From contig CAWEMM010000002.1 of the NCBI GenBank assembly GCA_963810095.1, positions 256,001-320,000 on the forward strand: a stretch of 64,000 nt of DNA. Reading direction: 5' to 3'. Source of the DNA: an uncultured Chloroflexia bacterium. Lineage in GTDB: Bacteria; Chloroflexota; Anaerolineae; CG2-30-64-16. The translations under genes were made by a program, and so were the position numbers. The notes under the pieces were generated by a model. The model searched no databases, was not told where the DNA came from, and was given only the letters and a program-made list of their open reading frames with translations. Shown one piece after another: positions 1 to 64,000 of the stretch (its first letter is position 1; the number at the start of each line of letters is the position of its first letter).

Positions 1-833
1 AGCAGCATGGTCTCTTCATACAGGTTGTCGACGAGCGCCGTGTCGGGCGCGATCAGGCCGTCTCGCACCGCCTCCAGATAGCCGCGCAGGTTGGTCAGGG
101 GCGTCCGCAGCTCGTGCGCCACGTCTCCGACCATGTTGCGGCGCAGCTGTTCCTGCTGCTCGATGTTGCCCGCCATGCTGTTGAACGCGACGGCCAGCTG
201 GCCCAGCTCATCCTGCGACTCGACGGGCACGCGGGCGGAGAGGTCGCCTTGCGCCATTCTCTCCGCGGCGGTCGTCAGGTGTCCGACCGGCCGCAAGATG
301 CGCCCCGAAACAAACAGCGTAATGACGACGGCCGCCAGCCCGGCGACCAGTGCGCCGAACAAGACCGAGCGATTGACCGCCTCGATGAAGGCCGCGTCGG
401 GATTGGGCGGGCCGCCGAGGGGATCGAGGTAGAGTGCGGCGATCGCCTGTCCCGAGTCCTCGATGACGGCTCGGGGCGGCGGCCACCGCGTGCCCACCAT
501 TTTGCCGACCAGCTTGTTGTCGCTGTCGGCCAGCACCTGGCCCCCGGCATCGGCGAGCACCACACGCTGCCCTGCCAGCTGCGCCAGTTGCGTGATCTGG
601 CCCTGGACGCCGCTCCAGCCGCCGTTTTCGTCGTAGAAGTGTGCCAGGACAGCGCCAATGCGCCGCCCATCGACGGGGCTCCGCCGCTCGACATAGCGCT
701 GGAACTCGCCCTCCGTCCGCCGGGTCGCAACGTATGCGGTCACCCCGACGGCAATCAGCACGACGAGGATGGTCGCCACGAACAGCCGGACTCGCAGGCT
801 ACGCAGTGTGCGCATCGTCCGTCCCGGCGTCAT
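1..833 (-). CDS. Sensor histidine kinase, HAMP + HisKA (BaeS/CssS-like); runs off the window edge
   Basis: Manual translation (not in ORF track): MRTLRSLRVRLFVATILVVLIAVGV (TM1), TM2, HAMP segment GDLSARVPVESQDELGQLAVAFNSM, H-box VAHELRTPLTNLRGYLEA. Start at 833 or 815. Confidence 0.92.
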   Translation of the reverse strand, partial: MTPGRTMRTLRSLRVRLFVATILVVLIAVGVTAYVATRRTEGEFQRYVERRSPVDGRRIGAVLAHFYDENGGWSGVQGQITQLAQLAGQRVVLADAGGQVLADSDNKLVGKMVGTRWPPPRAVIEDSGQAIAALYLDPLGGPPNPDAAFIEAVNRSVLFGALVAGLAAVVITLFVSGRILRPVGHLTTAAERMAQGDLSARVPVESQDELGQLAVAFNSMAGNIEQQEQLRRNMVGDVAHELRTPLTNLRGYLEAVRDGLIAPDTALVDNLYEETML

Positions 834-1536
834 CCGACGGCACTTGACCGGGCCGCGGCGTCTCGAAGCGGTATCCCAACCCCGGCACGGTCGCGATGTA
901 GCGCCAGGAGGAGCCGCTCGGTTCGATCTTTCGCCGCAGGTTCATGATGTGTACGTCGACCGTGCGCTCCACGCCGTCGTAGTCATACCCGAAGGCCCGA
1001 TCGAGGAGCTCGGAGCGCGAAAACGCCCGGCCGGGTTCCCGCACCAGGGCTTCGAGCAGCCTAAACTCGGTCGGAGTCAGGTTCGCCGGCTTGCCGGCGC
1101 TGGTGACCTCGTGCCGTAAGAAGCTGATGACCAGGTCGCCATAACGCAAGTCGTCCCCCGGTGTTTCGTCCGGATAGGCTCTTCGCAGAACAGCACGGAC
1201 GCGCGCCACCAGTTCCCGGGGATTGAAGGGCTTGGTGACATAATCGTCCGCCCCGAGGTCCAGCCCCCGCAGCTTATCCTCGTCCGCAGCCCGTGCCGTC
1301 AGCATGACGATCGGCACGCGCGACTCTGCCCGCAGCAGCTTGCAGACGTCCAGACCGGAAAGCTCGGGCAGCATCAGGTCCAGCACGATCAGGTCGGGCC
1401 GGCGCCGCCGGGCCGCATCGAGTGCTTCCTGGCCATCGTACGCCGGCAGCACGCTGTAACCGTCGCGCTTGAGGTACAGGGCCACCAGGTCCACGATCTT
1501 TTTGTCGTCGTCGACGACAAGAATGCTTCGGTTCAT
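799..1536 (-). CDS. OmpR/PhoB-family response regulator
   Basis: Receiver (LVVDDD, LDLMLP, DYVTKPF) plus winged helix (LTPTEFRLL, RTVDVHIMNLRRKIE, TVPGLGYRF); overlaps the kinase start. Confidence 0.96.
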   Translation of the reverse strand: MNRSILVVDDDKKIVDLVALYLKRDGYSVLPAYDGQEALDAARRRRPDLIVLDLMLPELSGLDVCKLLRAESRVPIVMLTARAADEDKLRGLDLGADDYVTKPFNPRELVARVRAVLRRAYPDETPGDDLRYGDLVISFLRHEVTSAGKPANLTPTEFRLLEALVREPGRAFSRSELLDRAFGYDYDGVERTVDVHIMNLRRKIEPSGSSWRYIATVPGLGYRFETPRPGQVPSDDAGTDDAHTA

Positions 1537-1605
1537 AGCTTTATCTTAGCCTGCCTGTCAAGCCCGCTTCTCGGCGCTCGGGATCTTCCGGGTCGTGATC
1601 TGAAG

Positions 1606-1698
1606 ATGGGCCACTGACTGCACTGATGAAATCGATTCTCTTGAGCCGTCCACGAAGGACGGGGTAGATCAGTTCGATCCATTCAATCGGTGTCCCAT
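1606..1698. repeat. Imperfect palindromic element, family A (ATGGG.CACTGA ... TC.GYGTCCCAT)
   Basis: Related copies at 54810-54899 and 55991-56085; CTGAT/ATCAG-like units at ~9-bp spacing. Confidence 0.7.
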
Positions 1699-1757
1699 TT
1701 TCGTCCGCCGTTCTCTGGCTGGGCAAGGGAAATGTCTCTTTAAACCCCTGCCCGGGT

Positions 1758-3062
1758 TTATTGCACCGCTGTTGGCCGCGCGCCCAGGGTGATCGTCAGG
1801 TTGGCTTGCTTGCCCCCGGGTCGCAGCACGGTCACCGCGATCTTGTCGCCCGGCGACTTGTTGCTCTCCAGGTAGATCAGCAGATCGTCAAACTGCTTCA
1901 CGGGCTGACCGTCGACGGCCGTAATGAGGTCGCCGCCGCCCGGCAGATAGGCCACGCCGCTCTGGTCGACGCCCAGGACGACGTTAGTATCGCCGGCGCT
2001 GGCGCCGCTCAGGCCGGCTCTGTCCGACGGCCCGCCGCTGACCACGTCGATCACATACGCACCCCGTACATTCTTTGGTAGCCCGAGCGCCTCTGCCCAT
2101 GCGGGCGAGTAGGTCTGCCCCCGGATGCCGAGATACGCGTGCGTGTAGCCGCCGTCCTTGATCAGCGACGGCACTACCCGCTGTACGATGTTGACCGGGA
2201 TGGCGAACCCAACGCCCGAGTTGACCCCCGAGCTTGCGGCCGCGATCTGGAAGTTCACGCCAATCACCTGGCCCGCCTCGTTGAGCAGAGGCCCGCCCGA
2301 ATTGCCCGGATTGATCGCCGCGTCCGTCTGGATCACCTGCGGGATGCTGAAGCTACTCGAATTGGTCGGGTCAGAGTTCAGGCTGCGGCCCACCGCGCTG
2401 ATAATGCCCGTGGTCATCGTCCCGACGAGGCCGAAGGGGTTGCCGATGGCGATGGCCCGTGCGCCCACCTTGACGTCACTCATCTGGCCCCGCTCCGCGG
2501 GCACCAGGTCGACCAGCGATGGGTCCACCTGGATGACGGCCAGGTCGCTGCCGGGATCCGTCCCGACTACCTGGGCCGGCACTTCGACGCCGTCTGCAAA
2601 GGTGACGTTGAGTTGGTCAGCACCCTCCACCACGTGGTTATTCGTCACGATGTGGCCCTGCGCATCCCACACCCAGCCCGAGCCCGAGCTTTCGGGCACG
2701 GCTGCGCTCGAACCGAAGCGCGAGCGGGCCACGTTGGTCAGGTTTTCGATGTAGACCACCGAGGCGTTGACCTTGTTGTAGACGGCCTCGTTGATCTGCG
2801 TCTCTACGTCAGCGCCGGGCGCAATTGTGATGCTGGCCGGTTGGCCGGTCCGCATGGTCGTCGCTTGCGCCGTGGGCGCAGTGCCTTGGCGTCCGGAAGT
2901 AGTGGACGCTGCAGCAGATGCTGCAGCGGACGTTGAGGTCGTGCCCTGCCCCGACACGCCGGCAAGGAGTTCCACGGCCGGCGCCAGCGATGCGCAACCC
3001 GACATGATCACTGCCGCAATCATTACGATCAACAGCGAGCCACTTATCGATCTCTTTCCCAT
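1758..3062 (-). CDS. htrA: HtrA/DegP-family serine protease with PDZ domain, lipoprotein
   Basis: Lipobox MSGC; TNNHVV (His), DLAVI (Asp), IQTDAAINPGNSGGPL (Ser); C-terminal PDZ. Confidence 0.95.
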   Translation of the reverse strand: MGKRSISGSLLIVMIAAVIMSGCASLAPAVELLAGVSGQGTTSTSAAASAAASTTSGRQGTAPTAQATTMRTGQPASITIAPGADVETQINEAVYNKVNASVVYIENLTNVARSRFGSSAAVPESSGSGWVWDAQGHIVTNNHVVEGADQLNVTFADGVEVPAQVVGTDPGSDLAVIQVDPSLVDLVPAERGQMSDVKVGARAIAIGNPFGLVGTMTTGIISAVGRSLNSDPTNSSSFSIPQVIQTDAAINPGNSGGPLLNEAGQVIGVNFQIAAASSGVNSGVGFAIPVNIVQRVVPSLIKDGGYTHAYLGIRGQTYSPAWAEALGLPKNVRGAYVIDVVSGGPSDRAGLSGASAGDTNVVLGVDQSGVAYLPGGGDLITAVDGQPVKQFDDLLIYLESNKSPGDKIAVTVLRPGGKQANLTITLGARPTAVQ

Positions 3063-3153
3063 CGTATTCCTTCCTTGACTTTCAATTCGCGTTATGAGCG
3101 ACAGCTTGTGAGCGCACTAGCGCCCGCATCCTCTGATCCGCCGCGCTGTTCCT

Positions 3154-4390
3154 TCACTCGTATCTCAGCGCGTCGATCGGGTTCAACCGGGAGGCCCGGT
3201 TGGCTGGATAGAACCCGAAGAAGATGCCGATCCCCAGCGAGACGCCGAGAGCCAGTATCACGCTGCTCGGCAGTCACGAGGGTCCGCGAGTACCCGATCA
3301 GCGGACCGACGAAGCGCGCGCCGCCCACGCCGAGCGCGACGCCGATCAACCCCCCGGCCACGCTCAGCACGATCGCCTCGGCCAGAAACTGCATGAGGAT
3401 GTCGCCTCGCTTTGCGCCGACCGCCTTGCGAAGGCCGATCTCGCGCGTTCGTTCGGTGACCGACACCAACATGATGTTCATGATGCCGATGCCGCCGACG
3501 AGCAGCGAGATGGCGGCGATGCTGCCCAGCAGCGTCGTAAAGGTCCCCGTCGTCTGCTCCACGGTGCTGAGGATATCGGCCTGGTTCTGCACGGTAAAGT
3601 CGTTGTCGGCCCCGGTCGCCAGGCCATGCAGGCTGCGCAGGATCGCGATGACCTGTGCCTGGGCCAGGTCCATCTCCTCGGCCGACTTCACCTGCAAGTT
3701 GATGGTGCGGACCGTGTTCGTGCCCGCGCCGCCCAGCTTGATCTGAGCGGTCCGCAAGGGCAGGTAGATCACGTTGTCCTGGTTGTTGGGTCCGTTCTGG
3801 CCCTTCGCCTGCAGCGCGCCCACCACCGTGTAGTTCTGGCGGTTGATGCGGATCGTCTCGCCGACCGGATTAATGCTGCTCGACCCGAAGAGGTCCTCGA
3901 CCGCGGTTGGGCCCAACACTGCGACCATTGCCAGGTCGGCGTCATCTTCCGGCGCGATGAACCGCCCGTTCTTCAGCTTCACATTCCGCACCGTCGCATA
4001 GTCGGCCGTGACGCCGCTAATGCTTGGCGAAGCGGTCTTGCCGCTATAGGATACGGTCGTGCTGTTCGCGCCGTATTCGGGAGCGATCAGCTTGACTGCG
4101 GTAGCCAGGCCCCGGATCGCTTCGACGTCCTTGTCCGTCAGCTTGCGCTGGTTCTGCTGCAGCCCTTGCCGCGAGAAGCCGAAGTTCGTCTGCGAGCTGA
4201 CGGTCAGCAGATTGGAGCCGAGCGATTGGAACTGGTCGACCACCTGCGCCTGTGCACCCTGGCCCACCGCCACCAGCGCGATCACCGCGCCGACGCCGAT
4301 CACGACGCCGAGCATGGTCAGGAACGAGCGCATCTTGTGTGCGAAGAGCGAGGTGATGGAGACCCGCATGACCATGAGCAGTTTTCTCAC
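3154..4390 (-). CDS. MacB/FtsX-family ABC transporter permease (frameshift ~3270)
   Basis: [41 protein letters not shown]; the canonical end [24 protein letters not shown] lies in an adjacent frame with stop at 3154. Confidence 0.92.
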
Positions 4391-4391
4391 A

Positions 4392-6101
4392 TCAACCTCC
4401 TAGCGCCCCAGGCCCGGCATACCCATGATCCCGCCGCCGACGCGGAAGTTTCGGTTGTTGCCCGTCCCGGTGCTTGACGACATTTCGACGACGACCTGGT
4501 CGCCCTCGTTGAGGCCGGAAGTGATCTGGGTATAGGTGCCGTCGGAGAGGCCGACCTGGACGGGCACGGCTTGCGGCTCGGCGGTGCGGGTTGAGTTGGT
4601 CGGCGACGAGCACCTGGTACATGCCGTTGGACTTGGTGAGGGCCATGGTGGGCACGAGCAGCGCGTTCTGGGCCTCGCCGGTGGCGATCTTGACGTTGGC
4701 GGTCATGCCGACGAGCAAGGCGCCCGTGAACGGGGCCTTATCCGCGCCTTGCAGGGAGATGGGGACCTCGTAGACGGTGACGCCGCCCTGGAGGGTGCCC
4801 TGCAGGGGCACGTCGCCGACAGACGCCGGTCAGGGTCTGGCCGGGCAGGGCGTCGAAGGTGATCTGGGCCTTCTGGTCCTTCTGGACCGGCGCGGACGGT
4901 GGTCTCGTCGACGGCGGCGAGCACCTCGAGGTTGGCGAGGTTGGCCAGGGTGAGGACGGTTGACGCCGCTGGCGACCAGGTCGCCCTGGTTGAGGTTGAC
5001 CTGGAGCACGGTGCCGTCGAAGGGCGCCTTGAGCTCGGTTGCGGCGAGTGCGGCCTCAGCATCGGCGACGGCGAGCTTCTTCTTGTCGCGGTCGGCCGTG
5101 GCCGCGGCCAGCTTCGTCGCATCCGGACCCTTGTCGAGCTCGGCGCGCCCGTCTTTGGCAACTGCCAGGGACACCTCGGCGTCTTTCACTGCCCGTTCGG
5201 CCTTGGCCTTTTCGAGCACGTCGCCGCCCTTCGCAGCATCTGCCAGGGCTTTCTGGGCCTTCGCCACGCCCTGCTCGGCCCTGCGCACGCCCATTTGTGC
5301 ATTCAGCAGGGCTGAGCTGCGTTTGCGTCTGAGCTGTGATGCGGGACTCCTTCGCATCCATCATCTTGCCATATAGGATCAGCAGGCGGTCTTGCGTCTT
5401 GGCGTCGGAGTACTTTTCAGCCGCCTTCTGGTTGTATTCTGTGGTCTGCCTTACCCTCGGCGTCCTGCAGCTTTTGGAGCGCGGTCGTGTCCTTGGCGTT
5501 TTGCTGCTGGTTCAGCAGATCCGCCTGGGCCTTCACCAGGGAGGTCTTTGCGTCGGCCAGGTTCTGGTTCAGCTGCTCCAGGTCCGGATGGATCAGGTCG
5601 TCGAGGCCGCTCTTGGCCGCTTCGAGCTGGTACTGCGCCTGGCTGATCGCCAGGTCGGCCTGCGCGAACTGCACCTCAGTAGGCGGCGTTTGCAGGTCGG
5701 TCAGCGTCTGTTCTGCCGACTGCAAGTCACTCTTGGCCTGGTCCAGCGCCTGCTGGTACTCCGCGGGATCCACGCTCGCCAGCACGTCTCCGGCCTTGAC
5801 CTTGGCGCCCGTCGTCGTGTTCAGCTTCTGCAGCTTGGTCGATCCCGACAGCTTCTCGAACTTCAGGTTTTCGCTTTGCACGGCCTCCAGGGAGCCCGAC
5901 GACCGTGAGCGCGGCGCTCAGGTCGCCGCGCTGGGCGGTCACGGTCTGGCGCTGGGCCGTGCCGGCGGTCGTGCTGCTGCTGCTCGTCTTCGCCAGACTG
6001 GGCAGCGTGCCGCCGTGCGCCTGCAGGTACAGGAACCCGCCGAGGGCCGACGCTCACGACCAGGAGGATCACCACCAGGATGCAATCACAAGCTGTTTCA
6101 C
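4392..6101 (-). CDS. MacA/HlyD-family periplasmic adaptor, copy 1 (multiple frameshifts)
   Basis: GTG start at 6101 after GGAGG; fragments GAKVKAGDVLASVD, coiled coil, LKAPFDGTV, GMTANVKI are spread over several frames. Confidence 0.85.
4469..5125. repeat. ~650-bp near-identical direct repeat (copy 1; copy 2 at ~6211-6863)
   Basis: Direct comparison: the 3' halves of the two adaptor genes are nearly identical at nucleotide level. Confidence 0.92.
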
Positions 6102-6105
6102 GACG

Positions 6106-7817
6106 TCATCCTCCCTGCCGAATGGTGCTGCGCTGCTGTTGTCCGCCACCCTGCGGTGGGCTGCCGCCCCCGTCGAAGAACATCGCCCCGCCCCGGAAGA
6201 AGTTGTTGTCGGTGCTTGACGACATTTCGACGACGACCTGGTCGCCGTCGTTGAGGCCGGAAGTGATCTGGGTGTAGGTGCCGTCGGAGAGGCCGACCTG
6301 GACGGGCACGGCCTGGGGCTCGGCGGTGGGGTTGAGTTGGTCGGCGACGAGCACCTGGTACATGCCGTTGGACTTGGTGAGGGCCATGGTGGGCACGAGG
6401 AGCGCGTTCTGGGCCTCGCCGGTGGCGATCTTGACGTTGGCGGTCATGCCGACGAGCAAGGCGCCGTGAACGGGGCCTTGTCGACGCCCTTGCAGGGAAA
6501 TGGGGACCTCGTAGACGGTGACGCCGCCCTGGAGGGTGCCCTGGAGGGGCACGTCGCCGACGATGCCGTTGAGGGTCTGGCCGGGCAGGGCGTCGAAGGT
6601 GATCTGGGCCTTCTGGTCCTTCTGGACGGCGCGGACGGTGGTCTCGTCGACGGCGGCGAGCACCTCGAGGTTGGCGAGGTTGGCCAGGGTGAGGACGTTG
6701 ACGCCGCTGGCGACCTGGTCGCCCGGGTTGAGGTTGACCTGGAGCACGGTGCCGTCGAAGGGCGCCTTGAGCTCGGTTGCGGCGAGTGCGGCCTCAGCAT
6801 CGGCGACGGCGAGCTTCTTCTTATCGCGGTCGGCCGTGGCTGCCGCCAGCTTCGTCGCATCCGCACCCTCAGTGAGAGTCGTGCGATCGCTCTGCGCCTT
6901 GACGAGCGAAACTTCGGCGGTCTTGATCGCCAGTTCGGCCTTGGCCTGCGCCAGCGCGTCGCCGCCCTTCTGTGCGTCGGCCAGCGCCTTCTGGGCATCT
7001 GCTAGCGACGTGCGGGCAGCCGCAACCGCGGCGGCTGCGGTCTGCTGGGCCAACCGGCGCTCGGCCTGCGCCGTCGCCAGGTTCGCCTGCGCCTCGCCTA
7101 ACGCGTCCTGTTCGGTTGCAACCGCGTCTGACTGTTCCTTATTCGCCGTGCCCGCAGCCACCAACTGCGCCAATTCGTTCAGCTTCCGCTCGTGCCAGCC
7201 GACGGCATACTGCAAGTCGCGCTCGTTCTTCGCACTCACGCCGTTCTCGGTAAGCGTCTGCTGCAGCAGCGCGACCTGCAGGCCATCCTGCGCGTTCTGA
7301 CCGCGTACTTCAGGTCGGTCAGGTCCGGCGCCTTCAGGTCCGCCAGGTCCTGCTTGGCCTGTTCGACGTCCTGCTGCGCCTTGGTCACCGCCTGGTCGGC
7401 CTGGGCGATGTCAAGCTCGGTCGCGGGCGCCTGCAGGTCGCTCAGCGTGGCTTCGGCCGATTGCAGGTTGCTCTTGGCTTGATCCAGCGCCTGCTGGTAG
7501 GGGCTGGGATCGACGGTCGCAAGCACGTCGCCCGCCTTGACATTGGCACCCGTCGTCGCATTCAGCTTCTGCAGCTTGGTCGACCCCGACAGCTTCTGGA
7601 ATGCCAGGTCTGCGCGCTGCACCGCCTCAAGTTGGCCGACCACCGTCAGGGCCGAGCTCAGGTCACCTCGGGACGCGGCAACGATCTGCCTAAACGTTCC
7701 GCTGGCGCTCGAAGTGCCGGTCTGTGCGGTGACCGTTCGTTGCCGGACCATCCAGACGCCGCCTGCCACCAGTGCAACCAGCGCCAGCACCCCCAGCACC
7801 CGCCAGAATACTTTCAT
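6106..7817 (-). CDS. MacA/HlyD-family periplasmic adaptor, copy 2 (frameshift ~7298)
   Basis: N-terminal TM, GANVKAGDVLATVD, long alpha hairpin, LKAPFDGTV, VPVQVGLSDG; ORFs 7236..7817 and 6106..7239 join. Confidence 0.9.
6211..6863. repeat. ~650-bp near-identical direct repeat (copy 2)
   Basis: Matches 4469-5125. Confidence 0.92.
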
Positions 7818-7863
7818 TCGTCCCCTCCCCTGCTCCGCCTGCCGGCCGGTCCGCGCGGCGACA

Positions 7864-8388
7864 TCATTGCGCCGGCGTTGCCTGCGGATTCACGCCGTTC
7901 GCATCCCGGGGGCCGCCGAAACCGAACCGCCCTTGCGGGGCGACCTGGACGGAGCGGGCGGTCAGCGTACCATCGGCCGCGGCGCTGCCCGATACCATCA
8001 CCGTCTCGCCCTCCGACAGGTCTGCCAGCTTGACCGACTGGTTCTTCTCGATCAGAGTCGTGTCCGTGACCTTAACCTGCGTTTCCTTGCCGTTGTTATC
8101 CGTCAGCACGAGCGAGCCATCGCCAATCTGCTTGATCGTGCCGAGCACGAACCCGCCGCCCTGGCCGTTCCGCTGCCCGCGGACAAATGCGCCCGGCGTG
8201 CCGTTTGCGAGCGGTACCGCGCCCTGAGGCAGGTTGCCGCCCTGGAACCCAGCCGCGCCCGTGCGGAAGGCTGCTTGCACATTCGCCTGTGCCTGCGACT
8301 TCCCGTACACCATGCCGCCGTAAAAGCTGGCGCCCGCGATCGCGAGCACCAAGACGATGACCAGAACTGTGAAGATGCCCTTGTTCAT
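7864..8388 (-). CDS. Membrane-anchored protein with OB-fold-like (DUF5666-like) domain
   Basis: N-terminal TM, Gly-rich linker, [13 protein letters not shown]...VKVTDTTLI...[12 protein letters not shown]...LTARSV. Confidence 0.75.
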
Positions 8389-8403
8389 TCCTGTGTTCCC
8401 CTG

Positions 8404-9156
8404 TTATGCGTGCTGGGCCGCGGGCGCCGCCCAAGCCGAATTGGTCGTAGGCTGCGTTCCGGGCGGATTTACGGAGTCGCCGACGATCTCGCCGTCGTGG
8501 ATCCGTACGATGCGGCGGGTATGGGCCGCGATATCAAGCTCGTGCGTGACAAAGACCACCGTCATGCCTTTTTGCTCGTTGAGATCCTGGAACAGGCGGA
8601 TGACTTCTTCGCCTGCTTTTGAGTCGAGGTTGCCGGTGGGCTCGTCCGCCAGGATTAAGCTGGGCTCATTCACCAGGGCGCGTGCAATGGCGACCCGCTG
8701 CTGCTGGCCCCCCGAAAGCTCGTTGGGCCGGTGATGGATGCGGTCGCCGAGGCCGACGCTCTCCAGCGCTTTCACGCACTTGGCCCGCCCGCCGCCGATG
8801 CCGGCGTAGATCAACGGAAGCTCTACGTTAGCCAGCGCGGAGGTGCGGGGGAGCAGGTTGAAGCTCTGAAACACGAACCCGATTTTCCGGTTGCGGACGT
8901 CGGCCAACTGCCCATCGCTCATGCGGCTCACGTTCTGTCCGTCCAACAGGTACTCACCGCTCGTCGGAGTGTCCAGCGCGCCGAGAATATTCATCAGCGT
9001 CGACTTGCCCGACCCGGACGCGCCCATGATCGCCAGCATTTCCCCGCGCTCGACCCTCAGCGAAACGCCGCGCAGCGCGTGGACTTCCAAGTCGCCCATC
9101 CGGTAGACCTTGGTGACGTCCCGTATCTCGATCAGCGGAGTGTCGGCCACCACCAC
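8404..9156 (-). CDS. ABC transporter ATP-binding protein (MacB/LolD family)
   Basis: Walker [39 protein letters not shown]. Confidence 0.96.
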
Positions 9157-9188
9157 CTTCCTTTCGTACCGGGCCTCATCGCCTAAGC

Positions 9189-9231
9189 GGGGAGCGAAAG
9201 GGGCCGGCTCTCCGGTCGCCTTTCGTTCCCC
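9189..9231. terminator. Intergenic hairpin (possible terminator or processing site)
   Basis: gggagcgaaagg...cctttcgttccc inverted repeat. Confidence 0.45.
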
Positions 9232-9267
9232 GCATCTATCAGGCGTCGTGCCCTCCGGCTATTCCGA

Positions 9268-9843
9268 TCAGCTAGAGGTTCCCAGGCCCGACGTGCTGGG
9301 CGCCGGCTGCTGCTGAGTCCCGTTGCCGCGCAGCCCCGGGAACATGCCGCCGTGACCGCGCCCTCGGCCGCCAAAGCCGAAGCCGTGGCCGCCCTGGAGA
9401 TACCCCTTATCCAAGCCCTGCAGGAGCCAGTCGGCCTGTTCCTGCGTGATCTTGCCGTCCTTGACGGCCTGGGCGATCTTGTCCTTCATCGCCTGGACCT
9501 TCGAGGCGTTCATGGCGGTCTGAACGTCGCTCAGGGTCTTGCCCTGGGCGGTTGCGATGTCGTTCAGCGTCTTGCCCGAGTGGAGTTGTTCGAACAACTG
9601 CGTCGGGGTCAGATTCAGCGCCTGTGCGACCGCGTCGAAGGTTGCCGTGTCGCCGCCGCGAAAGCCGAAGCCAAATCCAAAGCCGCGGCCCAACTTGCCC
9701 GTGTCCGGTTGACTCGGCGTCGTCGGCGCCGCCTGGCTCGGAGGGGTCCCGGTCTGCGCGAACGCAGCGCCGACCGACACTACCCCGAGGATCGTGACGA
9801 GTGCCAGCACGCCCATCACAAGCGCGAGTTTCCGCTTCGTCAT
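9268..9843 (-). CDS. Secreted helical hypothetical protein, first gene of the leftward operon
   Basis: GGAGG RBS; Sec signal ending AFA; segments LHSGKTLNDIATAQG and AVKDGKITQEQAD; Gly/Phe-rich linkers. Confidence 0.8.
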   Translation of the reverse strand: MTKRKLALVMGVLALVTILGVVSVGAAFAQTGTPPSQAAPTTPSQPDTGKLGRGFGFGFGFRGGDTATFDAVAQALNLTPTQLFEQLHSGKTLNDIATAQGKTLSDVQTAMNASKVQAMKDKIAQAVKDGKITQEQADWLLQGLDKGYLQGGHGFGFGGRGRGHGGMFPGLRGNGTQQQPAPSTSGLGTSS

Positions 9844-9913
9844 CTATTACCCTCCTTTTCTGGTTTACCTATTAGGTGTGCCTGACCGGAGGTATGCCTC
9901 GCCTGTCGCTCCA

Positions 9914-9946
9914 AACTTAACAGAGGCATGTAAAGATTCGATAAAG
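9914..9946 (-). promoter_or_regulatory. Regulator box CTTTATC-N3-TCTTTACA + 9 nt + putative -10 (TAAGTT), leftward promoter
   Basis: The reverse complement of 9929-9946 matches 10050-10067 at 15/18 positions, with the same spacing to a TAnnnT hexamer. Confidence 0.7.
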
Positions 9947-10049
9947 ACGGTGTTTGCTTCCCGTTGAGGATGCATGGTTTGGGTCGGATGAAGACAGAAC
10001 CCGGGTGCAGTTGCCGGCCGTAGCAAGCCTAATTCGAACCTAACATAAC

Positions 10050-10082
10050 CTTTATCACTTCTTTACAGCCGGGCGGTACGAT
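10050..10082 (+). promoter_or_regulatory. Regulator box CTTTATC-N3-TCTTTACA + 9 nt + putative -10 (TACGAT), rightward promoter
   Basis: Mirror of the 9914-9946 site; tandem CTTTA half-sites 11 bp apart, as expected for OmpR-family binding. Confidence 0.7.
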
Positions 10083-10139
10083 CGTCGTGTTGTTGCAAAC
10101 GATTGGCAATAAGTTCGGGCAGGGCCCTGTGGAGTGTGA

Positions 10140-10655
10140 ATGATGGTTGAACCAAGCGATCACGCAGCGAACGTCCAGGCGCGCAATCGCCGCCGCAAAC
10201 GCGCGGCATGGAAGTCGGGCCTGATCCTAACAGGTCTCGGGAGCGTCGTGCTGGGCGCCGGCTACCTCGCGGGGGTGAATGCGCCCGCCGTGGCTCAGTC
10301 CAGCACACCGCAGGCGGTGGCTCGGTCTGCCGGCGCCGCCGCACCGGCGCAGGAGAATCTCTCCGGCCAGCCGGCGCGGCCGCGTTCTGAGACGTCGGAA
10401 AGAGACAGCAACGAACGCGATGAGCTGCAGGCGCCCCAGGCGAGCGACAGCTCACAGCCGGGTCTGTTGGTGGGTTACGACGAAAATGGCAACGCGGTCT
10501 ACCTGACGAATGATGGGCGGCTGGTTATCGGCGGCAGCGCCAGCAGCGGCTCGAGCAGCCAGCCCAGCCAGCAGTTCGGCGGACGGTCGAGCGGCCGCGG
10601 CCTCGCCCAGCAGCCCGGCTTCAGCCGCCCGCTGACGCGCTCGCGGGGGTCGTGA
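10140..10655 (+). CDS. Membrane-tethered low-complexity protein; candidate ApbE substrate
   Basis: Basic N-terminus, one TM, Ser/Gln/Gly-rich linker, C-terminus RPLTRSRGS; stop overlaps the apbE start (GTGA). Confidence 0.7.
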   Translation: MMVEPSDHAANVQARNRRRKRAAWKSGLILTGLGSVVLGAGYLAGVNAPAVAQSSTPQAVARSAGAAAPAQENLSGQPARPRSETSERDSNERDELQAPQASDSSQPGLLVGYDENGNAVYLTNDGRLVIGGSASSGSSSQPSQQFGGRSSGRGLAQQPGFSRPLTRSRGS

Positions 10656-11589
10656 CGGTGGCGCGGGGCTTGGCGGAGCGGCGCTTCCGGGCGATGAACA
10701 CGGACGTAGCCGCATGGCTGTGGGCCGAGCCCGGGCCGTCCGACATTTGGCTCCCGGAAGTGGAGGCGTTCTTCGCCGAGGTCGAAGCAGAGCTGAGCCG
10801 GTTTCGCCCCGATTCGGGGTTGAGTCGTCTCAACGCTTCGGCGGGGCTAGGGCCGCAGAAGGTCTCCGCGCTGCTGGCAGAGGTGCTCGGGCTTGCGCTG
10901 GACGCGCAACAGCACACCAATGGGATTTTCGATCCCGCAATCCTGGCCGCACTTGTCGCGGCAGGTTACGATCGGAGCTTTGAGTTGCTGGGTGTGAGCG
11001 ATGCGCACGACCTTTCCGCCGCCGGGCGTCTTGGCGGGGCCCCTCTATCGAGGTCGGGCATCGAGTTGAATCGCGTGCAGGGCACGGTGACACTGCCTCA
11101 GGGTGTGCAGATCGATCTGGGCGGCATCGCCAAGGGTTGGACCGTGGATCGTGCCGCGACGTTGCTGGGCGCGTGGGGGCCCGCCCTGGTCGATGCCGGC
11201 GGCGATATCCGCAGCACCGCGGCGCCGGGAGGCGAGCCGTGGCCGGTCGCAGTAGAGAACCCCTTGCGACCTGACGAGGACCTGGCAGTCGTGCATCTCG
11301 ACGGCAACGCGGTCGCCACCAGCAGCGTGATGCGGCGCAACTGGACCGCGGGGGGCAGGAAATGCACCACCTGATTGATCCGCGGACGGGCCGGCCCAGC
11401 GAGAGTGAACTGGCGAGCGTGACGGTGCTGGCGCCGACGACGATGAAGGCTGAACTGACGGCAAAGGTGGCGCTGATAGTGGGGCGTGACGAGGGACGGG
11501 CGTTTATCGAGCGTGAAGGATTGGACGCGCTGTTTGTGAGCAGGGACGGGCGCGTCGACAAGGTGGGGAGGAAACAGACATGGCAGTAG
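10652..11589 (+). CDS. apbE: FAD:protein FMN transferase (frameshift ~11360)
   Basis: FRAMNT, LSRFRPDS, FDP, IDLGGIAKGW, DAGGDI, VATS; HHLIDPRTGRP continues in ORF 11362..11589. Confidence 0.93.
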
Positions 11590-12275
11590 CGGAGAAGGGT
11601 TCGGGTGGCATTCCGGCGGTGGACCCGTGGAGCATCGTCCTCGGCGGGCTGGTGACGTTCGGCCTGGCCGCGGCCGGGTTCATTCTGGGGGTCGGGTCGG
11701 CGGGGCGGGCAGGCGAGACCCAGTCATTCTGGTATCTGAGCCGCTCGGCCGGCTTCGTCGCCTACCTGCTCCTTTGGGGCTCGGTGGTGTGGGGCTTGCT
11801 GCTCAGCGCCAAGCCGGGCGGCCGGCTGCGCACCCGGCTGCAGGCGCCGGGGCTCTTCGACGCCCACCAGTTCCTGAGCAATGCTGCGCTGGGCTTCGCG
11901 TTCTTCCATGCGTTGGTCCTCATCGGAGATCGCTACGCCAGCTTCCCGCTCTCTGCCATTCTGGCGCCCTTCGCCGGGACCTATAAACCGGCCCTCGTCG
12001 CGCTGGGCCAGATCGCACTTTGGCTGTCGCTCTTCCTCAGCCTGAGCTGGGTCGTGCGCAGGCAGATTGGGCAGAAGCGCTGGCGAGCCTTCCACTATGT
12101 CAGCTTCCTGGTCTACTGGATCGCGCTCCTGCACTCGGTTGCGATGGGCAGCGACACGAAGCTGTTGTGGGCGAAGTGGCTGTACATCGGGACGGCGGCG
12201 GCAGTGGTGTTCCTAACGGGGTACCGGGTGATTCGCACCGGCAAGGACGCTCGAGCGATCCAAACGACCTCATAG
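11580..12275 (+). CDS. Ferric-reductase-like (MsrQ-like) heme b membrane protein
   Basis: ~6 TM; WYLSRSAG; His pairs DAHQFL...FFHAL and WRAFHY...LLHS. Confidence 0.88.
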   Translation: MAVAEKGSGGIPAVDPWSIVLGGLVTFGLAAAGFILGVGSAGRAGETQSFWYLSRSAGFVAYLLLWGSVVWGLLLSAKPGGRLRTRLQAPGLFDAHQFLSNAALGFAFFHALVLIGDRYASFPLSAILAPFAGTYKPALVALGQIALWLSLFLSLSWVVRRQIGQKRWRAFHYVSFLVYWIALLHSVAMGSDTKLLWAKWLYIGTAAAVVFLTGYRVIRTGKDARAIQTTS

Positions 12276-12304
12276 ACCGGTCGAACTGGGATCTGCCGGC
12301 AACA

Positions 12305-12358
12305 GACCTCCCAGATCTCACCGTCGGCCACGCTGACGTCGAGTTGGGAGGTCTTTTT
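12305..12358. terminator. Hairpin between convergent genes (possible terminator)
   Basis: agacctccca ... tgggaggtct followed by tttt. Confidence 0.5.
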
Positions 12359-13948
12359 CTATCTGAGCAGGAGCGGCAGGTAGCGCCCGCAGTTTCCGGC
12401 CGGTGCTCCCGAGGACTTCAAACGCGCCGATGTCGCAGGCCGGCCCCTGCGGCCGCGCCGTGCCGCTTGGTCGGCTGGCGGGCAGCCTGCAGATCCGGCC
12501 GCGTCCATGGCAGGGCTGGTTGCGGCCCAGCGGCATGGGTCAAAGTCGGCCCGCCGTTGGCCGCCAGCCTCTCCAGCCCGCTGCTTGTATTGACGAGGTC
12601 GCCCGGCCCCGTGAGCCCGCAGCTGTTGCCCGTCTCCAGATTGTGGCCCAGCGAGGTAACCGTCCCTCCGCTGTTCGTGCAGTTGCCTGCAACGCCGTCG
12701 ATCAGCGTGGCCTTCAGCGAGAGCAAAGCCGTGTCGTTGAATAGCTGCGCACCGGTGCCCGGCCCGCTTGCGCTGTTGTCGGCAAAAGTGACGTATTCGA
12801 GCACCGCCGACGCACGGTTGTACAACCCTCCGCCGTCGTCGCTTGCGCGGTTGCCCGAGAACGTGTCATTGGCCAGGCGGAGGTTGCCGCTCGCGTGGTC
12901 GAGCCCGCCGCCGGTGCGCGCCGAGTTGCCCGCAAGCAGGCTGGCCGCGAGCCCCAAGGCCCCGTTGTTGTAGATAGCACCGCCCGCGCCGGTTGCGACG
13001 TTGCCCGCGAACGTCGTCGTGATCACCGATGCGAGCGCGCCGGTGCCCATGTTCGACAGCCCCGCACCCTGTTCCGCATGGTTGCCGGCCAGGGTCGAGA
13101 GGCTAAGGTCGAGCGACGTGAGGACCGCGCCCGCATTCAGGATGCCGCTTCCGCCATTATCCCGGATTTGCAGGCGCGTGAGGGTCGCCCTGGAGCCTTC
13201 GTTCGCCACACCGCCGGCCGCATTGTTGCGCACCGCACCCCCATCGTAGCTCAGGGTCGCCAGGTTGCGGCTGAGGATGCCAAAGCCGCCGGTATTGTCC
13301 GCAACCTTCACGTCCACCAGCGTTGCGGCGCCGCCATCGATCAGCAGGCCGCCCCCCGCGTTCCCGTCAAATGAGCTTCCCGTCGCGTGCAGTTGGCCCA
13401 AGACGACGGCGCCGCCTCCGATGTTTGCGGTGACCGCGACATTGGTGAGTGTCAGAGCAGCCGTCGGTCGCACCAGTACGCCGCCGCCCGCGTCTGGGCT
13501 CGCCGCACCCCCGCGCACGCCTGCGCCCGCGAGGGTCAGCCGAGCGCCGGGCCGCGCGTCAAACGCCCGGTCGCCGTACGCGCCGTCCACGACAATCAGG
13601 GCGGGGCCATCCCCGCTGATGGTCAATCCCCCCAGCACATCCAGGTCACCGGTCTGCGACGCGTCCTCGCCGGGCCCGGTGCGGTCGAGCACGAAGGTTG
13701 CCGGCCGAGGGATGGCCGGGCTGAATCCGATCACGTCGGCCCCGCTGCCCGCCGGGCAATCAAAGGTCGCCTGGTCGGTGTTCGCCGCAATGACGGCCTC
13801 GCGCAACGAGCACGCGCCGTCCGCGGCGATCGAATCGGTAGTCGTCGTCACGGTAATCCCCGCCGCAGCCGCACCGCTGGCCGCGCTCGAGGGCGAAAAC
13901 CAGGGCCAGCAAGATCGGAAATACGCCGAGTGAGGGGTTTCGGGTCAT
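12359..13948 (-). CDS. CSLREA-domain beta-helix surface protein with choice-of-anchor-Q-like end (frameshifted)
   Basis: Signal peptide from ATG 13948; ITVTTTTD...GACSLREA; GGG/N-rich parallel beta-helix repeats; NGGPTLTHA, RPQGPACDIGAFE; terminal YLPLLLR*. Confidence 0.85.
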
Positions 13949-13980
13949 CTGCCTTCTCTCTGACAGCCCGCCGGAGAGTA

Positions 13981-14011
13981 GAGCCGAGGCACCCACAGGG
14001 CGCCTCGGCTC
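13981..14011. terminator. Hairpin downstream of the S8 protease gene
   Basis: gagccgaggc ... gcctcggctc, 10-bp arms. Confidence 0.5.
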
Positions 14012-14043
14012 TGACGCGATTTGCCGTCGTTGCTCACGGCGAG

Positions 14044-15987
14044 TTAGGGTTTCGCGACGGTGATCGTCGTACCGTTGCTGTCGCCGTCGGGATCATGGTT
14101 CGCGCCGGCCTGGTAGGCCGAGCCGCTCAGGTTGATGCCCGACACGCTGAACGCGACGGTGGTCGTTCGCTTCGCAAGCGTTCCGGTCGAGACCGCGCAG
14201 CGTCCGGTTAAATCGGTCGTGCAGGTGGTCGTCCCGCTCGCGCCCGACCAACTGCCGCTCACCCTGGCCCCGGAAACCGGCACGTGGCTTCCGCCGTGCA
14301 CCTCGATGCTCACTTTCGCCGTCCAACTGCTGCTGCCGGTCGTCGTGCTGCGATCGAGGTCGCCCGCGTGAACCGAGGGCGAGCCGGCCGGGGTGGTTGT
14401 CGGCGTCGCAGTACTTGCCGCTGTCGGCGTAGCCGTGCGGGTGGCCGTGGGCGTCGCTGTCGGCATGGCGGTTGCCGTGGCCGTAGGCGTCGTCAATGCT
14501 GCGGTAGCCGTGGCGGTAGGCACCGGCGTGTCGGTAGGCGCGGCGGTTGCAGTCGCGGTCGGAGCAGGCGTATCGGTCGGGAGGGTCGCGGGCGTCGGGC
14601 CGGGCGTGGGCGTGGCGCCCGCCTGCAGCCACCGGTACGCCGCCAGGGCGTCGATGCGCCCCGCGCCAAAGGTGTTGTCGGGCCCTGCCGCGCCGAGATC
14701 GACTGCGGACTGGATCAGCGCGGCGGCCTGCTGGTCGGCGGTGAGGTCGGGGTAGGCGCTGAGCAGCAGCGCCAGCACGCCGGCCGCATGGGGGGCCGAC
14801 AGCGACGTGCCACTGGCCGGCGTGTAATTTCCCAGCAGGTCCGCGGTGCGCACGTTCACGCCGGGCGCGACGACTTCGGGGTAGGTCACCGACGCTTCGC
14901 CGCACGCGGACGGTCCCCGGCTGCTCGCGGCGTAGATCAAGTCGCTGTTGTTGGCGGCGCCAACCGCAAACGCCTCCGGGTAGTTGGCCGGGCTCACGCT
15001 GGTGGAGCCGTAAGGCCCGTAGTTCCCCGCTGCAAACACGGGCAGGATGCCCGCCGCTCGCAGCGCTCGCAAATCGGGTTGGAAGGCCAGGTTGCAGCCG
15101 ACGCTCCCGTAAGCCCACGAGTTGTTCACGATGTCCGCGCCATCCGCAGTCGTGGGGTCGTCGTCCGGGTCGAGCACCCACTGGAGCGCCAGGTGGATGG
15201 CGGTGGCGGTGGCCGAACCGGCGTCGTTGAAGATTTTGGCGGCAATCCACTGCGCGTCGGGCGCGACGCCGATTGACGTGCCGCCCGCGTCACCCCCGAC
15301 TAGGATGCCCATCGTCCACGTGCCATGCCCGGTCTTGTCGTACGGCGTCGTGGCGTGCTGGCCGTACGGGTCGTACCAACTACTACTGCCGCCGCGCCAG
15401 CGACCGCTGAGGTCGGGGTGGGTTGCGTCCACACCGCTGTCCAGCGCCGCGACGACGATCCCCTGCCCGCGCACGTTCGCGTCCCACAGGCTCGGCGCGT
15501 GGATGAGGTTCACGTTGGCTTCGGGTGGCGCGTAAGCCGGCGCGGCCGCCGGCACGACGTCGATCGCGTCGGGGGTGATGGATACGACTTCGGGCCGCTC
15601 GGCCAACTGCCGGATGATGCCCGGTCTAGCCGTCACCGAGAGCCCGTTCTGCAGCCAGAATGGCACGACCGTCGACACTGAACCGTCGGCTTGGCGCTGG
15701 GTGAGCCACGCGCGCAGCGGCGCCTGGCTTCGCTCGGCGGCCTGGCGCAGTCGTTCGACGACTACCAACTGCCGGTCTTTGCGGCTTAAGCCGGGCGCCG
15801 GCGCGAGATCGGTCTGCTGCACCAGCGTCACGATCGCCGTGACCTGCGCGTCCGGCGCAGCAGCATCGAGCGCCGCCTGCAGCGCCGGGTCGATTTTAGC
15901 CCCGTCTGCCCGGCCGGCGCCTGCAGAGCCGGGCAGCAGAAGCACGAGAACGAGCAACACCGCGCTTACGCCTGCTTTTTTCATCAT
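14044..15987 (-). CDS. Secreted S8 (subtilisin-like) serine protease with propeptide, Pro/Thr linker and C-terminal beta domain
   Basis: Catalytic triad LDSG / GHGTW / SGTSLSAPH; AAGN oxyanion motif; long PT/AT linker. Confidence 0.95.
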   Translation of the reverse strand: MMKKAGVSAVLLVLVLLLPGSAGAGRADGAKIDPALQAALDAAAPDAQVTAIVTLVQQTDLAPAPGLSRKDRQLVVVERLRQAAERSQAPLRAWLTQRQADGSVSTVVPFWLQNGLSVTARPGIIRQLAERPEVVSITPDAIDVVPAAAPAYAPPEANVNLIHAPSLWDANVRGQGIVVAALDSGVDATHPDLSGRWRGGSSSWYDPYGQHATTPYDKTGHGTWTMGILVGGDAGGTSIGVAPDAQWIAAKIFNDAGSATATAIHLALQWVLDPDDDPTTADGADIVNNSWAYGSVGCNLAFQPDLRALRAAGILPVFAAGNYGPYGSTSVSPANYPEAFAVGAANNSDLIYAASSRGPSACGEASVTYPEVVAPGVNVRTADLLGNYTPASGTSLSAPHAAGVLALLLSAYPDLTADQQAAALIQSAVDLGAAGPDNTFGAGRIDALAAYRWLQAGATPTPGPTPATLPTDTPAPTATATAAPTDTPVPTATATAALTTPTATATAMPTATPTATRTATPTAASTATPTTTPAGSPSVHAGDLDRSTTTGSSSWTAKVSIEVHGGSHVPVSGARVSGSWSGASGTTTCTTDLTGRCAVSTGTLAKRTTTVAFSVSGINLSGSAYQAGANHDPDGDSNGTTITVAKP

Positions 15988-16056
15988 CTGGCGATTCTCC
16001 TGTCATTACGGTTCAATCCGGCGGCGCCTCGACCAACTGCTGCCGGGGCCGGGGGT

Positions 16057-16464
16057 TTACTTGACCACGAGCGTCCCGGTCATGCCCGCTTCAAGGTGCG
16101 CCGGCGTTCCGCAGACAACCGTGTAGGTCCCCGCCTCGGCCGGTGCGGCAAACTCCTCGGTCTTCGATTGTCCCGGTGCGGCTTCGATCTCCCAGAATAC
16201 TTTGGCTTCATCGTCATCGTCGAAGGGCGCGGTGACCTGTTCGCCCTGCTTGATGATCACCCACTCGTGCTCCAACTTGCCGTCGTTCTTGAGCGTCAGG
16301 GACACCGGCTGGCCCTTGTCCACCGTCCACGACGTCGGCGCGAACTTGAAGTCTGTCGTGGTTACGCTGATGGCGCTATTCTTTGCAGCGGCTCCCGCGC
16401 CGCATCCCACAAGGCTGACTGCCGCCGCAAGGACGACCAGCGCGGATGAAAGTCTCTTCAACAT
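16057..16464 (-). CDS. Blue (type 1) copper cupredoxin lipoprotein (auracyanin/plastocyanin-like)
   Basis: Lipobox LVGC; ligands EHEW and CGTPAHLEAGM (His, Cys, His, Met). Confidence 0.92.
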   Translation of the reverse strand: MLKRLSSALVVLAAAVSLVGCGAGAAAKNSAISVTTTDFKFAPTSWTVDKGQPVSLTLKNDGKLEHEWVIIKQGEQVTAPFDDDDEAKVFWEIEAAPGQSKTEEFAAPAEAGTYTVVCGTPAHLEAGMTGTLVVK

Positions 16465-16544
16465 GAGTCAACTCCTTCTGATTAGGCGAGGGCCGCGGCG
16501 ACTCGGCGGTGCGGCCTGGGGGCACGTCAGAGTCGCAGCTCGCC

Positions 16545-17387
16545 TCATTGCACCGTCGTGGGCGGCAGGCGCAGCTCGCCGAACTGCAGGGCGACAGGCA
16601 TACCCGCGCGCACCACCTGGTCGGGGTTCGGATAGAACGCGTAGTAGGTGGCGCCGTTCTTCAGCTTACGCGCGTGCATGTGCTGGTTGGGTGGTGTGAG
16701 CACCGTCTTGCCGCCATCGACGATGATAACCGGCATCATCTCGTGGTTCGAGAGCAACGCCTCGGCCTTCGCTTTGTCCACCACCCGGAGTCGGATGTCG
16801 ACGATGCTGTCCATCATCGAAGGGGCCACCTGCAGCACCTCGACCCCGTACTGCTCGGCAAACGCCTGGACCGAAATGGGCTTGGCATTTTCCAGGGCCT
16901 CATGCGCCGGCTCGTGCCCTCCGCCCGCGGGCGCAAGCGCACCCCAGCCAAAGCCGGCCAGGCCAAAAGCAAGGACAAACCCGAGGGCCGCGCCCATCAC
17001 CAGCCGGGGATCCCAGCGCTTGGCCGGCCCGACCGACCGCCAGGGCTGGGCAGCCGCGAACAGAGCGACGAAGGCGCCCTCCAGCAGCATCGCCAGAAGT
17101 CCAACCGGGTACAGCCACTCTTCCACTTCCATGCCGGGGAGGCCCACCGTCCGCGTCACCACGTAGCCGGCGAGTGCGCCGGCCGCGACCCAGAAGCCCA
17201 GCACCCAGCCCCAGGTCGCGCCCCGGCGGATGCCGACCGCAGCCGCCAGGGCGGCGACGAAGTTGGCGACGAACAGGTAACCCAGGAGCGGCATTTCCTC
17301 GTACTCTGAGGGCGCCAGGAACAGGTGCAGTACCCCGATCAGTATGAGCAGGCCAATGCCCAGCCATTTCAGCTTTCGTGAGGTCAT
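16545..17387 (-). CDS. Membrane protein (~5 TM) with His/Met-rich extracellular domain
   Basis: Hydrophobic N-terminal half; C-terminal domain QYGVEV...VDIRLRVVDKAKA...YPNP is paralogous to 17421..17876; HEPAHE, NHEMM, QHMH. Confidence 0.78.
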   Translation of the reverse strand: MTSRKLKWLGIGLLILIGVLHLFLAPSEYEEMPLLGYLFVANFVAALAAAVGIRRGATWGWVLGFWVAAGALAGYVVTRTVGLPGMEVEEWLYPVGLLAMLLEGAFVALFAAAQPWRSVGPAKRWDPRLVMGAALGFVLAFGLAGFGWGALAPAGGGHEPAHEALENAKPISVQAFAEQYGVEVLQVAPSMMDSIVDIRLRVVDKAKAEALLSNHEMMPVIIVDGGKTVLTPPNQHMHARKLKNGATYYAFYPNPDQVVRAGMPVALQFGELRLPPTTVQ

Positions 17388-17420
17388 GTTGTCAATCCTT
17401 GCTATCTTGTCTCAGCCGGT

Positions 17421-17876
17421 TCATTGGACCGGCAGCGGCTGCAAGCTGATGTCTCCGAAGGTCACGGCCACTTTCGTGCCGCGCTTAACGGCGTTCCCGC
17501 TGTTGGGGAACAGGCGGAAAAGGAGCTTCCCGTCCTCCGGCTTCTCCTGCGGCAAACCATCGTCCGGCGCGCGCAGCACCACTGCGGACCCGCTAACCCC
17601 CAGCGCGGGGGATAGGTTGCCCAGCAGCGCTGCGGCCTTCGCCGCGTCCGTCACTGTCAGGCGCAGGTCGACCATGCCGCCGGCCGCAGTGAGGGCCAGC
17701 AGGTTGACCCGCAGACCGTATTGCGCCTCCAACTGCTCGGCCGTGAGGGTCGTGCGAGCGGCGGGAGGTGGTGCGGCCGAAGCCGCGTTCGCCGCGCAAC
17801 CCCCCATCAGGGCTGCAACCAGCAGCAGGGATATGATGACGCCCGCCAGCCCGATCCGGCGCCTGTTTTCAACCAC
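17421..17876 (-). CDS. Lipoprotein of unknown function, MCO-cluster accessory
   Basis: Lipobox MGGC; QYGLRV...GGMVDLRLTVTDAAKA...FPNSG.VKRG.KV.V.FGD. Confidence 0.78.
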   Translation of the reverse strand: MVENRRRIGLAGVIISLLLVAALMGGCAANAASAAPPPAARTTLTAEQLEAQYGLRVNLLALTAAGGMVDLRLTVTDAAKAAALLGNLSPALGVSGSAVVLRAPDDGLPQEKPEDGKLLFRLFPNSGNAVKRGTKVAVTFGDISLQPLPVQ

Positions 17877-18015
17877 GTTGCACTCCTTTGACGGGCCCCG
17901 AGGGACCCAGCCCTCTGTCGCCGTAACGCCTGTCGTTTAGGATGCGAGGATGCCGCTCGGTGTACAATGACGACCCTGGGTCGCAGCCTGCACCGAGCGG
18001 CACGCGCTATCTCCC

Positions 18016-20976
18016 TCAGGGTCCGGCGAGCGGCGACACAGAACGCTTCGACGTGAAAGCGTCGAAGTACATCAGCGTGTTCGTGCCGGTGTTCGTGACC
18101 GAGCCCATGCGTACGGCCCCAACCGCCCCCGTGCTGGTCATGGTCAGCGTCTGCGCCTGCACGCCGTTCACGTAGAGTCGCAGCGTGCCCGGGTTGGGCC
18201 CCCCGCTGCCCACGGCCTGCCACACGACTTCGAGGAAGTTGTTGCTTGTGCCGCCGAGCAGGTTCGTCCAGGTCGAGTTCGTGTTGCTCGTCCCAGCCTG
18301 GATCTGCACCTGCGGCGTCGTCCCCGATAGCCGGTAGCGCACCCGGAACAGCGTGGTGCCGAAGGTGTTCGAGGTCGCGGCGCTCAGGATGTCCTTGCCG
18401 GTCGAGCTGTTGCCGTTCGGCCGGAAGTACATGCGGGCGTCGTAGGTGGCCGATGCCGGATTCGTCGCCGTGCCCCAGTTGTACTGCACGTAATTCGTGT
18501 TGTTGCCCTGGGATTGCAAGCCGTAGGCGCCCACCAGCTTCGCCGTCGTCGTGACGTTCAAGCGGCTCGTGTTGGTGGTGGAGCGGCTGGACCAGGCGCT
18601 GAAGTTGCCGGATTCGAAGCCGTCCGAGAAGATGACGTCGGGCGGCGAGACCGCTAGGGTCGCGGTCCGGATGCCGCTGCTGCCGGTGCTCCAGTTGCCG
18701 GCCGCGTCGCGAATGCGTGCGCTGACGGTGTAGGAGCCCAACGCCAGCGAGCCGACCGGAATGGTGGCCGTCGAGCCGGTGAATTGGGTGCCGCCACCAG
18801 GCGCCGGATTCGTGCTCGTCGGCGGGTTGATCCAGTACTCGCCGCCGGCCACACCCGCACCGCCCGCATTGTCGGCGGCGCCGTTAATCGTGAGGGTGAC
18901 GTTCGTCGCACCCGCGGTCGGATTGGGCGACAGGCTGATGCCCGTGAAGGTCGGCGCGGTCTTGTCGACCAGCAGGACCGTGGTTGCCGTCGGGCCCCAG
19001 TTGCCGGCTGCGTCGCGCCCGTGCACATAGACCGTGTGGTTACCCTGGCTTAGCGCGTTGATCGTCGTCAGCGGCACGTCGGCCGTCGCGGCTTCGGTCT
19101 GGCTGTTGAAGCTGCCGTCGCTGGCCGCGAACGGGAAGCCGGCGCCGTCTGCTCCCAGTGTGTCGATGAACCCTTCGCCGCCTGCGATCGCCGAGGCGGT
19201 GTCGGCCAGGGTCGCGGTGACCCGGACTGCCGGCGTGCTAGAGTTGATGCCGAGCGTCCCGTTGTTCGGGTTCGGCGCCGCCGCAACGCCGCTCGTCGCA
19301 GGCCCGGTCTTGTCGACGATCAAGCTGATCGTCGCGGGCGCACCCACGTTGCCCAGCGCGTCCGTGCTTTGAACCGAAACCGTGTGCGTGCCCGCGCTCA
19401 GCGTCGTGGCGTCGATCGTGGCCGTCAGGCTGGCCACCGGCGCCGAGCTCGTGTTGAGCGTCATGGCGCTGGCGGCGCCGCCGTCAATCTTGTATTGCGC
19501 CGAGGCGATGCTGCTGCCGCCGCTGGCGCTGTCGTCCGCGGTGCCACTCAGCGTCGCGCTGCCCGTGCCGTTGCTCGGGTTCGGCGCCAGCGTCAAACCC
19601 TTCGTCGCCGGTCCCGTCTTGTCGAGGTTCAGCGTCGCAAAGTTGAACGGCCCCCAGTTTCCTGCCGCATCCTGGCCGCGGATGTAGATCGTGTGGTTGC
19701 CGGAAGCCAGCCCGGCGAGGGTGGCGGGGCTCAGACTTGCGGTCACGGCTTCGGCTGCCGAATTGAAGGCTCCGTCGCCGGCCACCATGGCCATCGCCGC
19801 GGCGCCCTGACTGTCGATCCGGTACTCGGCCGCAGTGACGTTCGAGCCGCCGCTGGCTGCGTCGCTTACCGACGCGCTGACGGTGACCGCAATCGAGCCG
19901 TTGGTCGGGTTCGGTGCGAGGCCCGTCGAGGTCGTCGCCGGGCCGGTCGTGTCATTTCCCGGTGGGGTCGCCGTGCCGACGGTCAGGAAGGCGAGCATGC
20001 CGCCGAAGCCGGCCGCACTACTGTTCCTGAGCATCAGATTGGCATCATAGAGCGCAAACTTGCTACCCGCCGTCGCCCCCCCAGGGACGGTCACGATGGC
20101 GTCGGCTGTCTGGCCGGGCCCCAACGTCTCGGCCACCAGCCCGCGGCTCATGGAGAACGGGCTGCCGTCCGTCGCCACCAGCACCTGGTGCAGACCCAGC
20201 ACGCTCATGGAGTGCGGCATGAGGCCCGCGTTGACGAATCGCAGCAGCACCTTGTTGCCCGCCGACGTGGCGATCGCTTCAGTCTGCGGGAACGCCTTCC
20301 CGTTGACCAGGAAGTACTTTGGTGCGAAGTTGCGGATGTCAAACGTGGTCGGGTTCGCATTCAGCGCCGGATCGATCTCGCCCAGCACGACTTGTGCTTC
20401 GTCCGTATAAGCCGTTGACGGGTCCGCGTAAGCCTGGCCCGCACTGGCAGGTCGCACGACGAGGGTCCCGTACAGACCCATCGCCACCTGCCGCGGCTCG
20501 CCGGCCGACAAACCCGCCTCATAGAGGAACGTGCCGGGATTGCTCGCAGTGAAGGAGTAGGTCTTCGACCCGCCCGGCGCCACGCCTGCGGTGTCGGGGA
20601 CCATTTGCTGTCCCTTGAAGAGCAAGCTGGACGGCTCGGCCAAGTTGTTCGTGAGATTGACGGTCACCACGTCACCCTGGTTGACGATGAGCACCGGGCC
20701 CGGCACGCTCGCCGCACTGCCCGCGCTGGAGGCATAGGCCCACACGTTGACGGTTGCCCCGCCCGGCAGAGTCAGCGTGCCCGGCTTCGACCACAAGTTG
20801 CAGGTGGCCGCCCCGCCGGCTGACGTGCAGGGTGTCGCCGGCAGGCCCGCGGCCTCTGAGACGGCGGCCGGCACGGCCGCTAACAACGCGGTTGCCAGCA
20901 ACGCGGCCACCAACAGCAGGAGGCGCGCCGGGAGGCCAGCTCCCATCCCATGCTTGGTACTTGCTAATGCATGCAT
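18016..20976 (-). CDS. Two-domain MCO-like protein lacking Cu ligands + 4 Ig-like repeats + C-terminal beta-sandwich (subunit C)
   Basis: Sec signal; cupredoxin scaffold motifs PGPVLIVNQGD, PGTFLY, MGLYGTLVV, NGKAFP; ligand positions replaced (SLLFKG, LYEAG, HSMSVLG, LYDAN); DxTGP...DAAGNW repeats; IFSDGFESG. Confidence 0.85.
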   Translation of the reverse strand: MHALASTKHGMGAGLPARLLLLVAALLATALLAAVPAAVSEAAGLPATPCTSAGGAATCNLWSKPGTLTLPGGATVNVWAYASSAGSAASVPGPVLIVNQGDVVTVNLTNNLAEPSSLLFKGQQMVPDTAGVAPGGSKTYSFTASNPGTFLYEAGLSAGEPRQVAMGLYGTLVVRPASAGQAYADPSTAYTDEAQVVLGEIDPALNANPTTFDIRNFAPKYFLVNGKAFPQTEAIATSAGNKVLLRFVNAGLMPHSMSVLGLHQVLVATDGSPFSMSRGLVAETLGPGQTADAIVTVPGGATAGSKFALYDANLMLRNSSAAGFGGMLAFLTVGTATPPGNDTTGPATTSTGLAPNPTNGSIAVTVSASVSDAASGGSNVTAAEYRIDSQGAAAMAMVAGDGAFNSAAEAVTASLSPATLAGLASGNHTIYIRGQDAAGNWGPFNFATLNLDKTGPATKGLTLAPNPSNGTGSATLSGTADDSASGGSSIASAQYKIDGGAASAMTLNTSSAPVASLTATIDATTLSAGTHTVSVQSTDALGNVGAPATISLIVDKTGPATSGVAAAPNPNNGTLGINSSTPAVRVTATLADTASAIAGGEGFIDTLGADGAGFPFAASDGSFNSQTEAATADVPLTTINALSQGNHTVYVHGRDAAGNWGPTATTVLLVDKTAPTFTGISLSPNPTAGATNVTLTINGAADNAGGAGVAGGEYWINPPTSTNPAPGGGTQFTGSTATIPVGSLALGSYTVSARIRDAAGNWSTGSSGIRTATLAVSPPDVIFSDGFESGNFSAWSSRSTTNTSRLNVTTTAKLVGAYGLQSQGNNTNYVQYNWGTATNPASATYDARMYFRPNGNSSTGKDILSAATSNTFGTTLFRVRYRLSGTTPQVQIQAGTSNTNSTWTNLLGGTSNNFLEVVWQAVGSGGPNPGTLRLYVNGVQAQTLTMTSTGAVGAVRMGSVTNTGTNTLMYFDAFTSKRSVSPLAGP

Positions 20977-21009
20977 GTCATTCTCCTTGTTTCCTGCTTG
21001 TCAGGCCGC

Positions 21010-22314
21010 TCAGGGGCAATTGTTGGGCGCGGGCGGGTCGATACGCAGGTATGTGATCGGCCCGGTCATCGTCACGCCCCATGATGTGATCTGATACAGC
21101 GCATGGTTGTGCGCGATGATGTAGTATTCGCCGCACTGGTTCAACGTCGATTGGCCGGGCGGCATGGGCCCCGTCTTTCCGAGATACGGACTGCCCCCGT
21201 AGAACATGCCATAGACCATGTTGGCCATGTTGGGCACCGTCACCGGAACCGGATTGGTCGCCTCGTCGTAACGCTCCGCGTCATACCACTTGAAGACGAC
21301 GTCCCAGGTCTGGCCCGGCCCGATGTTGATGGCAAACTTCTCGAACGACATATCCTGGCCGGTCGGGCCGGCCAGCGGCTGCCCGTCGCGGCCGATGACC
21401 AGGCCGTTGTTGCCGTGCGGGTGGAACGGGTATTCCTCCGTGCCGACGTTCAGGTAGCGGATGGCGCCGGGCAGGGGATGCGTCGTCGCGTCAAAACCCT
21501 TGACGCGTGCCAGCGCTCCGTACGGCTGGGCCGGCAGCCAGTCGGCGTAGTTGTCCGCAATGCTATCGGGGAAGCCGCGGCCGTTGATGAGCCAGTAGCG
21601 AGGCTTGTAATTGTTGAGGTTGAAGCTCTTGCCCTGCTCCGCGGCCTGGTGCTGGTACGGGTCGATTTCGGACAGGAGAACGAGGAACTCCTCGCCCGGC
21701 GTAAACTGGCTGTCCGCCCGGTTGTACATGAAGTTCGCGCCCATGCTGGGCCGCACGATCAACGCGCCGAACAGCCCCATGCCCACCTGCTTGCGAGGGT
21801 TGGTGCCGCTCTCGTAGATGTACGTGCCGGGATTGGCGGCGACAAAGCTATACGTGATGCTCCCGCCGTTCTTGGCCGCCACGTTGGTCAGCGAGGTCAG
21901 CGCGCCGCCCGCATCAAACTGCGGCTGGGCGGCCGCGCCGTTGGCCTGCACGTTCTCCTGGCCAGGGAACATGATCGAAGCATCTTCCGAAAGGTTGTTT
22001 TGCAACGTCACCGTCACCGTATCGCCCTGGTTGACGCAGAGCACCGGTCCGGGGTGTTGGAAGGGCTTGCCGCCCTCCGAGTAACCCCACATGAACATGG
22101 TATTGCCGTCGGGCAGGCTGATATAGCCGGTCTGTGCGCTGAGCGTGAAGGTCGGATTCGGGCTCGCGCCTGTCGTGCAGGCGATCCCGACGGTCGGACC
22201 GAGCGCCTGGGCCTGCACGGGCTGCGTCTGCGCCAACGGCGCAATGGACGCCAGCACGGCCACCACCAGCAAGACCGAGCCTCTTCCCATCCATCTGATC
22301 AAAGAGTTTCGCAT
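21010..22314 (-). CDS. Two-domain MCO-like protein with His ligands only in domain 2 (subunit B)
   Basis: Sec-type signal; domain 1 SIMFPG / YIYESG has no His; domain 2 has YPFHPHG and IAHNH; no type 1 Cys. Confidence 0.87.
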   Translation of the reverse strand: MRNSLIRWMGRGSVLLVVAVLASIAPLAQTQPVQAQALGPTVGIACTTGASPNPTFTLSAQTGYISLPDGNTMFMWGYSEGGKPFQHPGPVLCVNQGDTVTVTLQNNLSEDASIMFPGQENVQANGAAAQPQFDAGGALTSLTNVAAKNGGSITYSFVAANPGTYIYESGTNPRKQVGMGLFGALIVRPSMGANFMYNRADSQFTPGEEFLVLLSEIDPYQHQAAEQGKSFNLNNYKPRYWLINGRGFPDSIADNYADWLPAQPYGALARVKGFDATTHPLPGAIRYLNVGTEEYPFHPHGNNGLVIGRDGQPLAGPTGQDMSFEKFAINIGPGQTWDVVFKWYDAERYDEATNPVPVTVPNMANMVYGMFYGGSPYLGKTGPMPPGQSTLNQCGEYYIIAHNHALYQITSWGVTMTGPITYLRIDPPAPNNCP

Positions 22315-22349
22315 CGTGTCGCTCCTTATGCCATGACCCGCACGCCCGG

Positions 22350-23714
22350 TTACGTGTTGGGAATCGACTGCTGCGCCAGCGCGCCGGACGGATATACCCG
22401 CACCTCTGTGCGCTGCCCGCCAAACCCGCCGTCGGCAAGGTTGTTCGAGCGGGTGAGCTGGCGGTTGTAGAGCACGTAGGTATCGAAGGCGCCCGGCCCG
22501 CGGTAGGGCGGCGCATCGAAAATCACGTCGAAGCTCTCACCCGCGCCCATCGTGATAGTGTCGGTCAGGTACTGCGTGTTCGTGCCGTCGCGGCCGCGCA
22601 TCAGCGTGGCGTCCCGCCCCACGACCCGCATCTTGATCCCCGGCAGCGTCATGCTGGCTTCCTTGAAGCCCAGGTTGGCAAACCGGAGCAGCACCCGCTC
22701 GCCGGCATTGCAGTTGACCAGCGCCGAGAGCGGCTGATATTTCAACCGGTCGTACCCGGCCGGCGGAATGAGGTCGCCGTCGGCATCGCGCACGGGGTTG
22801 AAAGGATCGATCGAGCCGTTGGGTGCCAGCGTGTCGGGATAGACTCGACCGTTCAGCATCGCGAAGTCGGCCCGGTAGTCGCTCCATTCGGGCAACTGGA
22901 TGTGTGCGTCGGCCCAGTGCGCCTCGGCCCACACCTCGCTCAGGAACATCGCGAACTCGCGATCAAACCCGGTCGACCCGTCCCCGTCGTTGTACGCATA
23001 CTTGCCGCTCGGATAGAACGCCGTGTTCCCGTCCTGCAGCGGCCGCACGAATACCAGGCCGGTCATGCCCATGTGCACATGCTCCACGTCCTCGACGTGG
23101 CAGTGATACATGTACGTCCCCGGGTCGCGCGGCCGGTAGACATAGGTGAACTCGGTGCCCGCGGGCACCGACACGGAGCCCGTCGGTTCGCCATCGAAGA
23201 ACGGGATGACGTTGCGGAAACCATGCCAGTGCAGCGTATGCGCATCGAACAGGTCGGGGCGCTGCGCCAACCCCAGGTTGGTGATCTTGACCCGAAAGTC
23301 CTTCGGCGCGGCCGGATCGAACTGCTTGGCCCAGAAGATCGGCGCGTTGTGCTGCGCCTTGTTCTTCTGGTTCGACCGCTGCTGATCGGTCAGCCCGGTG
23401 ATGTTCCGGAAGCCGAAGATATAGGTCGTGAACGGCGGGGGCGCATACGGGTCGGGATGAACGACTTTGCCGTCCCACGTGATTTGCGGCGTCGGCGGCA
23501 GGTAAATCCAGCCGTCGGTGCCGCCGAAGAACAAGTCAGGCGGCGCATCCTGCGCCTGGGCCACGCCTTCGGGCAGCAGCACCCGGCGCAGCGCCGGCGA
23601 GGCGAGCGCCCGCGGGGCCAGCGCCGCACCAGCAGTCAGCGCGGCCGCGCCCCCTGCGAGCTTCAGGAAGTCCCGGCGGCCGAGACGACGAGAGAACGAT
23701 TCCCTGCTCATCAA
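22350..23714 (-). CDS. Tat-exported two-domain MCO with type 1 site and His ligands only in domain 1 (subunit A)
   Basis: Tat motif GRRDFLK; AHTLHWHG and YHCHVEDVEHVHMGM; domain 2 ASMTLPG / VLYNRQ lacks His. Confidence 0.92.
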   Translation of the reverse strand: MMSRESFSRRLGRRDFLKLAGGAAALTAGAALAPRALASPALRRVLLPEGVAQAQDAPPDLFFGGTDGWIYLPPTPQITWDGKVVHPDPYAPPPFTTYIFGFRNITGLTDQQRSNQKNKAQHNAPIFWAKQFDPAAPKDFRVKITNLGLAQRPDLFDAHTLHWHGFRNVIPFFDGEPTGSVSVPAGTEFTYVYRPRDPGTYMYHCHVEDVEHVHMGMTGLVFVRPLQDGNTAFYPSGKYAYNDGDGSTGFDREFAMFLSEVWAEAHWADAHIQLPEWSDYRADFAMLNGRVYPDTLAPNGSIDPFNPVRDADGDLIPPAGYDRLKYQPLSALVNCNAGERVLLRFANLGFKEASMTLPGIKMRVVGRDATLMRGRDGTNTQYLTDTITMGAGESFDVIFDAPPYRGPGAFDTYVLYNRQLTRSNNLADGGFGGQRTEVRVYPSGALAQQSIPNT

Positions 23715-23745
23715 TACATCTCCTTGAACTGCGCTCCAGAGTAGG

Positions 23746-23769
23746 GGGGCCGGCCCGCGGGCCGGCCCC
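23746..23769. terminator. GC-rich hairpin between the giant gene and MCO subunit A
   Basis: ggggccggccc gc gggccggcccc. Confidence 0.45.
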
Positions 23770-23787
23770 GACTAGTTCCTACGATTG

Positions 23788-26700
23788 TCAGGGCAGCAGC
23801 GTGTCGCCGCGGAAGTCGTCGACCCGTGCATTCGCCGGCAGCTGGATGCCGATCCGGCCGGTGCCAGTGAAGCCGGTGCCTGCGGCCCGGCCGACAAACG
23901 CGCCGTTCTTGAAGACGGCCACGCTACCATCGGCGTAGGCGGCTGCAGCCAGCGTATCGCCTGTCACGAAGGCCGCGGTCATCGTTTGGCCACGTGTCGT
24001 GTAGCTCAGCCCTCCGTTCGTTGTCGTCGCAACAGTGAGCTGACCGCCGCCGGTGGTCTGGTACTGCACCCGGATGAAGTTGGTCGGCAGCGTCGCGCTG
24101 CTGCCAGTCACCTTGAGCACCAGGCCAGAGCCGCCGGCCGGCGCGTTGGCGAACGTGAACGCGACCGCTTGCCCTGCGCCAAACCCGGTGGTCGGCACGT
24201 TCCAGAACGCGGCGCCGAGGACGCTGGCGAACGCCTGGTTGCTGTTCACGCGGATCGCCGCCGAGCCGAACGCGGTCACCTGGCTCCAGTTGTTGCCCAG
24301 CGTGTTCGCGTTGGTCCGGTTGAAGTTGTCACGGACCGTCAGCGCCGGCAGCGTGGGCGTGGTCAGCGCCAACGTGTCGGTGGCGCTGTTGTTCGCCGTG
24401 TTCGGGTCGATCGCGTTCGCCGGCAGCGTCACGGTCGCAGTGTTCACCACTGAGCCGCTGGCGTTATAGGCCAGGGTGGCGTTGGCGGTGAAGGTAACCG
24501 AGCCGCCCGCGGGCAGGTTCACGCTGCTGTTGATCGAAGCCGAGCCGCTAGCCGCGCTGCACGCAGCGCCCCCGGCGGCCGTGCAGGTCCAGCTCACGCC
24601 CGTCACCGCCGCGGGGAAGCCGTCCGTGACCGTCGCCCCGTTGATCGCGTTCGGCCCCGCGTTGGCTGCCCGGATGGTGTAGATCACCGTGTCGCCCGGC
24701 TGCGCGGTCGAGGGGCTGTGCGTCTTGGTGATGCTCAGGTCGCCCGAAGCGAGTTGCGGCAACTCGTCCGCACCCGAGTCGTAGCCGGCGCCGGCGGGCC
24801 GCAAGTCGTTGTCGAAGTCAAACGCCGGCGCGTTCACCCCCGTCTTCGAGGCCGCGCCCGCGTCCTTCGCCGGTGACGTGTTGGTCAGGTGGTAGTTGCC
24901 CAGCAGGGTCGGCGGCAGGTCGGCCGCAACCATGATCGGGGCCACGAAGTTCGGGTTGTTGCGCCAGACGTTGAACGCGACCGAGAGGTCGAAAGTGGTC
25001 TGCACGGCCGGGTCGACGATCTGGTTCGTGGGCGACGCGATCGTGCCTGTGGTGGTCTGCAGCAGCGAATTGGTCGGCGACACCTGGCCGAAGCCATCCG
25101 CGACGCCCAGATCCCAGTTGTAGATGTCGCCCGCGCCGCCAATGCCTAGCCCGGTCACCGAGCCCCCGGCACGCGTGCCGGCCCGGTTGTCCCAGAAGAT
25201 GTTGTTGAACAGCAGCGGGTTGCTGAAGGCGGGCGAGCCCGCAGGCAGGGTGGCCTGCAACTGGTCGCTGTTCAGCGAGGTGGACAGGCCCGCAGGCGCC
25301 GGTTGTCCGTTGCTGGTGACCGCGGTCGCCGTGGTCAGGTTCTTCATGAACGTGTTGTTGTAGACTCGCACCTGGGGTGCATCGTTGATGCCGATGCCGC
25401 CGCCTTCGTGGGTGGAGACGTTGTTCACGATCATGTTGTTGTACACGTTCATCGGGAAGTTGCCGGCCATCAGGAAGCGCAGGCCGCCGCCGTCGTCGTT
25501 GCCCAGGTTCGCCTGGATCAGGTTGTTGTAGATGTCCACCGGGCCAGAGCCGGGCGACAGGGTGGCCGGATTCGCGGGGAGTTGACCCGCGATCATGATC
25601 CCGCCGCCTTCGTCGTAGGACTGGTTGAAGTAGATCCGGTTGTGGTGGATCTTGCCGCTTGGGCTGTAGCCATAGACGCTCAGCGCGCCGCCGTACTCGG
25701 CCGAGAAGTTGCCGCACAGGTCGTTGTTCGCGACCTCGTAGTTGTCGGCCCCCGCAAAGAGCCCGATACCGCCGGCCAGGTTCGTGCCGCCGTTGTGGAT
25801 GATCCGGTTGTTGGCGATGCGGACGTTCTCGTTGTGCTGGTTTGTATCCGGCGCAGGCAGGTCAGGCGTGCCGAGGCGGATGGTGCCATAGGCGCCGCCG
25901 TTGTTCTCGATCACGTTGTTCGTGATCTGCAGGTACCTGACGTATGCGTTGGCAAAGATCGCACCGCCCTGGGTCTCCACCGCCGGAGGCTGACCGGTTG
26001 CGCCGCCGCCAATCTGGTTGATGTTGTTCGGGAAGCCCATCTGATCGCCGCCGCGGATGTCAAACCCGTCGATGGAGGCCCTGAACGAGTTGCCGAACTG
26101 GTTGACGTTCGCCAGCAGATAGATCCCTGCGCCTTCGTACACGTTCTGGTTGCCGGCCCACGACAGCGTGGCGATCTTCGCACGCCACGCGTCGGCCAAT
26201 GCCGTGTCGCCGCCGAAGGCGCCCGCGTCGATGATCGAGCCGGGGACGAAGGTCGTGCCCTGGAAGCCGCCGGGACCCACGCCCTGCAGCTTGATTGGGT
26301 TCGAGACGATCAGGTTCTCGTAGTACGCGCCGCGTGGGTTATTGCGCGGATTCGTCAGGTCCGGCTGGCCGGGATAGACGACCACCAGGCCGCCCCGGTA
26401 GTTGCCGGGCGCCGCGTCATCGGCTGCACTCTTGTCGATCGCGGCCTGGATCGTGGCGAAGGCCTTGCCCGGCCCCACCTCGTAGACCACCGGGTTGTAG
26501 GTGCCGGCGATGATGTGCATGGTCAAGCCGTTGACGGTGCTCTGGCCGTTGTTGGCCGTGACGGCCAGTTGATGCGGGCCGCCGAAGTTGCCGGGAATGC
26601 TCGACGGCACCCGGACGACGATCTGCGTGTCCGACCAACTGGTGACGGACAGCGCCGTGTTTCCGTCCAGCGTCACCTTGCTCTTGCTGCCCTGGGCTCC

Positions 26701-29700
26701 AAAGCCCGTGCCCGTGATCGTGAACGAAGTGTTCGGGCTCACGTTGGGCTTGGAGACCCGGAGCAACTGCGGTGTGGCTGCATCCAGCGTGCAGCTGACC
26801 TGGTTCACCTGGCCGCCGGGAAGCTGGACGGTGACGCCGACCTGGGTCGGCGCGAGGTCGGCCGGCACCAACAGCCCCGGAATCGTCTCGAATTCGGCTG
26901 CGATCGTCCGGAACTGCGGCTTGTAGTTCGGGTTGAGCACGCCCGGCGTGCCCGGGTCGTTGCCTACAAAGCGGTACAGGTTGGCGCACACGCCCGAGGG
27001 CGTCGGGCAACTGATGCGGTTGCTCGACGGCAAGAGCACGTCCCAGAGACCGTTGAAGTCGGATTCGACCGTCTGCACCAGCCGGTTGGTCCAATCATAG
27101 ATGCCTACCGGCGCGAACGGCACGCCCGCCTTCTCGCCGAAGAGCAGCGAGCGGGGATCGCCCGAGAAGTTCAGGTCGTCGACGACAAGGCCCCAGATGC
27201 GTGTGGGCAGCGGGACGTCGGTGAAGACGTTGAAGGTCGGGACGATCGACTTGCCGTTGTTGAGTTGCACCAGCTTCGTGTCGCAGTACGGCCGGGCTTG
27301 GCCCTCGTACGGCGACGCGCCGATGTCGAGGAACGTGGGGTTGTCCACGGGCGTCGAGGCCGGCACGGTCACACCGAGGGGCACCGTATTGCCGTCGCCT
27401 GCCTGCGGGGCATAGCCATCCGTGCCAAAGTTCAGCACGTCGACCGTGTGCAGGGGGCCTGCGCATGCGGGCGGCGGCACCTGCGGGACGAACTGGTCGC
27501 CGTTGGCGATGTTGATGTCCTCTTCGCGCGTGAACTGGTAGGTGGGCTGACCCCGGACGTCCGCGGGCACCTCGACATGGACGAGGTAATCACGGCCGCC
27601 GGGCAGCGGATCGAAGGTCCCACCCACGCACACCGGGTTCTCTGGGTCAGTCGCGTCGAGCGTGCCGTTGAAGCAGCCGTCGCCGAAGCCGTAGTTCCCG
27701 TCGACCGCCGCGCCGAAATTGGCATCCGGCGTGCCCTGGTCGGTCGCGTACGGCCCGAACTGCACGCCCATCAGCGGCCCCTCCAGACAGTCGGTGCTCG
27801 CCGCGGTCACCTTTTGGTCGTTCGGATACGCCAGCGGGTTGCCGTCCACGTCGCGCGCGATGCAGTTGTCGCTGGGCCGCTGCCAAGATTCGGTCACGTA
27901 GGTGTTCAGCAGCTTGCCGCGGGAATAGGAGCCGTCCGGCTCCAACTGGTACCAGCCGTCGGCGTCGCAGGGCTTGCTGCCGTCGACGGGGCAGTCGACC
28001 GGCTCATACAGGTCGACGGTGAGCCCCGATACCCCGGGTTGCCAGTCTTCGACGGCCGCATAGCGCGGGTCCAGCTCGTTGCGGGTGGTGTCGTAGCTGA
28101 CCGTGCCGACGATGCCGCCGTTGCGCGGGTCGATCCCGTTCGTGCCGGCCGCATCATAGGCGTGCAGGCCCCAATCGAGGCGCCCGCTCAGACCGATAAT
28201 CGGCAGCACGCTCACGTCGACGCCCGATCCGAGCACCGTGGTGGGCGCGGCCTGATTGTCGGCCTGGTAGGTGATGCCGGTCGTGTAGTAGAGGTCGCTG
28301 TACGCTTCTTCGACCAGCCACTGCGTCATCGGGTAGGCGTTCTCCATGACGTAGTAGCCGTTGGCGTCGGTCGTCACGGCCGTCGCGCCGCGATCCATCA
28401 GCGAGTTTTCGCGCTTGCGCATGGTCAGCGTGAAGTTCGGAATGCCCGGCTCGCCGGGGTCTTTGATGCCGTTGCGGTTCGTGTCGTTGAAGACGTAACC
28501 GTCGATCTGGGTCCACCAGCCGGTCAGCGGCAGGATGCCCATGTCGACCAGTTCGCCGTTGCGCACGGTGACGTTGAGCAGGTCGAAGATGTAATCCTGC
28601 GGCTCGTCCCACCATGAGAGGGTGTAATTACCGTCCGGCACGTTCTTGATGTCGAACGCGCCGTTGGCGTCGCCCTGGCCGACATATACGACGGAGTCGC
28701 CGTTGGTCAGGTCCGTAAGTGCGACCCACGGCTCGGGAATCGGCTTGTCGATTTTCGCGCCCGTCATGCCACCCCAGATGGTGCCGGGCAGGCCGAGCCC
28801 GCCCTTGGCCGGGACGTAGACCTTGGCCGCGTCGATCACGCCCTTGATCTCGCCGCTGCCGCCGGCCAGCGAATTGCCCGGATTAACAAAACCAAAGAAG
28901 GTCGCCGGGAACGGCTCGCCCGCGACGACAAATTCCGTATCGTAGCCGGTCGCGCCTTCCATGACCCAGGCGTCCCAGTCGTGATTGCCTTCGAGCGTCG
29001 TCGTCTGAATCCACGTCTGACCGTCAGGCGGGGTCACAGATAAGGCATAGCGGTTGGGGCCCATGTGCGGGATTGCCAGGTCCCCGTTCGCGTCGCTGAG
29101 GCACTTCCCGCCGGTGCCCGGAAGCGGGATAGGGAGTTGGTCGGCGTCCAGCGCGCTCGTCGGGATCTCGAACGTCGCGGGATCCTCGCCCTGGTATTTC
29201 GTGCACAGCGGGTTGCCGTAGATGTCAGTGGTGACTTCGCCGAGGTAATCGGCGATGTGCCCCTGGAAGCCGGCCAGCCCGTGCTCGGCCGGAGCGTCAG
29301 GCGCGCTGTTCACGGGCGATGAGTCCTCGAACACCCAGGTGCGGATGGTCGCATCGGGCACCGGCCATGGCTGGAGCTCGACGGTGAGTGGGCCGGCCGT
29401 CGGCATCGTGAAGTGCGCGCCGTCCAACTTATAGCCATCGGCCAGTACCGAGATCAGGTAGCGGCCGTCGGGCAGCGAGAGACCGCTCGCGAAGTCGTCC
29501 TGGTCGCCCTGCGTGACGATGGGGCTCGAGCCCGGGACGCCGGCGATCGAGGTCCACTTGCAGGTGCCCGGGTAGCCCGGATCGTTGGGCGTACATGCGC
29601 CCGGTAGCGCACCCGTTGTCGGGTCAGGCCGCTGGTCGGTCGTGCCGGTATTGTCCAAGTTGATGATGTACTTGTACGTGGTAATCTTGTCACCCTGGTT

Positions 29701-29937
29701 CACATGGCCGCCCGGGTGCCGGGGTTCGGTTCTGGCACTTACCACGTCGAGCTGCAGGATACTCGCAGCAGCGAGCAGGCTGCGGGCTTCTTTCTTCACC
29801 GGTGCCTCGGCCGCCGCAGGCTGCGCCAGCGCCGGCAGTGAGGTCGTGATCAGAATCGCCAGCAACAGGAGATGCCAGCTCACGCGAAATGACGTCCGGT
29901 TTCTTCCCATCGAAGGACCTCCTTGGTTGTACGCCAC
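23788..29937 (-). CDS. 2049-aa secreted multidomain protein (SdrD-B-like, IPT/TIG, right-handed beta-helix, DUF11-like, C-terminal beta-sandwich)
   Basis: Intact ORF with signal peptide; GYVFNDTNRNGIKDPGEPG; TITGTGFG...SWSDTQIVVRVP; IANNRI/IHHNRI/IYNNLI helix repeats; DLSITKT...GDTVIYTI...DPNTANNSATD. Confidence 0.9.
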   Translation of the reverse strand: MAYNQGGPSMGRNRTSFRVSWHLLLLAILITTSLPALAQPAAAEAPVKKEARSLLAAASILQLDVVSARTEPRHPGGHVNQGDKITTYKYIINLDNTGTTDQRPDPTTGALPGACTPNDPGYPGTCKWTSIAGVPGSSPIVTQGDQDDFASGLSLPDGRYLISVLADGYKLDGAHFTMPTAGPLTVELQPWPVPDATIRTWVFEDSSPVNSAPDAPAEHGLAGFQGHIADYLGEVTTDIYGNPLCTKYQGEDPATFEIPTSALDADQLPIPLPGTGGKCLSDANGDLAIPHMGPNRYALSVTPPDGQTWIQTTTLEGNHDWDAWVMEGATGYDTEFVVAGEPFPATFFGFVNPGNSLAGGSGEIKGVIDAAKVYVPAKGGLGLPGTIWGGMTGAKIDKPIPEPWVALTDLTNGDSVVYVGQGDANGAFDIKNVPDGNYTLSWWDEPQDYIFDLLNVTVRNGELVDMGILPLTGWWTQIDGYVFNDTNRNGIKDPGEPGIPNFTLTMRKRENSLMDRGATAVTTDANGYYVMENAYPMTQWLVEEAYSDLYYTTGITYQADNQAAPTTVLGSGVDVSVLPIIGLSGRLDWGLHAYDAAGTNGIDPRNGGIVGTVSYDTTRNELDPRYAAVEDWQPGVSGLTVDLYEPVDCPVDGSKPCDADGWYQLEPDGSYSRGKLLNTYVTESWQRPSDNCIARDVDGNPLAYPNDQKVTAASTDCLEGPLMGVQFGPYATDQGTPDANFGAAVDGNYGFGDGCFNGTLDATDPENPVCVGGTFDPLPGGRDYLVHVEVPADVRGQPTYQFTREEDINIANGDQFVPQVPPPACAGPLHTVDVLNFGTDGYAPQAGDGNTVPLGVTVPASTPVDNPTFLDIGASPYEGQARPYCDTKLVQLNNGKSIVPTFNVFTDVPLPTRIWGLVVDDLNFSGDPRSLLFGEKAGVPFAPVGIYDWTNRLVQTVESDFNGLWDVLLPSSNRISCPTPSGVCANLYRFVGNDPGTPGVLNPNYKPQFRTIAAEFETIPGLLVPADLAPTQVGVTVQLPGGQVNQVSCTLDAATPQLLRVSKPNVSPNTSFTITGTGFGAQGSKSKVTLDGNTALSVTSWSDTQIVVRVPSSIPGNFGGPHQLAVTANNGQSTVNGLTMHIIAGTYNPVVYEVGPGKAFATIQAAIDKSAADDAAPGNYRGGLVVVYPGQPDLTNPRNNPRGAYYENLIVSNPIKLQGVGPGGFQGTTFVPGSIIDAGAFGGDTALADAWRAKIATLSWAGNQNVYEGAGIYLLANVNQFGNSFRASIDGFDIRGGDQMGFPNNINQIGGGATGQPPAVETQGGAIFANAYVRYLQITNNVIENNGGAYGTIRLGTPDLPAPDTNQHNENVRIANNRIIHNGGTNLAGGIGLFAGADNYEVANNDLCGNFSAEYGGALSVYGYSPSGKIHHNRIYFNQSYDEGGGIMIAGQLPANPATLSPGSGPVDIYNNLIQANLGNDDGGGLRFLMAGNFPMNVYNNMIVNNVSTHEGGGIGINDAPQVRVYNNTFMKNLTTATAVTSNGQPAPAGLSTSLNSDQLQATLPAGSPAFSNPLLFNNIFWDNRAGTRAGGSVTGLGIGGAGDIYNWDLGVADGFGQVSPTNSLLQTTTGTIASPTNQIVDPAVQTTFDLSVAFNVWRNNPNFVAPIMVAADLPPTLLGNYHLTNTSPAKDAGAASKTGVNAPAFDFDNDLRPAGAGYDSGADELPQLASGDLSITKTHSPSTAQPGDTVIYTIRAANAGPNAINGATVTDGFPAAVTGVSWTCTAAGGAACSAASGSASINSSVNLPAGGSVTFTANATLAYNASGSVVNTATVTLPANAIDPNTANNSATDTLALTTPTLPALTVRDNFNRTNANTLGNNWSQVTAFGSAAIRVNSNQAFASVLGAAFWNVPTTGFGAGQAVAFTFANAPAGGSGLVLKVTGSSATLPTNFIRVQYQTTGGGQLTVATTTNGGLSYTTRGQTMTAAFVTGDTLAAAAYADGSVAVFKNGAFVGRAAGTGFTGTGRIGIQLPANARVDDFRGDTLLP

Positions 29938-30060
29938 TTGTCTAACTTTCGAGAAAGGATTGGGCGCTGCGTGTAACGGGAGGGTGGAGCGCCGCTGAGA
30001 CGCAGAAGAGTGTAGTGGAGCGGTAGGCGGGTTACATCACGCGGTAGCAGGAAAGCGTAC

Positions 30061-30077
30061 CCTCCTTTGGTAGGAGG
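30061..30077. promoter_or_regulatory. Palindrome CCTCCT-N5-AGGAGG upstream of the MCO operon
   Basis: Shares TGGTAGGA with the palindrome at 30611-30634; further GGTAG half-sites at ~30022 and ~30043. Confidence 0.5.
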
Positions 30078-30123
30078 CCATTTCGTGCGTTTTAGCTGAT
30101 TCGTCGGCTGACGTGCGAGGCTA

Positions 30124-30525
30124 CTATGAGAATGACGATCGCGGGCGGATGTCGCGGAAGGCCCTCAACAGGTTTTCAGGCCGGTCTTTCTCGACTCATA
30201 CGGCGGCGCCCGCGGCCACGAGTGCTGCTTGGGTTACCGGATCAACGAACAGGGCGAGCAATATCAGAACACAGGTTGGACACCGGGCAACGATCTGGCA
30301 AACCGCCGACGCGGCGTCTCTGCTGACCAGTTCCAGGAGGACGACCTGGGGCTGGTGGTCGTGGGCGATCCGCAACGCATCCCTCAACGTACCCGCTTCG
30401 CCGACCACACTCACGCCAGGCTCAGTCTCGAGCACCATGCGCAGGCCGATCCGGTTCTGCGGACGGCCGTCGATGATCAGGACAGTCAGGCGTGTGGAGG
30501 GATCGCTCGTGGGCCGCGTCATCAT
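30124..30525 (-). pseudogene. Stand-alone atypical receiver domain interrupted by an in-frame TGA
   Basis: VLIIDG...VVGEA...PQVVLLEL (Glu at the phospho-Asp position)...GAAV-TGA(30196-30198)-VEKDRPENLLRAFRDI; next stop at 30124. Confidence 0.6.
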
Positions 30526-30610
30526 CCTTGTCCCGTCTCCGGAAATTGCGTTCCGAAATTACGCCGTCATGGTGCAATAGTATTATAGCTTAGTGTCCCT
30601 GTCCGTTCGT

Positions 30611-30634
30611 CGCATCCTACCCTGGTAGGATGCG
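30611..30634. promoter_or_regulatory. Perfect 11-bp-arm palindrome upstream of the NarL-type regulator
   Basis: cgcatcctacc ct ggtaggatgcg. Confidence 0.55.
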
Positions 30635-30676
30635 TGTTTCCTCACTTCGTGTGCCGGTGAAGGAGCGACCAGTTCA

Positions 30677-31330
30677 ATGCCCATCCAGGTTCTGATCGTC
30701 GACGACCACTCGGTCGTCCGCCAGGGTTTGCGCATCTTTCTTGACATGGACCCCAATATCCGCATCGTCGGCGAAGCGACGAGTGGCACGAGCGCAGTCC
30801 AGATGGCGCGGGACTTGCGGCCCGATGTGGTGCTGATGGACTTATTGATGCCGGGCGTAGACGGCATTACTGCCACACGCGTGATCCGCCGCGAACTGCC
30901 CGATGTCGAAGTCATCGCGCTGACCAGCGTACTGAAAAACGAGCTCGTCGTGCAAGCCGTCCAGGCCGGCGCAATCGGCTACCTGCTCAAAGACACCGAT
31001 GCCCCCAAGCTGCGCCAGGCCATCCACGCAGCGGCGGCGGGCGAGGTGCAGTTATCCCCTGAGGTTGCCGCTATGCTCCTCAAGGAGGTGCGGGCGCCGC
31101 ACGAGATGGAGCACCTGACCGACCGCGAGATGGACGTGCTGCGGCTGGTGGCCCGCGGTCTGGCCAACAAGGAGATCGGCCGCGAGCTTTTCATCAGTGA
31201 GACGACGGTGAAAAGCCACGTGAAGAGCATCATGGACAAACTCGAGCTCCCCAGCCGCATTCACCTGGCGCTTTACGCCGTGCGCATGGGCCTGGCGTCG
31301 CTCGACCCGAAGGCGCCCTTGCTGAAATGA
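30677..31330 (+). CDS. NarL/FixJ-family response regulator
   Basis: IVDDH, LMDLLMP, GYLLKD; LuxR HTH LTDREMDVL...GLANKEIGRELFISETTVKSHV. Confidence 0.96.
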   Translation: MPIQVLIVDDHSVVRQGLRIFLDMDPNIRIVGEATSGTSAVQMARDLRPDVVLMDLLMPGVDGITATRVIRRELPDVEVIALTSVLKNELVVQAVQAGAIGYLLKDTDAPKLRQAIHAAAAGEVQLSPEVAAMLLKEVRAPHEMEHLTDREMDVLRLVARGLANKEIGRELFISETTVKSHVKSIMDKLELPSRIHLALYAVRMGLASLDPKAPLLK

Positions 31331-33200
31331 GCAGTTCCGACCCCGGGCGCGAGCCTGCGGCCAGGCGCCTGGACACGCGTTCGGCCGTGTCGATCTCGGT
31401 GACCTTCACCCTGCTCGTGGGCGTCCTCGCCCTCCTCGTGAACCTGGTGTTGGTCAGGCTGGAGCCCCCGGGCGCATACGCGCTCAGATACGATCTGACC
31501 GCGGACATTATGCTGGCAGCCATTGCCGGCTTGGTCCTGTACGACCTGCTCCGCCGGGAAGCGTTGGCGAAGCGCCGTGCGGCCGCCCTGCTCCAGCGTG
31601 AGCAGGCGGCGCAACAGGAGATCGCGCAGGTACGGGCCAATGAAGATGAGCGGCGCCGGCTCATCCAGATCATGGACACGATCCCCGAAGGTGTCTGCAT
31701 CATCAGCGAAGACTTCGACATGGACTATGTGAACCCCGTGCTCGAGCGAACGTTTGGCGCGCCGGGGGGCCGGAAGTGCTACGACTACCTCAACGGCTTC
31801 GCCGAGCCGTGTGCCCAGTGCCCCAATGACGACGTCTTCGCGGGCAGCACCGTGCGCCGTGAGTGGGTGGATCAGCGGAGCGGGCGGACGTACGAGCTGG
31901 TCGACACGCCCATGCCTGCGCTCGCGGGCAAGAGGATGAAGCTGGAGCTGCTCACCGACGTCACCGAGGACGTCGAGGCCCGTAAGCGGACTGAGGAACT
32001 GATGGCAGAGGTGGCTCGGCAGGCGGAGGAGGCTCGAGCCGCACGGGCCGACGCCGAAGAACATGCGGAAGAGCTGGAAGCCCTGCTCGACATGTCCGCG
32101 CGCTGACGTCGACGCTGCAATCCAGGCCCTTGCTTGACCTGATCCTGTGCGAATTGAAAGAGGTGGTCGACTACTCCAACGCGTTCCTTGCGATGGTGGA
32201 GGGCGAGCACCTGGTAGTCGTCGCATATCAAGGGCATGAGCCCGAGGCATCGATGCAGGGCCGGCGTGTCCCTCTGCGCGACGCCGCCGGCTTCCGCGCA
32301 ACCGTCCGTGACGGACAGCCCATCGTGATCGACGACCTGGCAACCGACACGCCCCTGGTGCGCGCGATGCGCAACGCGCCGGACCCCCTGATTTGGGGCT
32401 CGCTCCGAAACCTCCGGGCGTGGATGGGCGTGCCGCTGTACATTCAGGACCGGGTGGTGGGCTTCCTGCGCCTCGCACACGTTTCGCCGGGCCACTATAC
32501 CGCGCACCATGCCGGCCTGGCGCTGGCGGTTGCCAGCCATGCGGCCATCGCGCTGGAGAACGCCCGGCTGTACGAGGAAGCGCACAAGGTGGCGACGCTG
32601 GAGGAACGCCAGCGCATGGCCGGCGAGTTGCACGATTCGGTGTCGCAGGCGCTGTACGGGATAGCCTTGGGCACTCACACGGCCCGCGAGCAACTCGACC
32701 ATGCGCCGGAGAAACTGCCCGAGACGCTTGACTATGTGCTCTCGCTCTCGGACACTGCGGTCACCGAGATGCGCTCGCTCGTGTTCGAGCTACACCCCGA
32801 GTCGCTCGAACAGCTTGGGCTGGTGACCCTCCTTACGAAACTGGTGGAAACCGCCCGTGCGCGCGACAACGTGGTCGTCGAGCTCGACCTGTGTCCCGAG
32901 CCGGCCGCGCCGCTCGAGTTCAAGGAAATGGTCTACCGGATCGTGCAGGAGGCGCTGCGGAACATTGCCAAGCACGCGGCCGCAAGCCGCGTCCAGCTGC
33001 GGATGCACACTGACGGGTCCTGGATGGACATTCTGGTGGTTGACGATGGGGTGGGGTTTGATGCGACCGCGCAGTTCCTTGGGCACTACGGGCTGCAGTC
33101 CATGGCCGAGCGGGCGGTGCGCCTTGGCGGCACCCTCACCGTCGAGAGCACGCCGGGGCAAGGCACTCGGGTAACCGCCCGCGTCCCCATGGACGAGTGA
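31327..33200 (+). CDS. Sensor histidine kinase, 2 TM + PAS + GAF + HisKA_3 (frameshift ~32100)
   Basis: PAS with CYDYLNGFAEPCAQCP; GAF ending AIALENARLY; EERQRMAGELHDSVSQ; QEALRNIAKHA, DDGVGF, GLQSM. Confidence 0.92.
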
Positions 33201-33206
33201 GGCGCT

Positions 33207-34121
33207 TTAGGCTCTCGCCAGCCGCCATTGGCCGCGCACGGCCAGGGCCATTTTCTGCCATTTCGAGGTGGTCGCACGCTTCGTGAACACATCGTACCCG
33301 TTGCGCCGGATGCTCTCGTGGATCGCCTGGTACACCTCGAGTGCAGCGACGACCCCCCAGCGCCCCGCCGCCAGTCGCTTGATGCCCGGCAGTGCGTACC
33401 GGTAATAGTCGTCGGTGCGCGCTATCTGGAACTCCATGAGCTCGACGAATTGCTGGCTGATCCGGGAGTTGGCCAGGTCCTCCTCCGTCACCCCGAAGCG
33501 CGCCATGTCCTCCAGGGGAAGGTAGATGCGGCCGATCCTGAAGTCTTGCCCCACGTCGCGCCAGAAGTTGCTGAGCTGCATGCCGTTCGAGAGGCTGTCC
33601 GCATAGGGCAGGGTATCCTCGACCGTATGCGGTGGCAGAACCCCCACGATGTAGGTCATGGCCCGGCCGACCGGCAGCGCGCTCCCCTCCATGTAGTAGA
33701 GCAGGTCGGAGAAAGTGGGGAAGCGGGTGACGGTCAGGTCGGCCTTCATCGAGCGGAAGTAGGGCGTCATGACCTCGGGCGGGATGCCGAACTTTAGCGC
33801 CGTATCGACATAGGCACGCATCACCGGGTGGCAGCTCGTACATGAATCAAACGCCTGCCAGTACTGCTGCTCCCAATCCTCGATGGCGGCGAGGGGCGAC
33901 GCGAAGCCCTGGAAGGAGACGTCGACGCGATCGTCGCCCACCCGCATGAGCGCGTAGAGCGCTTCGACGTGAGGCAGGATGCGCCTCGGCAGGAGGCGGC
34001 TGGCGAACGAGTAGTTCTTGCTCGCCCGGAGCATTACCTGCCGGCACTCGGCATAATCTTCGGCTGTTGCAATCGGACGGGCGGCGGTCGTCATGGCGAC
34101 CATACTATAACCTTTTTCCAC
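33207..34121 (-). CDS. crtB: Phytoene/squalene synthase family protein (CrtB/CrtM-like), copy 2
   Basis: SKNYSFASRLLP, YALMRVGDDRVD, MQLSNFWRDVGQD, GRIYLP. Confidence 0.88.
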   Translation of the reverse strand: MEKGYSMVAMTTAARPIATAEDYAECRQVMLRASKNYSFASRLLPRRILPHVEALYALMRVGDDRVDVSFQGFASPLAAIEDWEQQYWQAFDSCTSCHPVMRAYVDTALKFGIPPEVMTPYFRSMKADLTVTRFPTFSDLLYYMEGSALPVGRAMTYIVGVLPPHTVEDTLPYADSLSNGMQLSNFWRDVGQDFRIGRIYLPLEDMARFGVTEEDLANSRISQQFVELMEFQIARTDDYYRYALPGIKRLAAGRWGVVAALEVYQAIHESIRRNGYDVFTKRATTSKWQKMALAVRGQWRLARA

Positions 34122-35606
34122 CTAGATGCCGTAATCTTTCGCCAGCCTTTCCTGCAAAAGCCTGGCGGACAGGAGCACCATGGGCATGCCGATGCCCGGG
34201 TAGGTGGCCTGTCCCACGAAATAGAGTCCCGCGATGTCGCGCGCCTTGTTGTGCGGGCGGAAATACGACGACTGGAAAAAGGCCTGCGAGAGCGAGCCAA
34301 ACGCGACACCGTACGGCGCGTTGATGTCGCGCTCCCAGTCCTGGGGCCGGTACTCCCGCTCCCACACGACGTGCTTGCGTATATCCGGGTCGACGATGCG
34401 CTCGAGCTGCCGGTAGAGCTTCTCACGGATGACCGGGATCGCCGCATCCCAGTCGTTCTTGCGCTGCAGGTTCGGCATGGGCGCGAGCAGGTAGAGCACG
34501 CTGTGGCCGGGCGGCGCAAGCGACGGGTCGGTCACCGACGGGTTGTTGAGATGGAACGAGGGATCGTCGGGGATGGTCTTCGTGTGGAAGATCGCATCGA
34601 GGTTGGCGCGGTAATCGTCCGAGAAGTACAGGGCCTGGTGGCGCATGTGATCGTACTGCCGGTCCAACCCCAGGTACATCAGATATCCCGAGCAGGCGTA
34701 GTCCATACGGTCGAGCTTGGCGTCGGTGTAGACCTTGCGGAACTCGGGCCGGATGAGCCGCTTGTAGGTGTAGACCAGGTCGGCGTTCGAAACGACGATG
34801 TGCGCGGGAACGAACTCGCCCGACTGGAGCGTTACGCCCGTCGCCTTGCCATTGGCGACGTTGATCTCCTTCACGGCCGTCGAGGTGCGCAGGTTTACCC
34901 CCATCTCCCCACACAGCTTCACCATGTCCTCGATGATGCTGTAGATGCCGCCCATGGGATACTGCATTCCTTCGACCAGGTCGGCGTAGGTGATCAGGCT
35001 GTACATGGCCAGTGCGTCGAAAGGCGACAGGCCCAGGAACATCGAGTGGAACGAGAAGGCCTTGCGCAGCTTGTCCGTGTGGAAGTACTTGCCCACTTGC
35101 TCATAGAGGTTCTGGTATGCGCTCGTCTGCACCAGCCGCACGCCGGCCATCGGATTGGCGAGGTCGGTGATGTGGTCGTAGTTGCGATCGACGAAATCCA
35201 TCCCCAGCTCGTACTTCTTCGCGCTGTCGCCGATGAAGCGGAACAGGCGCTCGGTCACGCCGGGCTCCACCCGCTCCACCTCGGCCGACAGCTTCGCCAT
35301 GCTGTTATACAGGTCGATGTGCGTGCCGTCGTGATAGTAGATGCGATAGTTCGGGTCGAGCGCCTTGAACGCGATACGCTGGTTCAGGTCCTGGCCGATG
35401 GCGCGGTAAGTCTCCTCGAACGTCTCCTTCATTACGAGGATCGTGGGGCCGATATCGACCCGGAACCCGTTTTCCTGCAGCACGTTGGAGCGCCCGCCGG
35501 GCCGCGCCAGCTTCTCGAGCACGGTCACGTCGAACCCCATGTGCCGCAGCCGCAGCGCCGCGGCCAACCCGCCCATTCCCGCACCGATGATGACGACCGA
35601 TTTCAT
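34122..35606 (-). CDS. crtI: Phytoene desaturase family (CrtI/CrtN-like)
   Basis: Likely start MKSVVIIGAGMGGL after GAGGGAG; GFRVDIGPT; YPMGG; LYFVGQATYPGIGMPMVLLSA. Confidence 0.87.
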   Translation of the reverse strand: MKSVVIIGAGMGGLAAALRLRHMGFDVTVLEKLARPGGRSNVLQENGFRVDIGPTILVMKETFEETYRAIGQDLNQRIAFKALDPNYRIYYHDGTHIDLYNSMAKLSAEVERVEPGVTERLFRFIGDSAKKYELGMDFVDRNYDHITDLANPMAGVRLVQTSAYQNLYEQVGKYFHTDKLRKAFSFHSMFLGLSPFDALAMYSLITYADLVEGMQYPMGGIYSIIEDMVKLCGEMGVNLRTSTAVKEINVANGKATGVTLQSGEFVPAHIVVSNADLVYTYKRLIRPEFRKVYTDAKLDRMDYACSGYLMYLGLDRQYDHMRHQALYFSDDYRANLDAIFHTKTIPDDPSFHLNNPSVTDPSLAPPGHSVLYLLAPMPNLQRKNDWDAAIPVIREKLYRQLERIVDPDIRKHVVWEREYRPQDWERDINAPYGVAFGSLSQAFFQSSYFRPHNKARDIAGLYFVGQATYPGIGMPMVLLSARLLQERLAKDYGI

Positions 35607-35645
35607 ACCAACTCCCTCAAGATGCTTCCCAAACGGACCCCTCTG

Positions 35646-35717
35646 AACCACAAAGGCACAAAGACACAACGCCCATCAAGCCTTCATGCGTGTTCGTGGC
35701 TTAGTGTCTTTGCGGTG
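35646..35717. repeat. Imperfect palindromic element, family B (ACCACAAAG.CAC..AG ... CTT.GTG.C.T.G.GGT)
   Basis: Related copies at 39083-39205 and 60814-60885; ~8-9-bp periodic units. Confidence 0.7.
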
Positions 35718-35736
35718 GAAACGAAACCTCGGCTGT

Positions 35737-37214
35737 CTACAGGTCCTCGACGATGGCCTGTGCGGCGAGCTTCCCCGACAGCATGACCATCGGGACGCCG
35801 CCGCCCGGGTGCGTCGTGCCACCTGCCAAATAAAGCCGCTTGATGTCGCCTGCCCGGCTCGTCGGTCTGCGGAACGCAACCCAGGGGCTGTCGAACAACT
35901 CGCCGTAGAGTGCGCCGCGCCAGCTTGCCGTCCGCGCCTCGATATCGTTCGGCGTGATCATGCGCTCGACCACGATCTTCTCTCGCAGCTCGAACCCGAA
36001 GCCGGCCAGCTGATCGAGGACGAGGGTGCGATAGGCTTTGCGACTGCCTGTTCCAGTCGAACTCGGGCCCGACCGCAGGCGCGTTGACCATCACGTACCA
36101 GTTCTCGCATCCCGGCGGGGCGTCTTGGGGCGTGGACCGCGAGGTGATCGACACGTACAAGGTCGGGCTCTGGGGAGGAATGCCTCGATCGAAAATGTCG
36201 ACGAATTCCTGCCGGTAGTCGTCGGGGAAGAAGATGTTGTGGTGTGCCAGCGTCTCGTGCTGCCCCTGCACCCCAAGCAGCAGGATGAACCCGGAGCAGG
36301 AGGGCTTGCGGAGTCCGAGATTGCGCGCGCGGCCCGCCGGTGCGACCTCCTGAGGCAGCAGCCGGTTATAGACCAGCGCGCTGTCGACGTTGGCCAGAAC
36401 GGCGTCCGCCTCGATTTCCTCGCCGTCGCGCAATCGTACTCCGACCGCCTGTCCGCCGCGCACGACGATGCTCTGCACCGGGCAATTTAGCCTGCACTTC
36501 CGCGCCCAGGCGGCACGCCAGGTCGTGCAACGCGCGCGCGATCGAGAAGACGCCGCCTTCGGGGTACCACACGCCCTGGTTAAGTTCCACGTCGCTAATG
36601 ACCCCCAGGGTGGCGGGCGCGTGGTATGGGCTTGATCCGATATACGTCGCGAAGCGCCCGAAGAGCTTCTGGAGGTGGGGCGAGCGCACGTAGCCCTTGA
36701 TTGAGCCGTGCATCTTCGAGAACGGTTGCAGGCGCAGCGCGTCGCCGACCGGCACGCGCAGGAGGTCGGTGGGCCCCGGTCGTTTACCATAAATAAACAT
36801 GGGCCCGGTAACCCGGTGCAGGAAAGCCGCGTGCTCCAGGTAGGCCTCGTAGCCCCCGACGTCGTGCGGGTCAATCCTCCGGATTTGCTCGGCCATGCGC
36901 GCCCGGTCGGCCGTCGCATCGAGCACCGTGCCGTCCGTGTAGAAGTAGCGGGTGAGCGGATCGACGGGCTTCAGCACCAGGTGGTCTTCCAGTTTCTCGC
37001 CGGCCGTCTCAAACAGCTCCTCGAACACCGGCCTCATCGTAATGACCGACGGCCCCGTGTCCCAGCGGAACCCCGCCTCCCGCACCTCGCGCATCTTGCC
37101 GCCCGGCGCCTCGTTTTGCTCGAGCACGAGGACGCGCACGCCCGCCGCGGCCAGCCGGATGGCCGCGCTCAGTCCCCCGATCCCTGCTCCGATGATGACG
37201 ACGGTCTTTGTCAT
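35737..37214 (-). CDS. CrtI-family FAD oxidoreductase (CrtD or CrtNb/CrtP-like); frameshifts ~36500 and ~36040
   Basis: [64 protein letters not shown]. Confidence 0.85.
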
Positions 37215-37234
37215 GATCAACTCTTGCCTCACCT

Positions 37235-37267
37235 ACAAACCAGGTTTCTCCTAGAAACCAGGTTTGT
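37235..37267. repeat. REP-like palindrome, family C (AAACC.GGTTT-Nx-AAACC.GG.TT)
   Basis: Copies at 45007-45039 and 58539-58571; half copy at 60783-60796. Confidence 0.75.
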
Positions 37268-38453
37268 CTCCGGTTTCCAGTTTCTGGATGACGCGGCCCT
37301 TCCACACCGGCCCGCCGTAGCGCAGCTGCCACCAGCACGCGAGCAGCGAGATGGCGGTCATGAGGACGACGGTGGCGGGCATCAAGAAGGCATCGCGGGC
37401 GCGTTGGTGTGTGAACCAGGCGGTGATGCCGCGGAGGCCCATGCCGGCGGCCGTCAAAACGGCGGGCCACAGCGGCCACCCGGGGAGTGTAACCGACAAC
37501 CCGCCCGCCCCAATGGCGAAGCCTTCCGGATTGAGCCACCCCAGCAGCAGCCACACCGGCGGCAGCAGGAACACGGTCACGTGGAACAGGATCGACAGGA
37601 TCACGCCCAACACCGACCCGTAGCCGCCGACAATGCTCTTGGCGAACCCGTTCCGCACGCCCGGCCAATCGGTGTACATGCGGCACGAGATCAAGCGGTT
37701 GCCGTCGGCCATTCGCAGCCGCAGGCCGGCCGCCTTGATATGCCGGGCCAGCTTCACGTCCTCCACGACCTCGCCCCGCACGCCCTCATGCCCCCGGATT
37801 TGATCGTAGGCCCGGCGGCGAAACGCCATCACTTGCCCGTTGGCGGCCGCAAACGCGGGCCAGCGGCTGAAGTGTGTCAGCAGAACCGGCAGGTATGCCA
37901 TGACGACCAGCGCCATGTTGGGCACGGTCAGGCGCTCCGCCCAGGTTTCCGTGATCTGGGTGGGCCAGACCGTCTGCAGGTCGGCGCCATTGCCCAGCAT
38001 CTCCGCGACGAGCGCAGCCAGGCCGTCGGGCGCCCAGATCGTATCTGCGTCCGTGAACAGCAGGATATCGCCGCGGGCAGCCCGGGCCAACTGATGACAC
38101 GCCCAATTCTTGCCCGCCCAGCCCTGGGGCAGGGGCTGCCCGCCTATGACGCGTAGCCGGGGGTCGCCCCGCGCGGCCGTGCGGGCCAGCTCCCCGGTGC
38201 CGTCCTCCGAGTTGTCGTCGAGCACGATCAGCTCGAAGTTGTGGTAGGTTTGAGCCAGGATGCGCTGCACGGTGTGGGCGATGACCCCCGCTTCGTTCCG
38301 GGCGGGAATCAGCACCGACACCAGCGCGAACTCCCGGTCTGCGTCAAGTCGCGTCCTGCCCGACAGCTTCGGGAACAAGATCAAGTTTGAGGCCAGGATT
38401 CCGAGCATGCCCAGGAGAGCTGCGGAAGCGAACAGGGCCAGAAAGAGCGCCAT
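37251..38453 (-). CDS. GT2 glycosyltransferase (carotenoid glucosyltransferase, CruC/CrtQ-like)
   Basis: VSVLIPARNE, DDNSEDGT, GWAGKNWAC, FTDAD, ANGQ, VEDV, CRMY. Confidence 0.9.
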   Translation of the reverse strand: MALFLALFASAALLGMLGILASNLILFPKLSGRTRLDADREFALVSVLIPARNEAGVIAHTVQRILAQTYHNFELIVLDDNSEDGTGELARTAARGDPRLRVIGGQPLPQGWAGKNWACHQLARAARGDILLFTDADTIWAPDGLAALVAEMLGNGADLQTVWPTQITETWAERLTVPNMALVVMAYLPVLLTHFSRWPAFAAANGQVMAFRRRAYDQIRGHEGVRGEVVEDVKLARHIKAAGLRLRMADGNRLISCRMYTDWPGVRNGFAKSIVGGYGSVLGVILSILFHVTVFLLPPVWLLLGWLNPEGFAIGAGGLSVTLPGWPLWPAVLTAAGMGLRGITAWFTHQRARDAFLMPATVVLMTAISLLACWWQLRYGGPVWKGRVIQKLETGDKPGF

Positions 38454-38457
38454 GCCT

Positions 38458-39087
38458 CTATCCTTCCGGTGCTGCGCGCCCCGCCCGAACGCGCAGATGC
38501 GGCGGGTGCGCCAGGTCGGACCGGTGCTTTGCGGCCAGGATGATGGACGTGCCTAACCAGGCCGCAAGCATGGGCGGTTGCGTGAGCCCGAGCGCAACCA
38601 GGAGCGCGAGCAGCACCACCAGCGCGGCCATCACGGCCCAACCGGCCGCCGTCAGCAGCCGGTTGAGAAGTAGCAGGCTGAACGCCATGACGAACGGCCC
38701 AAACGGCACGGTCAGCGCGGTCCATACGCCGAAGGTCACCGCAATGGCCTTGCCGCCCTTGAACTTGAGGAACGGCGAAAAGGCGTGCCCGAGAATGGGC
38801 GCCAGCATGACTGCCGTCAGGCCCCAGCCGTCCACGGCGAAGACGTAGTGCGCGAGCGCAACCGGCAGCGCGCCTTTCGCCATGTCCATCACAATGGCGA
38901 GCGCACCGAGCAGCTTCTTGCCGCTCGCGCGGCCGACGTTCGTCCCGCCCGGGTTACCGTCTCCGTACTGGCGGATGTCCTTACCCAGCAGCACCCGGCC
39001 GAGGATCACGGAAAACGGGATCGACCCGAGCACGAAGCCGATGGCAGTCCAGACGAATGCGTACATCTGCGAGTATGATCTCACCAC
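38458..39087 (-). CDS. PlsY-family acyltransferase (probable carotenoid-glycoside acyltransferase by context)
   Basis: GSIPF, DIRQYGDGNPGGTN, DMAKG, GHAFSPFLKFKGGKAIA; lies between cruF and the GT2 gene. Confidence 0.85.
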   Translation of the reverse strand: MVRSYSQMYAFVWTAIGFVLGSIPFSVILGRVLLGKDIRQYGDGNPGGTNVGRASGKKLLGALAIVMDMAKGALPVALAHYVFAVDGWGLTAVMLAPILGHAFSPFLKFKGGKAIAVTFGVWTALTVPFGPFVMAFSLLLLNRLLTAAGWAVMAALVVLLALLVALGLTQPPMLAAWLGTSIILAAKHRSDLAHPPHLRVRAGRAAPEG

Positions 39088-39163
39088 AAAGACACTGAGA
39101 AGCGATGGTTGGCGAAGCTCGCTCTTTCGATCACAGCACGATCGATCTACCGGCCCCTCGAGC

Positions 39164-39964
39164 TTACGCGACCGTTGAAGCCTTCTGTCTGCGCGTCAGT
39201 GCGGTCAACGGCCAGCCCAGCGCCACGAAGATCCCCATGCCGATGAAGCCCGCGGCGGCGGGACCGTACAATTGCCAGAAGAGCACCAGCCCCGTGACCT
39301 CGATCAGCCAGGTCATCGCATAGACGAGAAACAACGGGCGTGTGATCAACGCCGGCGGCCGGGCAATTACCGTAATCAGCGCAGACACCAAGAACCACCC
39401 GGCGTAGTTCACGAGAGGGATGCCGAAGTACTGCCCCGGCTGATCCCAGACCCACAGACCCCAGTTTACCATTTGTGGGTCCAGGTACAAGTCCCACGCA
39501 GTGAACGCAAGCGCGCTGACTACGACAAAGAGCAGTCCGCTCGTGCGCTTCGTGATACGCTGGGCGACGGCCCATGCGGGCGGCAGCATCATCAGCCAGG
39601 CCAGCGGAATCAGCAGAGGCACGCCCAGCAGCTGGGGCTGGAGCTGGTCAGTGTAGTGATACGCGCCGAACGGGAACCCCGTCTTCGAGCCGAGGGCCTC
39701 CGCGGCCCACCCTGCCACGACGACCGTCGCGACCAGGAGCGCGGTCCGGCGTGCCCCGGCCCCCTGATAAACGAGCAGGATCACCAGCGCGGCCTGGAGC
39801 ACGACGCTGACCGTGACGCCGCGGATGAGTGCGCGGTCCCCTGCCAGCCACTGCACAATGGGCAGTGAGATCATGCAAAGCAGCCAGGCGGCCAAGAGGA
39901 CGCCGGAGCCTCGGGGCCAGTCGGCGTCGTAAACGAGTCTTCGACGGTTGAATGCGAGGGACAT
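39164..39964 (-). CDS. cruF: Carotenoid 1,2-hydratase (DUF422/CruF family)
   Basis: AEALGSKTGFPFGAYHYT, GVPLLIPLAW, AWDLYLDP, GIPLVNYAGW. Confidence 0.85.
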   Translation of the reverse strand: MSLAFNRRRLVYDADWPRGSGVLLAAWLLCMISLPIVQWLAGDRALIRGVTVSVVLQAALVILLVYQGAGARRTALLVATVVVAGWAAEALGSKTGFPFGAYHYTDQLQPQLLGVPLLIPLAWLMMLPPAWAVAQRITKRTSGLLFVVVSALAFTAWDLYLDPQMVNWGLWVWDQPGQYFGIPLVNYAGWFLVSALITVIARPPALITRPLFLVYAMTWLIEVTGLVLFWQLYGPAAAGFIGMGIFVALGWPLTALTRRQKASTVA

Positions 39965-39969
39965 GCTGG

Positions 39970-41247
39970 TTACCTCGTGCTTGCCGCAATCCGGGCGGCG
40001 AAATCGAGCACTGCCCGGCTAACCTCCGGCCAGGCCGCGTTGCTCGTGTCGGTCACATTATGGTCACTATCGACTTCTACGTACGCGGCGGGCTCGGGTA
40101 GCTCCGAGATCAGCCGCCGGGTGTTTGCCGGGCGCGACACCCGATCACGGCTTCCCTGTACGACGAGCACCGGGCCGTTCACGTGCCTGGCAGCCGTCGA
40201 CGCCCCGCGGGAAACCGCGCGCAATTGGTCGATCAGGCCAAGCGGCACGCGAAAGCTGCGCACGGCCGCCTGAACGTCCGGGTCGTCCAGGTCGACGCCC
40301 GGCATGAAGCCCGTAATGCCTTGCCTGAGCTGCGGATTGCTGAAATCGGCCCGGCGCATGGGCCGGAAGCCGAGCGGCAGAAACGGCCGCAGGACGAACT
40401 CGACCGGCTTCAGCCACCACGGCTCGGGAAATGAAAACGGAGCGAGCAGGACGAGCCCGTCCACCCGCTGCCCGGTCGCGGCCATCAAAGAGAGCGCCGC
40501 GCCCATCGAGTACCCGACGAAGAGCAGCGGTTGGCGTCCTTCCGCGCTGAGACCGTTTGCCTCGCGCCTGACAGCCGCCGCCCACTCTTGCCAGCGCCGG
40601 GCGGTCAGCGTCTGCACATCGCTGCCAAAGCCGGGCAGGAGCGGCGCGTGCACCGTCCAGCCTTGGGCGTGGAGCGCCTCGCCCAACCCGCGCATTTCCG
40701 CGGGGGTGCCGAGGAACCCATGGAGCAGCAGCGCAGCCCGCTCGCCGCCCGCCAGTGTGAAGGGCCGGTGCTCGGGCCCAGCGAACGCATCGGGCCACGG
40801 CGGCGGGGGCAGCGGCTCGGGCACGGTCAGTGCGTGGACCAGGTCGAACAGGAAGAGGAACGCGCCTTGAACGATCACGCCCCAACCGTTGCCGGCCGCG
40901 AAAGGATCGCCCTGGCCCAGGGTCCTGAGCAGGATGATACCACCGAGCACGTACAGGACGTCGAGCCCGGTGTTGATCCACAGGAGCCGGCGCAGGTTCC
41001 GCGCTTCCCGGTCTGCGAGCGCTGCCAGGTCGGCGCCAGAGTCGACCGCCTGTGACAGCCGCTTGTTCGCCGAGCGGCGCCCGAAAATGGCAATGCCCGC
41101 GTCGATGACGCCCCAAACCAGCGCCTGGAGGCCGAACCCGCGCCAGAAAGCGTCGCCGAAGAGCAGCAGCGCTCCGCCCGCGATCATGCTGAGCGCGGAC
41201 CACAGCAGCAGCCGGCGGGTCAGTGCCTCCTGGAAGTCCCAGATCAT
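39970..41247 (-). CDS. Membrane-domain-fused alpha/beta hydrolase (carboxylesterase-like)
   Basis: Likely start MIWDFQ; 4 TM (WGVIDAGIA, INTGLDVLYV, QGAFLFLFD); LLHGFLGTP, GYSMG, QGSRD, SDH. Confidence 0.85.
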   Translation of the reverse strand: MIWDFQEALTRRLLLWSALSMIAGGALLLFGDAFWRGFGLQALVWGVIDAGIAIFGRRSANKRLSQAVDSGADLAALADREARNLRRLLWINTGLDVLYVLGGIILLRTLGQGDPFAAGNGWGVIVQGAFLFLFDLVHALTVPEPLPPPPWPDAFAGPEHRPFTLAGGERAALLLHGFLGTPAEMRGLGEALHAQGWTVHAPLLPGFGSDVQTLTARRWQEWAAAVRREANGLSAEGRQPLLFVGYSMGAALSLMAATGQRVDGLVLLAPFSFPEPWWLKPVEFVLRPFLPLGFRPMRRADFSNPQLRQGITGFMPGVDLDDPDVQAAVRSFRVPLGLIDQLRAVSRGASTAARHVNGPVLVVQGSRDRVSRPANTRRLISELPEPAAYVEVDSDHNVTDTSNAAWPEVSRAVLDFAARIAASTR

Positions 41248-42319
41248 GTCGCAGGGGCTCCGGGGCATCGGGCTTGGCCGCGGCCGGCAGCACCTTTGAG
41301 CCTTCGGCCGTGTCCTGCACCTGCCAGCCGAGCGCTTCAATCTCGTTGCGCAGCTGGTCCGCCCGGGCCCAATCCCGCTGGACGCGGGCCTCTTGCCGTT
41401 CGTCCGCCAGGGCGAGAACGTCGGCCGGAACCGGAGCGGAGGTCTGCCGCGGCGCGCCCTCGAGCGCGCTGGACGCCACCTCGGGGGGCAGCGTCGCAAG
41501 GAGGTCGACCTTCTGCGTAAAGCCGAGCCGCTGCAGGCTGAAGCGTTCGCCGTCGCCAAAGCGGGCCTCGTCGCCGCCGGTCAGCAGCGTCACGCCGCCC
41601 TGGCCCAACACCCAACCCTCGTCCCGCGCCAGGTCGATCACCAGCGCGGTGTGTTCGTCTACTCCGACGACGGTGGTGTCGGGCGGCAGCATCTGTCGCA
41701 GCGCGGCGAACCGCTGCTGCCCCATGAAGCAGCGGCTGGTGTCCAATTCGGCGCCGCCCTCGCCGTTGTTCCAGTGGGGTATGAACGCAAGCGACGGGCC
41801 AAACGGACCGAACAGGTCGAGCCCCGGCTGCCAGTGCAGATCGTGCCCGGCCTTGTAGATTTCGTACACGGGCAGCGCAAAGCGGCCGGTCGCGATGGCC
41901 GCCGCGGACGCGAACACGGCCGCTGCCCCCAGCGCCAGCCGCGCCTGCACGCGCTGCCATGCCAGGCTGCCGGCCAACTGCCGTGCGGCATAAGTGGGGC
42001 TGCCGGGACCGGCGAAGATCAACCCGGCGTCGAGCAAGGGCTGCGAAAGTTCGGGATCGTCGGGAGAGAAGGGCGTGTCGCGGCGCCTGGCCGGGATGAC
42101 GGAGACCTGCGGATCGTAGTTGCCGAGGCGGACGCGGAGGAAGTCGGCTACGCGAGCCGCAACGCGCGCACTGTTGAGCTCGAAGCCCGCGGGTGTCTCG
42201 AGCACCGCGACCCGCAGCGGCGAAGGCAGCTCGCGGGCAAAAGTCTCGAAGAGGCGGCCGCCCGCGGCCGCCGTTTCGCCTGACCCGAGCAGGCCGATGG
42301 GGCCGGGAGTGTAGCTCAC
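41244..42319 (-). CDS. Peptidase S51/cyanophycinase-like domain fused to a CysRS-like C-terminal anticodon-binding domain
   Basis: LLGSGE, ETPAGFE, AGPGSPTY, FASAAA, IPHWNN, GVDEHTA; tail ERQEARVQRDWARADQLRNEIEALGWQVQDT; 3' end inferred from an ATGA overlap. Confidence 0.75.
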
Positions 42320-43341
42320 GGCCGCGCCTTTAGGCCTGGCAGCTGGCCGACGACTTCCAGCCCTGCGTGCTCGCCCGTCTCGTCGAACACGATCCGCCCG
42401 GTCGCGTTTTCGATCAAGCGCACATGAATCGATGCCGTCAGCGTTTCCATCACCCGTTGCAGCATCGCGGTCCTCTCAGGCGAGTGAAGAAGGCCGCCCG
42501 TGGTTCTGATCGCCTCGACTTCAAGCCGGAAGCCGTCCTTGGACTGATCGACATAATGGAGAGTCACCTGGCGATCGGTCACCTCTTGCCGTTCGAGCAC
42601 CGCGCCGGTGTAGGTTGCGAAGCGGTAAAGGCGGCCTTGGTGCCACAAGCCGGCGATGAAGCCGTTGAAGACACTGCCCCGCCAGGGAATGACGGCAACG
42701 GAAGCGGTGACGCTGGTGCCGAGCGTGGCAAAGCCGTTGCTTTGCATCCAGATCCAAGCCTTTGGGAAAGACTGTCCCCAGTCCTTCTCGAGGTACCCCC
42801 GGCCGCCCGTGTAGTCAACGGGCTTGCCGTCGACCGTCAGCCGGCCCGAAATGCGGTGATCGAAGCTGAGCACGCCGTGGTAGCACTCCATGAATGGGGC
42901 GTAGGCATACCAGCCCATGATGCCGGGCGATGCGACAGTCACGGGCCATCCGGTGCCCCCGGCGAAATAGAGATCGCCTTGGATCGTCCGCTCGGGGCTC
43001 TGGATATCAAGCGTAATCCGGTTGGGACCGAAGCGGTTAGGCCCGATGCGAACGTCGAACCTGCCGGCCACGGCACAGAAGTCGTCGCACGAATAGCGGT
43101 GATAGGTCGAGCGGCCGGTCGCTCCGTCAAGGGTCTGGACGAAAGCGTGGGTCGACCCGGGCCCCTCGCCGACGAAGACGCCGGGGATGACCGCGTAGGG
43201 ATGACGGCCGGCCGGGTCAATGAGCTTGAAGTACCAGCCCTCAAAGAAAGGGGGCCGCTTGCCCCAGCCGTGATACGCGGCCGGCTGCCAGGTATTGAGT
43301 ATGTTGCGGGTCGTATACCTTAGGCCCTGCAGTATGCCCAC
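42316..43341 (-). CDS. Tocopherol cyclase-like family protein
   Basis: FFEGWYFK, GIMGWY...MECYHGVLS, GRGYLEKDWGQSFPKAWIWMQSN. Confidence 0.85.
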   Translation of the reverse strand: MGILQGLRYTTRNILNTWQPAAYHGWGKRPPFFEGWYFKLIDPAGRHPYAVIPGVFVGEGPGSTHAFVQTLDGATGRSTYHRYSCDDFCAVAGRFDVRIGPNRFGPNRITLDIQSPERTIQGDLYFAGGTGWPVTVASPGIMGWYAYAPFMECYHGVLSFDHRISGRLTVDGKPVDYTGGRGYLEKDWGQSFPKAWIWMQSNGFATLGTSVTASVAVIPWRGSVFNGFIAGLWHQGRLYRFATYTGAVLERQEVTDRQVTLHYVDQSKDGFRLEVEAIRTTGGLLHSPERTAMLQRVMETLTASIHVRLIENATGRIVFDETGEHAGLEVVGQLPGLKARP

Positions 43342-43347
43342 CTGTCC

Positions 43348-43854
43348 CTACGCTTTCGCCTGCGCCATTACCGTCTCCCCGTCCCATTCCCGGTTCAACT
43401 CGTCCAACAGCGCAGTCAGCTTGGTGTTTGCCACAAAGTCGGTCATCGACTCGCCCCGGTGTTCGAAGCGCACCGCGCCGCTCCGGTCGAGCACGAGCAT
43501 CGAGGGCAGGCGGCCGAACTTGAGTATCTTGACCTGTTGTCCGTATTGGTTTGCCACCTCATGACCGGGATCGACGAGCCCACGCATCGGCAGATTCTCT
43601 TTGCGCCAGTAGTCCGCCACCTGCGGAGCATCATCCGGGTTAATCACCAGGATTTCCGTGTCCCTCACGACGAATTCGCGGTAGTCTTGGCGCAACTGCG
43701 CCATATGCCTGCGGCAGTGCGGTCAGAACAGGCCCCGGTTGAAGACCAGGACGACGTTCTTGGTGCCGCGGTAGTCCGACAGCCGCACCTGCTTGCCGTC
43801 GACGTCGCTCAGCGCGAAGTCGGGCGCCTGTTTGTCGATGAGTCTTTTGTCCAT
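43348..43854 (-). CDS. Selenocysteine-containing AhpC/TSA-type redoxin (UxxC)
   Basis: [46 protein letters not shown](43723-43725)-PHCRRHMAQL, in frame with ORF 43348..43704; AGGGAG RBS. Confidence 0.88.
43688..43722 (-). promoter_or_regulatory. Putative bacterial SECIS hairpin
   Basis: UGGCGC-AGUU-GCGCCA stem-loop; the loop begins 25 nt 3' of the UGA and has G at its second position. Confidence 0.65.
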
Positions 43855-43908
43855 CTCGCAGTCCTCTCCCTTTAGGCAGACCTTCCGGGTTTTGCCAACC
43901 CCAAGGCC

Positions 43909-44896
43909 CTAGAAACGTTCAACAAATTTCGTCACCGCATCCAGCCACGCCTCCGGGCATTCTTCCTGGGGCGTGTGACCGCATTGGGGGATCACGACCA
44001 GTTCCGCATTGGGCAGCTCGCCGGCCAGCCGGATGCTGTCCTTGGTGGGCACGATCCGGTCGTCGTCGCCCGTGATAACGAGCACCGGCTGGGTGACCTC
44101 GCCCACACGGGCGCCCAAGTTAAGTTCGCTGCTCGCCTTGGTAAGCTCCCAAAGCCCCTTGTCCCAATCCTGCGCCTTTGTCGCCTTGCGATACCCCTCC
44201 TGGACTTCCGGCGTCACCTTGGACGGGTCGTGCCACGCCATGCCGATCAGCCGCGTGCCAGACGATGCGAGCAACCGGCCCGACAGCGGACCCAGGCGCT
44301 GCAGCTGGGGCGTCGACAACAGCGGCTTAATCCACGCCGGGCGCGCCGCCGCCCGTGTAAATGGCTGCATCGACCAGCACGAGCCCTTGCACCCGCTCGG
44401 GATAAGCGAGCGCAGCGTTCATCGCCACGGTCCCGCCGGCCGAGTTGCCGATCAGAACCGCCTTGTCGATGCCCAGCTTGTCCATCATCCCGACGACTTG
44501 AGCGGCCTGCGCCGGGCCGCTGTACGGGTTGACCCCCGTCCACGCCGCGCCGCCCTCCATCCGGGGATGCCCGGGGAGCGGCCGCTCGGTCAGGCCGGAC
44601 GACGGCCGGTCGTAGGCGACCACCGTGCCGAGCTTCGCGAGGGGCCCCATTACCGAGCGCCACGAGAAGGTGCTGGCGCTGAAGCCGTGCAGCAGGATCA
44701 TCGCCGGCGTACCCGCGCCTGCCCGCTTGTAATGGAACTTCAGGCCGTCTACCTCGACGAATTCGCTGTCGGGGTCGGCCAGGTCCTCGGGCGGCACAAG
44801 CCCTTCGAGCGGCTTGACCGGCACGAGGAACGGCCCGACCAGCACGAGCAAGAGCACGCCAACGAGTGCGCCCAATAGAATCCGGAGCAGTTTCAT
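43909..44896 (-). CDS. Membrane-anchored alpha/beta hydrolase (frameshift ~44345)
   Basis: LLHGF, YDRP, GNSAGG, ITGDDDRIVP, CGHTPQEE. Confidence 0.9.
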
Positions 44897-44952
44897 GGAC
44901 TTGTCCTCATACTCGTCATTTTACGCGCCGCCCTTCAATCTATCTGTGAGGG

Positions 44953-44991
44953 ATAATACCAGATGTACAATCTTTGTCAAAGGAACGTATA
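44953..44991 (-). promoter_or_regulatory. Sigma70 promoter with CarH/LitR-like 11-bp repeats
   Basis: Minus strand: TATACG-N5-TTGACA-N5-TGTACA-N5-TATTAT. Confidence 0.72.
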
Positions 44992-45006
44992 GAATGGGGA
45001 GAAAGA

Positions 45007-45039
45007 ACAAACCAGGTTTGCCGCAGAAACCTGGTTTGT
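45007..45039. repeat. REP-like palindrome, family C
   Basis: acaaaccaggttt gccgcag aaacctggtttgt. Confidence 0.75.
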
Positions 45040-45046
45040 CACGTGC

Positions 45047-46746
45047 TCATCCAGTCAGCTTGCGGTGCACAAGGCGGTGCGGCGTTTCTGCGGCGATGCC
45101 CAACCGCTTGCGGCGGTCCGTCTCGTAGTCCGAGCAGTTGCCGACAAACCACTGCACGCTGCCGTCCTCCTCGAACGCGAGGATATGCGTGCAGATGCGG
45201 TCGAGAAACCAGCGGTCATGGCTGACGACCATCGCGTCTGCCGCCGAAGTCGCTCAGCGCTTCTTCCAGCGCGCGCAGAGTGTTCACGTCCAGGTCGTTG
45301 GTCGGCTCGTCGAGGAGGAGCACGTTCGCGCCCCGCCGCAGCACCTTCGCCAGGTGCACCCGGTTGCGCTCGCCGCCCGATAGATCGCCCACCCGCTTCT
45401 GCTGGTCCGACCCGAGGAAGTTGAACCCCGAGACGTAGCCCCGGCTGTTTACTTTGCGCTGCCCCAGCGTGATCGTCTCGTCGCCGCCCGAGATCTCCTC
45501 CCAGACCGTTTTGTCGGCGTTGAGCGTCTCGCGGCTTTGGTCGACGTAGCCCAACTCGACCGTCTGCCCGATACGCACGGTACCGGTTGTGGGCTGCTCC
45601 TGGTGGGTGATCAGGCGGAGCATGGTCGTCTTGCCCGCGCCGTTCGGCCCGATCACGCCGACGATGGACGCCGGGCGGCATCTGGAAGGTCAGGTTCTCG
45701 AAGATGAGACGACTCTGTCCCGGCGAGTCCGTGTCGTCGTAGGTCTTGCTCACTTTGTCGAAGTCGATGACGACGTCGCCCAGGCGCGGGCCGGGGGGAA
45801 TGTAGATCTGCATCTCCTCGCGGCGCTGTTCGGTCTCCTCGCTCAGCAGCTTCTCATAGGCGCTGACGCGTGCTTTCCCCTTCGACTGGCGGGCGCGGGG
45901 CGACATGCGGATCCATTCGAGCTCGCGCTCGAGCGTGCGGATGCGCCGGGTGTCCGCCTTCTCTTCCTTGCGCAGCCGCTCCTGCTTCTGTTCGAGCCAG
46001 GACGAGTAGTTGCCCCGCCACGGGATGCCATAGCCCCGGTCCAGCTCCAGGATCCACTGGGCCACATTGTCGAGGAAGTAACGGTCGTGCGTAACCGCGA
46101 TGACGGTGCCCGCGTACCCTTGCAGGTGCTTCTCCAGCCACCCGACCGACTCGGCGTCCAGGTGGTTCGTCGGCTCGTCGAGCAGGAGGATGTCGGGCTC
46201 GGTCAGCAGCAGGCGGGTGAGCGCGACCCGGCGCCGCTCGCCGCCCGAGAGGATGCTGACCGGCGCGTCGCCGGGCGGGCAGCGCAGCGCCTCCATGGCC
46301 TGTTCGAGCTTGTTGTCGAGGTTCCACGCGTCGTGCTTGTCCAGCTCTTCTTGCAGCTTGCCCTGCTTCTCGATCAGCGCGTCGAAGTCGGCGTCGGGCT
46401 CGCCGAAGGCGTTTGTGACCTCGTCGAACTCCTTCAGCATGTCCACGATGGGTTGCACGGCCTCTTCGATGACCTGGCGCACGGTCTTGTTCGGGTCAAG
46501 CTGCGGCTCCTGCTCGAGCAGCCCGCGGGTGTAACCCTTGGACAGCATCGTCTCGCCCAGGTAGCCGTCGTCCACCCCCGCCATGATGCGCAGCAGCGTG
46601 CTCTTGCCCGCGCCGTTCAGGCCCAGCACGCCGATTTTTGCGCCGTAATAGAAGCCGAGCGAGATGTCGCGCAGCACCTGGCGGTTTGGCGGATGCACCC
46701 GGCCTACCCGGACCATCGAGTAGATGACTTGTTGGGTCTCGGTCAT
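45047..46746 (-). CDS. ettA: Energy-dependent translational throttle, ABC-F protein (frameshifts ~45670 and ~45235)
   Basis: [77 protein letters not shown]. Confidence 0.93.
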
Positions 46747-47479
46747 TGCAGGTCCTTCATCATCTTTGCTGTCGCCGCGACGGTCTGCGCCTGCTGGTCG
46801 TCCCGCGTGATGGTCGCCTGGCCGTCGCCGCCCTGGGGTCCATAATACCCGAAACCGGCGTGATTGCCACCCTGGATTTCCAGCCACTGCGTTGCTGCGG
46901 GCAGGAGGGGCACGGACGCCTGGATCTTGTCGGGGGTGGCCAGCCCGTCGTTCGAAGCCGAGATCGAGGCAACCTGGAGGTTGCGGCCGGCCAGGCTATT
47001 GTTGCCCGCCGGGTACGCGGCCCACAGGGCGAGGCCCTCGACCGCGTCCGGGTTATCGAAGGCGTACTTGGCGCCCATCGCGCCGCCCAGCGAGTGCCCG
47101 CCGATGGCCCAGCTTGTGATCTCTGGGTGCGCCTGGATCACGCCGCTGGCCTTGCCCGAGCCGAATACGGCCAGGTTGAAGGGCATGGGCACGATGACGG
47201 CGAGGTAACCCTGCTCCGCAAGGGCGCGGGCGGTCGGCGCGTACGAGCGATAGTCCACCCGGCCGCCGGGATAGATGACGATGCCAGTGGTGGGCTGCTG
47301 GCCGGTTGGCGTGAAGGTGAGCCAGGGCGACGTCTGCACGTCGACCCCGTTGCCGCTTTGCATGGCAACCAGCGCCTCCGGCATCGGGCCCAGGGGGGTG
47401 TAGGCCCAGATGGTGAAGGCGGCGGCGCGACGACCAGGACGATGAGCAGGACGAGCAGGATTCGTTTGAAAATGCGCAT
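46743..47479 (-). CDS. Alpha/beta hydrolase family 5-like protein (frameshift ~47428)
   Basis: N-terminal TM; IYPGGRVD, GGHSLGG, NDGL, IQGGNHAGFGYYGPQ. Confidence 0.88.
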
Positions 47480-47540
47480 GAAAATTCCTTACTTCTGAGA
47501 GGTTGGGTTGGGAAAGAACAGCGTTTGGGACGCGAACCCA

Positions 47541-47675
47541 TTTGGAACGCGAAGGCGCGAAGGGCGTCAAAGAACGCGAAGCGCGAAGCGGCGAAGGCGG
47601 ACCGTTGACCGGTTCCGAACTTTGCGATCTTCGTGCTCCGTGATCTTCGGATGCTTCGCGTCTTCGCGTTCCAAA
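47541..47675. repeat. MITE-like element with 14-bp terminal inverted repeats and periodic CGCGAAG units
   Basis: tttggaacgcgaag ... cttcgcgttccaaa. Confidence 0.7.
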
Positions 47676-47695
47676 CGTCTTCGCGCGATCGCGAT

Positions 47696-48983
47696 CTATA
47701 TCGCCGGGACCGGGTCGGGCCGGACGATCAGCCGGCGCCAGGCGTAGACCACGACCCAGGCCATGATGACGGCCGCGAGGACCGCCGGCGCCCACGCGCC
47801 CACTGAGCCGAGCAGCCAACCGCCCACGGCCGGCGCGACAATGCGTGAGAGGCTTTCGAGCGCGGACGATGTGCCCAGCGCGCCGCCGATCTCTTCAGGG
47901 GCAACCGCCCGCGAAATGCCCGCGTTGATCACGGTGTTCAGTACGCCGGACGAGAACGCCATCGGGATCAGCACGATCATGAGCACGGGCACGCTGGGGG
48001 TGACGGCCCACGCGGCCATGCTGATGCCGAAGATGAGCGTGGTCCAGAAGATCAGCTTGTTCTCGGGGAAGCGCCGGGTCAGCGGGCCGATCAGCCCGCC
48101 CTGCACGATCACCGAGAGCACGCCGAGGTAGGCCAGCAGCAGCGACGTGGCCCGGGCATCCAGGCCGAGCTGCTCCTTCGCCCACAGAGTGAACATCGTC
48201 TGCAAGAGCGCCGCGGCCAGCGCGTAGAAAAGGCGGATTTGGAGCAGCGGACCGACGCGCGGGTCGCGACAGGGCTTGCCACATCGCCGTGAAGCTAATC
48301 AGGGGCCGTTTGAGCCCCGCCAGTTTTTCCCTGATTTCGGCCGTCAGCGATTCGGGCAGGGTCAGGAAGATGCCGACCAGGTTGATCGTGGCCAGCGCTG
48401 CCGCGACAAACGCCGGCACCGCGTAGCCAAACTGGCTCAGCAGGCCGCCCATCGCGGGGCCGATGATGAAGCCGAGCCCAAACGCCGCGCCGATCAAGCC
48501 CAGGCCCTTGGCGCGGTTCTGTGCGTCGGTCACGTCCGAGATGTACGCCTGCGCCACGGTGATGTTGCCCCCGGTCAGGCCGGCCAGCATGCGCGACAGG
48601 AACATGACGCCCAGGATGGTGGCATTCGTCAGCGCGGTCATCTGCTCGGTCGACGCGTTCTGCAGGGGCAGCGATGCGAGCCAGCGCCCGAGCGGGTCGG
48701 CAAAACCGAGGATCAAGAACCCGAGCGCGGTGCCCGCGATGCTGATCATCAGCACGGGGCGCCGGCCGTAGCGGTCTGACAGGCGGCCGAGCAGCGGCGC
48801 GCCGATGAACTGCGCGAGCGCATACGAGGCGGCCAGCAGGCCCACGACGAAGTCGCTGGCGCCGTACTGCCCCGCGTAGAACGGCAGCAGCGGCAGGATC
48901 AGGCCGAAGCCCAACAGGTCGATGAAGACGACGAGAAAGATGTTGATCAGGCTTCCGGTCCCCCGGCTCTGGCGTCCCCTCAT
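47696..48983 (-). CDS. MFS transporter, TetA/DHA1-like (frameshift ~48260)
   Basis: FIDLLGFGLILPLLP, GRLSDRYGRRP, AQAYISDVT, GAAFGLGFIIGP. Confidence 0.92.
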
Positions 48984-49825
48984 AAGGTCCCTTGCTCCTC
49001 CCCATAGGGGCGGGCCGCCGTCTCGGTACGGCCCCCCGCCCTGTCCCCGAATACGCGCCTGCTCCACCGTCTGACTGCGGCATTGTCGGTGGCCAGGAAC
49101 AGCACCATGCCAAACACGATCAGCATGTTAGTCAGCCCGAAAAAGATGAACTCTTCGATGGGCAGCACCCCGCCCAGCATGATCCCCACCGACTGGTTCG
49201 GGTCGATGGTCCAGGTGCCCGCGCCGAGCGCGACCGTGTCGACGAGCGACAGATAGAGCCACGGCGGAACCAGGCCGAGCAAGACCAGCTTGCGGTTATG
49301 CCACAGGGCATCCCCGCCCGCCAGCATCTGCGGGATCACCGGGATGAGCAGCCAGCCCACTTCGAGCGCCAGGTAGGTGCCCGGCGCCCAACCCGAGAAG
49401 AACAGCGCGACGGAGGCGAGCACCAGCAGGGTGACGAACGCGGCGCCCAGCTTGCGCAGGCCGGGGCGGTGCGGAATAGGTGTTGGCGCGGGCTTCAGAT
49501 GCCGGCCCAGCCACAGGACCCACAAGCCGGTCAGCAGCGTCTGCACGACGAAGAAGGTGTACTCCTCGATAGGAACCCACCCGAGCGTGATGCCGGTCAC
49601 CAGGTCCGGGTTGTAGAACCAGACGCCCGTTGCCACCAGGTAGTTGTCCCAGGGCGTAGTCCAGACGACGGCCGCGATGCAGTGTGCCAGGATGGCGAAC
49701 CAACCGGGCATACCCTGCAGCGACTCGGGCATTCGCCGGCCCCGGCGGGCATCCCACACCGTCAGCGCGATCATGATCAGCAGCGGCACGCCGATGAAGC
49801 GGAGCAAAAAGCCGAAATAGGTCAT
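48980..49825 (-). CDS. crtY: Membrane lycopene cyclase, two-domain CrtYcd type
   Basis: Duplicated motif: TTPWDNYL...PIEEYTFF and LVDTVA...PIEEFIFF. Confidence 0.87.
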   Translation of the reverse strand: MTYFGFLLRFIGVPLLIMIALTVWDARRGRRMPESLQGMPGWFAILAHCIAAVVWTTPWDNYLVATGVWFYNPDLVTGITLGWVPIEEYTFFVVQTLLTGLWVLWLGRHLKPAPTPIPHRPGLRKLGAAFVTLLVLASVALFFSGWAPGTYLALEVGWLLIPVIPQMLAGGDALWHNRKLVLLGLVPPWLYLSLVDTVALGAGTWTIDPNQSVGIMLGGVLPIEEFIFFGLTNMLIVFGMVLFLATDNAAVRRWSRRVFGDRAGGRTETAARPYGEEQGTL

Positions 49826-49834
49826 GATGTGATC

Positions 49835-50725
49835 TTACCCCTGCGTCCCCGGACCGCGGCGGCCAGGCAGCGGCAGCGTCGCCGGCACGGTCTGGATCGA
49901 CATGGGCGCGTCGTGCGCCGGCCGGCGCAGGACCCGGCGCACGCCCTCGCGCAGCGCACCGCCCGCCATCTGCAGCATGCCGAACTCCGAGACGAGCAAC
50001 CCGCTCTTGCCGTCGGTGGCCGGCGATGCAAGCCAAACCACCTTCTCGGCCGGCGCCTCGGGCGGCTTGGCCCACATGCGAACAATCGTCGGCATCACGT
50101 CGAGCTTCCTCTCATAGCCGGACACCACCTGGATATCCGTGAGCAGCTCGGTCGTCATCATGCCGGGGTTGATCGCGAAAATACCCACGCCCGAGTCCTT
50201 GTAGTCGGCGGACAGATTGACCGTGAAGGCCCGCATCCACGCCTTGCTCGACGCGTACGCCGTCTGCATCTCCGACTTACGCCCGTCCCAGCCGCGGCCC
50301 AATACATTGATCAGCTTGCCGCGGCCCGCGGCGAGGAACGCGGTCATCGCGACCAGCGCGCCGTTGTAGGTGCCGACGATGTTGGTGTTCACCACACGCA
50401 GAAACGCGCTCGGCGGGACGTGCATGAGCGGTCCGTAGGCTGTCGTCCAGCCCGCGTTGTTGATCCACACGTCGAAGCGTCCGTAGATGCGGGTGGCGTG
50501 CTCGCCCAGCGCCTCGACCTGTTCGAGTTGGCTGACGTCGCACGCGAGCCCGTCCGCCGTGATGCCTTTGCTGCGCAGCTCACGGACGACCGCGTCGACG
50601 GCCTCAGACGTGCGTGAGCTGACAACCACCCGCGCGCCTTCCCGCCCGCACGCCTGCGCAATCGCCAGCCCAAACCCCCGCGTGCTGCCCGTGATTACGA
50701 TGACCTTGTCCTGTAACACACCCAT
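49835..50725 (-). CDS. SDR oxidoreductase
   Basis: ITGSTRGFG, WINNAG, YASSK; likely start MGVLQDK. Confidence 0.9.
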   Translation of the reverse strand: MGVLQDKVIVITGSTRGFGLAIAQACGREGARVVVSSRTSEAVDAVVRELRSKGITADGLACDVSQLEQVEALGEHATRIYGRFDVWINNAGWTTAYGPLMHVPPSAFLRVVNTNIVGTYNGALVAMTAFLAAGRGKLINVLGRGWDGRKSEMQTAYASSKAWMRAFTVNLSADYKDSGVGIFAINPGMMTTELLTDIQVVSGYERKLDVMPTIVRMWAKPPEAPAEKVVWLASPATDGKSGLLVSEFGMLQMAGGALREGVRRVLRRPAHDAPMSIQTVPATLPLPGRRGPGTQG

Positions 50726-50764
50726 GTTCCGCTTGCCCCCCCATCCTGAACCGGTCGCAGCGGT

Positions 50765-50801
50765 GGGGGCGAGGCAGCGGTCGTTCCACTGCCTCGCCCC
50801 C
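50765..50801. repeat. REP-like GC hairpin
   Basis: ggggcgaggcag ... ctgcctcgcccc. Confidence 0.55.
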
Positions 50802-50834
50802 ACGAGCCTCTGCGTCGCTCTGCGCCCTCTGCGG

Positions 50835-51785
50835 CTATCCGTCTTTCGTCGCGCCGTCCAGCCGGGCGACTTCCTCATCCGTTAGCCGCCAGCCCAGGGC
50901 ACCTGCATTCTGCTCCGCCTGGCGCGCGTTCTTTGCGCCCGGGATCGGCACCGCACCCTTGCAGATCAGCCAGTTCAAGGCCACCTGCGCGTGCGTCTTG
51001 CTACCCTCCGGCCCAGAGGCGTGCGCCTCCCCGATCTCCTTCAGGATCGCATTGACCCGCTCCGCATCCTCCAGGGCTTTGCCGCGGAACAGCCGGCTGC
51101 GCGTGCCGGGCGGCGGGTTCTGGCGATTGTACTTGCCCGTGAGCAGCCCCTTACGCAGCGGGCTGTACGCGATCAGGGTCACGCCGAGTTCACGGGCCGC
51201 CTGGGCCAGGCCGCTGGTTTCCGGCTTGCGCTCCAGCAGGCTGTACTCCACCTGGTTCGTGGCAAGCGGGATCCCGCGTTTTGCCAGCACCGCGTGCGCC
51301 TTGCGCATCTGCTCCACGTTGTAGTTGCTCACGCCCACGGCCCGGGTGAACTTACCGTGCACGGCATCGGCCAGGCCGTCGGCCCAGGTCTCGACCGAGC
51401 GCGGCGGCAGCGGGAAGTGAACCTGGTACAGGTCGACGCGCGGCATGCCCAGACGTTCGAGGCTGGCCTTCAGCGCGTCCAGGAGCTTGCCTTTCGACAG
51501 ACGCCAGGGAAGCGGTGCGAACTTCGTCGCAATGACGGGCGGGTTCGTCCGGTCGATGAACTGGCCCAGGTACCGCTCCGACTTCCCGCGGCCGTATAGC
51601 TCGGCCGTGTCGAAGAAGTTGATGCCCGCGGCAATGGCCGCATCGTACGCGGCGCGGATTTCGGCCTCGCCGTATCCGCTGCCGTAGTTCCACATCATCG
51701 TATCGCCCCACTGCCAGGCGCCGAGGCCGACGGCAGTGACGCGGAGGTCCGTTTTCCCGAGTGGGACGAGATCAAGATCTGGCAT
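50835..51785 (-). CDS. Aldo/keto reductase
   Basis: GLGAWQWGD, FDTAELYG, IATK, DLYQVH, GVSN, NQVEYSLL, PIPGAK. Confidence 0.94.
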   Translation of the reverse strand: MPDLDLVPLGKTDLRVTAVGLGAWQWGDTMMWNYGSGYGEAEIRAAYDAAIAAGINFFDTAELYGRGKSERYLGQFIDRTNPPVIATKFAPLPWRLSKGKLLDALKASLERLGMPRVDLYQVHFPLPPRSVETWADGLADAVHGKFTRAVGVSNYNVEQMRKAHAVLAKRGIPLATNQVEYSLLERKPETSGLAQAARELGVTLIAYSPLRKGLLTGKYNRQNPPPGTRSRLFRGKALEDAERVNAILKEIGEAHASGPEGSKTHAQVALNWLICKGAVPIPGAKNARQAEQNAGALGWRLTDEEVARLDGATKDG

Positions 51786-51787
51786 GG

Positions 51788-52729
51788 TTACATCTCCAGG
51801 CTTTCGATCGCCTCGCGCACCGTTTTTGCGCTGTCACGCAAGGCAGCATTTTCCTGAGGGCTTAGCGCAATGGGCAGGGTCGCGATGACCCCTTGCCCGC
51901 CCACGAGCTGCGGGAGCGAGACAGTGACGTCCTTCACGCCGGCTACTTCGGCCTGGGGCGTGCAGACGGTCAGGATCGCCCGCTGATCGTGCAGGATGAC
52001 GTCGACAATACGCGCGAGCGCCGCTCCGATGCCGTAGTAAGTCGCCCCTTTTGCTGCAATGATAGACTTGCCGGCAAACCGCACCCGCTGGTCAATGTCG
52101 GCCTGGAGTTCTGCGCCAATCGTCATCCCGCGCATCTCGTAGTACTCGACCAGGTGCACGCCGCCCACGGTCACAATCGACCAGGTCAGCACCTGCGAGT
52201 CGCCGTGCTCGCCCAGCACGTAGCCGTGCACATGCCGTGCATCGACGCCAAGGTGGTCGCTCAGCAGGGCCCGGAAGCGCGCCGTATCCAGCGTCGTGCC
52301 CGAGCCGATGATGCGGGACGAGGGCACGCCCGCCCGGGCGGCGAAGTGCGCGGTCAGGTGCGTGGTTACGTCGACCGGGTTGGTCGCGATCACCAGCACC
52401 GCGTCCGACGCATATTCGAGCACCTGCGGGACGACCTCGCGGAAGATCGCGGCGTTGCGTTGGAGTAGCTGCGTTCGGGTCTCGCCCGGCTGGCGGTTCA
52501 CGCCGGCCGCGATCACGACGACGTGGCTGCCCGCCAGGCTTTTGTAGTCGCCCGCATAGATGTCGAGCGGGTTCGCGAAGGGCACCGCGTGCGAAATATC
52601 GTCGGCCTGCGCCTGCGCCCGCTCGCGGCTGACGTCCACCATCACGATCTCGCGGCCCACGTTGCTCATCACCATCGCGTAGGCCGCGGTGCTGCCCACG
52701 AGCCCGGCACCCACCACACCGACCTTCAT
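51788..52729 (-). CDS. ldh: L-lactate dehydrogenase
   Basis: [44 protein letters not shown]. Confidence 0.94.
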
Positions 52730-52831
52730 CCCGCGCCTCCTTCAGACGACAGTCTTTCCCAAGCACTCATCGGGCTTTTCGCTCGACTTGCGCCGGACAG
52801 GAACGGATCGCCTTTGTGAAAATCGGCGTTA

Positions 52832-54354
52832 TTATACATCATGCGTTTGACCCGCCGGCCCCAGAGCCAGTCGCACTGCTGAGCGGCCGCCGACGGCCGC
52901 CCGGAGCGCACGGGACACCCGCAAGCCGCCCAGCGCCGTGGCCAGGATCGATTGCCCCGGAAAGATGCTGTCACCCACAAGCCACAGCCCGTCGCCAATA
53001 CGAGGGGCCCAGGCCCGAAACAACGACGTCTGCGGGAAGCCGCCCACCCACCCCAGCGAGCGGCTCGTGTAGCGCTGGAACGTCACGGGCGTGCCGGGGA
53101 GCACGAGCCGGGCGGCCGTGTGAAGCCCGGGCAGCGCGACCTCCGCCGCCCGCAGGACGCGCTCGGTGTAATCGGCCTTGCGCGCCTCGTAGGCGGGGCG
53201 GTCCCGCTCAAACAGGTCCCACCAGGGGCGCAGGTCCGTGTGCGTGCTGATGGTCAGGGCGCGGTGCCCGGCCGGCGCGCGGGCGGCGTCGCCTGGAAGG
53301 CTGAGCGAAAGAAAGACGCTGTTACCCTCGCCCAGCGGCTCCGCCAGCAGCACCTGTTGGTGGAGCGCGACGTCTGCGGGGAGGATCGAGTCGTCCAGCC
53401 CAACGTAGAGCATGAACGCACCCCACCCGTCGGCCGGGCGACGACCTGCGCGCAAGCCGCGGGCGCGGCCGCGCCCATCAGCCCGGCCGCATCCCACGGC
53501 GGCAGGTTGAATATCACTTGGTCGGCCGGGAAGTCTGCGCCGCGCGCCGTGGACACCCGGTAGCCGCGGCCCACCCGTTCGACCGCGGTCACCCGCTGCC
53601 GGTAGAGCACCTGCCCTCCGGATGCACGAATCGATCCGACCAGGGTCTCGCCGATCTTGCCGATGCCCCCGCGTACGTGCGCGACGCCCCGCCGGGGCAT
53701 ATCCAGCGCAGCCGCGCCGTACAGCGCGTTGGCCCGCTCTGACGTCGCCTGCGCCGCGATCAGAAGTTGGCCGTCGACGTACTGGCGCAGCGCAGCGGGT
53801 ACGCCCTCGAGATGTACGCGCATACTGCGGATGGCATCGAGGCCGAGCCCCGGAAGTCGGATGGGATCAGCACCTGCAACCCCAACGCCGGCGCGTACCA
53901 ACGCGGCGGCTTCCTGCGCGTTCTGCGGCGGCCACGGCGCCCCGCCCAGCGCGACCTGCCACAGGCGGTCGGCCGTGAGTTCTTGCCAGCGCCAAAAAGC
54001 CTCGGCGGGTGCCCCAAAGGCCATGATGCGTTCTGCCTGCCACTTGCCCGGGTCCGACCAACGCGTGATTGTCTGCCCGCCGGGCAGGTGCACTTGCATG
54101 GCGATCTCGGCCGGCTCGACCGGCCAGGTGATTCCGAGCGCTTCGCCTAGTCCGCTCATGCCACCGCCCGGCTCGAACCCGGCCGAGAGCGTCGCGCCCG
54201 CGTCGAAACGGTAGCCGCCGTGATAGAAGGTGCCCGCGCAGCCGCCCGGGTACACGTGCGCCTCGAGGACGGTCACGTCCATTCCTGCCTTGGCCAGCAG
54301 CGCAGCCGCGCTCAAGCCACCAATGCCGGCCCCAATCACGACGACCTTTGTCAT
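52832..54354 (-). CDS. CrtD/CrtH-like FAD-dependent carotenoid desaturase/isomerase (frameshift ~53440)
   Basis: [47 protein letters not shown]. Confidence 0.82.
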
Positions 54355-54794
54355 GCGGGCTCGAGGAGCGCACGGGTTCGCCGCGCACGGAAGGCAAACA
54401 GAAAGGGCATCCCCAGCCACATCAGCCGGCCGACGACGGCCCAAAACGGGTGTGGACTGTAGGTGGCTTCCACCCGGTCCACGACATCCGTCGCCCGGTC
54501 GCCGGCGCGCTCGAACCCGTGCCGGTGCGTCCATGACCCAAACGGGCCGCGCACCTGCCGGTCGGTGAAGCCGCGCTCGGACGCGTCCTCGATGGATGCG
54601 AGCCACCGGATGGGGACCGGTCCCGCCCAGAGCGTAAAATCCATCCGGTCGCCACTCTTCAGCTCGGCCGGCGCCGCGTGGACGCGTACGACTATGGGCG
54701 GAGGCGTGATGGCCGCCATGCTCGCCGCCTGCCGGTGAAACGCCGCTACTTCTTCCACAGACGCCCGCACTCGAAACCGATGCTCAAATCTCAC
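54351..54794 (-). CDS. SRPBCC/START-like lipid-binding protein
   Basis: [28 protein letters not shown]. Confidence 0.87.
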
Positions 54795-54809
54795 TACGGT
54801 AACTCCTCA

Positions 54810-54899
54810 ATAGCACGCTGATTCGACTGATCTGAATGATTCACGTGATCTGCCTGGAAGATCAGAAGCTTACTCCGATTAATTCGATCTGCGTCCCAT
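54810..54899. repeat. Palindromic element, family A; overlaps the 3' end of the TIGR01777 gene
   Basis: cacgctgattcgactgatctgaatgat ... gatctgcgtcccat. Confidence 0.65.
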
Positions 54900-55814
54900 C
54901 AAATCCCTCAAGGCGGCTTCGGCGGTGGGGAACTTGAACTTGTAGCCCAGGTCCAGCAGCTTCTTGGGCAGCGCCCGCTGGCCCTCCAGGACGGTGGATG
55001 CTACTTCGCCCAGCGCGGCGCGCAGTGCGAAGCCCGGGACGGGCAGCCAATAGGGGCGGCCGAGGACGCGGGCGAGCGTGACGCCGAATTGGGCGTAGGT
55101 CGACGCTTCGGGTGCAACCAGGTTGACCGGCCCGCTCGCAGCTTCGTTTTCGATCAGGAAGCGGATCGCCGCCACTTCGTCTGCCGGGTGAACCCAGGCG
55201 AAGCCCTGCTTGCCGCTGCCCATGGGGCCGCCGGCAAAGAGCTTGAACGGCAGCAGGAGCCGCTTAAGTGCGCCTTCGTCCGGGCTTAGCACCACCCCCG
55301 AACGGATGGAGACATGGCGCACGCCCATTTTCGTCACTGCGGCCGTACTCGCTTCCCAGTCCACCGTCACCCGCGCCAGAAAATCGTCGCCGGGCGGGTC
55401 CGCCTCGGTCAACAGCTTGTCCGCGCGTGAGCCGTAGTGGCCGATGCCAGACGACTGGATGACCACCTGAGGCTTGACGGTCGCCTGCTCGACCGCCTGC
55501 ACGACCGCTTTGCCCGCGTCCAGCCTGCTATCGAGAATGCGTTTCTTGCGTTCGTCCGTCCACCGCGAAGGCAGGAAGCCCTCGCCCGCCAGGTTCTCGC
55601 CGGCGAGGTTGACGATCGCCCGGGCCCCTTCCGCCAACGCCCCCCAACCGATGCCCGTGCGCGCGTCCCAGCGCTCGATGCGCACCCGCTCTGGCAGCCC
55701 GTTGGCCGTGTCGGGGTGGCGCGACAACGCCACGACTTCGTATCCGTGCGCCAACAGCTCTTCTGCGAGCTGCCGCCCGATGAAACCGGTCCCCCCGGTG
55801 ATAATGACGCGCAT
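54879..55814 (-). CDS. TIGR01777 (YfcH-like) NAD-dependent epimerase family
   Basis: ITGGTGFIG, VNLAGE, RWT, DFLARV, GGPMGSGKQ, GPVNLVAP; GAGGAG RBS. Confidence 0.92.
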   Translation of the reverse strand: MRVIITGGTGFIGRQLAEELLAHGYEVVALSRHPDTANGLPERVRIERWDARTGIGWGALAEGARAIVNLAGENLAGEGFLPSRWTDERKKRILDSRLDAGKAVVQAVEQATVKPQVVIQSSGIGHYGSRADKLLTEADPPGDDFLARVTVDWEASTAAVTKMGVRHVSIRSGVVLSPDEGALKRLLLPFKLFAGGPMGSGKQGFAWVHPADEVAAIRFLIENEAASGPVNLVAPEASTYAQFGVTLARVLGRPYWLPVPGFALRAALGEVASTVLEGQRALPKKLLDLGYKFKFPTAEAALRDLMGRRSN

Positions 55815-55845
55815 GGCTGGCTCCTCGTACTGGTCTTTGCCGTTC

Positions 55846-55892
55846 AACTATTGACAAAACTATAACACGTTGTAGAGGTTTTGTCAATAGTT
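55846..55892 (-). promoter_or_regulatory. Sigma70 promoter TTGACA-17-TATAGT with a CarH-like repeat, inside a 15-bp-arm palindrome
   Basis: Minus strand TTGACA-N5-TCTACA; arms aactattgacaaaac / gttttgtcaatagtt. Confidence 0.8.
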
Positions 55893-55990
55893 TGATCGAG
55901 ATTGGGTGTATGGAGGACACGGATAAGCGGAGGAGTTCGTGGAGCCGGGGAACCGCAGTCGCACTCGCGCGGCTGGATGACGCGGCGTGA

Positions 55991-56085
55991 AATGGGACAC
56001 TGATTGAACGGATGAGACTGATTCACCTGATCTCTTTTAGAAAGACAGTGCGGATCAGTTCAATCAGTGGCATCAGCGTCCCATT
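55991..56085. repeat. Palindromic element, family A
   Basis: aatgggacactgat ... atcagcgtcccatt. Confidence 0.7.
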
Positions 56086-56089
56086 CCGC

Positions 56090-58497
56090 TCAGGAATACG
56101 CCAGCGCCTCACGGACGCTGATCCGCGCCGCGCCCCGCGCCGGCCAGACGGCGGCACACGCCGCGATTGCGACCACCAGCGCCAGCCAAACGGCAACAGC
56201 GAGCCAGTTGTACGAGAAATCCAGGTCGATGTTCAACATCACCTGCCCCATCAGGCGGGCGAGTGGCCGGGCGAGGACGAAGGAGAGCGGCACGGCGACG
56301 AGGAAGCTCAGCACCCCCTGCAGCACGCCCTCGGTCACGAAGATCCCCATGAGGGTCCGGGATCGCGCGCCGATTGCGCGCAGGACGCCGATCTCGCGGG
56401 TGCGCTCGACCACGCTGATGCTCATGCTACCCGCCAGCCCGATCCCGCCGACCGTCGCCACGAGCGCGGCGAGCCCGATCAGCATGCCGACCACGGTGCC
56501 GAATTGGTTGGCAGCGTAGTCGCGCTCCTCCTGCTTAACGCACTGGTGTAGAAGTCGACCTTCATGCCCGCAGCTTCGTAGCGCGAGCGCAGCTCGTCCG
56601 ACACCGCCCGACTGCCTGCGAGCGTCTTGTCGGTCGTGGTGACCAGCAGTTGGCTTGCCACGTTGGACTTGCCCGTAGCATCGAGCATCGCGTCGAGCGG
56701 CGCATAGAGCGGCTCGACGACGAATCCCGTGTCGTACACCACCCGATACAGCCCCACGACTCGCCACGCGGCCTCGCCGAGCTCGCCCAGGTTGAGCGTG
56801 ATCTCCTCGCCCACCTTGATGCCGTTCTTCTGGGCCGTCTCGGCGCTCAGCACGACGGCCCGGCCGTCGCCGGGTGCCAGCCACCGGCCCTCGACCACCA
56901 GGGGGCGCTGCATCTGAGTTTGCGGCGGCAGGCCGGTCAGCTGGGCGCCGAGCCCCGCCGAGTCCTGCACCCTCTCGCCCGAGCGCAGCAGCGTGGCATT
57001 GCGGCTGTACCACGTCTCGACGGCCGACGTGCCCGGGGTTTCCCTCGCAATCCGTTCGACCTCGTCCGCGGCCTGCTCCTGCGTGAAGCCCACCTTCACG
57101 TCATAACCGCGCCGGGCCACGTCGTTGTCCAACGTCGTCTGAATGGAGGCGATGAGGCTCATGACGACCAGGAACATCGCGCCGGCCACGGCCAGGACGA
57201 ACACGGTCAGGGCCAGGCGGCCCTTGCGGCGGAACAGGTTCCCGACGCTCGCGGCATAGGCGGGTGGCAGCAGCCTCCCTCCGACGCGCTCCACTGCCCG
57301 GTCAAGCGCGTTCGAGCCGAAGTCTGCGCCGATCCCGTAGGTGGCGATGGCCTGGCGCACGCTGATGGCCGCGCCTTTGAGCGTGGGCCAGAGCGCCGCC
57401 AGCAGGGGCGCGGCCAGCGCCGCCGCGGCCAGCACGATGATTGAGCCGCGTGAGACTTGGAACGTCTCATAATCGATGTTGAACAGGCGCAGGTAGGTCT
57501 TGGCCATGAAGTAGGCGAAGGCCGCGCCGATGGGAAGGGCAATGACGAGCGCCAGCAGCCCCATGATCAGCGCGCCGGCCAGGTAGAGCCGGACGATGCT
57601 GCCACTCTGCCCGCCGATCGCCTTGATGACGCCGATCTGGTCGGTCTGCTGGGTGATCAGCGCGGTGAACGTGTTCAGCACCAGGATCACGCTCATGAGG
57701 AGCGCGACGACGGCCATGATCTGGAGGACCAGGTTCACGCCTTCGAGGAACTTGCGCCCCCAATGACGCTCGGGGTCCTGGTACAGCGTCACGACGACGC
57801 CGTAGCCTTTCTCTCCCAGGCGCTGACGCAACTCGCCGGCCACGTCTTGGGCCCGCCTAAGGCTGTAGTCGTCGACCCGCACCAGCAGCTGGCCGAACCG
57901 GCCGGTGGGCACACCGAACTCGGCCAGGCCCTGCGGGCTCGCAAAGAAGTGCGCCTGCCCGCCGAACGGCGGCGGCTGGACAAAGGGGTGGCGGATCAAG
58001 CCGTCGACGGCGAACTCCCGCGCCTTGCCGCCGACCTCCAGGACGATTTTGTCGCCCGGCGCCACGCCCCAGTGCTCGCTCGTCAGCCGCTCGACGCCGA
58101 GCCCCAGCCCGGCGGGCCAGTTCCCCGCCTTGAGTTCGAGCTTGTCATAAGTCTGGTTGGTGTAATCAGGCCGCTCGACCAGCGTTCCGGTCTTCCACTC
58201 GGCGTCGCCCACGTCCAGCCTGTAACGCACGGTGATCTGGTTGACCGGCTCGACGTCGAGCACCCCCGGCGTCGTCTTGAGGTCGTCGACCACCGCCTGG
58301 TCCACGTAGTTGCGCAGGATGATGCTGATGTGTGAAGGCTGCACGGCTCGGTGCGCCGCATCCATCGTCGACAGCAGTTGGTCGAGCAGACCGAAGATCC
58401 CGCCGATGGTGATCAGGCCCGCTGCGATGCTGATGACTGCCAGGAGCGTGCGCGCCTTGTTGTGCCAGAGGTCGAACGGCACCTTCCGCCACAGCAC
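56090..58497 (-). CDS. Double FtsX/MacB-type ABC permease (frameshift ~56540)
   Basis: DLWHNKARTLL, QIGVIKAIGG, NLFRRKGRLALT, VVERTREIGVLRAIGA, ISVREALAYS. Confidence 0.9.
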
Positions 58498-58524
58498 ACG
58501 CTCTCCGGTGCACCTGGCGCACGC

Positions 58525-59340
58525 TCATCGGACAGCCAAGAAACCGGGTTTCTCGAAGAAACCCGGCTTCTCCTCCACGGTCTCAGATCCCCTGGTCCCT
58601 GCCGCTTCGTCGTCGCCAGCGGCCGAACAAGGCCCGTCCCTCACGACGCGCCGCTCGTCCGACGCGATCAGCCCGTTGATCACCGTCACCGTGCGCGGGA
58701 CCTGGCGGGCCAACTCTTCGTTGTGGGTCACCATCACGAGCGTCGTGCCCTGGCTGGCCAGCCGGCAGAAGAGGCCGAACACCTCGTCCGAGGTGCGCGC
58801 ATCCAGGTTCCCGGTGGGCTCGTCGGCCACCAATATCGGCGGCTGGTTGGCGAGCGCGCGGGCGATTGCCGCCCGTTGCTGCTGGCCGCCCGAGATTTGC
58901 GACGGCAGCTTGTGCCACTGGTCCTTCATCCCCACCAGTTCCAGCAGGCACATGGCCTGCTCGCGGCGGTCCTTCGGCTTGAGCCGCTTGGCGAAGTCCA
59001 TGGGCAGCATGATGTTCTGCACGAGGTTCAGGCTGGGCAGCAGCTGGAAGAACTGGAACACGATGCCTACGTCGGTGTTACGCCACCCGGCCAATTGGTT
59101 CTCATTCATCCGGTGCACGGCTCGCTCGTTGACGAAAACCTCTCCGGTGGTCGGGTGGTCGATCCCCGTGATCATGTTCAGCAGGGTCGACTTGCCGTTT
59201 CCAGACGGGCCAACGATGGCGACGAACTCGCCGGGATGGATCTGGAGCGACACGCCGCGCAGCACCGTCACCTGCGCCTCGCCAGTCGGGAACGTCTTCA
59301 CGACGTCCCGTACGTCGATGATGGGCCGGTTGGGGATCAT
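58525..59340 (-). CDS. ABC transporter ATP-binding protein (LolD-like)
   Basis: [33 protein letters not shown]; start MIPNRP overlaps the upstream stop. Confidence 0.93.
   Translation of the reverse strand: MIPNRPIIDVRDVVKTFPTGEAQVTVLRGVSLQIHPGEFVAIVGPSGNGKSTLLNMITGIDHPTTGEVFVNERAVHRMNENQLAGWRNTDVGIVFQFFQLLPSLNLVQNIMLPMDFAKRLKPKDRREQAMCLLELVGMKDQWHKLPSQISGGQQQRAAIARALANQPPILVADEPTGNLDARTSDEVFGLFCRLASQGTTLVMVTHNEELARQVPRTVTVINGLIASDERRVVRDGPCSAAGDDEAAGTRGSETVEEKPGFFEKPGFLAVR
58539..58571. repeat. REP-like palindrome, family C, inside a coding 3' end
   Basis: Encodes EKPGFFEKPGF. Confidence 0.75.
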
Positions 59341-60769
59341 GCGGCAGTACCTCCGAAAAACTCGCCGTGGTAACCGAACAGGATCGGGTGCGGCACTTCG
59401 GCACGGCCGATCTCGCCCAGCGACCCGGCGTCCAGGACAAGCAGGTACGAGGTCCCTCGCTGCGCATCGAGCACGACCGACAGCAGCACACCGTCGTCGT
59501 CGCGGATGCGGCCGGGCCGGCCCACGAACACCGGCTCGCCGGGGTAGTGGCCCGGGCAGTACCACGTCCAGGACTTCCCCAGCTGAACGTCGATCTTCGC
59601 GATCTGGTTATAGAAGCCGGTCGGGTTGCTCTTGCTGATGCTCGACGCGTAGACATAGCGGTAGCTACCGTCCATCGCGAACCGTTCGGAATCGAAGCGT
59701 GCCAGTTCGGCGCACTCGTCTGAGAGCACCTCGTACTTCAGCCGGCCGTTCCGCTTGCCCCTCAGCGGCAGGCGGTAGCGGCGCAGGTGGCCGAACGGCA
59801 GCGCACTGGTCGCACTCGCCAGCCGGTCGAGGAAGAACGCGTCGATGATCTGGTTGTCTTCATACGCGTCAATGTCGAGCACGATGTCGTCGCCCTCCTC
59901 CCACGCGTTGACGTGGTGAAAGGCGAAGAAGGGATCCGCGTCGAAGCGCGCCACCAACTCGCCCGAGTGCCGGTCAAGCACATAAAAGGGCGTGCCGCGC
60001 CGGGGCTCCCAGGTGAAGTTCTCGATGTAGGGCCGTAGCCACAGCAGCAGCGCCATCGGCTGCACGCGCAGCGGGAACTCGGTAAAGATGGCGTAACGCT
60101 TGGTCATGCCGAAGCTGTGCATGTAGGCCGGCTTCGTCGACGGCACCTGGCCGATCATCTTCCGCGCCCCGCGCCGTCAACCCGGTACAGGCGATAGTGG
60201 CTGACCGCATGGTAGCGGGTGACCAGGTTGTAGGTGCTGCCCTCTTCGCCGTCGAACTGCGGGTGCACCGTGGTCATCTGTCCCGTCAGGGGCTCATCCT
60301 CGTAGGTGAACACGCCCGCGGTCTTCAGCGTTTCCAGGTCGAACTCCACCTGGATCGGCGTCTCGGCCAGCGCCATGTACTTCTCCGCGACCTTGGCGAT
60401 GCTGACCTTGGCGTTGTCGCTGACCGTCGGCGAGAAGACGGACTGGATGCGGCTGAAGAGCGAGCGACAGGGGTCGGTCGCAAATTCGGCGTACGTAATG
60501 CGCCCGCGGGCCATTGCGGAGCGGTAGGACTCGGTGTCCAGAAACTTGTTCGCGTAGCTGACCTGGCCGGCCCGAAACGAGAACTTGTGCAGCATGGACA
60601 GCCCGTCGAACCAGTGACGGTATTGCTCGGTTCCCACGTCGAACGTGCCGGGTCCGTTGCGCACCAGGTCGCCGGTCAACCACTCCGGAATGCTCCCCGT
60701 GACCGGGAGGCGGTCCAGCGTTAGCTCCCCGGCCCGGCTCAGAAACCCCAACTCGAAAACACTACTCAT
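59337..60769 (-). CDS. Carotenoid oxygenase (RPE65/CCD family; frameshift ~60160)
   Basis: GSIPEWLTGDLVRNGPG, HWFDG; four Fe-binding His motifs TVHP, YMHSF, FHHVNA, GYHG; GEPVFV, DDGV. Confidence 0.92.
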
Positions 60770-60813
60770 GCGTCAATCCTTGAGAAACCAGGTTTCCTTC
60801 AGCAACGATCATC

Positions 60814-60885
60814 AACCACAAAGGCACGAAGACTCAAAGATTCACTAAGAGCAGAAAGCTTAGTGTGTCATCGTGCCATGTGGTT
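60814..60885. repeat. Palindromic element, family B
   Basis: aaccacaaaggcacgaag ... tcgtgccatgtggtt. Confidence 0.7.
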
Positions 60886-62404
60886 AGGCCGCCACGGGGC
60901 GCAGCTCACGCGCCTCTTCCCGCAGCGGCGACGGGTCGATCAGTTCGGCGGCGATCTTGCCCGATGCCAGCACCGCCGGAACGCCGGCGCCGGGATGCGT
61001 GCCCGCGCCGACAAAGTACAGGTTGTCGAATTCTTCAGACTGGTTGTGCGGCCGGAACCAGGCCAGCTGCATCAGGCTGGGCCGGATCGAGAACGCGGCG
61101 CCCTTATAGCTATTCAGAACGTCGCGGAAATGCAGCGGGTCTATCATGTGCTCGGCCACGATGTTGTCCTGCAGGCCCGGCAGGTAGTTGTCTTCCAGGT
61201 GCTGCATGACCCGATCGCGGTAGGGCCGGGCCGTCTTCACCCAGTCCGTGCCCGAGTCCAGATGCGGCACGGGCGCCAGGACGTAGAACGACTCCGTGCC
61301 CTCGGGCGCGATGCTCGCGTCGGTGATGGTCGGCATGTGCAGGTAGAGCGAAAAATCGTCGGGCAGCTGCCGCGCCGCGAAAATGTCGGACAGCAAGCCT
61401 TTGTACCGCTGGTTCAGAATGATGTTGTGGTGGTGAAACTTGCCGTCGAGATAGCGCCGCTTCGTCCCGAAATAGATCACCACCAGCGACATGCTGTAGG
61501 CCATCCGGTCGATCTTGCGGTTCGTGTATTTGCGGCGGTACTGCTCGGGAATCAGGTAGCGGTAGGTCGAGGCCACGTCGCCGTTTGAAACTACCACGTC
61601 CGCGGTGTCCACCGTGCCGTCGGGCAGGCGCACCCCTACGACCCGGCGGTCCTTGGTCACAATTTCCTTGATCTCCGTGTTGAAGTACACCTTGCCGCCG
61701 AGGTCGGTGAAGAGCTTGCCGAGCCCGGCCACCGCCGCGCCCGTGCCGCCGATTGCATAGTGGACGCCCCACTGCTTCTCGAACTGCGCCACGAGGGTGT
61801 ACACCGAGGGCGTGTCGAACGGGTTGCCGCCGACCAGCAGCGGGTGGAACGAGAAGACCCGGCGCAGAAAGTCGTCTTTGATGTAGCGGGCCACGTGGGT
61901 GTACGTGCCGAGAAATGCTTGCAGCCGGATGATATCGGGCATGATCTTGAGCATGTCCGTCAGGCGCAGGAACGGCCGCTCGGTCAGGCCGTTGAACGCG
62001 TGGAACACCTCTTCCGTCAGGCGCACGTAGCGGCGGTAACCGTCCACGTCCCCGGGGTTGAACTTCTCGATCTCGGCGATGGTCTCGTCCGTGCCGCGCC
62101 AGTAGTTGAAGCCGCGGCCATTCTGGTCGAAGATGCGGTAGAACGGATCGAGCGGGGTGAGGGTGAAATAGTCTTCGCGGCGGCGGCCTGCGGCTTCGAA
62201 GATTTCGTCGAAGAAATCGGGAACGGTCAGGACCGTCGGACCAGCGTCGAACTTGAAGCCGTTGATCTCGTATTGATAGGCACGGCCGCCCAGCTTGTCG
62301 CGTTTTTCGTATAGCGTGACGTCATGCCCCTTGGCCGCCAGCCGGCATGCCGCGCCGAGCCCGCCAAATCCGCTGCCGATCACAATCACCCGCTTCCGAT
62401 CCAT
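60884..62404 (-). CDS. crtI: Phytoene desaturase
   Basis: Own RBS and start MDRKRVIVIGSGFGGL; FDAGPTV, SFHPLLVGGNPF, DDFSLYLH, AWFRPHN, GAGTHPGAGVP. Confidence 0.93.
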   Translation of the reverse strand: MDRKRVIVIGSGFGGLGAACRLAAKGHDVTLYEKRDKLGGRAYQYEINGFKFDAGPTVLTVPDFFDEIFEAAGRRREDYFTLTPLDPFYRIFDQNGRGFNYWRGTDETIAEIEKFNPGDVDGYRRYVRLTEEVFHAFNGLTERPFLRLTDMLKIMPDIIRLQAFLGTYTHVARYIKDDFLRRVFSFHPLLVGGNPFDTPSVYTLVAQFEKQWGVHYAIGGTGAAVAGLGKLFTDLGGKVYFNTEIKEIVTKDRRVVGVRLPDGTVDTADVVVSNGDVASTYRYLIPEQYRRKYTNRKIDRMAYSMSLVVIYFGTKRRYLDGKFHHHNIILNQRYKGLLSDIFAARQLPDDFSLYLHMPTITDASIAPEGTESFYVLAPVPHLDSGTDWVKTARPYRDRVMQHLEDNYLPGLQDNIVAEHMIDPLHFRDVLNSYKGAAFSIRPSLMQLAWFRPHNQSEEFDNLYFVGAGTHPGAGVPAVLASGKIAAELIDPSPLREEARELRPVAA

Positions 62405-62469
62405 GCTTCCTCTCTCTTTCTCTTGCGCACACCTCCGAGGACGTCCGATCCTCGGGGGTCTTGGCCTGA

Positions 62470-63481
62470 TTAGGCCAACGAGACCGGCGCACCGGTGACT
62501 TCGGGCTGTCCGAGCTCGGGCTGGCGGTACGCGCCCGTGGCGCGACCGCCACCAGATGCCGGGCAGCCGGCGCAGCTTGCCCGTCGTGCCTACGTGCGCG
62601 CGACGGCTGAAAACATCGTAGTCGTGGTTCTCGATATCCCTCAGGATGGCCCGGTAAAGTTCCGCGGCCGCGCCGATCGCAAAGCGGCCCGTCGAATCCA
62701 AGTAGGCGATTCCCGGGATGGCTTCGGCGTAAAGCTGCTTGTTGCGCTCCACCTGGAAGCGCATGAAGCGCCGCCAGCGATCCGTGGTGCTCCCGGCGTC
62801 GATGTCGGCGTCGCTCAGCCCAAACTCCTTCAGTTCATCCTGCGGCAGGTACACTCGGCCCGCCACCCAGTCCTCCCGCACGTCGCGCAGGATATTGGTC
62901 ACTTGCATCGCCACGCCCAGCTTTACCGCGTACGGGATCGCGTCGCTCGCGGCGGTATCGTCGCTGAAGCCGATGATGTGCATCGACATCAGGCCCACGG
63001 TCGACGCTACGCCGTAGCAGTAGACGGCGAGCTCGTCGAAGTTCGCATAACGCTTCTTCTGCAAATCGGACGCGACGCCCATCACCAACTGCTCCGCATA
63101 GCGGGTCGGGATCTGATACCGTGCGCGTGTGTCGGCCCAAGCTACGGCCACTGGGTTATCGCACGGGGGCGGCCACGCCATCGCACACTCACGCCACGCG
63201 GCCAGGCCCTCGGCGAGATCACCTTGCGCTCGGTCGATCAGGTCGTCCGTGATGCGGCAAAACGCATACAGCGAGCGCACAGCTTTACGCTTCTCAAAGG
63301 GCAGGGGCCGCGAGGCCATGTAGAACGTGTGGCTGTGCTGGTTCGCCATGTCGTCACACACCGCGTACGCCTCGTCCAGGCCGGGATAGCCCTCCAGCGG
63401 CTCGGGCAGTGATTCGTGTTCGAGACCCTGTTGCGCCATCGCCAACAGCGTGTGTTCCCAGGCTCGATTGTTCGTGCTCAT
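62470..63481 (-). CDS. crtB: Phytoene synthase, copy 1 (probable frameshift ~62545 creates an apparent fusion with crtI)
   Basis: HSHTFY, YAFCRITDDLID, YCYGVASTVG, MQVTNILRDVRED, GRVYLP; the adjacent frame ends ...PVSLA* at 62470. Confidence 0.92.
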
Positions 63482-63561
63482 CCTGTCGCTCCCCGCCGTC
63501 GCCGGCCGAAGGCATCGTCGTGACGCCTGGTCCCATGCTGGCTGTTCGATCCAATGGCGGC

Positions 63562-63612
63562 ACTATATCACGTCTGCACGCCGTTGTCAATAGATTGTAT
63601 AGGGAATGTATA
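63562..63612 (-). promoter_or_regulatory. crtB promoter TTGACA-17-TATAGT with three 11-bp CarH/LitR-like repeats
   Basis: Minus strand: TATACA-N5-TATACA-N5-TTGACA. Confidence 0.82.
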
Positions 63613-63733
63613 ACTTTTAAGCTAATGCTAACATGAGATGGACGCGAGTGCGAAACATCCCGACTCGGCCAAGTCCGGATCACGGTTTCTCGCGGTTTCT
63701 CCGCCCACAGTGAAGATCGTGTACAATCGAGGC

Positions 63734-64000
63734 ATGGATCGAGCCTCCTGGGATCAGTTGCATGCCGAGGTGATTGCGTGCCGGCTTTGCCCCCGCCTGG
63801 TCGAGTGGCGCGAGGAGACGGCGCGCGTCAAGCGGCGGGCTTACCGCGGAGAGGAATATTGGGGCCGTCCCATTCCCGGCTGGGGCGATCCCGACGCGCG
63901 GGTGCTGGTGGTGGGCCTCGCGCCCGCCGCACATGGTGGCAACCGTACCGGGCGCATCTTCACCGGCGACAGCTCGGGCGACTTCTTGTTCGCCGCGCTG
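63734..64000 (+). CDS. udgB: Uracil-DNA glycosylase family 5, partial
   Basis: Manual translation: [12 protein letters not shown]...[11 protein letters not shown]...[22 protein letters not shown]. Confidence 0.92.

What the first reader, a model, noticed from the sequence alone, without database searches (positions are those of the whole stretch)
18016..23714. Putative heterotrimeric multicopper oxidase: three two-domain paralogs with complementary copper ligands
Seen in sequence: three consecutive genes each encode two cupredoxin domains. A (Tat signal) has HTLHWH and HCHVEDVEHVHMGM in domain 1, giving a full type 1 site plus 4 His, but no ligands in domain 2. B has no ligands in domain 1, but HPH and HNH (4 His, no Cys) in domain 2. 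C has lost the ligands in both domains and carries Ig-like repeats. Established: two-domain MCOs (small laccases; NirK-like architecture) are homotrimers whose T2/T3 site forms between domain 1 of one subunit and domain 2 of the next, and a trinuclear cluster needs 8 His. Inference: no subunit works alone. A-domain 1 plus B-domain 2 supply exactly 8 His, and C closes the six-domain ring and tethers it. The result would be a split, ceruloplasmin/MnxG-like asymmetric ring with one T1 and one trinuclear site. I know of no characterised example, but I could not search.
Basis: partly seen in the sequence, partly recalled or inferred. Interest (0 to 1): 0.93.

Follow-up and report, generated by a model that had tools for sequence, protein, structure and literature searches.

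The report
Split-site heteromeric two-domain multicopper oxidase
Three neighbouring genes encode related copper-oxidase subunits that each lack part of the copper-binding set, so they probably must assemble with each other to make one working enzyme, in a widespread gene cluster nobody seems to have described.

Summary
On the minus strand lie three paralogous two-cupredoxin-domain genes. A (22350-23714, Tat signal) has a type 1 site plus 4 His in domain 1. B (21010-22314) has 4 His in domain 2 only. C (18016-20976) has no ligands and carries an Ig-repeat tail. The ligand pattern is invariant or nearly so in 81 A, 79 B and 77 C sequences. It recurs in a second clade only 32-42% identical. B follows A in 76/76 and 53/53 loci with room, and C follows B in 67/67 and 46/46. 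An A+B model scores ipSAE 0.88 against 0.00 for the best control. It puts A His162/164 against B His298/300/404. Natural fusions exist: giant upstream protein with A, and B with C. The A-B split trinuclear site is therefore well supported in silico. Ring closure by C remains inferred. It could not be modelled (size limit), and a conservation test gave no support. The three genes belong to a conserved core of scaffold, A, B, C, small anchored protein and S8 protease. The substrate is unknown. No description was found in seven literature searches.

The parts
23788..29937 (-). 'Big': a 2049-aa secreted scaffold protein with prealbumin/SdrD_B Ig-like domains, a TIG domain, a right-handed beta-helix region, DUF11 and a C-terminal domain. 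It is the first gene of the cluster.
   Evidence: Pfam hits are. It lies upstream of A in 71/71 clade-1 loci with room. It is homologous over nearly its whole length to the N-terminal ~1700 aa of natural Big-A fusion proteins such as P0135.
22350..23714 (-). Subunit A: a two-domain multicopper oxidase paralogue with a Tat signal. Domain 1 has a T1 site (His159, Cys205, His212, Met217) and four trinuclear-cluster His (162, 164, 204, 206). Domain 2 has no ligands.
   Evidence: all eight ligands 81/81; fold matches (2zwn, 3g5w).
23598..23714 (-). Tat signal peptide of A (residues 1-39, motif GRRDFLK).
23223..23240 (-). HTLHWH in A: T1 His159 plus T2/T3 His162 and His164.
   Evidence: His162 and His164 lie in the modelled A-B interface.
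23064..23105 (-). HCHVEDVEHVHMGM in A: T3 His204, T1 Cys205, T3 His206, T1 His212 and axial Met217.
   Evidence: The spacing is the same as in 3g5w (HCHVNVNEH).
21010..22314 (-). Subunit B: a two-domain paralogue with a Sec-type signal. Domain 1 has no ligands. Domain 2 has four His (298, 300, 402, 404).
   Evidence: (HPH and HNH align with HSH and HDH of 2zwn).
21415..21423 (-). HPH in B (His298, His300).
   Evidence: 79/79 each. Both are in the modelled interface.
21103..21111 (-). HNH in B (His402, His404).
   Evidence: 76/77 and 77/78. His404 is in the modelled interface.
19957..20805 (-). Copper-less two-cupredoxin module of subunit C (residues 58-340).
   Evidence: Pfam; hhalign to B. 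There is no HCH in 60/60 rows and no HxH in 57/60 rows.
18016..19956 (-). Tail of C: Ig-like repeats (Big_13, Y_Y_Y-like) and a C-terminal domain.
   Evidence: The tail is replaced by cadherin-like Ig domains in clade 2.
17421..17876 (-). g151: a small protein with one N-terminal transmembrane helix and a ~100-aa beta-sandwich domain. It is a conserved cluster member of unknown function.
   Evidence: Present in 65/66 clade-1 loci with room. The model has pLDDT 88.9 with no PDB fold match at E<=0.001. No Pfam hit.
16545..17387 (-). g280: a polytopic membrane region followed by a domain homologous to g151.
   Evidence: No Pfam hit.
16057..16464 (-). A small single-domain cupredoxin (plastocyanin/CopI-like). 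It is lineage-specific.
   Evidence: It was found in only 1 of 80 related loci (L002).
14044..15987 (-). S8 subtilase, the conserved last gene of the core cluster.
   Evidence: Pfam hit of 168 bits. Present in 41/43 clade-1 loci with room and in many clade-2 loci.

Best explanation
A and B are obligate partners of one extracytoplasmic multicopper oxidase.

A domain 1 holds the blue (T1) copper that takes electrons from the substrate, plus the Cys-His bridge and four His. B domain 2 supplies the other four His. The single O2-reducing trinuclear cluster can therefore form only at the A/B interface, giving 4 Cu per assembly.

C is a copper-less third paralogue. It most likely fills the third position of the six-domain ring typical of this fold. 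Its Ig-repeat tail probably positions or tethers the complex.

The oxidase works together with the giant upstream beta-helix/Ig scaffold protein, which is fused to A in another clade. Other partners are a small membrane-anchored beta-sandwich protein, copper-handling genes that vary by lineage, and an S8 protease.

A is exported folded by Tat, while B, C and the scaffold use Sec. Assembly and copper loading of the shared site must therefore happen outside the cytoplasm.

The arrangement arose by triplication of a homotrimeric two-domain oxidase of the T1-in-domain-1 type, followed by complementary loss of ligands.

Shown here: ligand pattern, conservation, synteny, fusions and paralogy. Modelled: the A-B interface. 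Inferred: C in the ring, 1:1:1 stoichiometry, the export and assembly order, catalysis. The substrate is unknown.
For: 1. Ligand pattern. A's T1 and 4 His are 81/81. B's 4 His are 79/79, 79/79, 76/77 and 77/78. C has none. No HCH occurs in any of 60 C rows.

2. The same pattern holds in a clade only 32-42% identical. A-like domains have 8 ligand positions at 18-19 of 19. B-like His are 55/55, counting 54 loci plus the window. C-like modules lack HxH in 35/38 rows.

3. Synteny. B follows A in 76/76 and 53/53 loci with room. C follows B in 67/67 and 46/46. The scaffold lies upstream in 71/71.

4. Complex model of A(44-454)+B(38-434). ipSAE was 0.90, 0.88 and 0.88 in three runs, and the best of 3 controls was 0.00. 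The runs agree in at least 91% of contacts and partner pLDDT is at least 93. That mark was reached by 58 of 80 solved complexes and by 2 of 110 mismatched pairs, though these counts hold only roughly because my own alignments were used. The interface holds A 162, 164-174 and 208-214 and B 298, 300-303 and 403-407.

5. Modelled interface positions are more conserved than the rest: A 0.91 vs 0.80, p=0.0014; B 0.87 vs 0.78, p=0.0035.

6. In the A monomer model, the low-confidence loops (167-178, 210-212, 269-276) are the interface loops.

7. Rosetta-stone fusions. Scaffold-A fusions of 1994-2267 aa include P0135 from Methyloprofundus sedimenti. B-C fusions are P0142 and P0143, with the B part keeping its 4 His and the C part ligand-less.

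8. A, B and C are paralogues. A's best sequence and fold matches are 3g5w and 2zwn. In the 3g5w alignment, the HCH motif is in the N-terminal domain and HxH/HDH in the second.

9. Copper-handling neighbours. A CopC-CopD gene is present in 37 of 80 clade-1 loci. The window has a cupredoxin instead.

10. The eight genes lie on the same strand with gaps of 33-139 nt.
Against: - The positions that would form the B-C and C-A interfaces by pseudo-symmetry are not more conserved than the rest. They are somewhat less so: B 0.72 vs 0.80, C 0.62 vs 0.68 and 0.66 vs 0.67, A 0.75 vs 0.83. This mapping rests on low-identity alignments and ignores burial.
- The complex score may partly reflect the model's memory of solved homotrimeric two-domain oxidases, so it shows likeness rather than binding. 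A+A, B+B and A+B+C were not modelled, so partner specificity and stoichiometry are untested.
- His204, His206 and His402 are not among the residues named in the interface.
- Only two B-C fusion clusters were found (1 and 6 member sequences).
- There is no biochemical, copper-content or expression evidence.
- The distance correlation between A, B and C (r 0.68-0.77) is expected for any linked genes.
Confidence: 0.6

Rival explanations
1. The enzyme is an A-B heteromer only (a dimer, or a ring such as A-B-B). C is not part of the ring. It would be a separate copper-less accessory that uses its cupredoxin module and Ig tail for something else, such as anchoring, substrate binding or assembly.
For: The conservation test gives no sign of constrained B-C or C-A faces. 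C is the least conserved of the three, with mean column identity 45% against 59% and 62%. C's tail varies between lineages.
Against: The C module is present in every locus with room (67/67 and 46/46). B-C fusion proteins exist. From recalled general knowledge, all solved two-domain oxidases and NirK are trimers, so an A-B pair would leave a two-domain gap.
Confidence: 0.25
2. Each paralogue forms its own homotrimer. A3 would be a blue-copper electron carrier, or would have a reduced copper site. B3 and C3 would have other roles. The complementary pattern would be coincidental.
For: Homotrimers are the rule for this fold. Homo-oligomers were not modelled here.
Against: - Four invariant His in A domain 1 and four in B domain 2 would have no partners in homotrimers, yet they are kept in two clades that have diverged to about 35% identity.
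- The A-B model scores 0.88 against 0.00 for controls, with these His facing each other.
- Co-occurrence is strict.
Confidence: 0.08
3. The paralogues are decaying duplicates with no oxidase activity (pseudo-enzymes kept as structural surface proteins).
For: C has lost all ligands. Four of the six domains bind no copper.
Against: The remaining 12 ligand positions are invariant or nearly so across 160 loci from several phyla. A itself is 64-79% identical across phyla. Copper-handling genes sit in the cluster.
Confidence: 0.04

Closest known systems
Homotrimeric two-domain multicopper oxidases with T1 in domain 1 ('type C' in the recalled Nakamura and Go scheme): Nitrosomonas europaea blue copper oxidase (PDB 3g5w) and metagenomic mgLAC (PDB 2zwn)
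   Same: The fold is the same: two cupredoxin domains. They are the best sequence and fold matches of A. The HxxHxH and HCHxxxxxH...M motifs lie in domain 1. B's HPH and HNH align with HSH and HDH of 2zwn domain 2. The trinuclear site lies between domain 1 of one chain and domain 2 of the next.
   Different: In those enzymes one gene product carries all 12 ligands and forms three identical sites. Here the ligands are divided between two gene products, a third product has none, and at most one site can form. The chains here are 100-150 residues longer, and C has a ~640-aa tail.
Six-domain multicopper oxidases (ceruloplasmin, hephaestin, Bacillus MnxG); features recalled from general knowledge
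   Same: They form an asymmetric six-cupredoxin-domain ring with a single trinuclear cluster at one domain interface. The other interfaces are copper-less.
   Different: Those are single polypeptides, and ceruloplasmin keeps three T1 sites. Here the ring would be built from three separate paralogous chains with one T1. There is no close sequence relationship: ceruloplasmin E is about 1e-3 over about 70 residues.
Multi-subunit multicopper oxidases: iodide oxidase IoxA/IoxC (PMC9415286, passages read) and the Mnx complex MnxG-MnxE-MnxF (recalled; named in bioRxiv 10.1101/2022.11.10.515945, passages read)
   Same: These are oxidases purified as complexes of more than one gene product, encoded in operons with copper-chaperone genes.
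   Different: IoxA carries all four copper-binding regions itself. MnxG is a complete six-domain oxidase, and MnxE and MnxF are small non-MCO proteins. In neither case is the trinuclear site split between two different gene products.
MofA of Leptothrix discophora (a large putative Mn oxidase)
   Same: It is a large secreted protein with MCO motifs. Its homologues are reported in Actinobacteria and deltaproteobacteria (bioRxiv 10.1101/2022.11.10.515945, passages read).
   Different: MofA has all four MCO motifs in one chain. Its operon partners are a Mip-type isomerase and a cytochrome c protein (PMC8218464, passages read), not MCO paralogues.
Copper nitrite reductase NirK
   Same: It is a trimer of two-cupredoxin-domain chains with T1 in domain 1 and a catalytic copper at the inter-subunit interface. 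There are weak sequence hits.
   Different: NirK has one T2 copper with 3 His, not an 8-His trinuclear site, and it is a homotrimer. All scores are far below the NCBIfam cut-off (26-42 bits against 296).

Membership tests
Multicopper oxidase / cupredoxin superfamily | Cupredoxin domains recognised by the MCO profile families | tested here: met
   PF07732 scores 43.6 (A), 43.1 (B) and 57.6 (C) bits against a cut-off of 21. The A model matches 521 PDB chains at E<=0.001, and all those listed are MCOs or NirK.
Multicopper oxidase / cupredoxin superfamily | One chain carries a T1 site and all 8 His of a trinuclear cluster | tested here: not met
   A has T1 plus 4 His, B has 4 His, and C has none.
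Two-domain MCO, T1 in domain 1 (type C) | Two cupredoxin domains per chain | tested here: met
   Fold matches for A are 2zwn (E 4.9e-17) and 3g5w (TM 0.67 on the target, rmsd 4.7). Both domains of B and C align to each other.
Two-domain MCO, T1 in domain 1 (type C) | T1 ligands (His, Cys, His, Met) in domain 1 | tested here: met
   Met for A only: His159, Cys205, His212 and Met217, each 81/81. B and C have Ala/Ser/Gln/Leu-type replacements.
Two-domain MCO, T1 in domain 1 (type C) | Four His in domain 1 and four His in domain 2 of the same chain, giving three sites per homotrimer | tested here: not met
   No chain has both sets.
Two-domain MCO, T1 in domain 1 (type C) | Homotrimeric assembly | not tested
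A3, B3 and C3 were not modelled.
Six-domain MCO (ceruloplasmin/MnxG type) | Six cupredoxin domains in one polypeptide | tested here: not met
   There are three separate ORFs with their own signals and stop codons, separated by gaps of 35 and 33 nt.
Six-domain MCO (ceruloplasmin/MnxG type) | A single trinuclear cluster at one domain interface of a six-domain ring | tested here: inconclusive
   The A domain 1 / B domain 2 interface is modelled with the His facing each other. The full ring with C was not modelled. The conservation test gave no support.
Copper nitrite reductase (NirK, TIGR02376) | Score above the curated cut-off of the equivalog model | tested here: not met
   Scores are 26.5, 42 and 41.4 bits against a cut-off of 296.3.
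MofA-type Mn oxidase operon | One large chain with all four MCO motifs, with mofB (Mip) and mofC (cytochrome c) as neighbours | tested here: not met
   The features come from passages in PMC8218464. Here the motifs are split, and no Mip or cytochrome c gene lies in the cluster. There was no direct sequence comparison with MofA.

The most novel reading that the evidence does not exclude
This is a previously unrecognised and very widespread extracellular oxidase machine. It occurs in Chloroflexota, Actinomycetota, Anaeromyxobacteraceae, a Methyloprofundus genome and many sediment and soil metagenomes.

Its catalytic core would be an obligate A-B-C heterotrimer: a six-domain ring with one T1 and one trinuclear cluster, built from three paralogues by complementary ligand loss. 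That would be an independent, multi-gene route to ceruloplasmin-like asymmetry.

The core would be mounted on a ~2000-aa beta-helix/Ig scaffold and matured outside the cell by a dedicated protease and copper-handling proteins, acting on an extracellular (possibly metal or polymeric) substrate.
Probability: 0.45. Interest if true: 0.85.

Novelty: new variant of a known kind. Interest (0 to 1): 0.78.

Why it matters
Multicopper oxidases are textbook enzymes, and the two-domain forms are treated as homotrimers.

A natural system in which the O2-reducing cluster is shared between two different gene products, with a copper-less third paralogue, would be a living intermediate in the proposed path from trimeric two-domain ancestors to asymmetric six-domain oxidases. 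It would also be a clear case of an obligate heteromer arising by complementary degeneration.

There are practical consequences too:
- Each of these genes is now annotated simply as a 'multicopper oxidase', and surveys for laccases or Mn oxidases may count them as such, although none should work alone.
- Expressing a single one heterologously would probably fail.
- The cluster is common in soil, sediment and wastewater bacteria, including cultured Nocardioides, Cellulomonas, Xylanimonas, Intrasporangium and Humibacillus strains. Its unknown substrate could therefore matter for metal or organic-matter cycling, and it is directly testable.

Tried and rejected
- Three-chain model. A+B+C needs about 1075-1090 residues even after trimming signals, which is over the 1000-residue limit. 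Only A+B was modelled. No A3, B3 or C3 models were possible because the cap is one job.
- Conservation test of pseudo-symmetric interfaces. It gave no support for B-C or C-A contacts. I kept it as evidence against, not as a refutation.
- A-B fusions. None were found. The long 'B' or 'A' ORFs are overlapping-frame artefacts of GC-rich DNA.
- N-terminal extensions of C in some loci. L014 and L038 were tested. They are Ig-like, carboxypeptidase-regulatory or DUF11 domains, not extra cupredoxin modules.
- MofA identity. Rejected from the operon and motif description.
- NirK identity. Rejected by score.
- g151 function. There is no Pfam or NCBIfam hit. The Atlas gave only unnamed clusters. The fold search gave no match at E<=0.001.
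- Scaffold central region. The Atlas gave only SdrD_B/fn3_3-type clusters. The PDB sequence search found only SdrD.
- Promoter and terminator scan. It found no more than chance.
- Distance correlation of A, B and C. Not used as evidence for binding, because linkage explains it.
- Literature. Searches found no heteromeric split-site two-domain oxidase. The 'heterotrimer' of Nmar_1354 is a proteolytic alpha-alpha-alpha' form of one gene product (passage). The library lacks most subscription journals, and supplements were closed, so a description could exist that I could not see.
- No expression data were sought: the look-up of sequencing runs and read laying were not used.

Full report
**What is there**

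Between 14044 and 29937, eight ORFs lie on the minus strand with gaps of 33-139 nt:
- a 2049-aa secreted protein, 'Big' (23788-29937)
- A (22350-23714, 454 aa)
- B (21010-22314, 434 aa)
- C (18016-20976, 986 aa)
- g151 (17421-17876)
- g280 (16545-17387)
- a small cupredoxin (16057-16464)
- an S8 subtilase (14044-15987)

A, B and C all pass the Pfam multicopper-oxidase families, and C also has Ig-like repeats. They are paralogues. Profile comparison gives A vs B probability 99.7% at 29% identity over 258 columns, and B vs C probability 100% at 39% over 241 columns.

The window's own genome is 6.13 Mb in 16 contigs and has one copy of A. The nearest relatives of A are from Chloroflexota MAGs.

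Translation of the exact coordinates gives HTLHWH (A 159-164), HCHVEDVEHVHMGM (A 204-217), HPH (B 298-300) and HNH (B 402-404).
- A has no His after residue 271.
- B domain 1 has only His87.
- The C module has no His at any ligand position. B His298 and His300 align with C Ser258 and Leu260.

In the alignment with PDB 3g5w, the solved enzyme has HTIHWHG and HCHVNVNEHVTM in its first domain, and HAIHTHGH and HDH in its second. B's HPH and HNH align with HSH and HDH of 2zwn. So A looks like such an enzyme that has lost the domain 2 set, and B like one that has lost the domain 1 set. The AlphaFold model of A (pLDDT 75.8) finds 2zwn and 3g5w among its best fold matches.

A carries a Tat motif. By inspection, B and C have ordinary hydrophobic signals without a twin arginine.

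**Conservation**

A has more than 3429 homologues at E<=0.001 among 8000 scored. The best 120 are 68-79% identical and come from Chloroflexota and Actinomycetota.

I examined the best 80, L001-L080. Results for these loci:
- All eight ligands of A are kept in 81 of 81 sequences.
- B His298 and His300 are 79/79, His402 is 76/77 and His404 is 77/78.
- C has no conserved ligand.
- No HCH occurs in 60 of 60 C rows, and no HxH in 57 of 60. The three exceptions are at scattered positions.

Gene order in these loci is Big, A, B, C, g151-like, then S8. Counting only loci whose contig extends far enough:
- B follows A in 76 of 76.
- C follows B in 67 of 67.
- Big precedes A in 71 of 71.
- A g151/g280-like gene follows in 65 of 66.
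- S8 follows in 41 of 43.

The two loci without B (L025, L071) end about 200 nt after A.

**A second, distant clade**

Searching for longer relatives of A found proteins of about 2000-2270 aa. In these, a Big-like region is fused to an A-like module at the C terminus. The Big-like region shows 27-32% identity to Big over roughly 1000-1700 of its residues. The A-like module is 35-40% identical to A. An example is P0135 from Methyloprofundus sedimenti. The A-like modules keep the T1 and four His, at 18-19 of 19 rows per position. The one deviant is P0124.

A metagenome scan with 13 of these proteins gave 509 relatives, of which I examined the best 80, L085-L164. In them:
- A B-like gene follows in 53 of 53 loci with room.
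- A C-like gene follows in 46 of 46.
- All four B His are kept in 55 of 55 rows (54 loci plus the window).
- By a crude frame test, Big and A are in one frame without a stop in 10 of 77 loci.

C-like modules lack HxH in 35 of 38 rows. One locus read in detail (L112) has Big (1667 aa), A (421), B (442), C (601, an MCO module plus three cadherin-like Ig domains), a g151-like gene (157) and S8 (587), with unrelated flanks.

The triplication and the complementary ligand loss therefore predate the split of two clades that now share only about a third of their residues.

**Do A and B bind?**

The single complex job was given mature A (44-454) and B (38-434), each with a 60-row alignment.
- ipSAE was 0.90, 0.88 and 0.88 in three runs. 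The best of three controls scored 0.00.
- The runs agree in at least 91% of contacts, and partner pLDDT is at least 93.
- The mark was reached by 58 of 80 solved complexes and by 2 of 110 mismatched pairs. These counts hold only roughly, because my own alignments were used.

The interface contains A 158, 162, 164-174, 176-184 and 208-214, plus parts of A domain 2. On the B side it contains only domain 2 residues, including 298, 300-303, 397-400 and 403-407. So A His162/164 face B His298/300/404, as the split-site idea requires.

Three caveats apply. The tool warns that a pass for a family with solved complexes may be memory of those complexes. His204, His206 and His402 are not among the residues it names. 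Homo-oligomers were not tested.

Two independent observations fit the model. The modelled interface positions are more conserved than the rest (A 0.91 vs 0.80, p=0.0014; B 0.87 vs 0.78, p=0.0035). The loops that AlphaFold could not place in A alone (167-178, 210-212, 269-276) are interface loops in the complex.

**Is C in the ring?**

This could not be modelled, because the three mature modules exceed 1000 residues.

For it:
- C is present in every locus with room.
- Two natural proteins, P0142 (1177 aa) and P0143 (1167 aa, 6 member sequences), join a B-like module to a C-like module. The B-like module is 46-47% identical to B and keeps all four His. The C-like module is 43-46% identical to C and has no ligands. 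About 430 residues separate the two.
- From general knowledge, this fold always forms three-subunit, six-domain rings, so an A-B pair leaves a two-domain gap.

Against it:
- I mapped the modelled A-B contact positions onto the homologous positions of B, C and A. These presumed B-C and C-A faces are not more conserved than the rest (0.72 vs 0.80; 0.62 vs 0.68; 0.66 vs 0.67; 0.75 vs 0.83).
- That test is weak. The alignments are of low identity, burial is not controlled, and copper ligands inflate the A-B values. Still, it is a negative result.

I put the 1:1:1 ring at about even odds and the A-B split site at about 0.8.

**The wider system and likely mechanism**

The Big-A fusions argue that the scaffold is physically part of the enzyme. 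Big combines prealbumin/SdrD_B-type Ig domains, a TIG domain, a right-handed beta-helix and DUF11. One fusion protein has a weak NosD-like hit.

g151 is a membrane-anchored beta-sandwich with no known relative. g280 ends in the same domain.

Copper-handling genes vary by lineage. A CopC-CopD fusion sits between g151 and S8 in 37 of 80 clade-1 loci. Judging by record titles, these are the actinobacterial loci. The window has a small cupredoxin instead.

Because A uses Tat and the others use Sec, I infer the following:
- The shared trinuclear site is assembled and metallated outside the cytoplasm.
- Electrons enter at the T1 copper of A and pass through the Cys205-His204/206 bridge.
- They reduce O2 at the A/B cluster.

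The electron donor is unknown, and nothing in the cluster points to one. The conserved Glu208 and Glu211 next to the T1 His lie in the modelled subunit interface, so they are not a clear metal-substrate site.

**Comparison with what is known**

The closest solved relatives are the homotrimeric two-domain oxidases 3g5w and 2zwn. The present proteins fail the defining feature that one chain carries both His sets.

The predicted assembly works like a six-domain oxidase such as ceruloplasmin, with one cluster in an asymmetric ring, but it is not one polypeptide.

The known multi-subunit oxidases differ in having a complete catalytic chain. These are IoxA/IoxC (passages of PMC9415286) and the Mnx complex, whose composition is recalled. 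MofA has all four motifs and different operon partners (passages of PMC8218464).

Seven full-text searches found no description of a split-site heteromeric two-domain oxidase or of this cluster. The library is incomplete and supplements were closed.

**Verdict**

The central inference, that no subunit can work alone and that A domain 1 plus B domain 2 make the only trinuclear site, is well supported by conservation, synteny and one controlled model. The heterotrimer with C is plausible and partly supported by fusions, but it is untested.

This is a new variant of a known enzyme kind, embedded in a conserved and widespread six-gene core system that appears to be undescribed.

Noticed in passing
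A residues 122, 266, 271 (window about 22902-23351, minus strand); B residue 222: Three extra His are invariant in A (81/81 each). His266 aligns with B His222, which is kept in both clades (66/79 and 55/55). They are not canonical copper ligands and their role is unexplained.
   Followed up: partly
L001 and L014; L015 and L035; L020 and L032: By record title, each pair of loci comes from one MAG. Some genomes therefore carry two full copies of the cluster.
   Followed up: no
L001-L080: A is 64-79% identical between Chloroflexota, Actinomycetota and Anaeromyxobacteraceae records. This is unusually high across phyla and suggests horizontal spread of the whole cluster.
   Followed up: no
window 12418-13851 (-): A 477-aa beta-helix protein lies just after the S8 gene. 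It recurs next to the cluster in only 5 of 80 clade-1 loci and in 0 of 80 clade-2 loci. In L017 and L076 it sits where S8 is missing.
   Followed up: partly
A5 alignment; e.g. L012 13591-14109: Actinobacterial g151-like proteins have a His-rich loop (PPHHHG). The Chloroflexota versions, including the window's, have acidic residues there. g280's copy has HMH.
   Followed up: no
L014 10738-12387; L038 11372-12310: Some C genes carry an N-terminal extension of 300-550 aa before the cupredoxin module. It is made of carboxypeptidase-regulatory, Big_1 or DUF11 domains.
   Followed up: yes
P0124 (810 aa): This is an A-like module in a protein that one source names alkaline phosphatase (PF00245 precomputed). 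Two of its trinuclear His are replaced (Leu and Arg), so it may be a degenerate offshoot.
   Followed up: no
P0145-P0149 (772-798 aa): These are B-like proteins (42-46% identical, all four His kept) with a ~350-aa C-terminal extension. The extension matches neither C nor any Pfam family.
   Followed up: partly
window 33207-36919 (-): A carotenoid gene set lies here: phytoene/squalene synthase and two amine-oxidase-type desaturases, followed by a GT2 glycosyltransferase at 37251-38453.
   Followed up: no
window 1758-7239 (-): An HtrA-type protease with a PDZ domain, a MacB-type permease and a HlyD-type adaptor lie here. They are unrelated to the cluster.
   Followed up: no
B residues 46, 93, 394, 433: Four Cys are conserved in clade-1 B (75-79 of 77-79) but absent in clade 2. 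They may form two lineage-specific disulfides.
   Followed up: no
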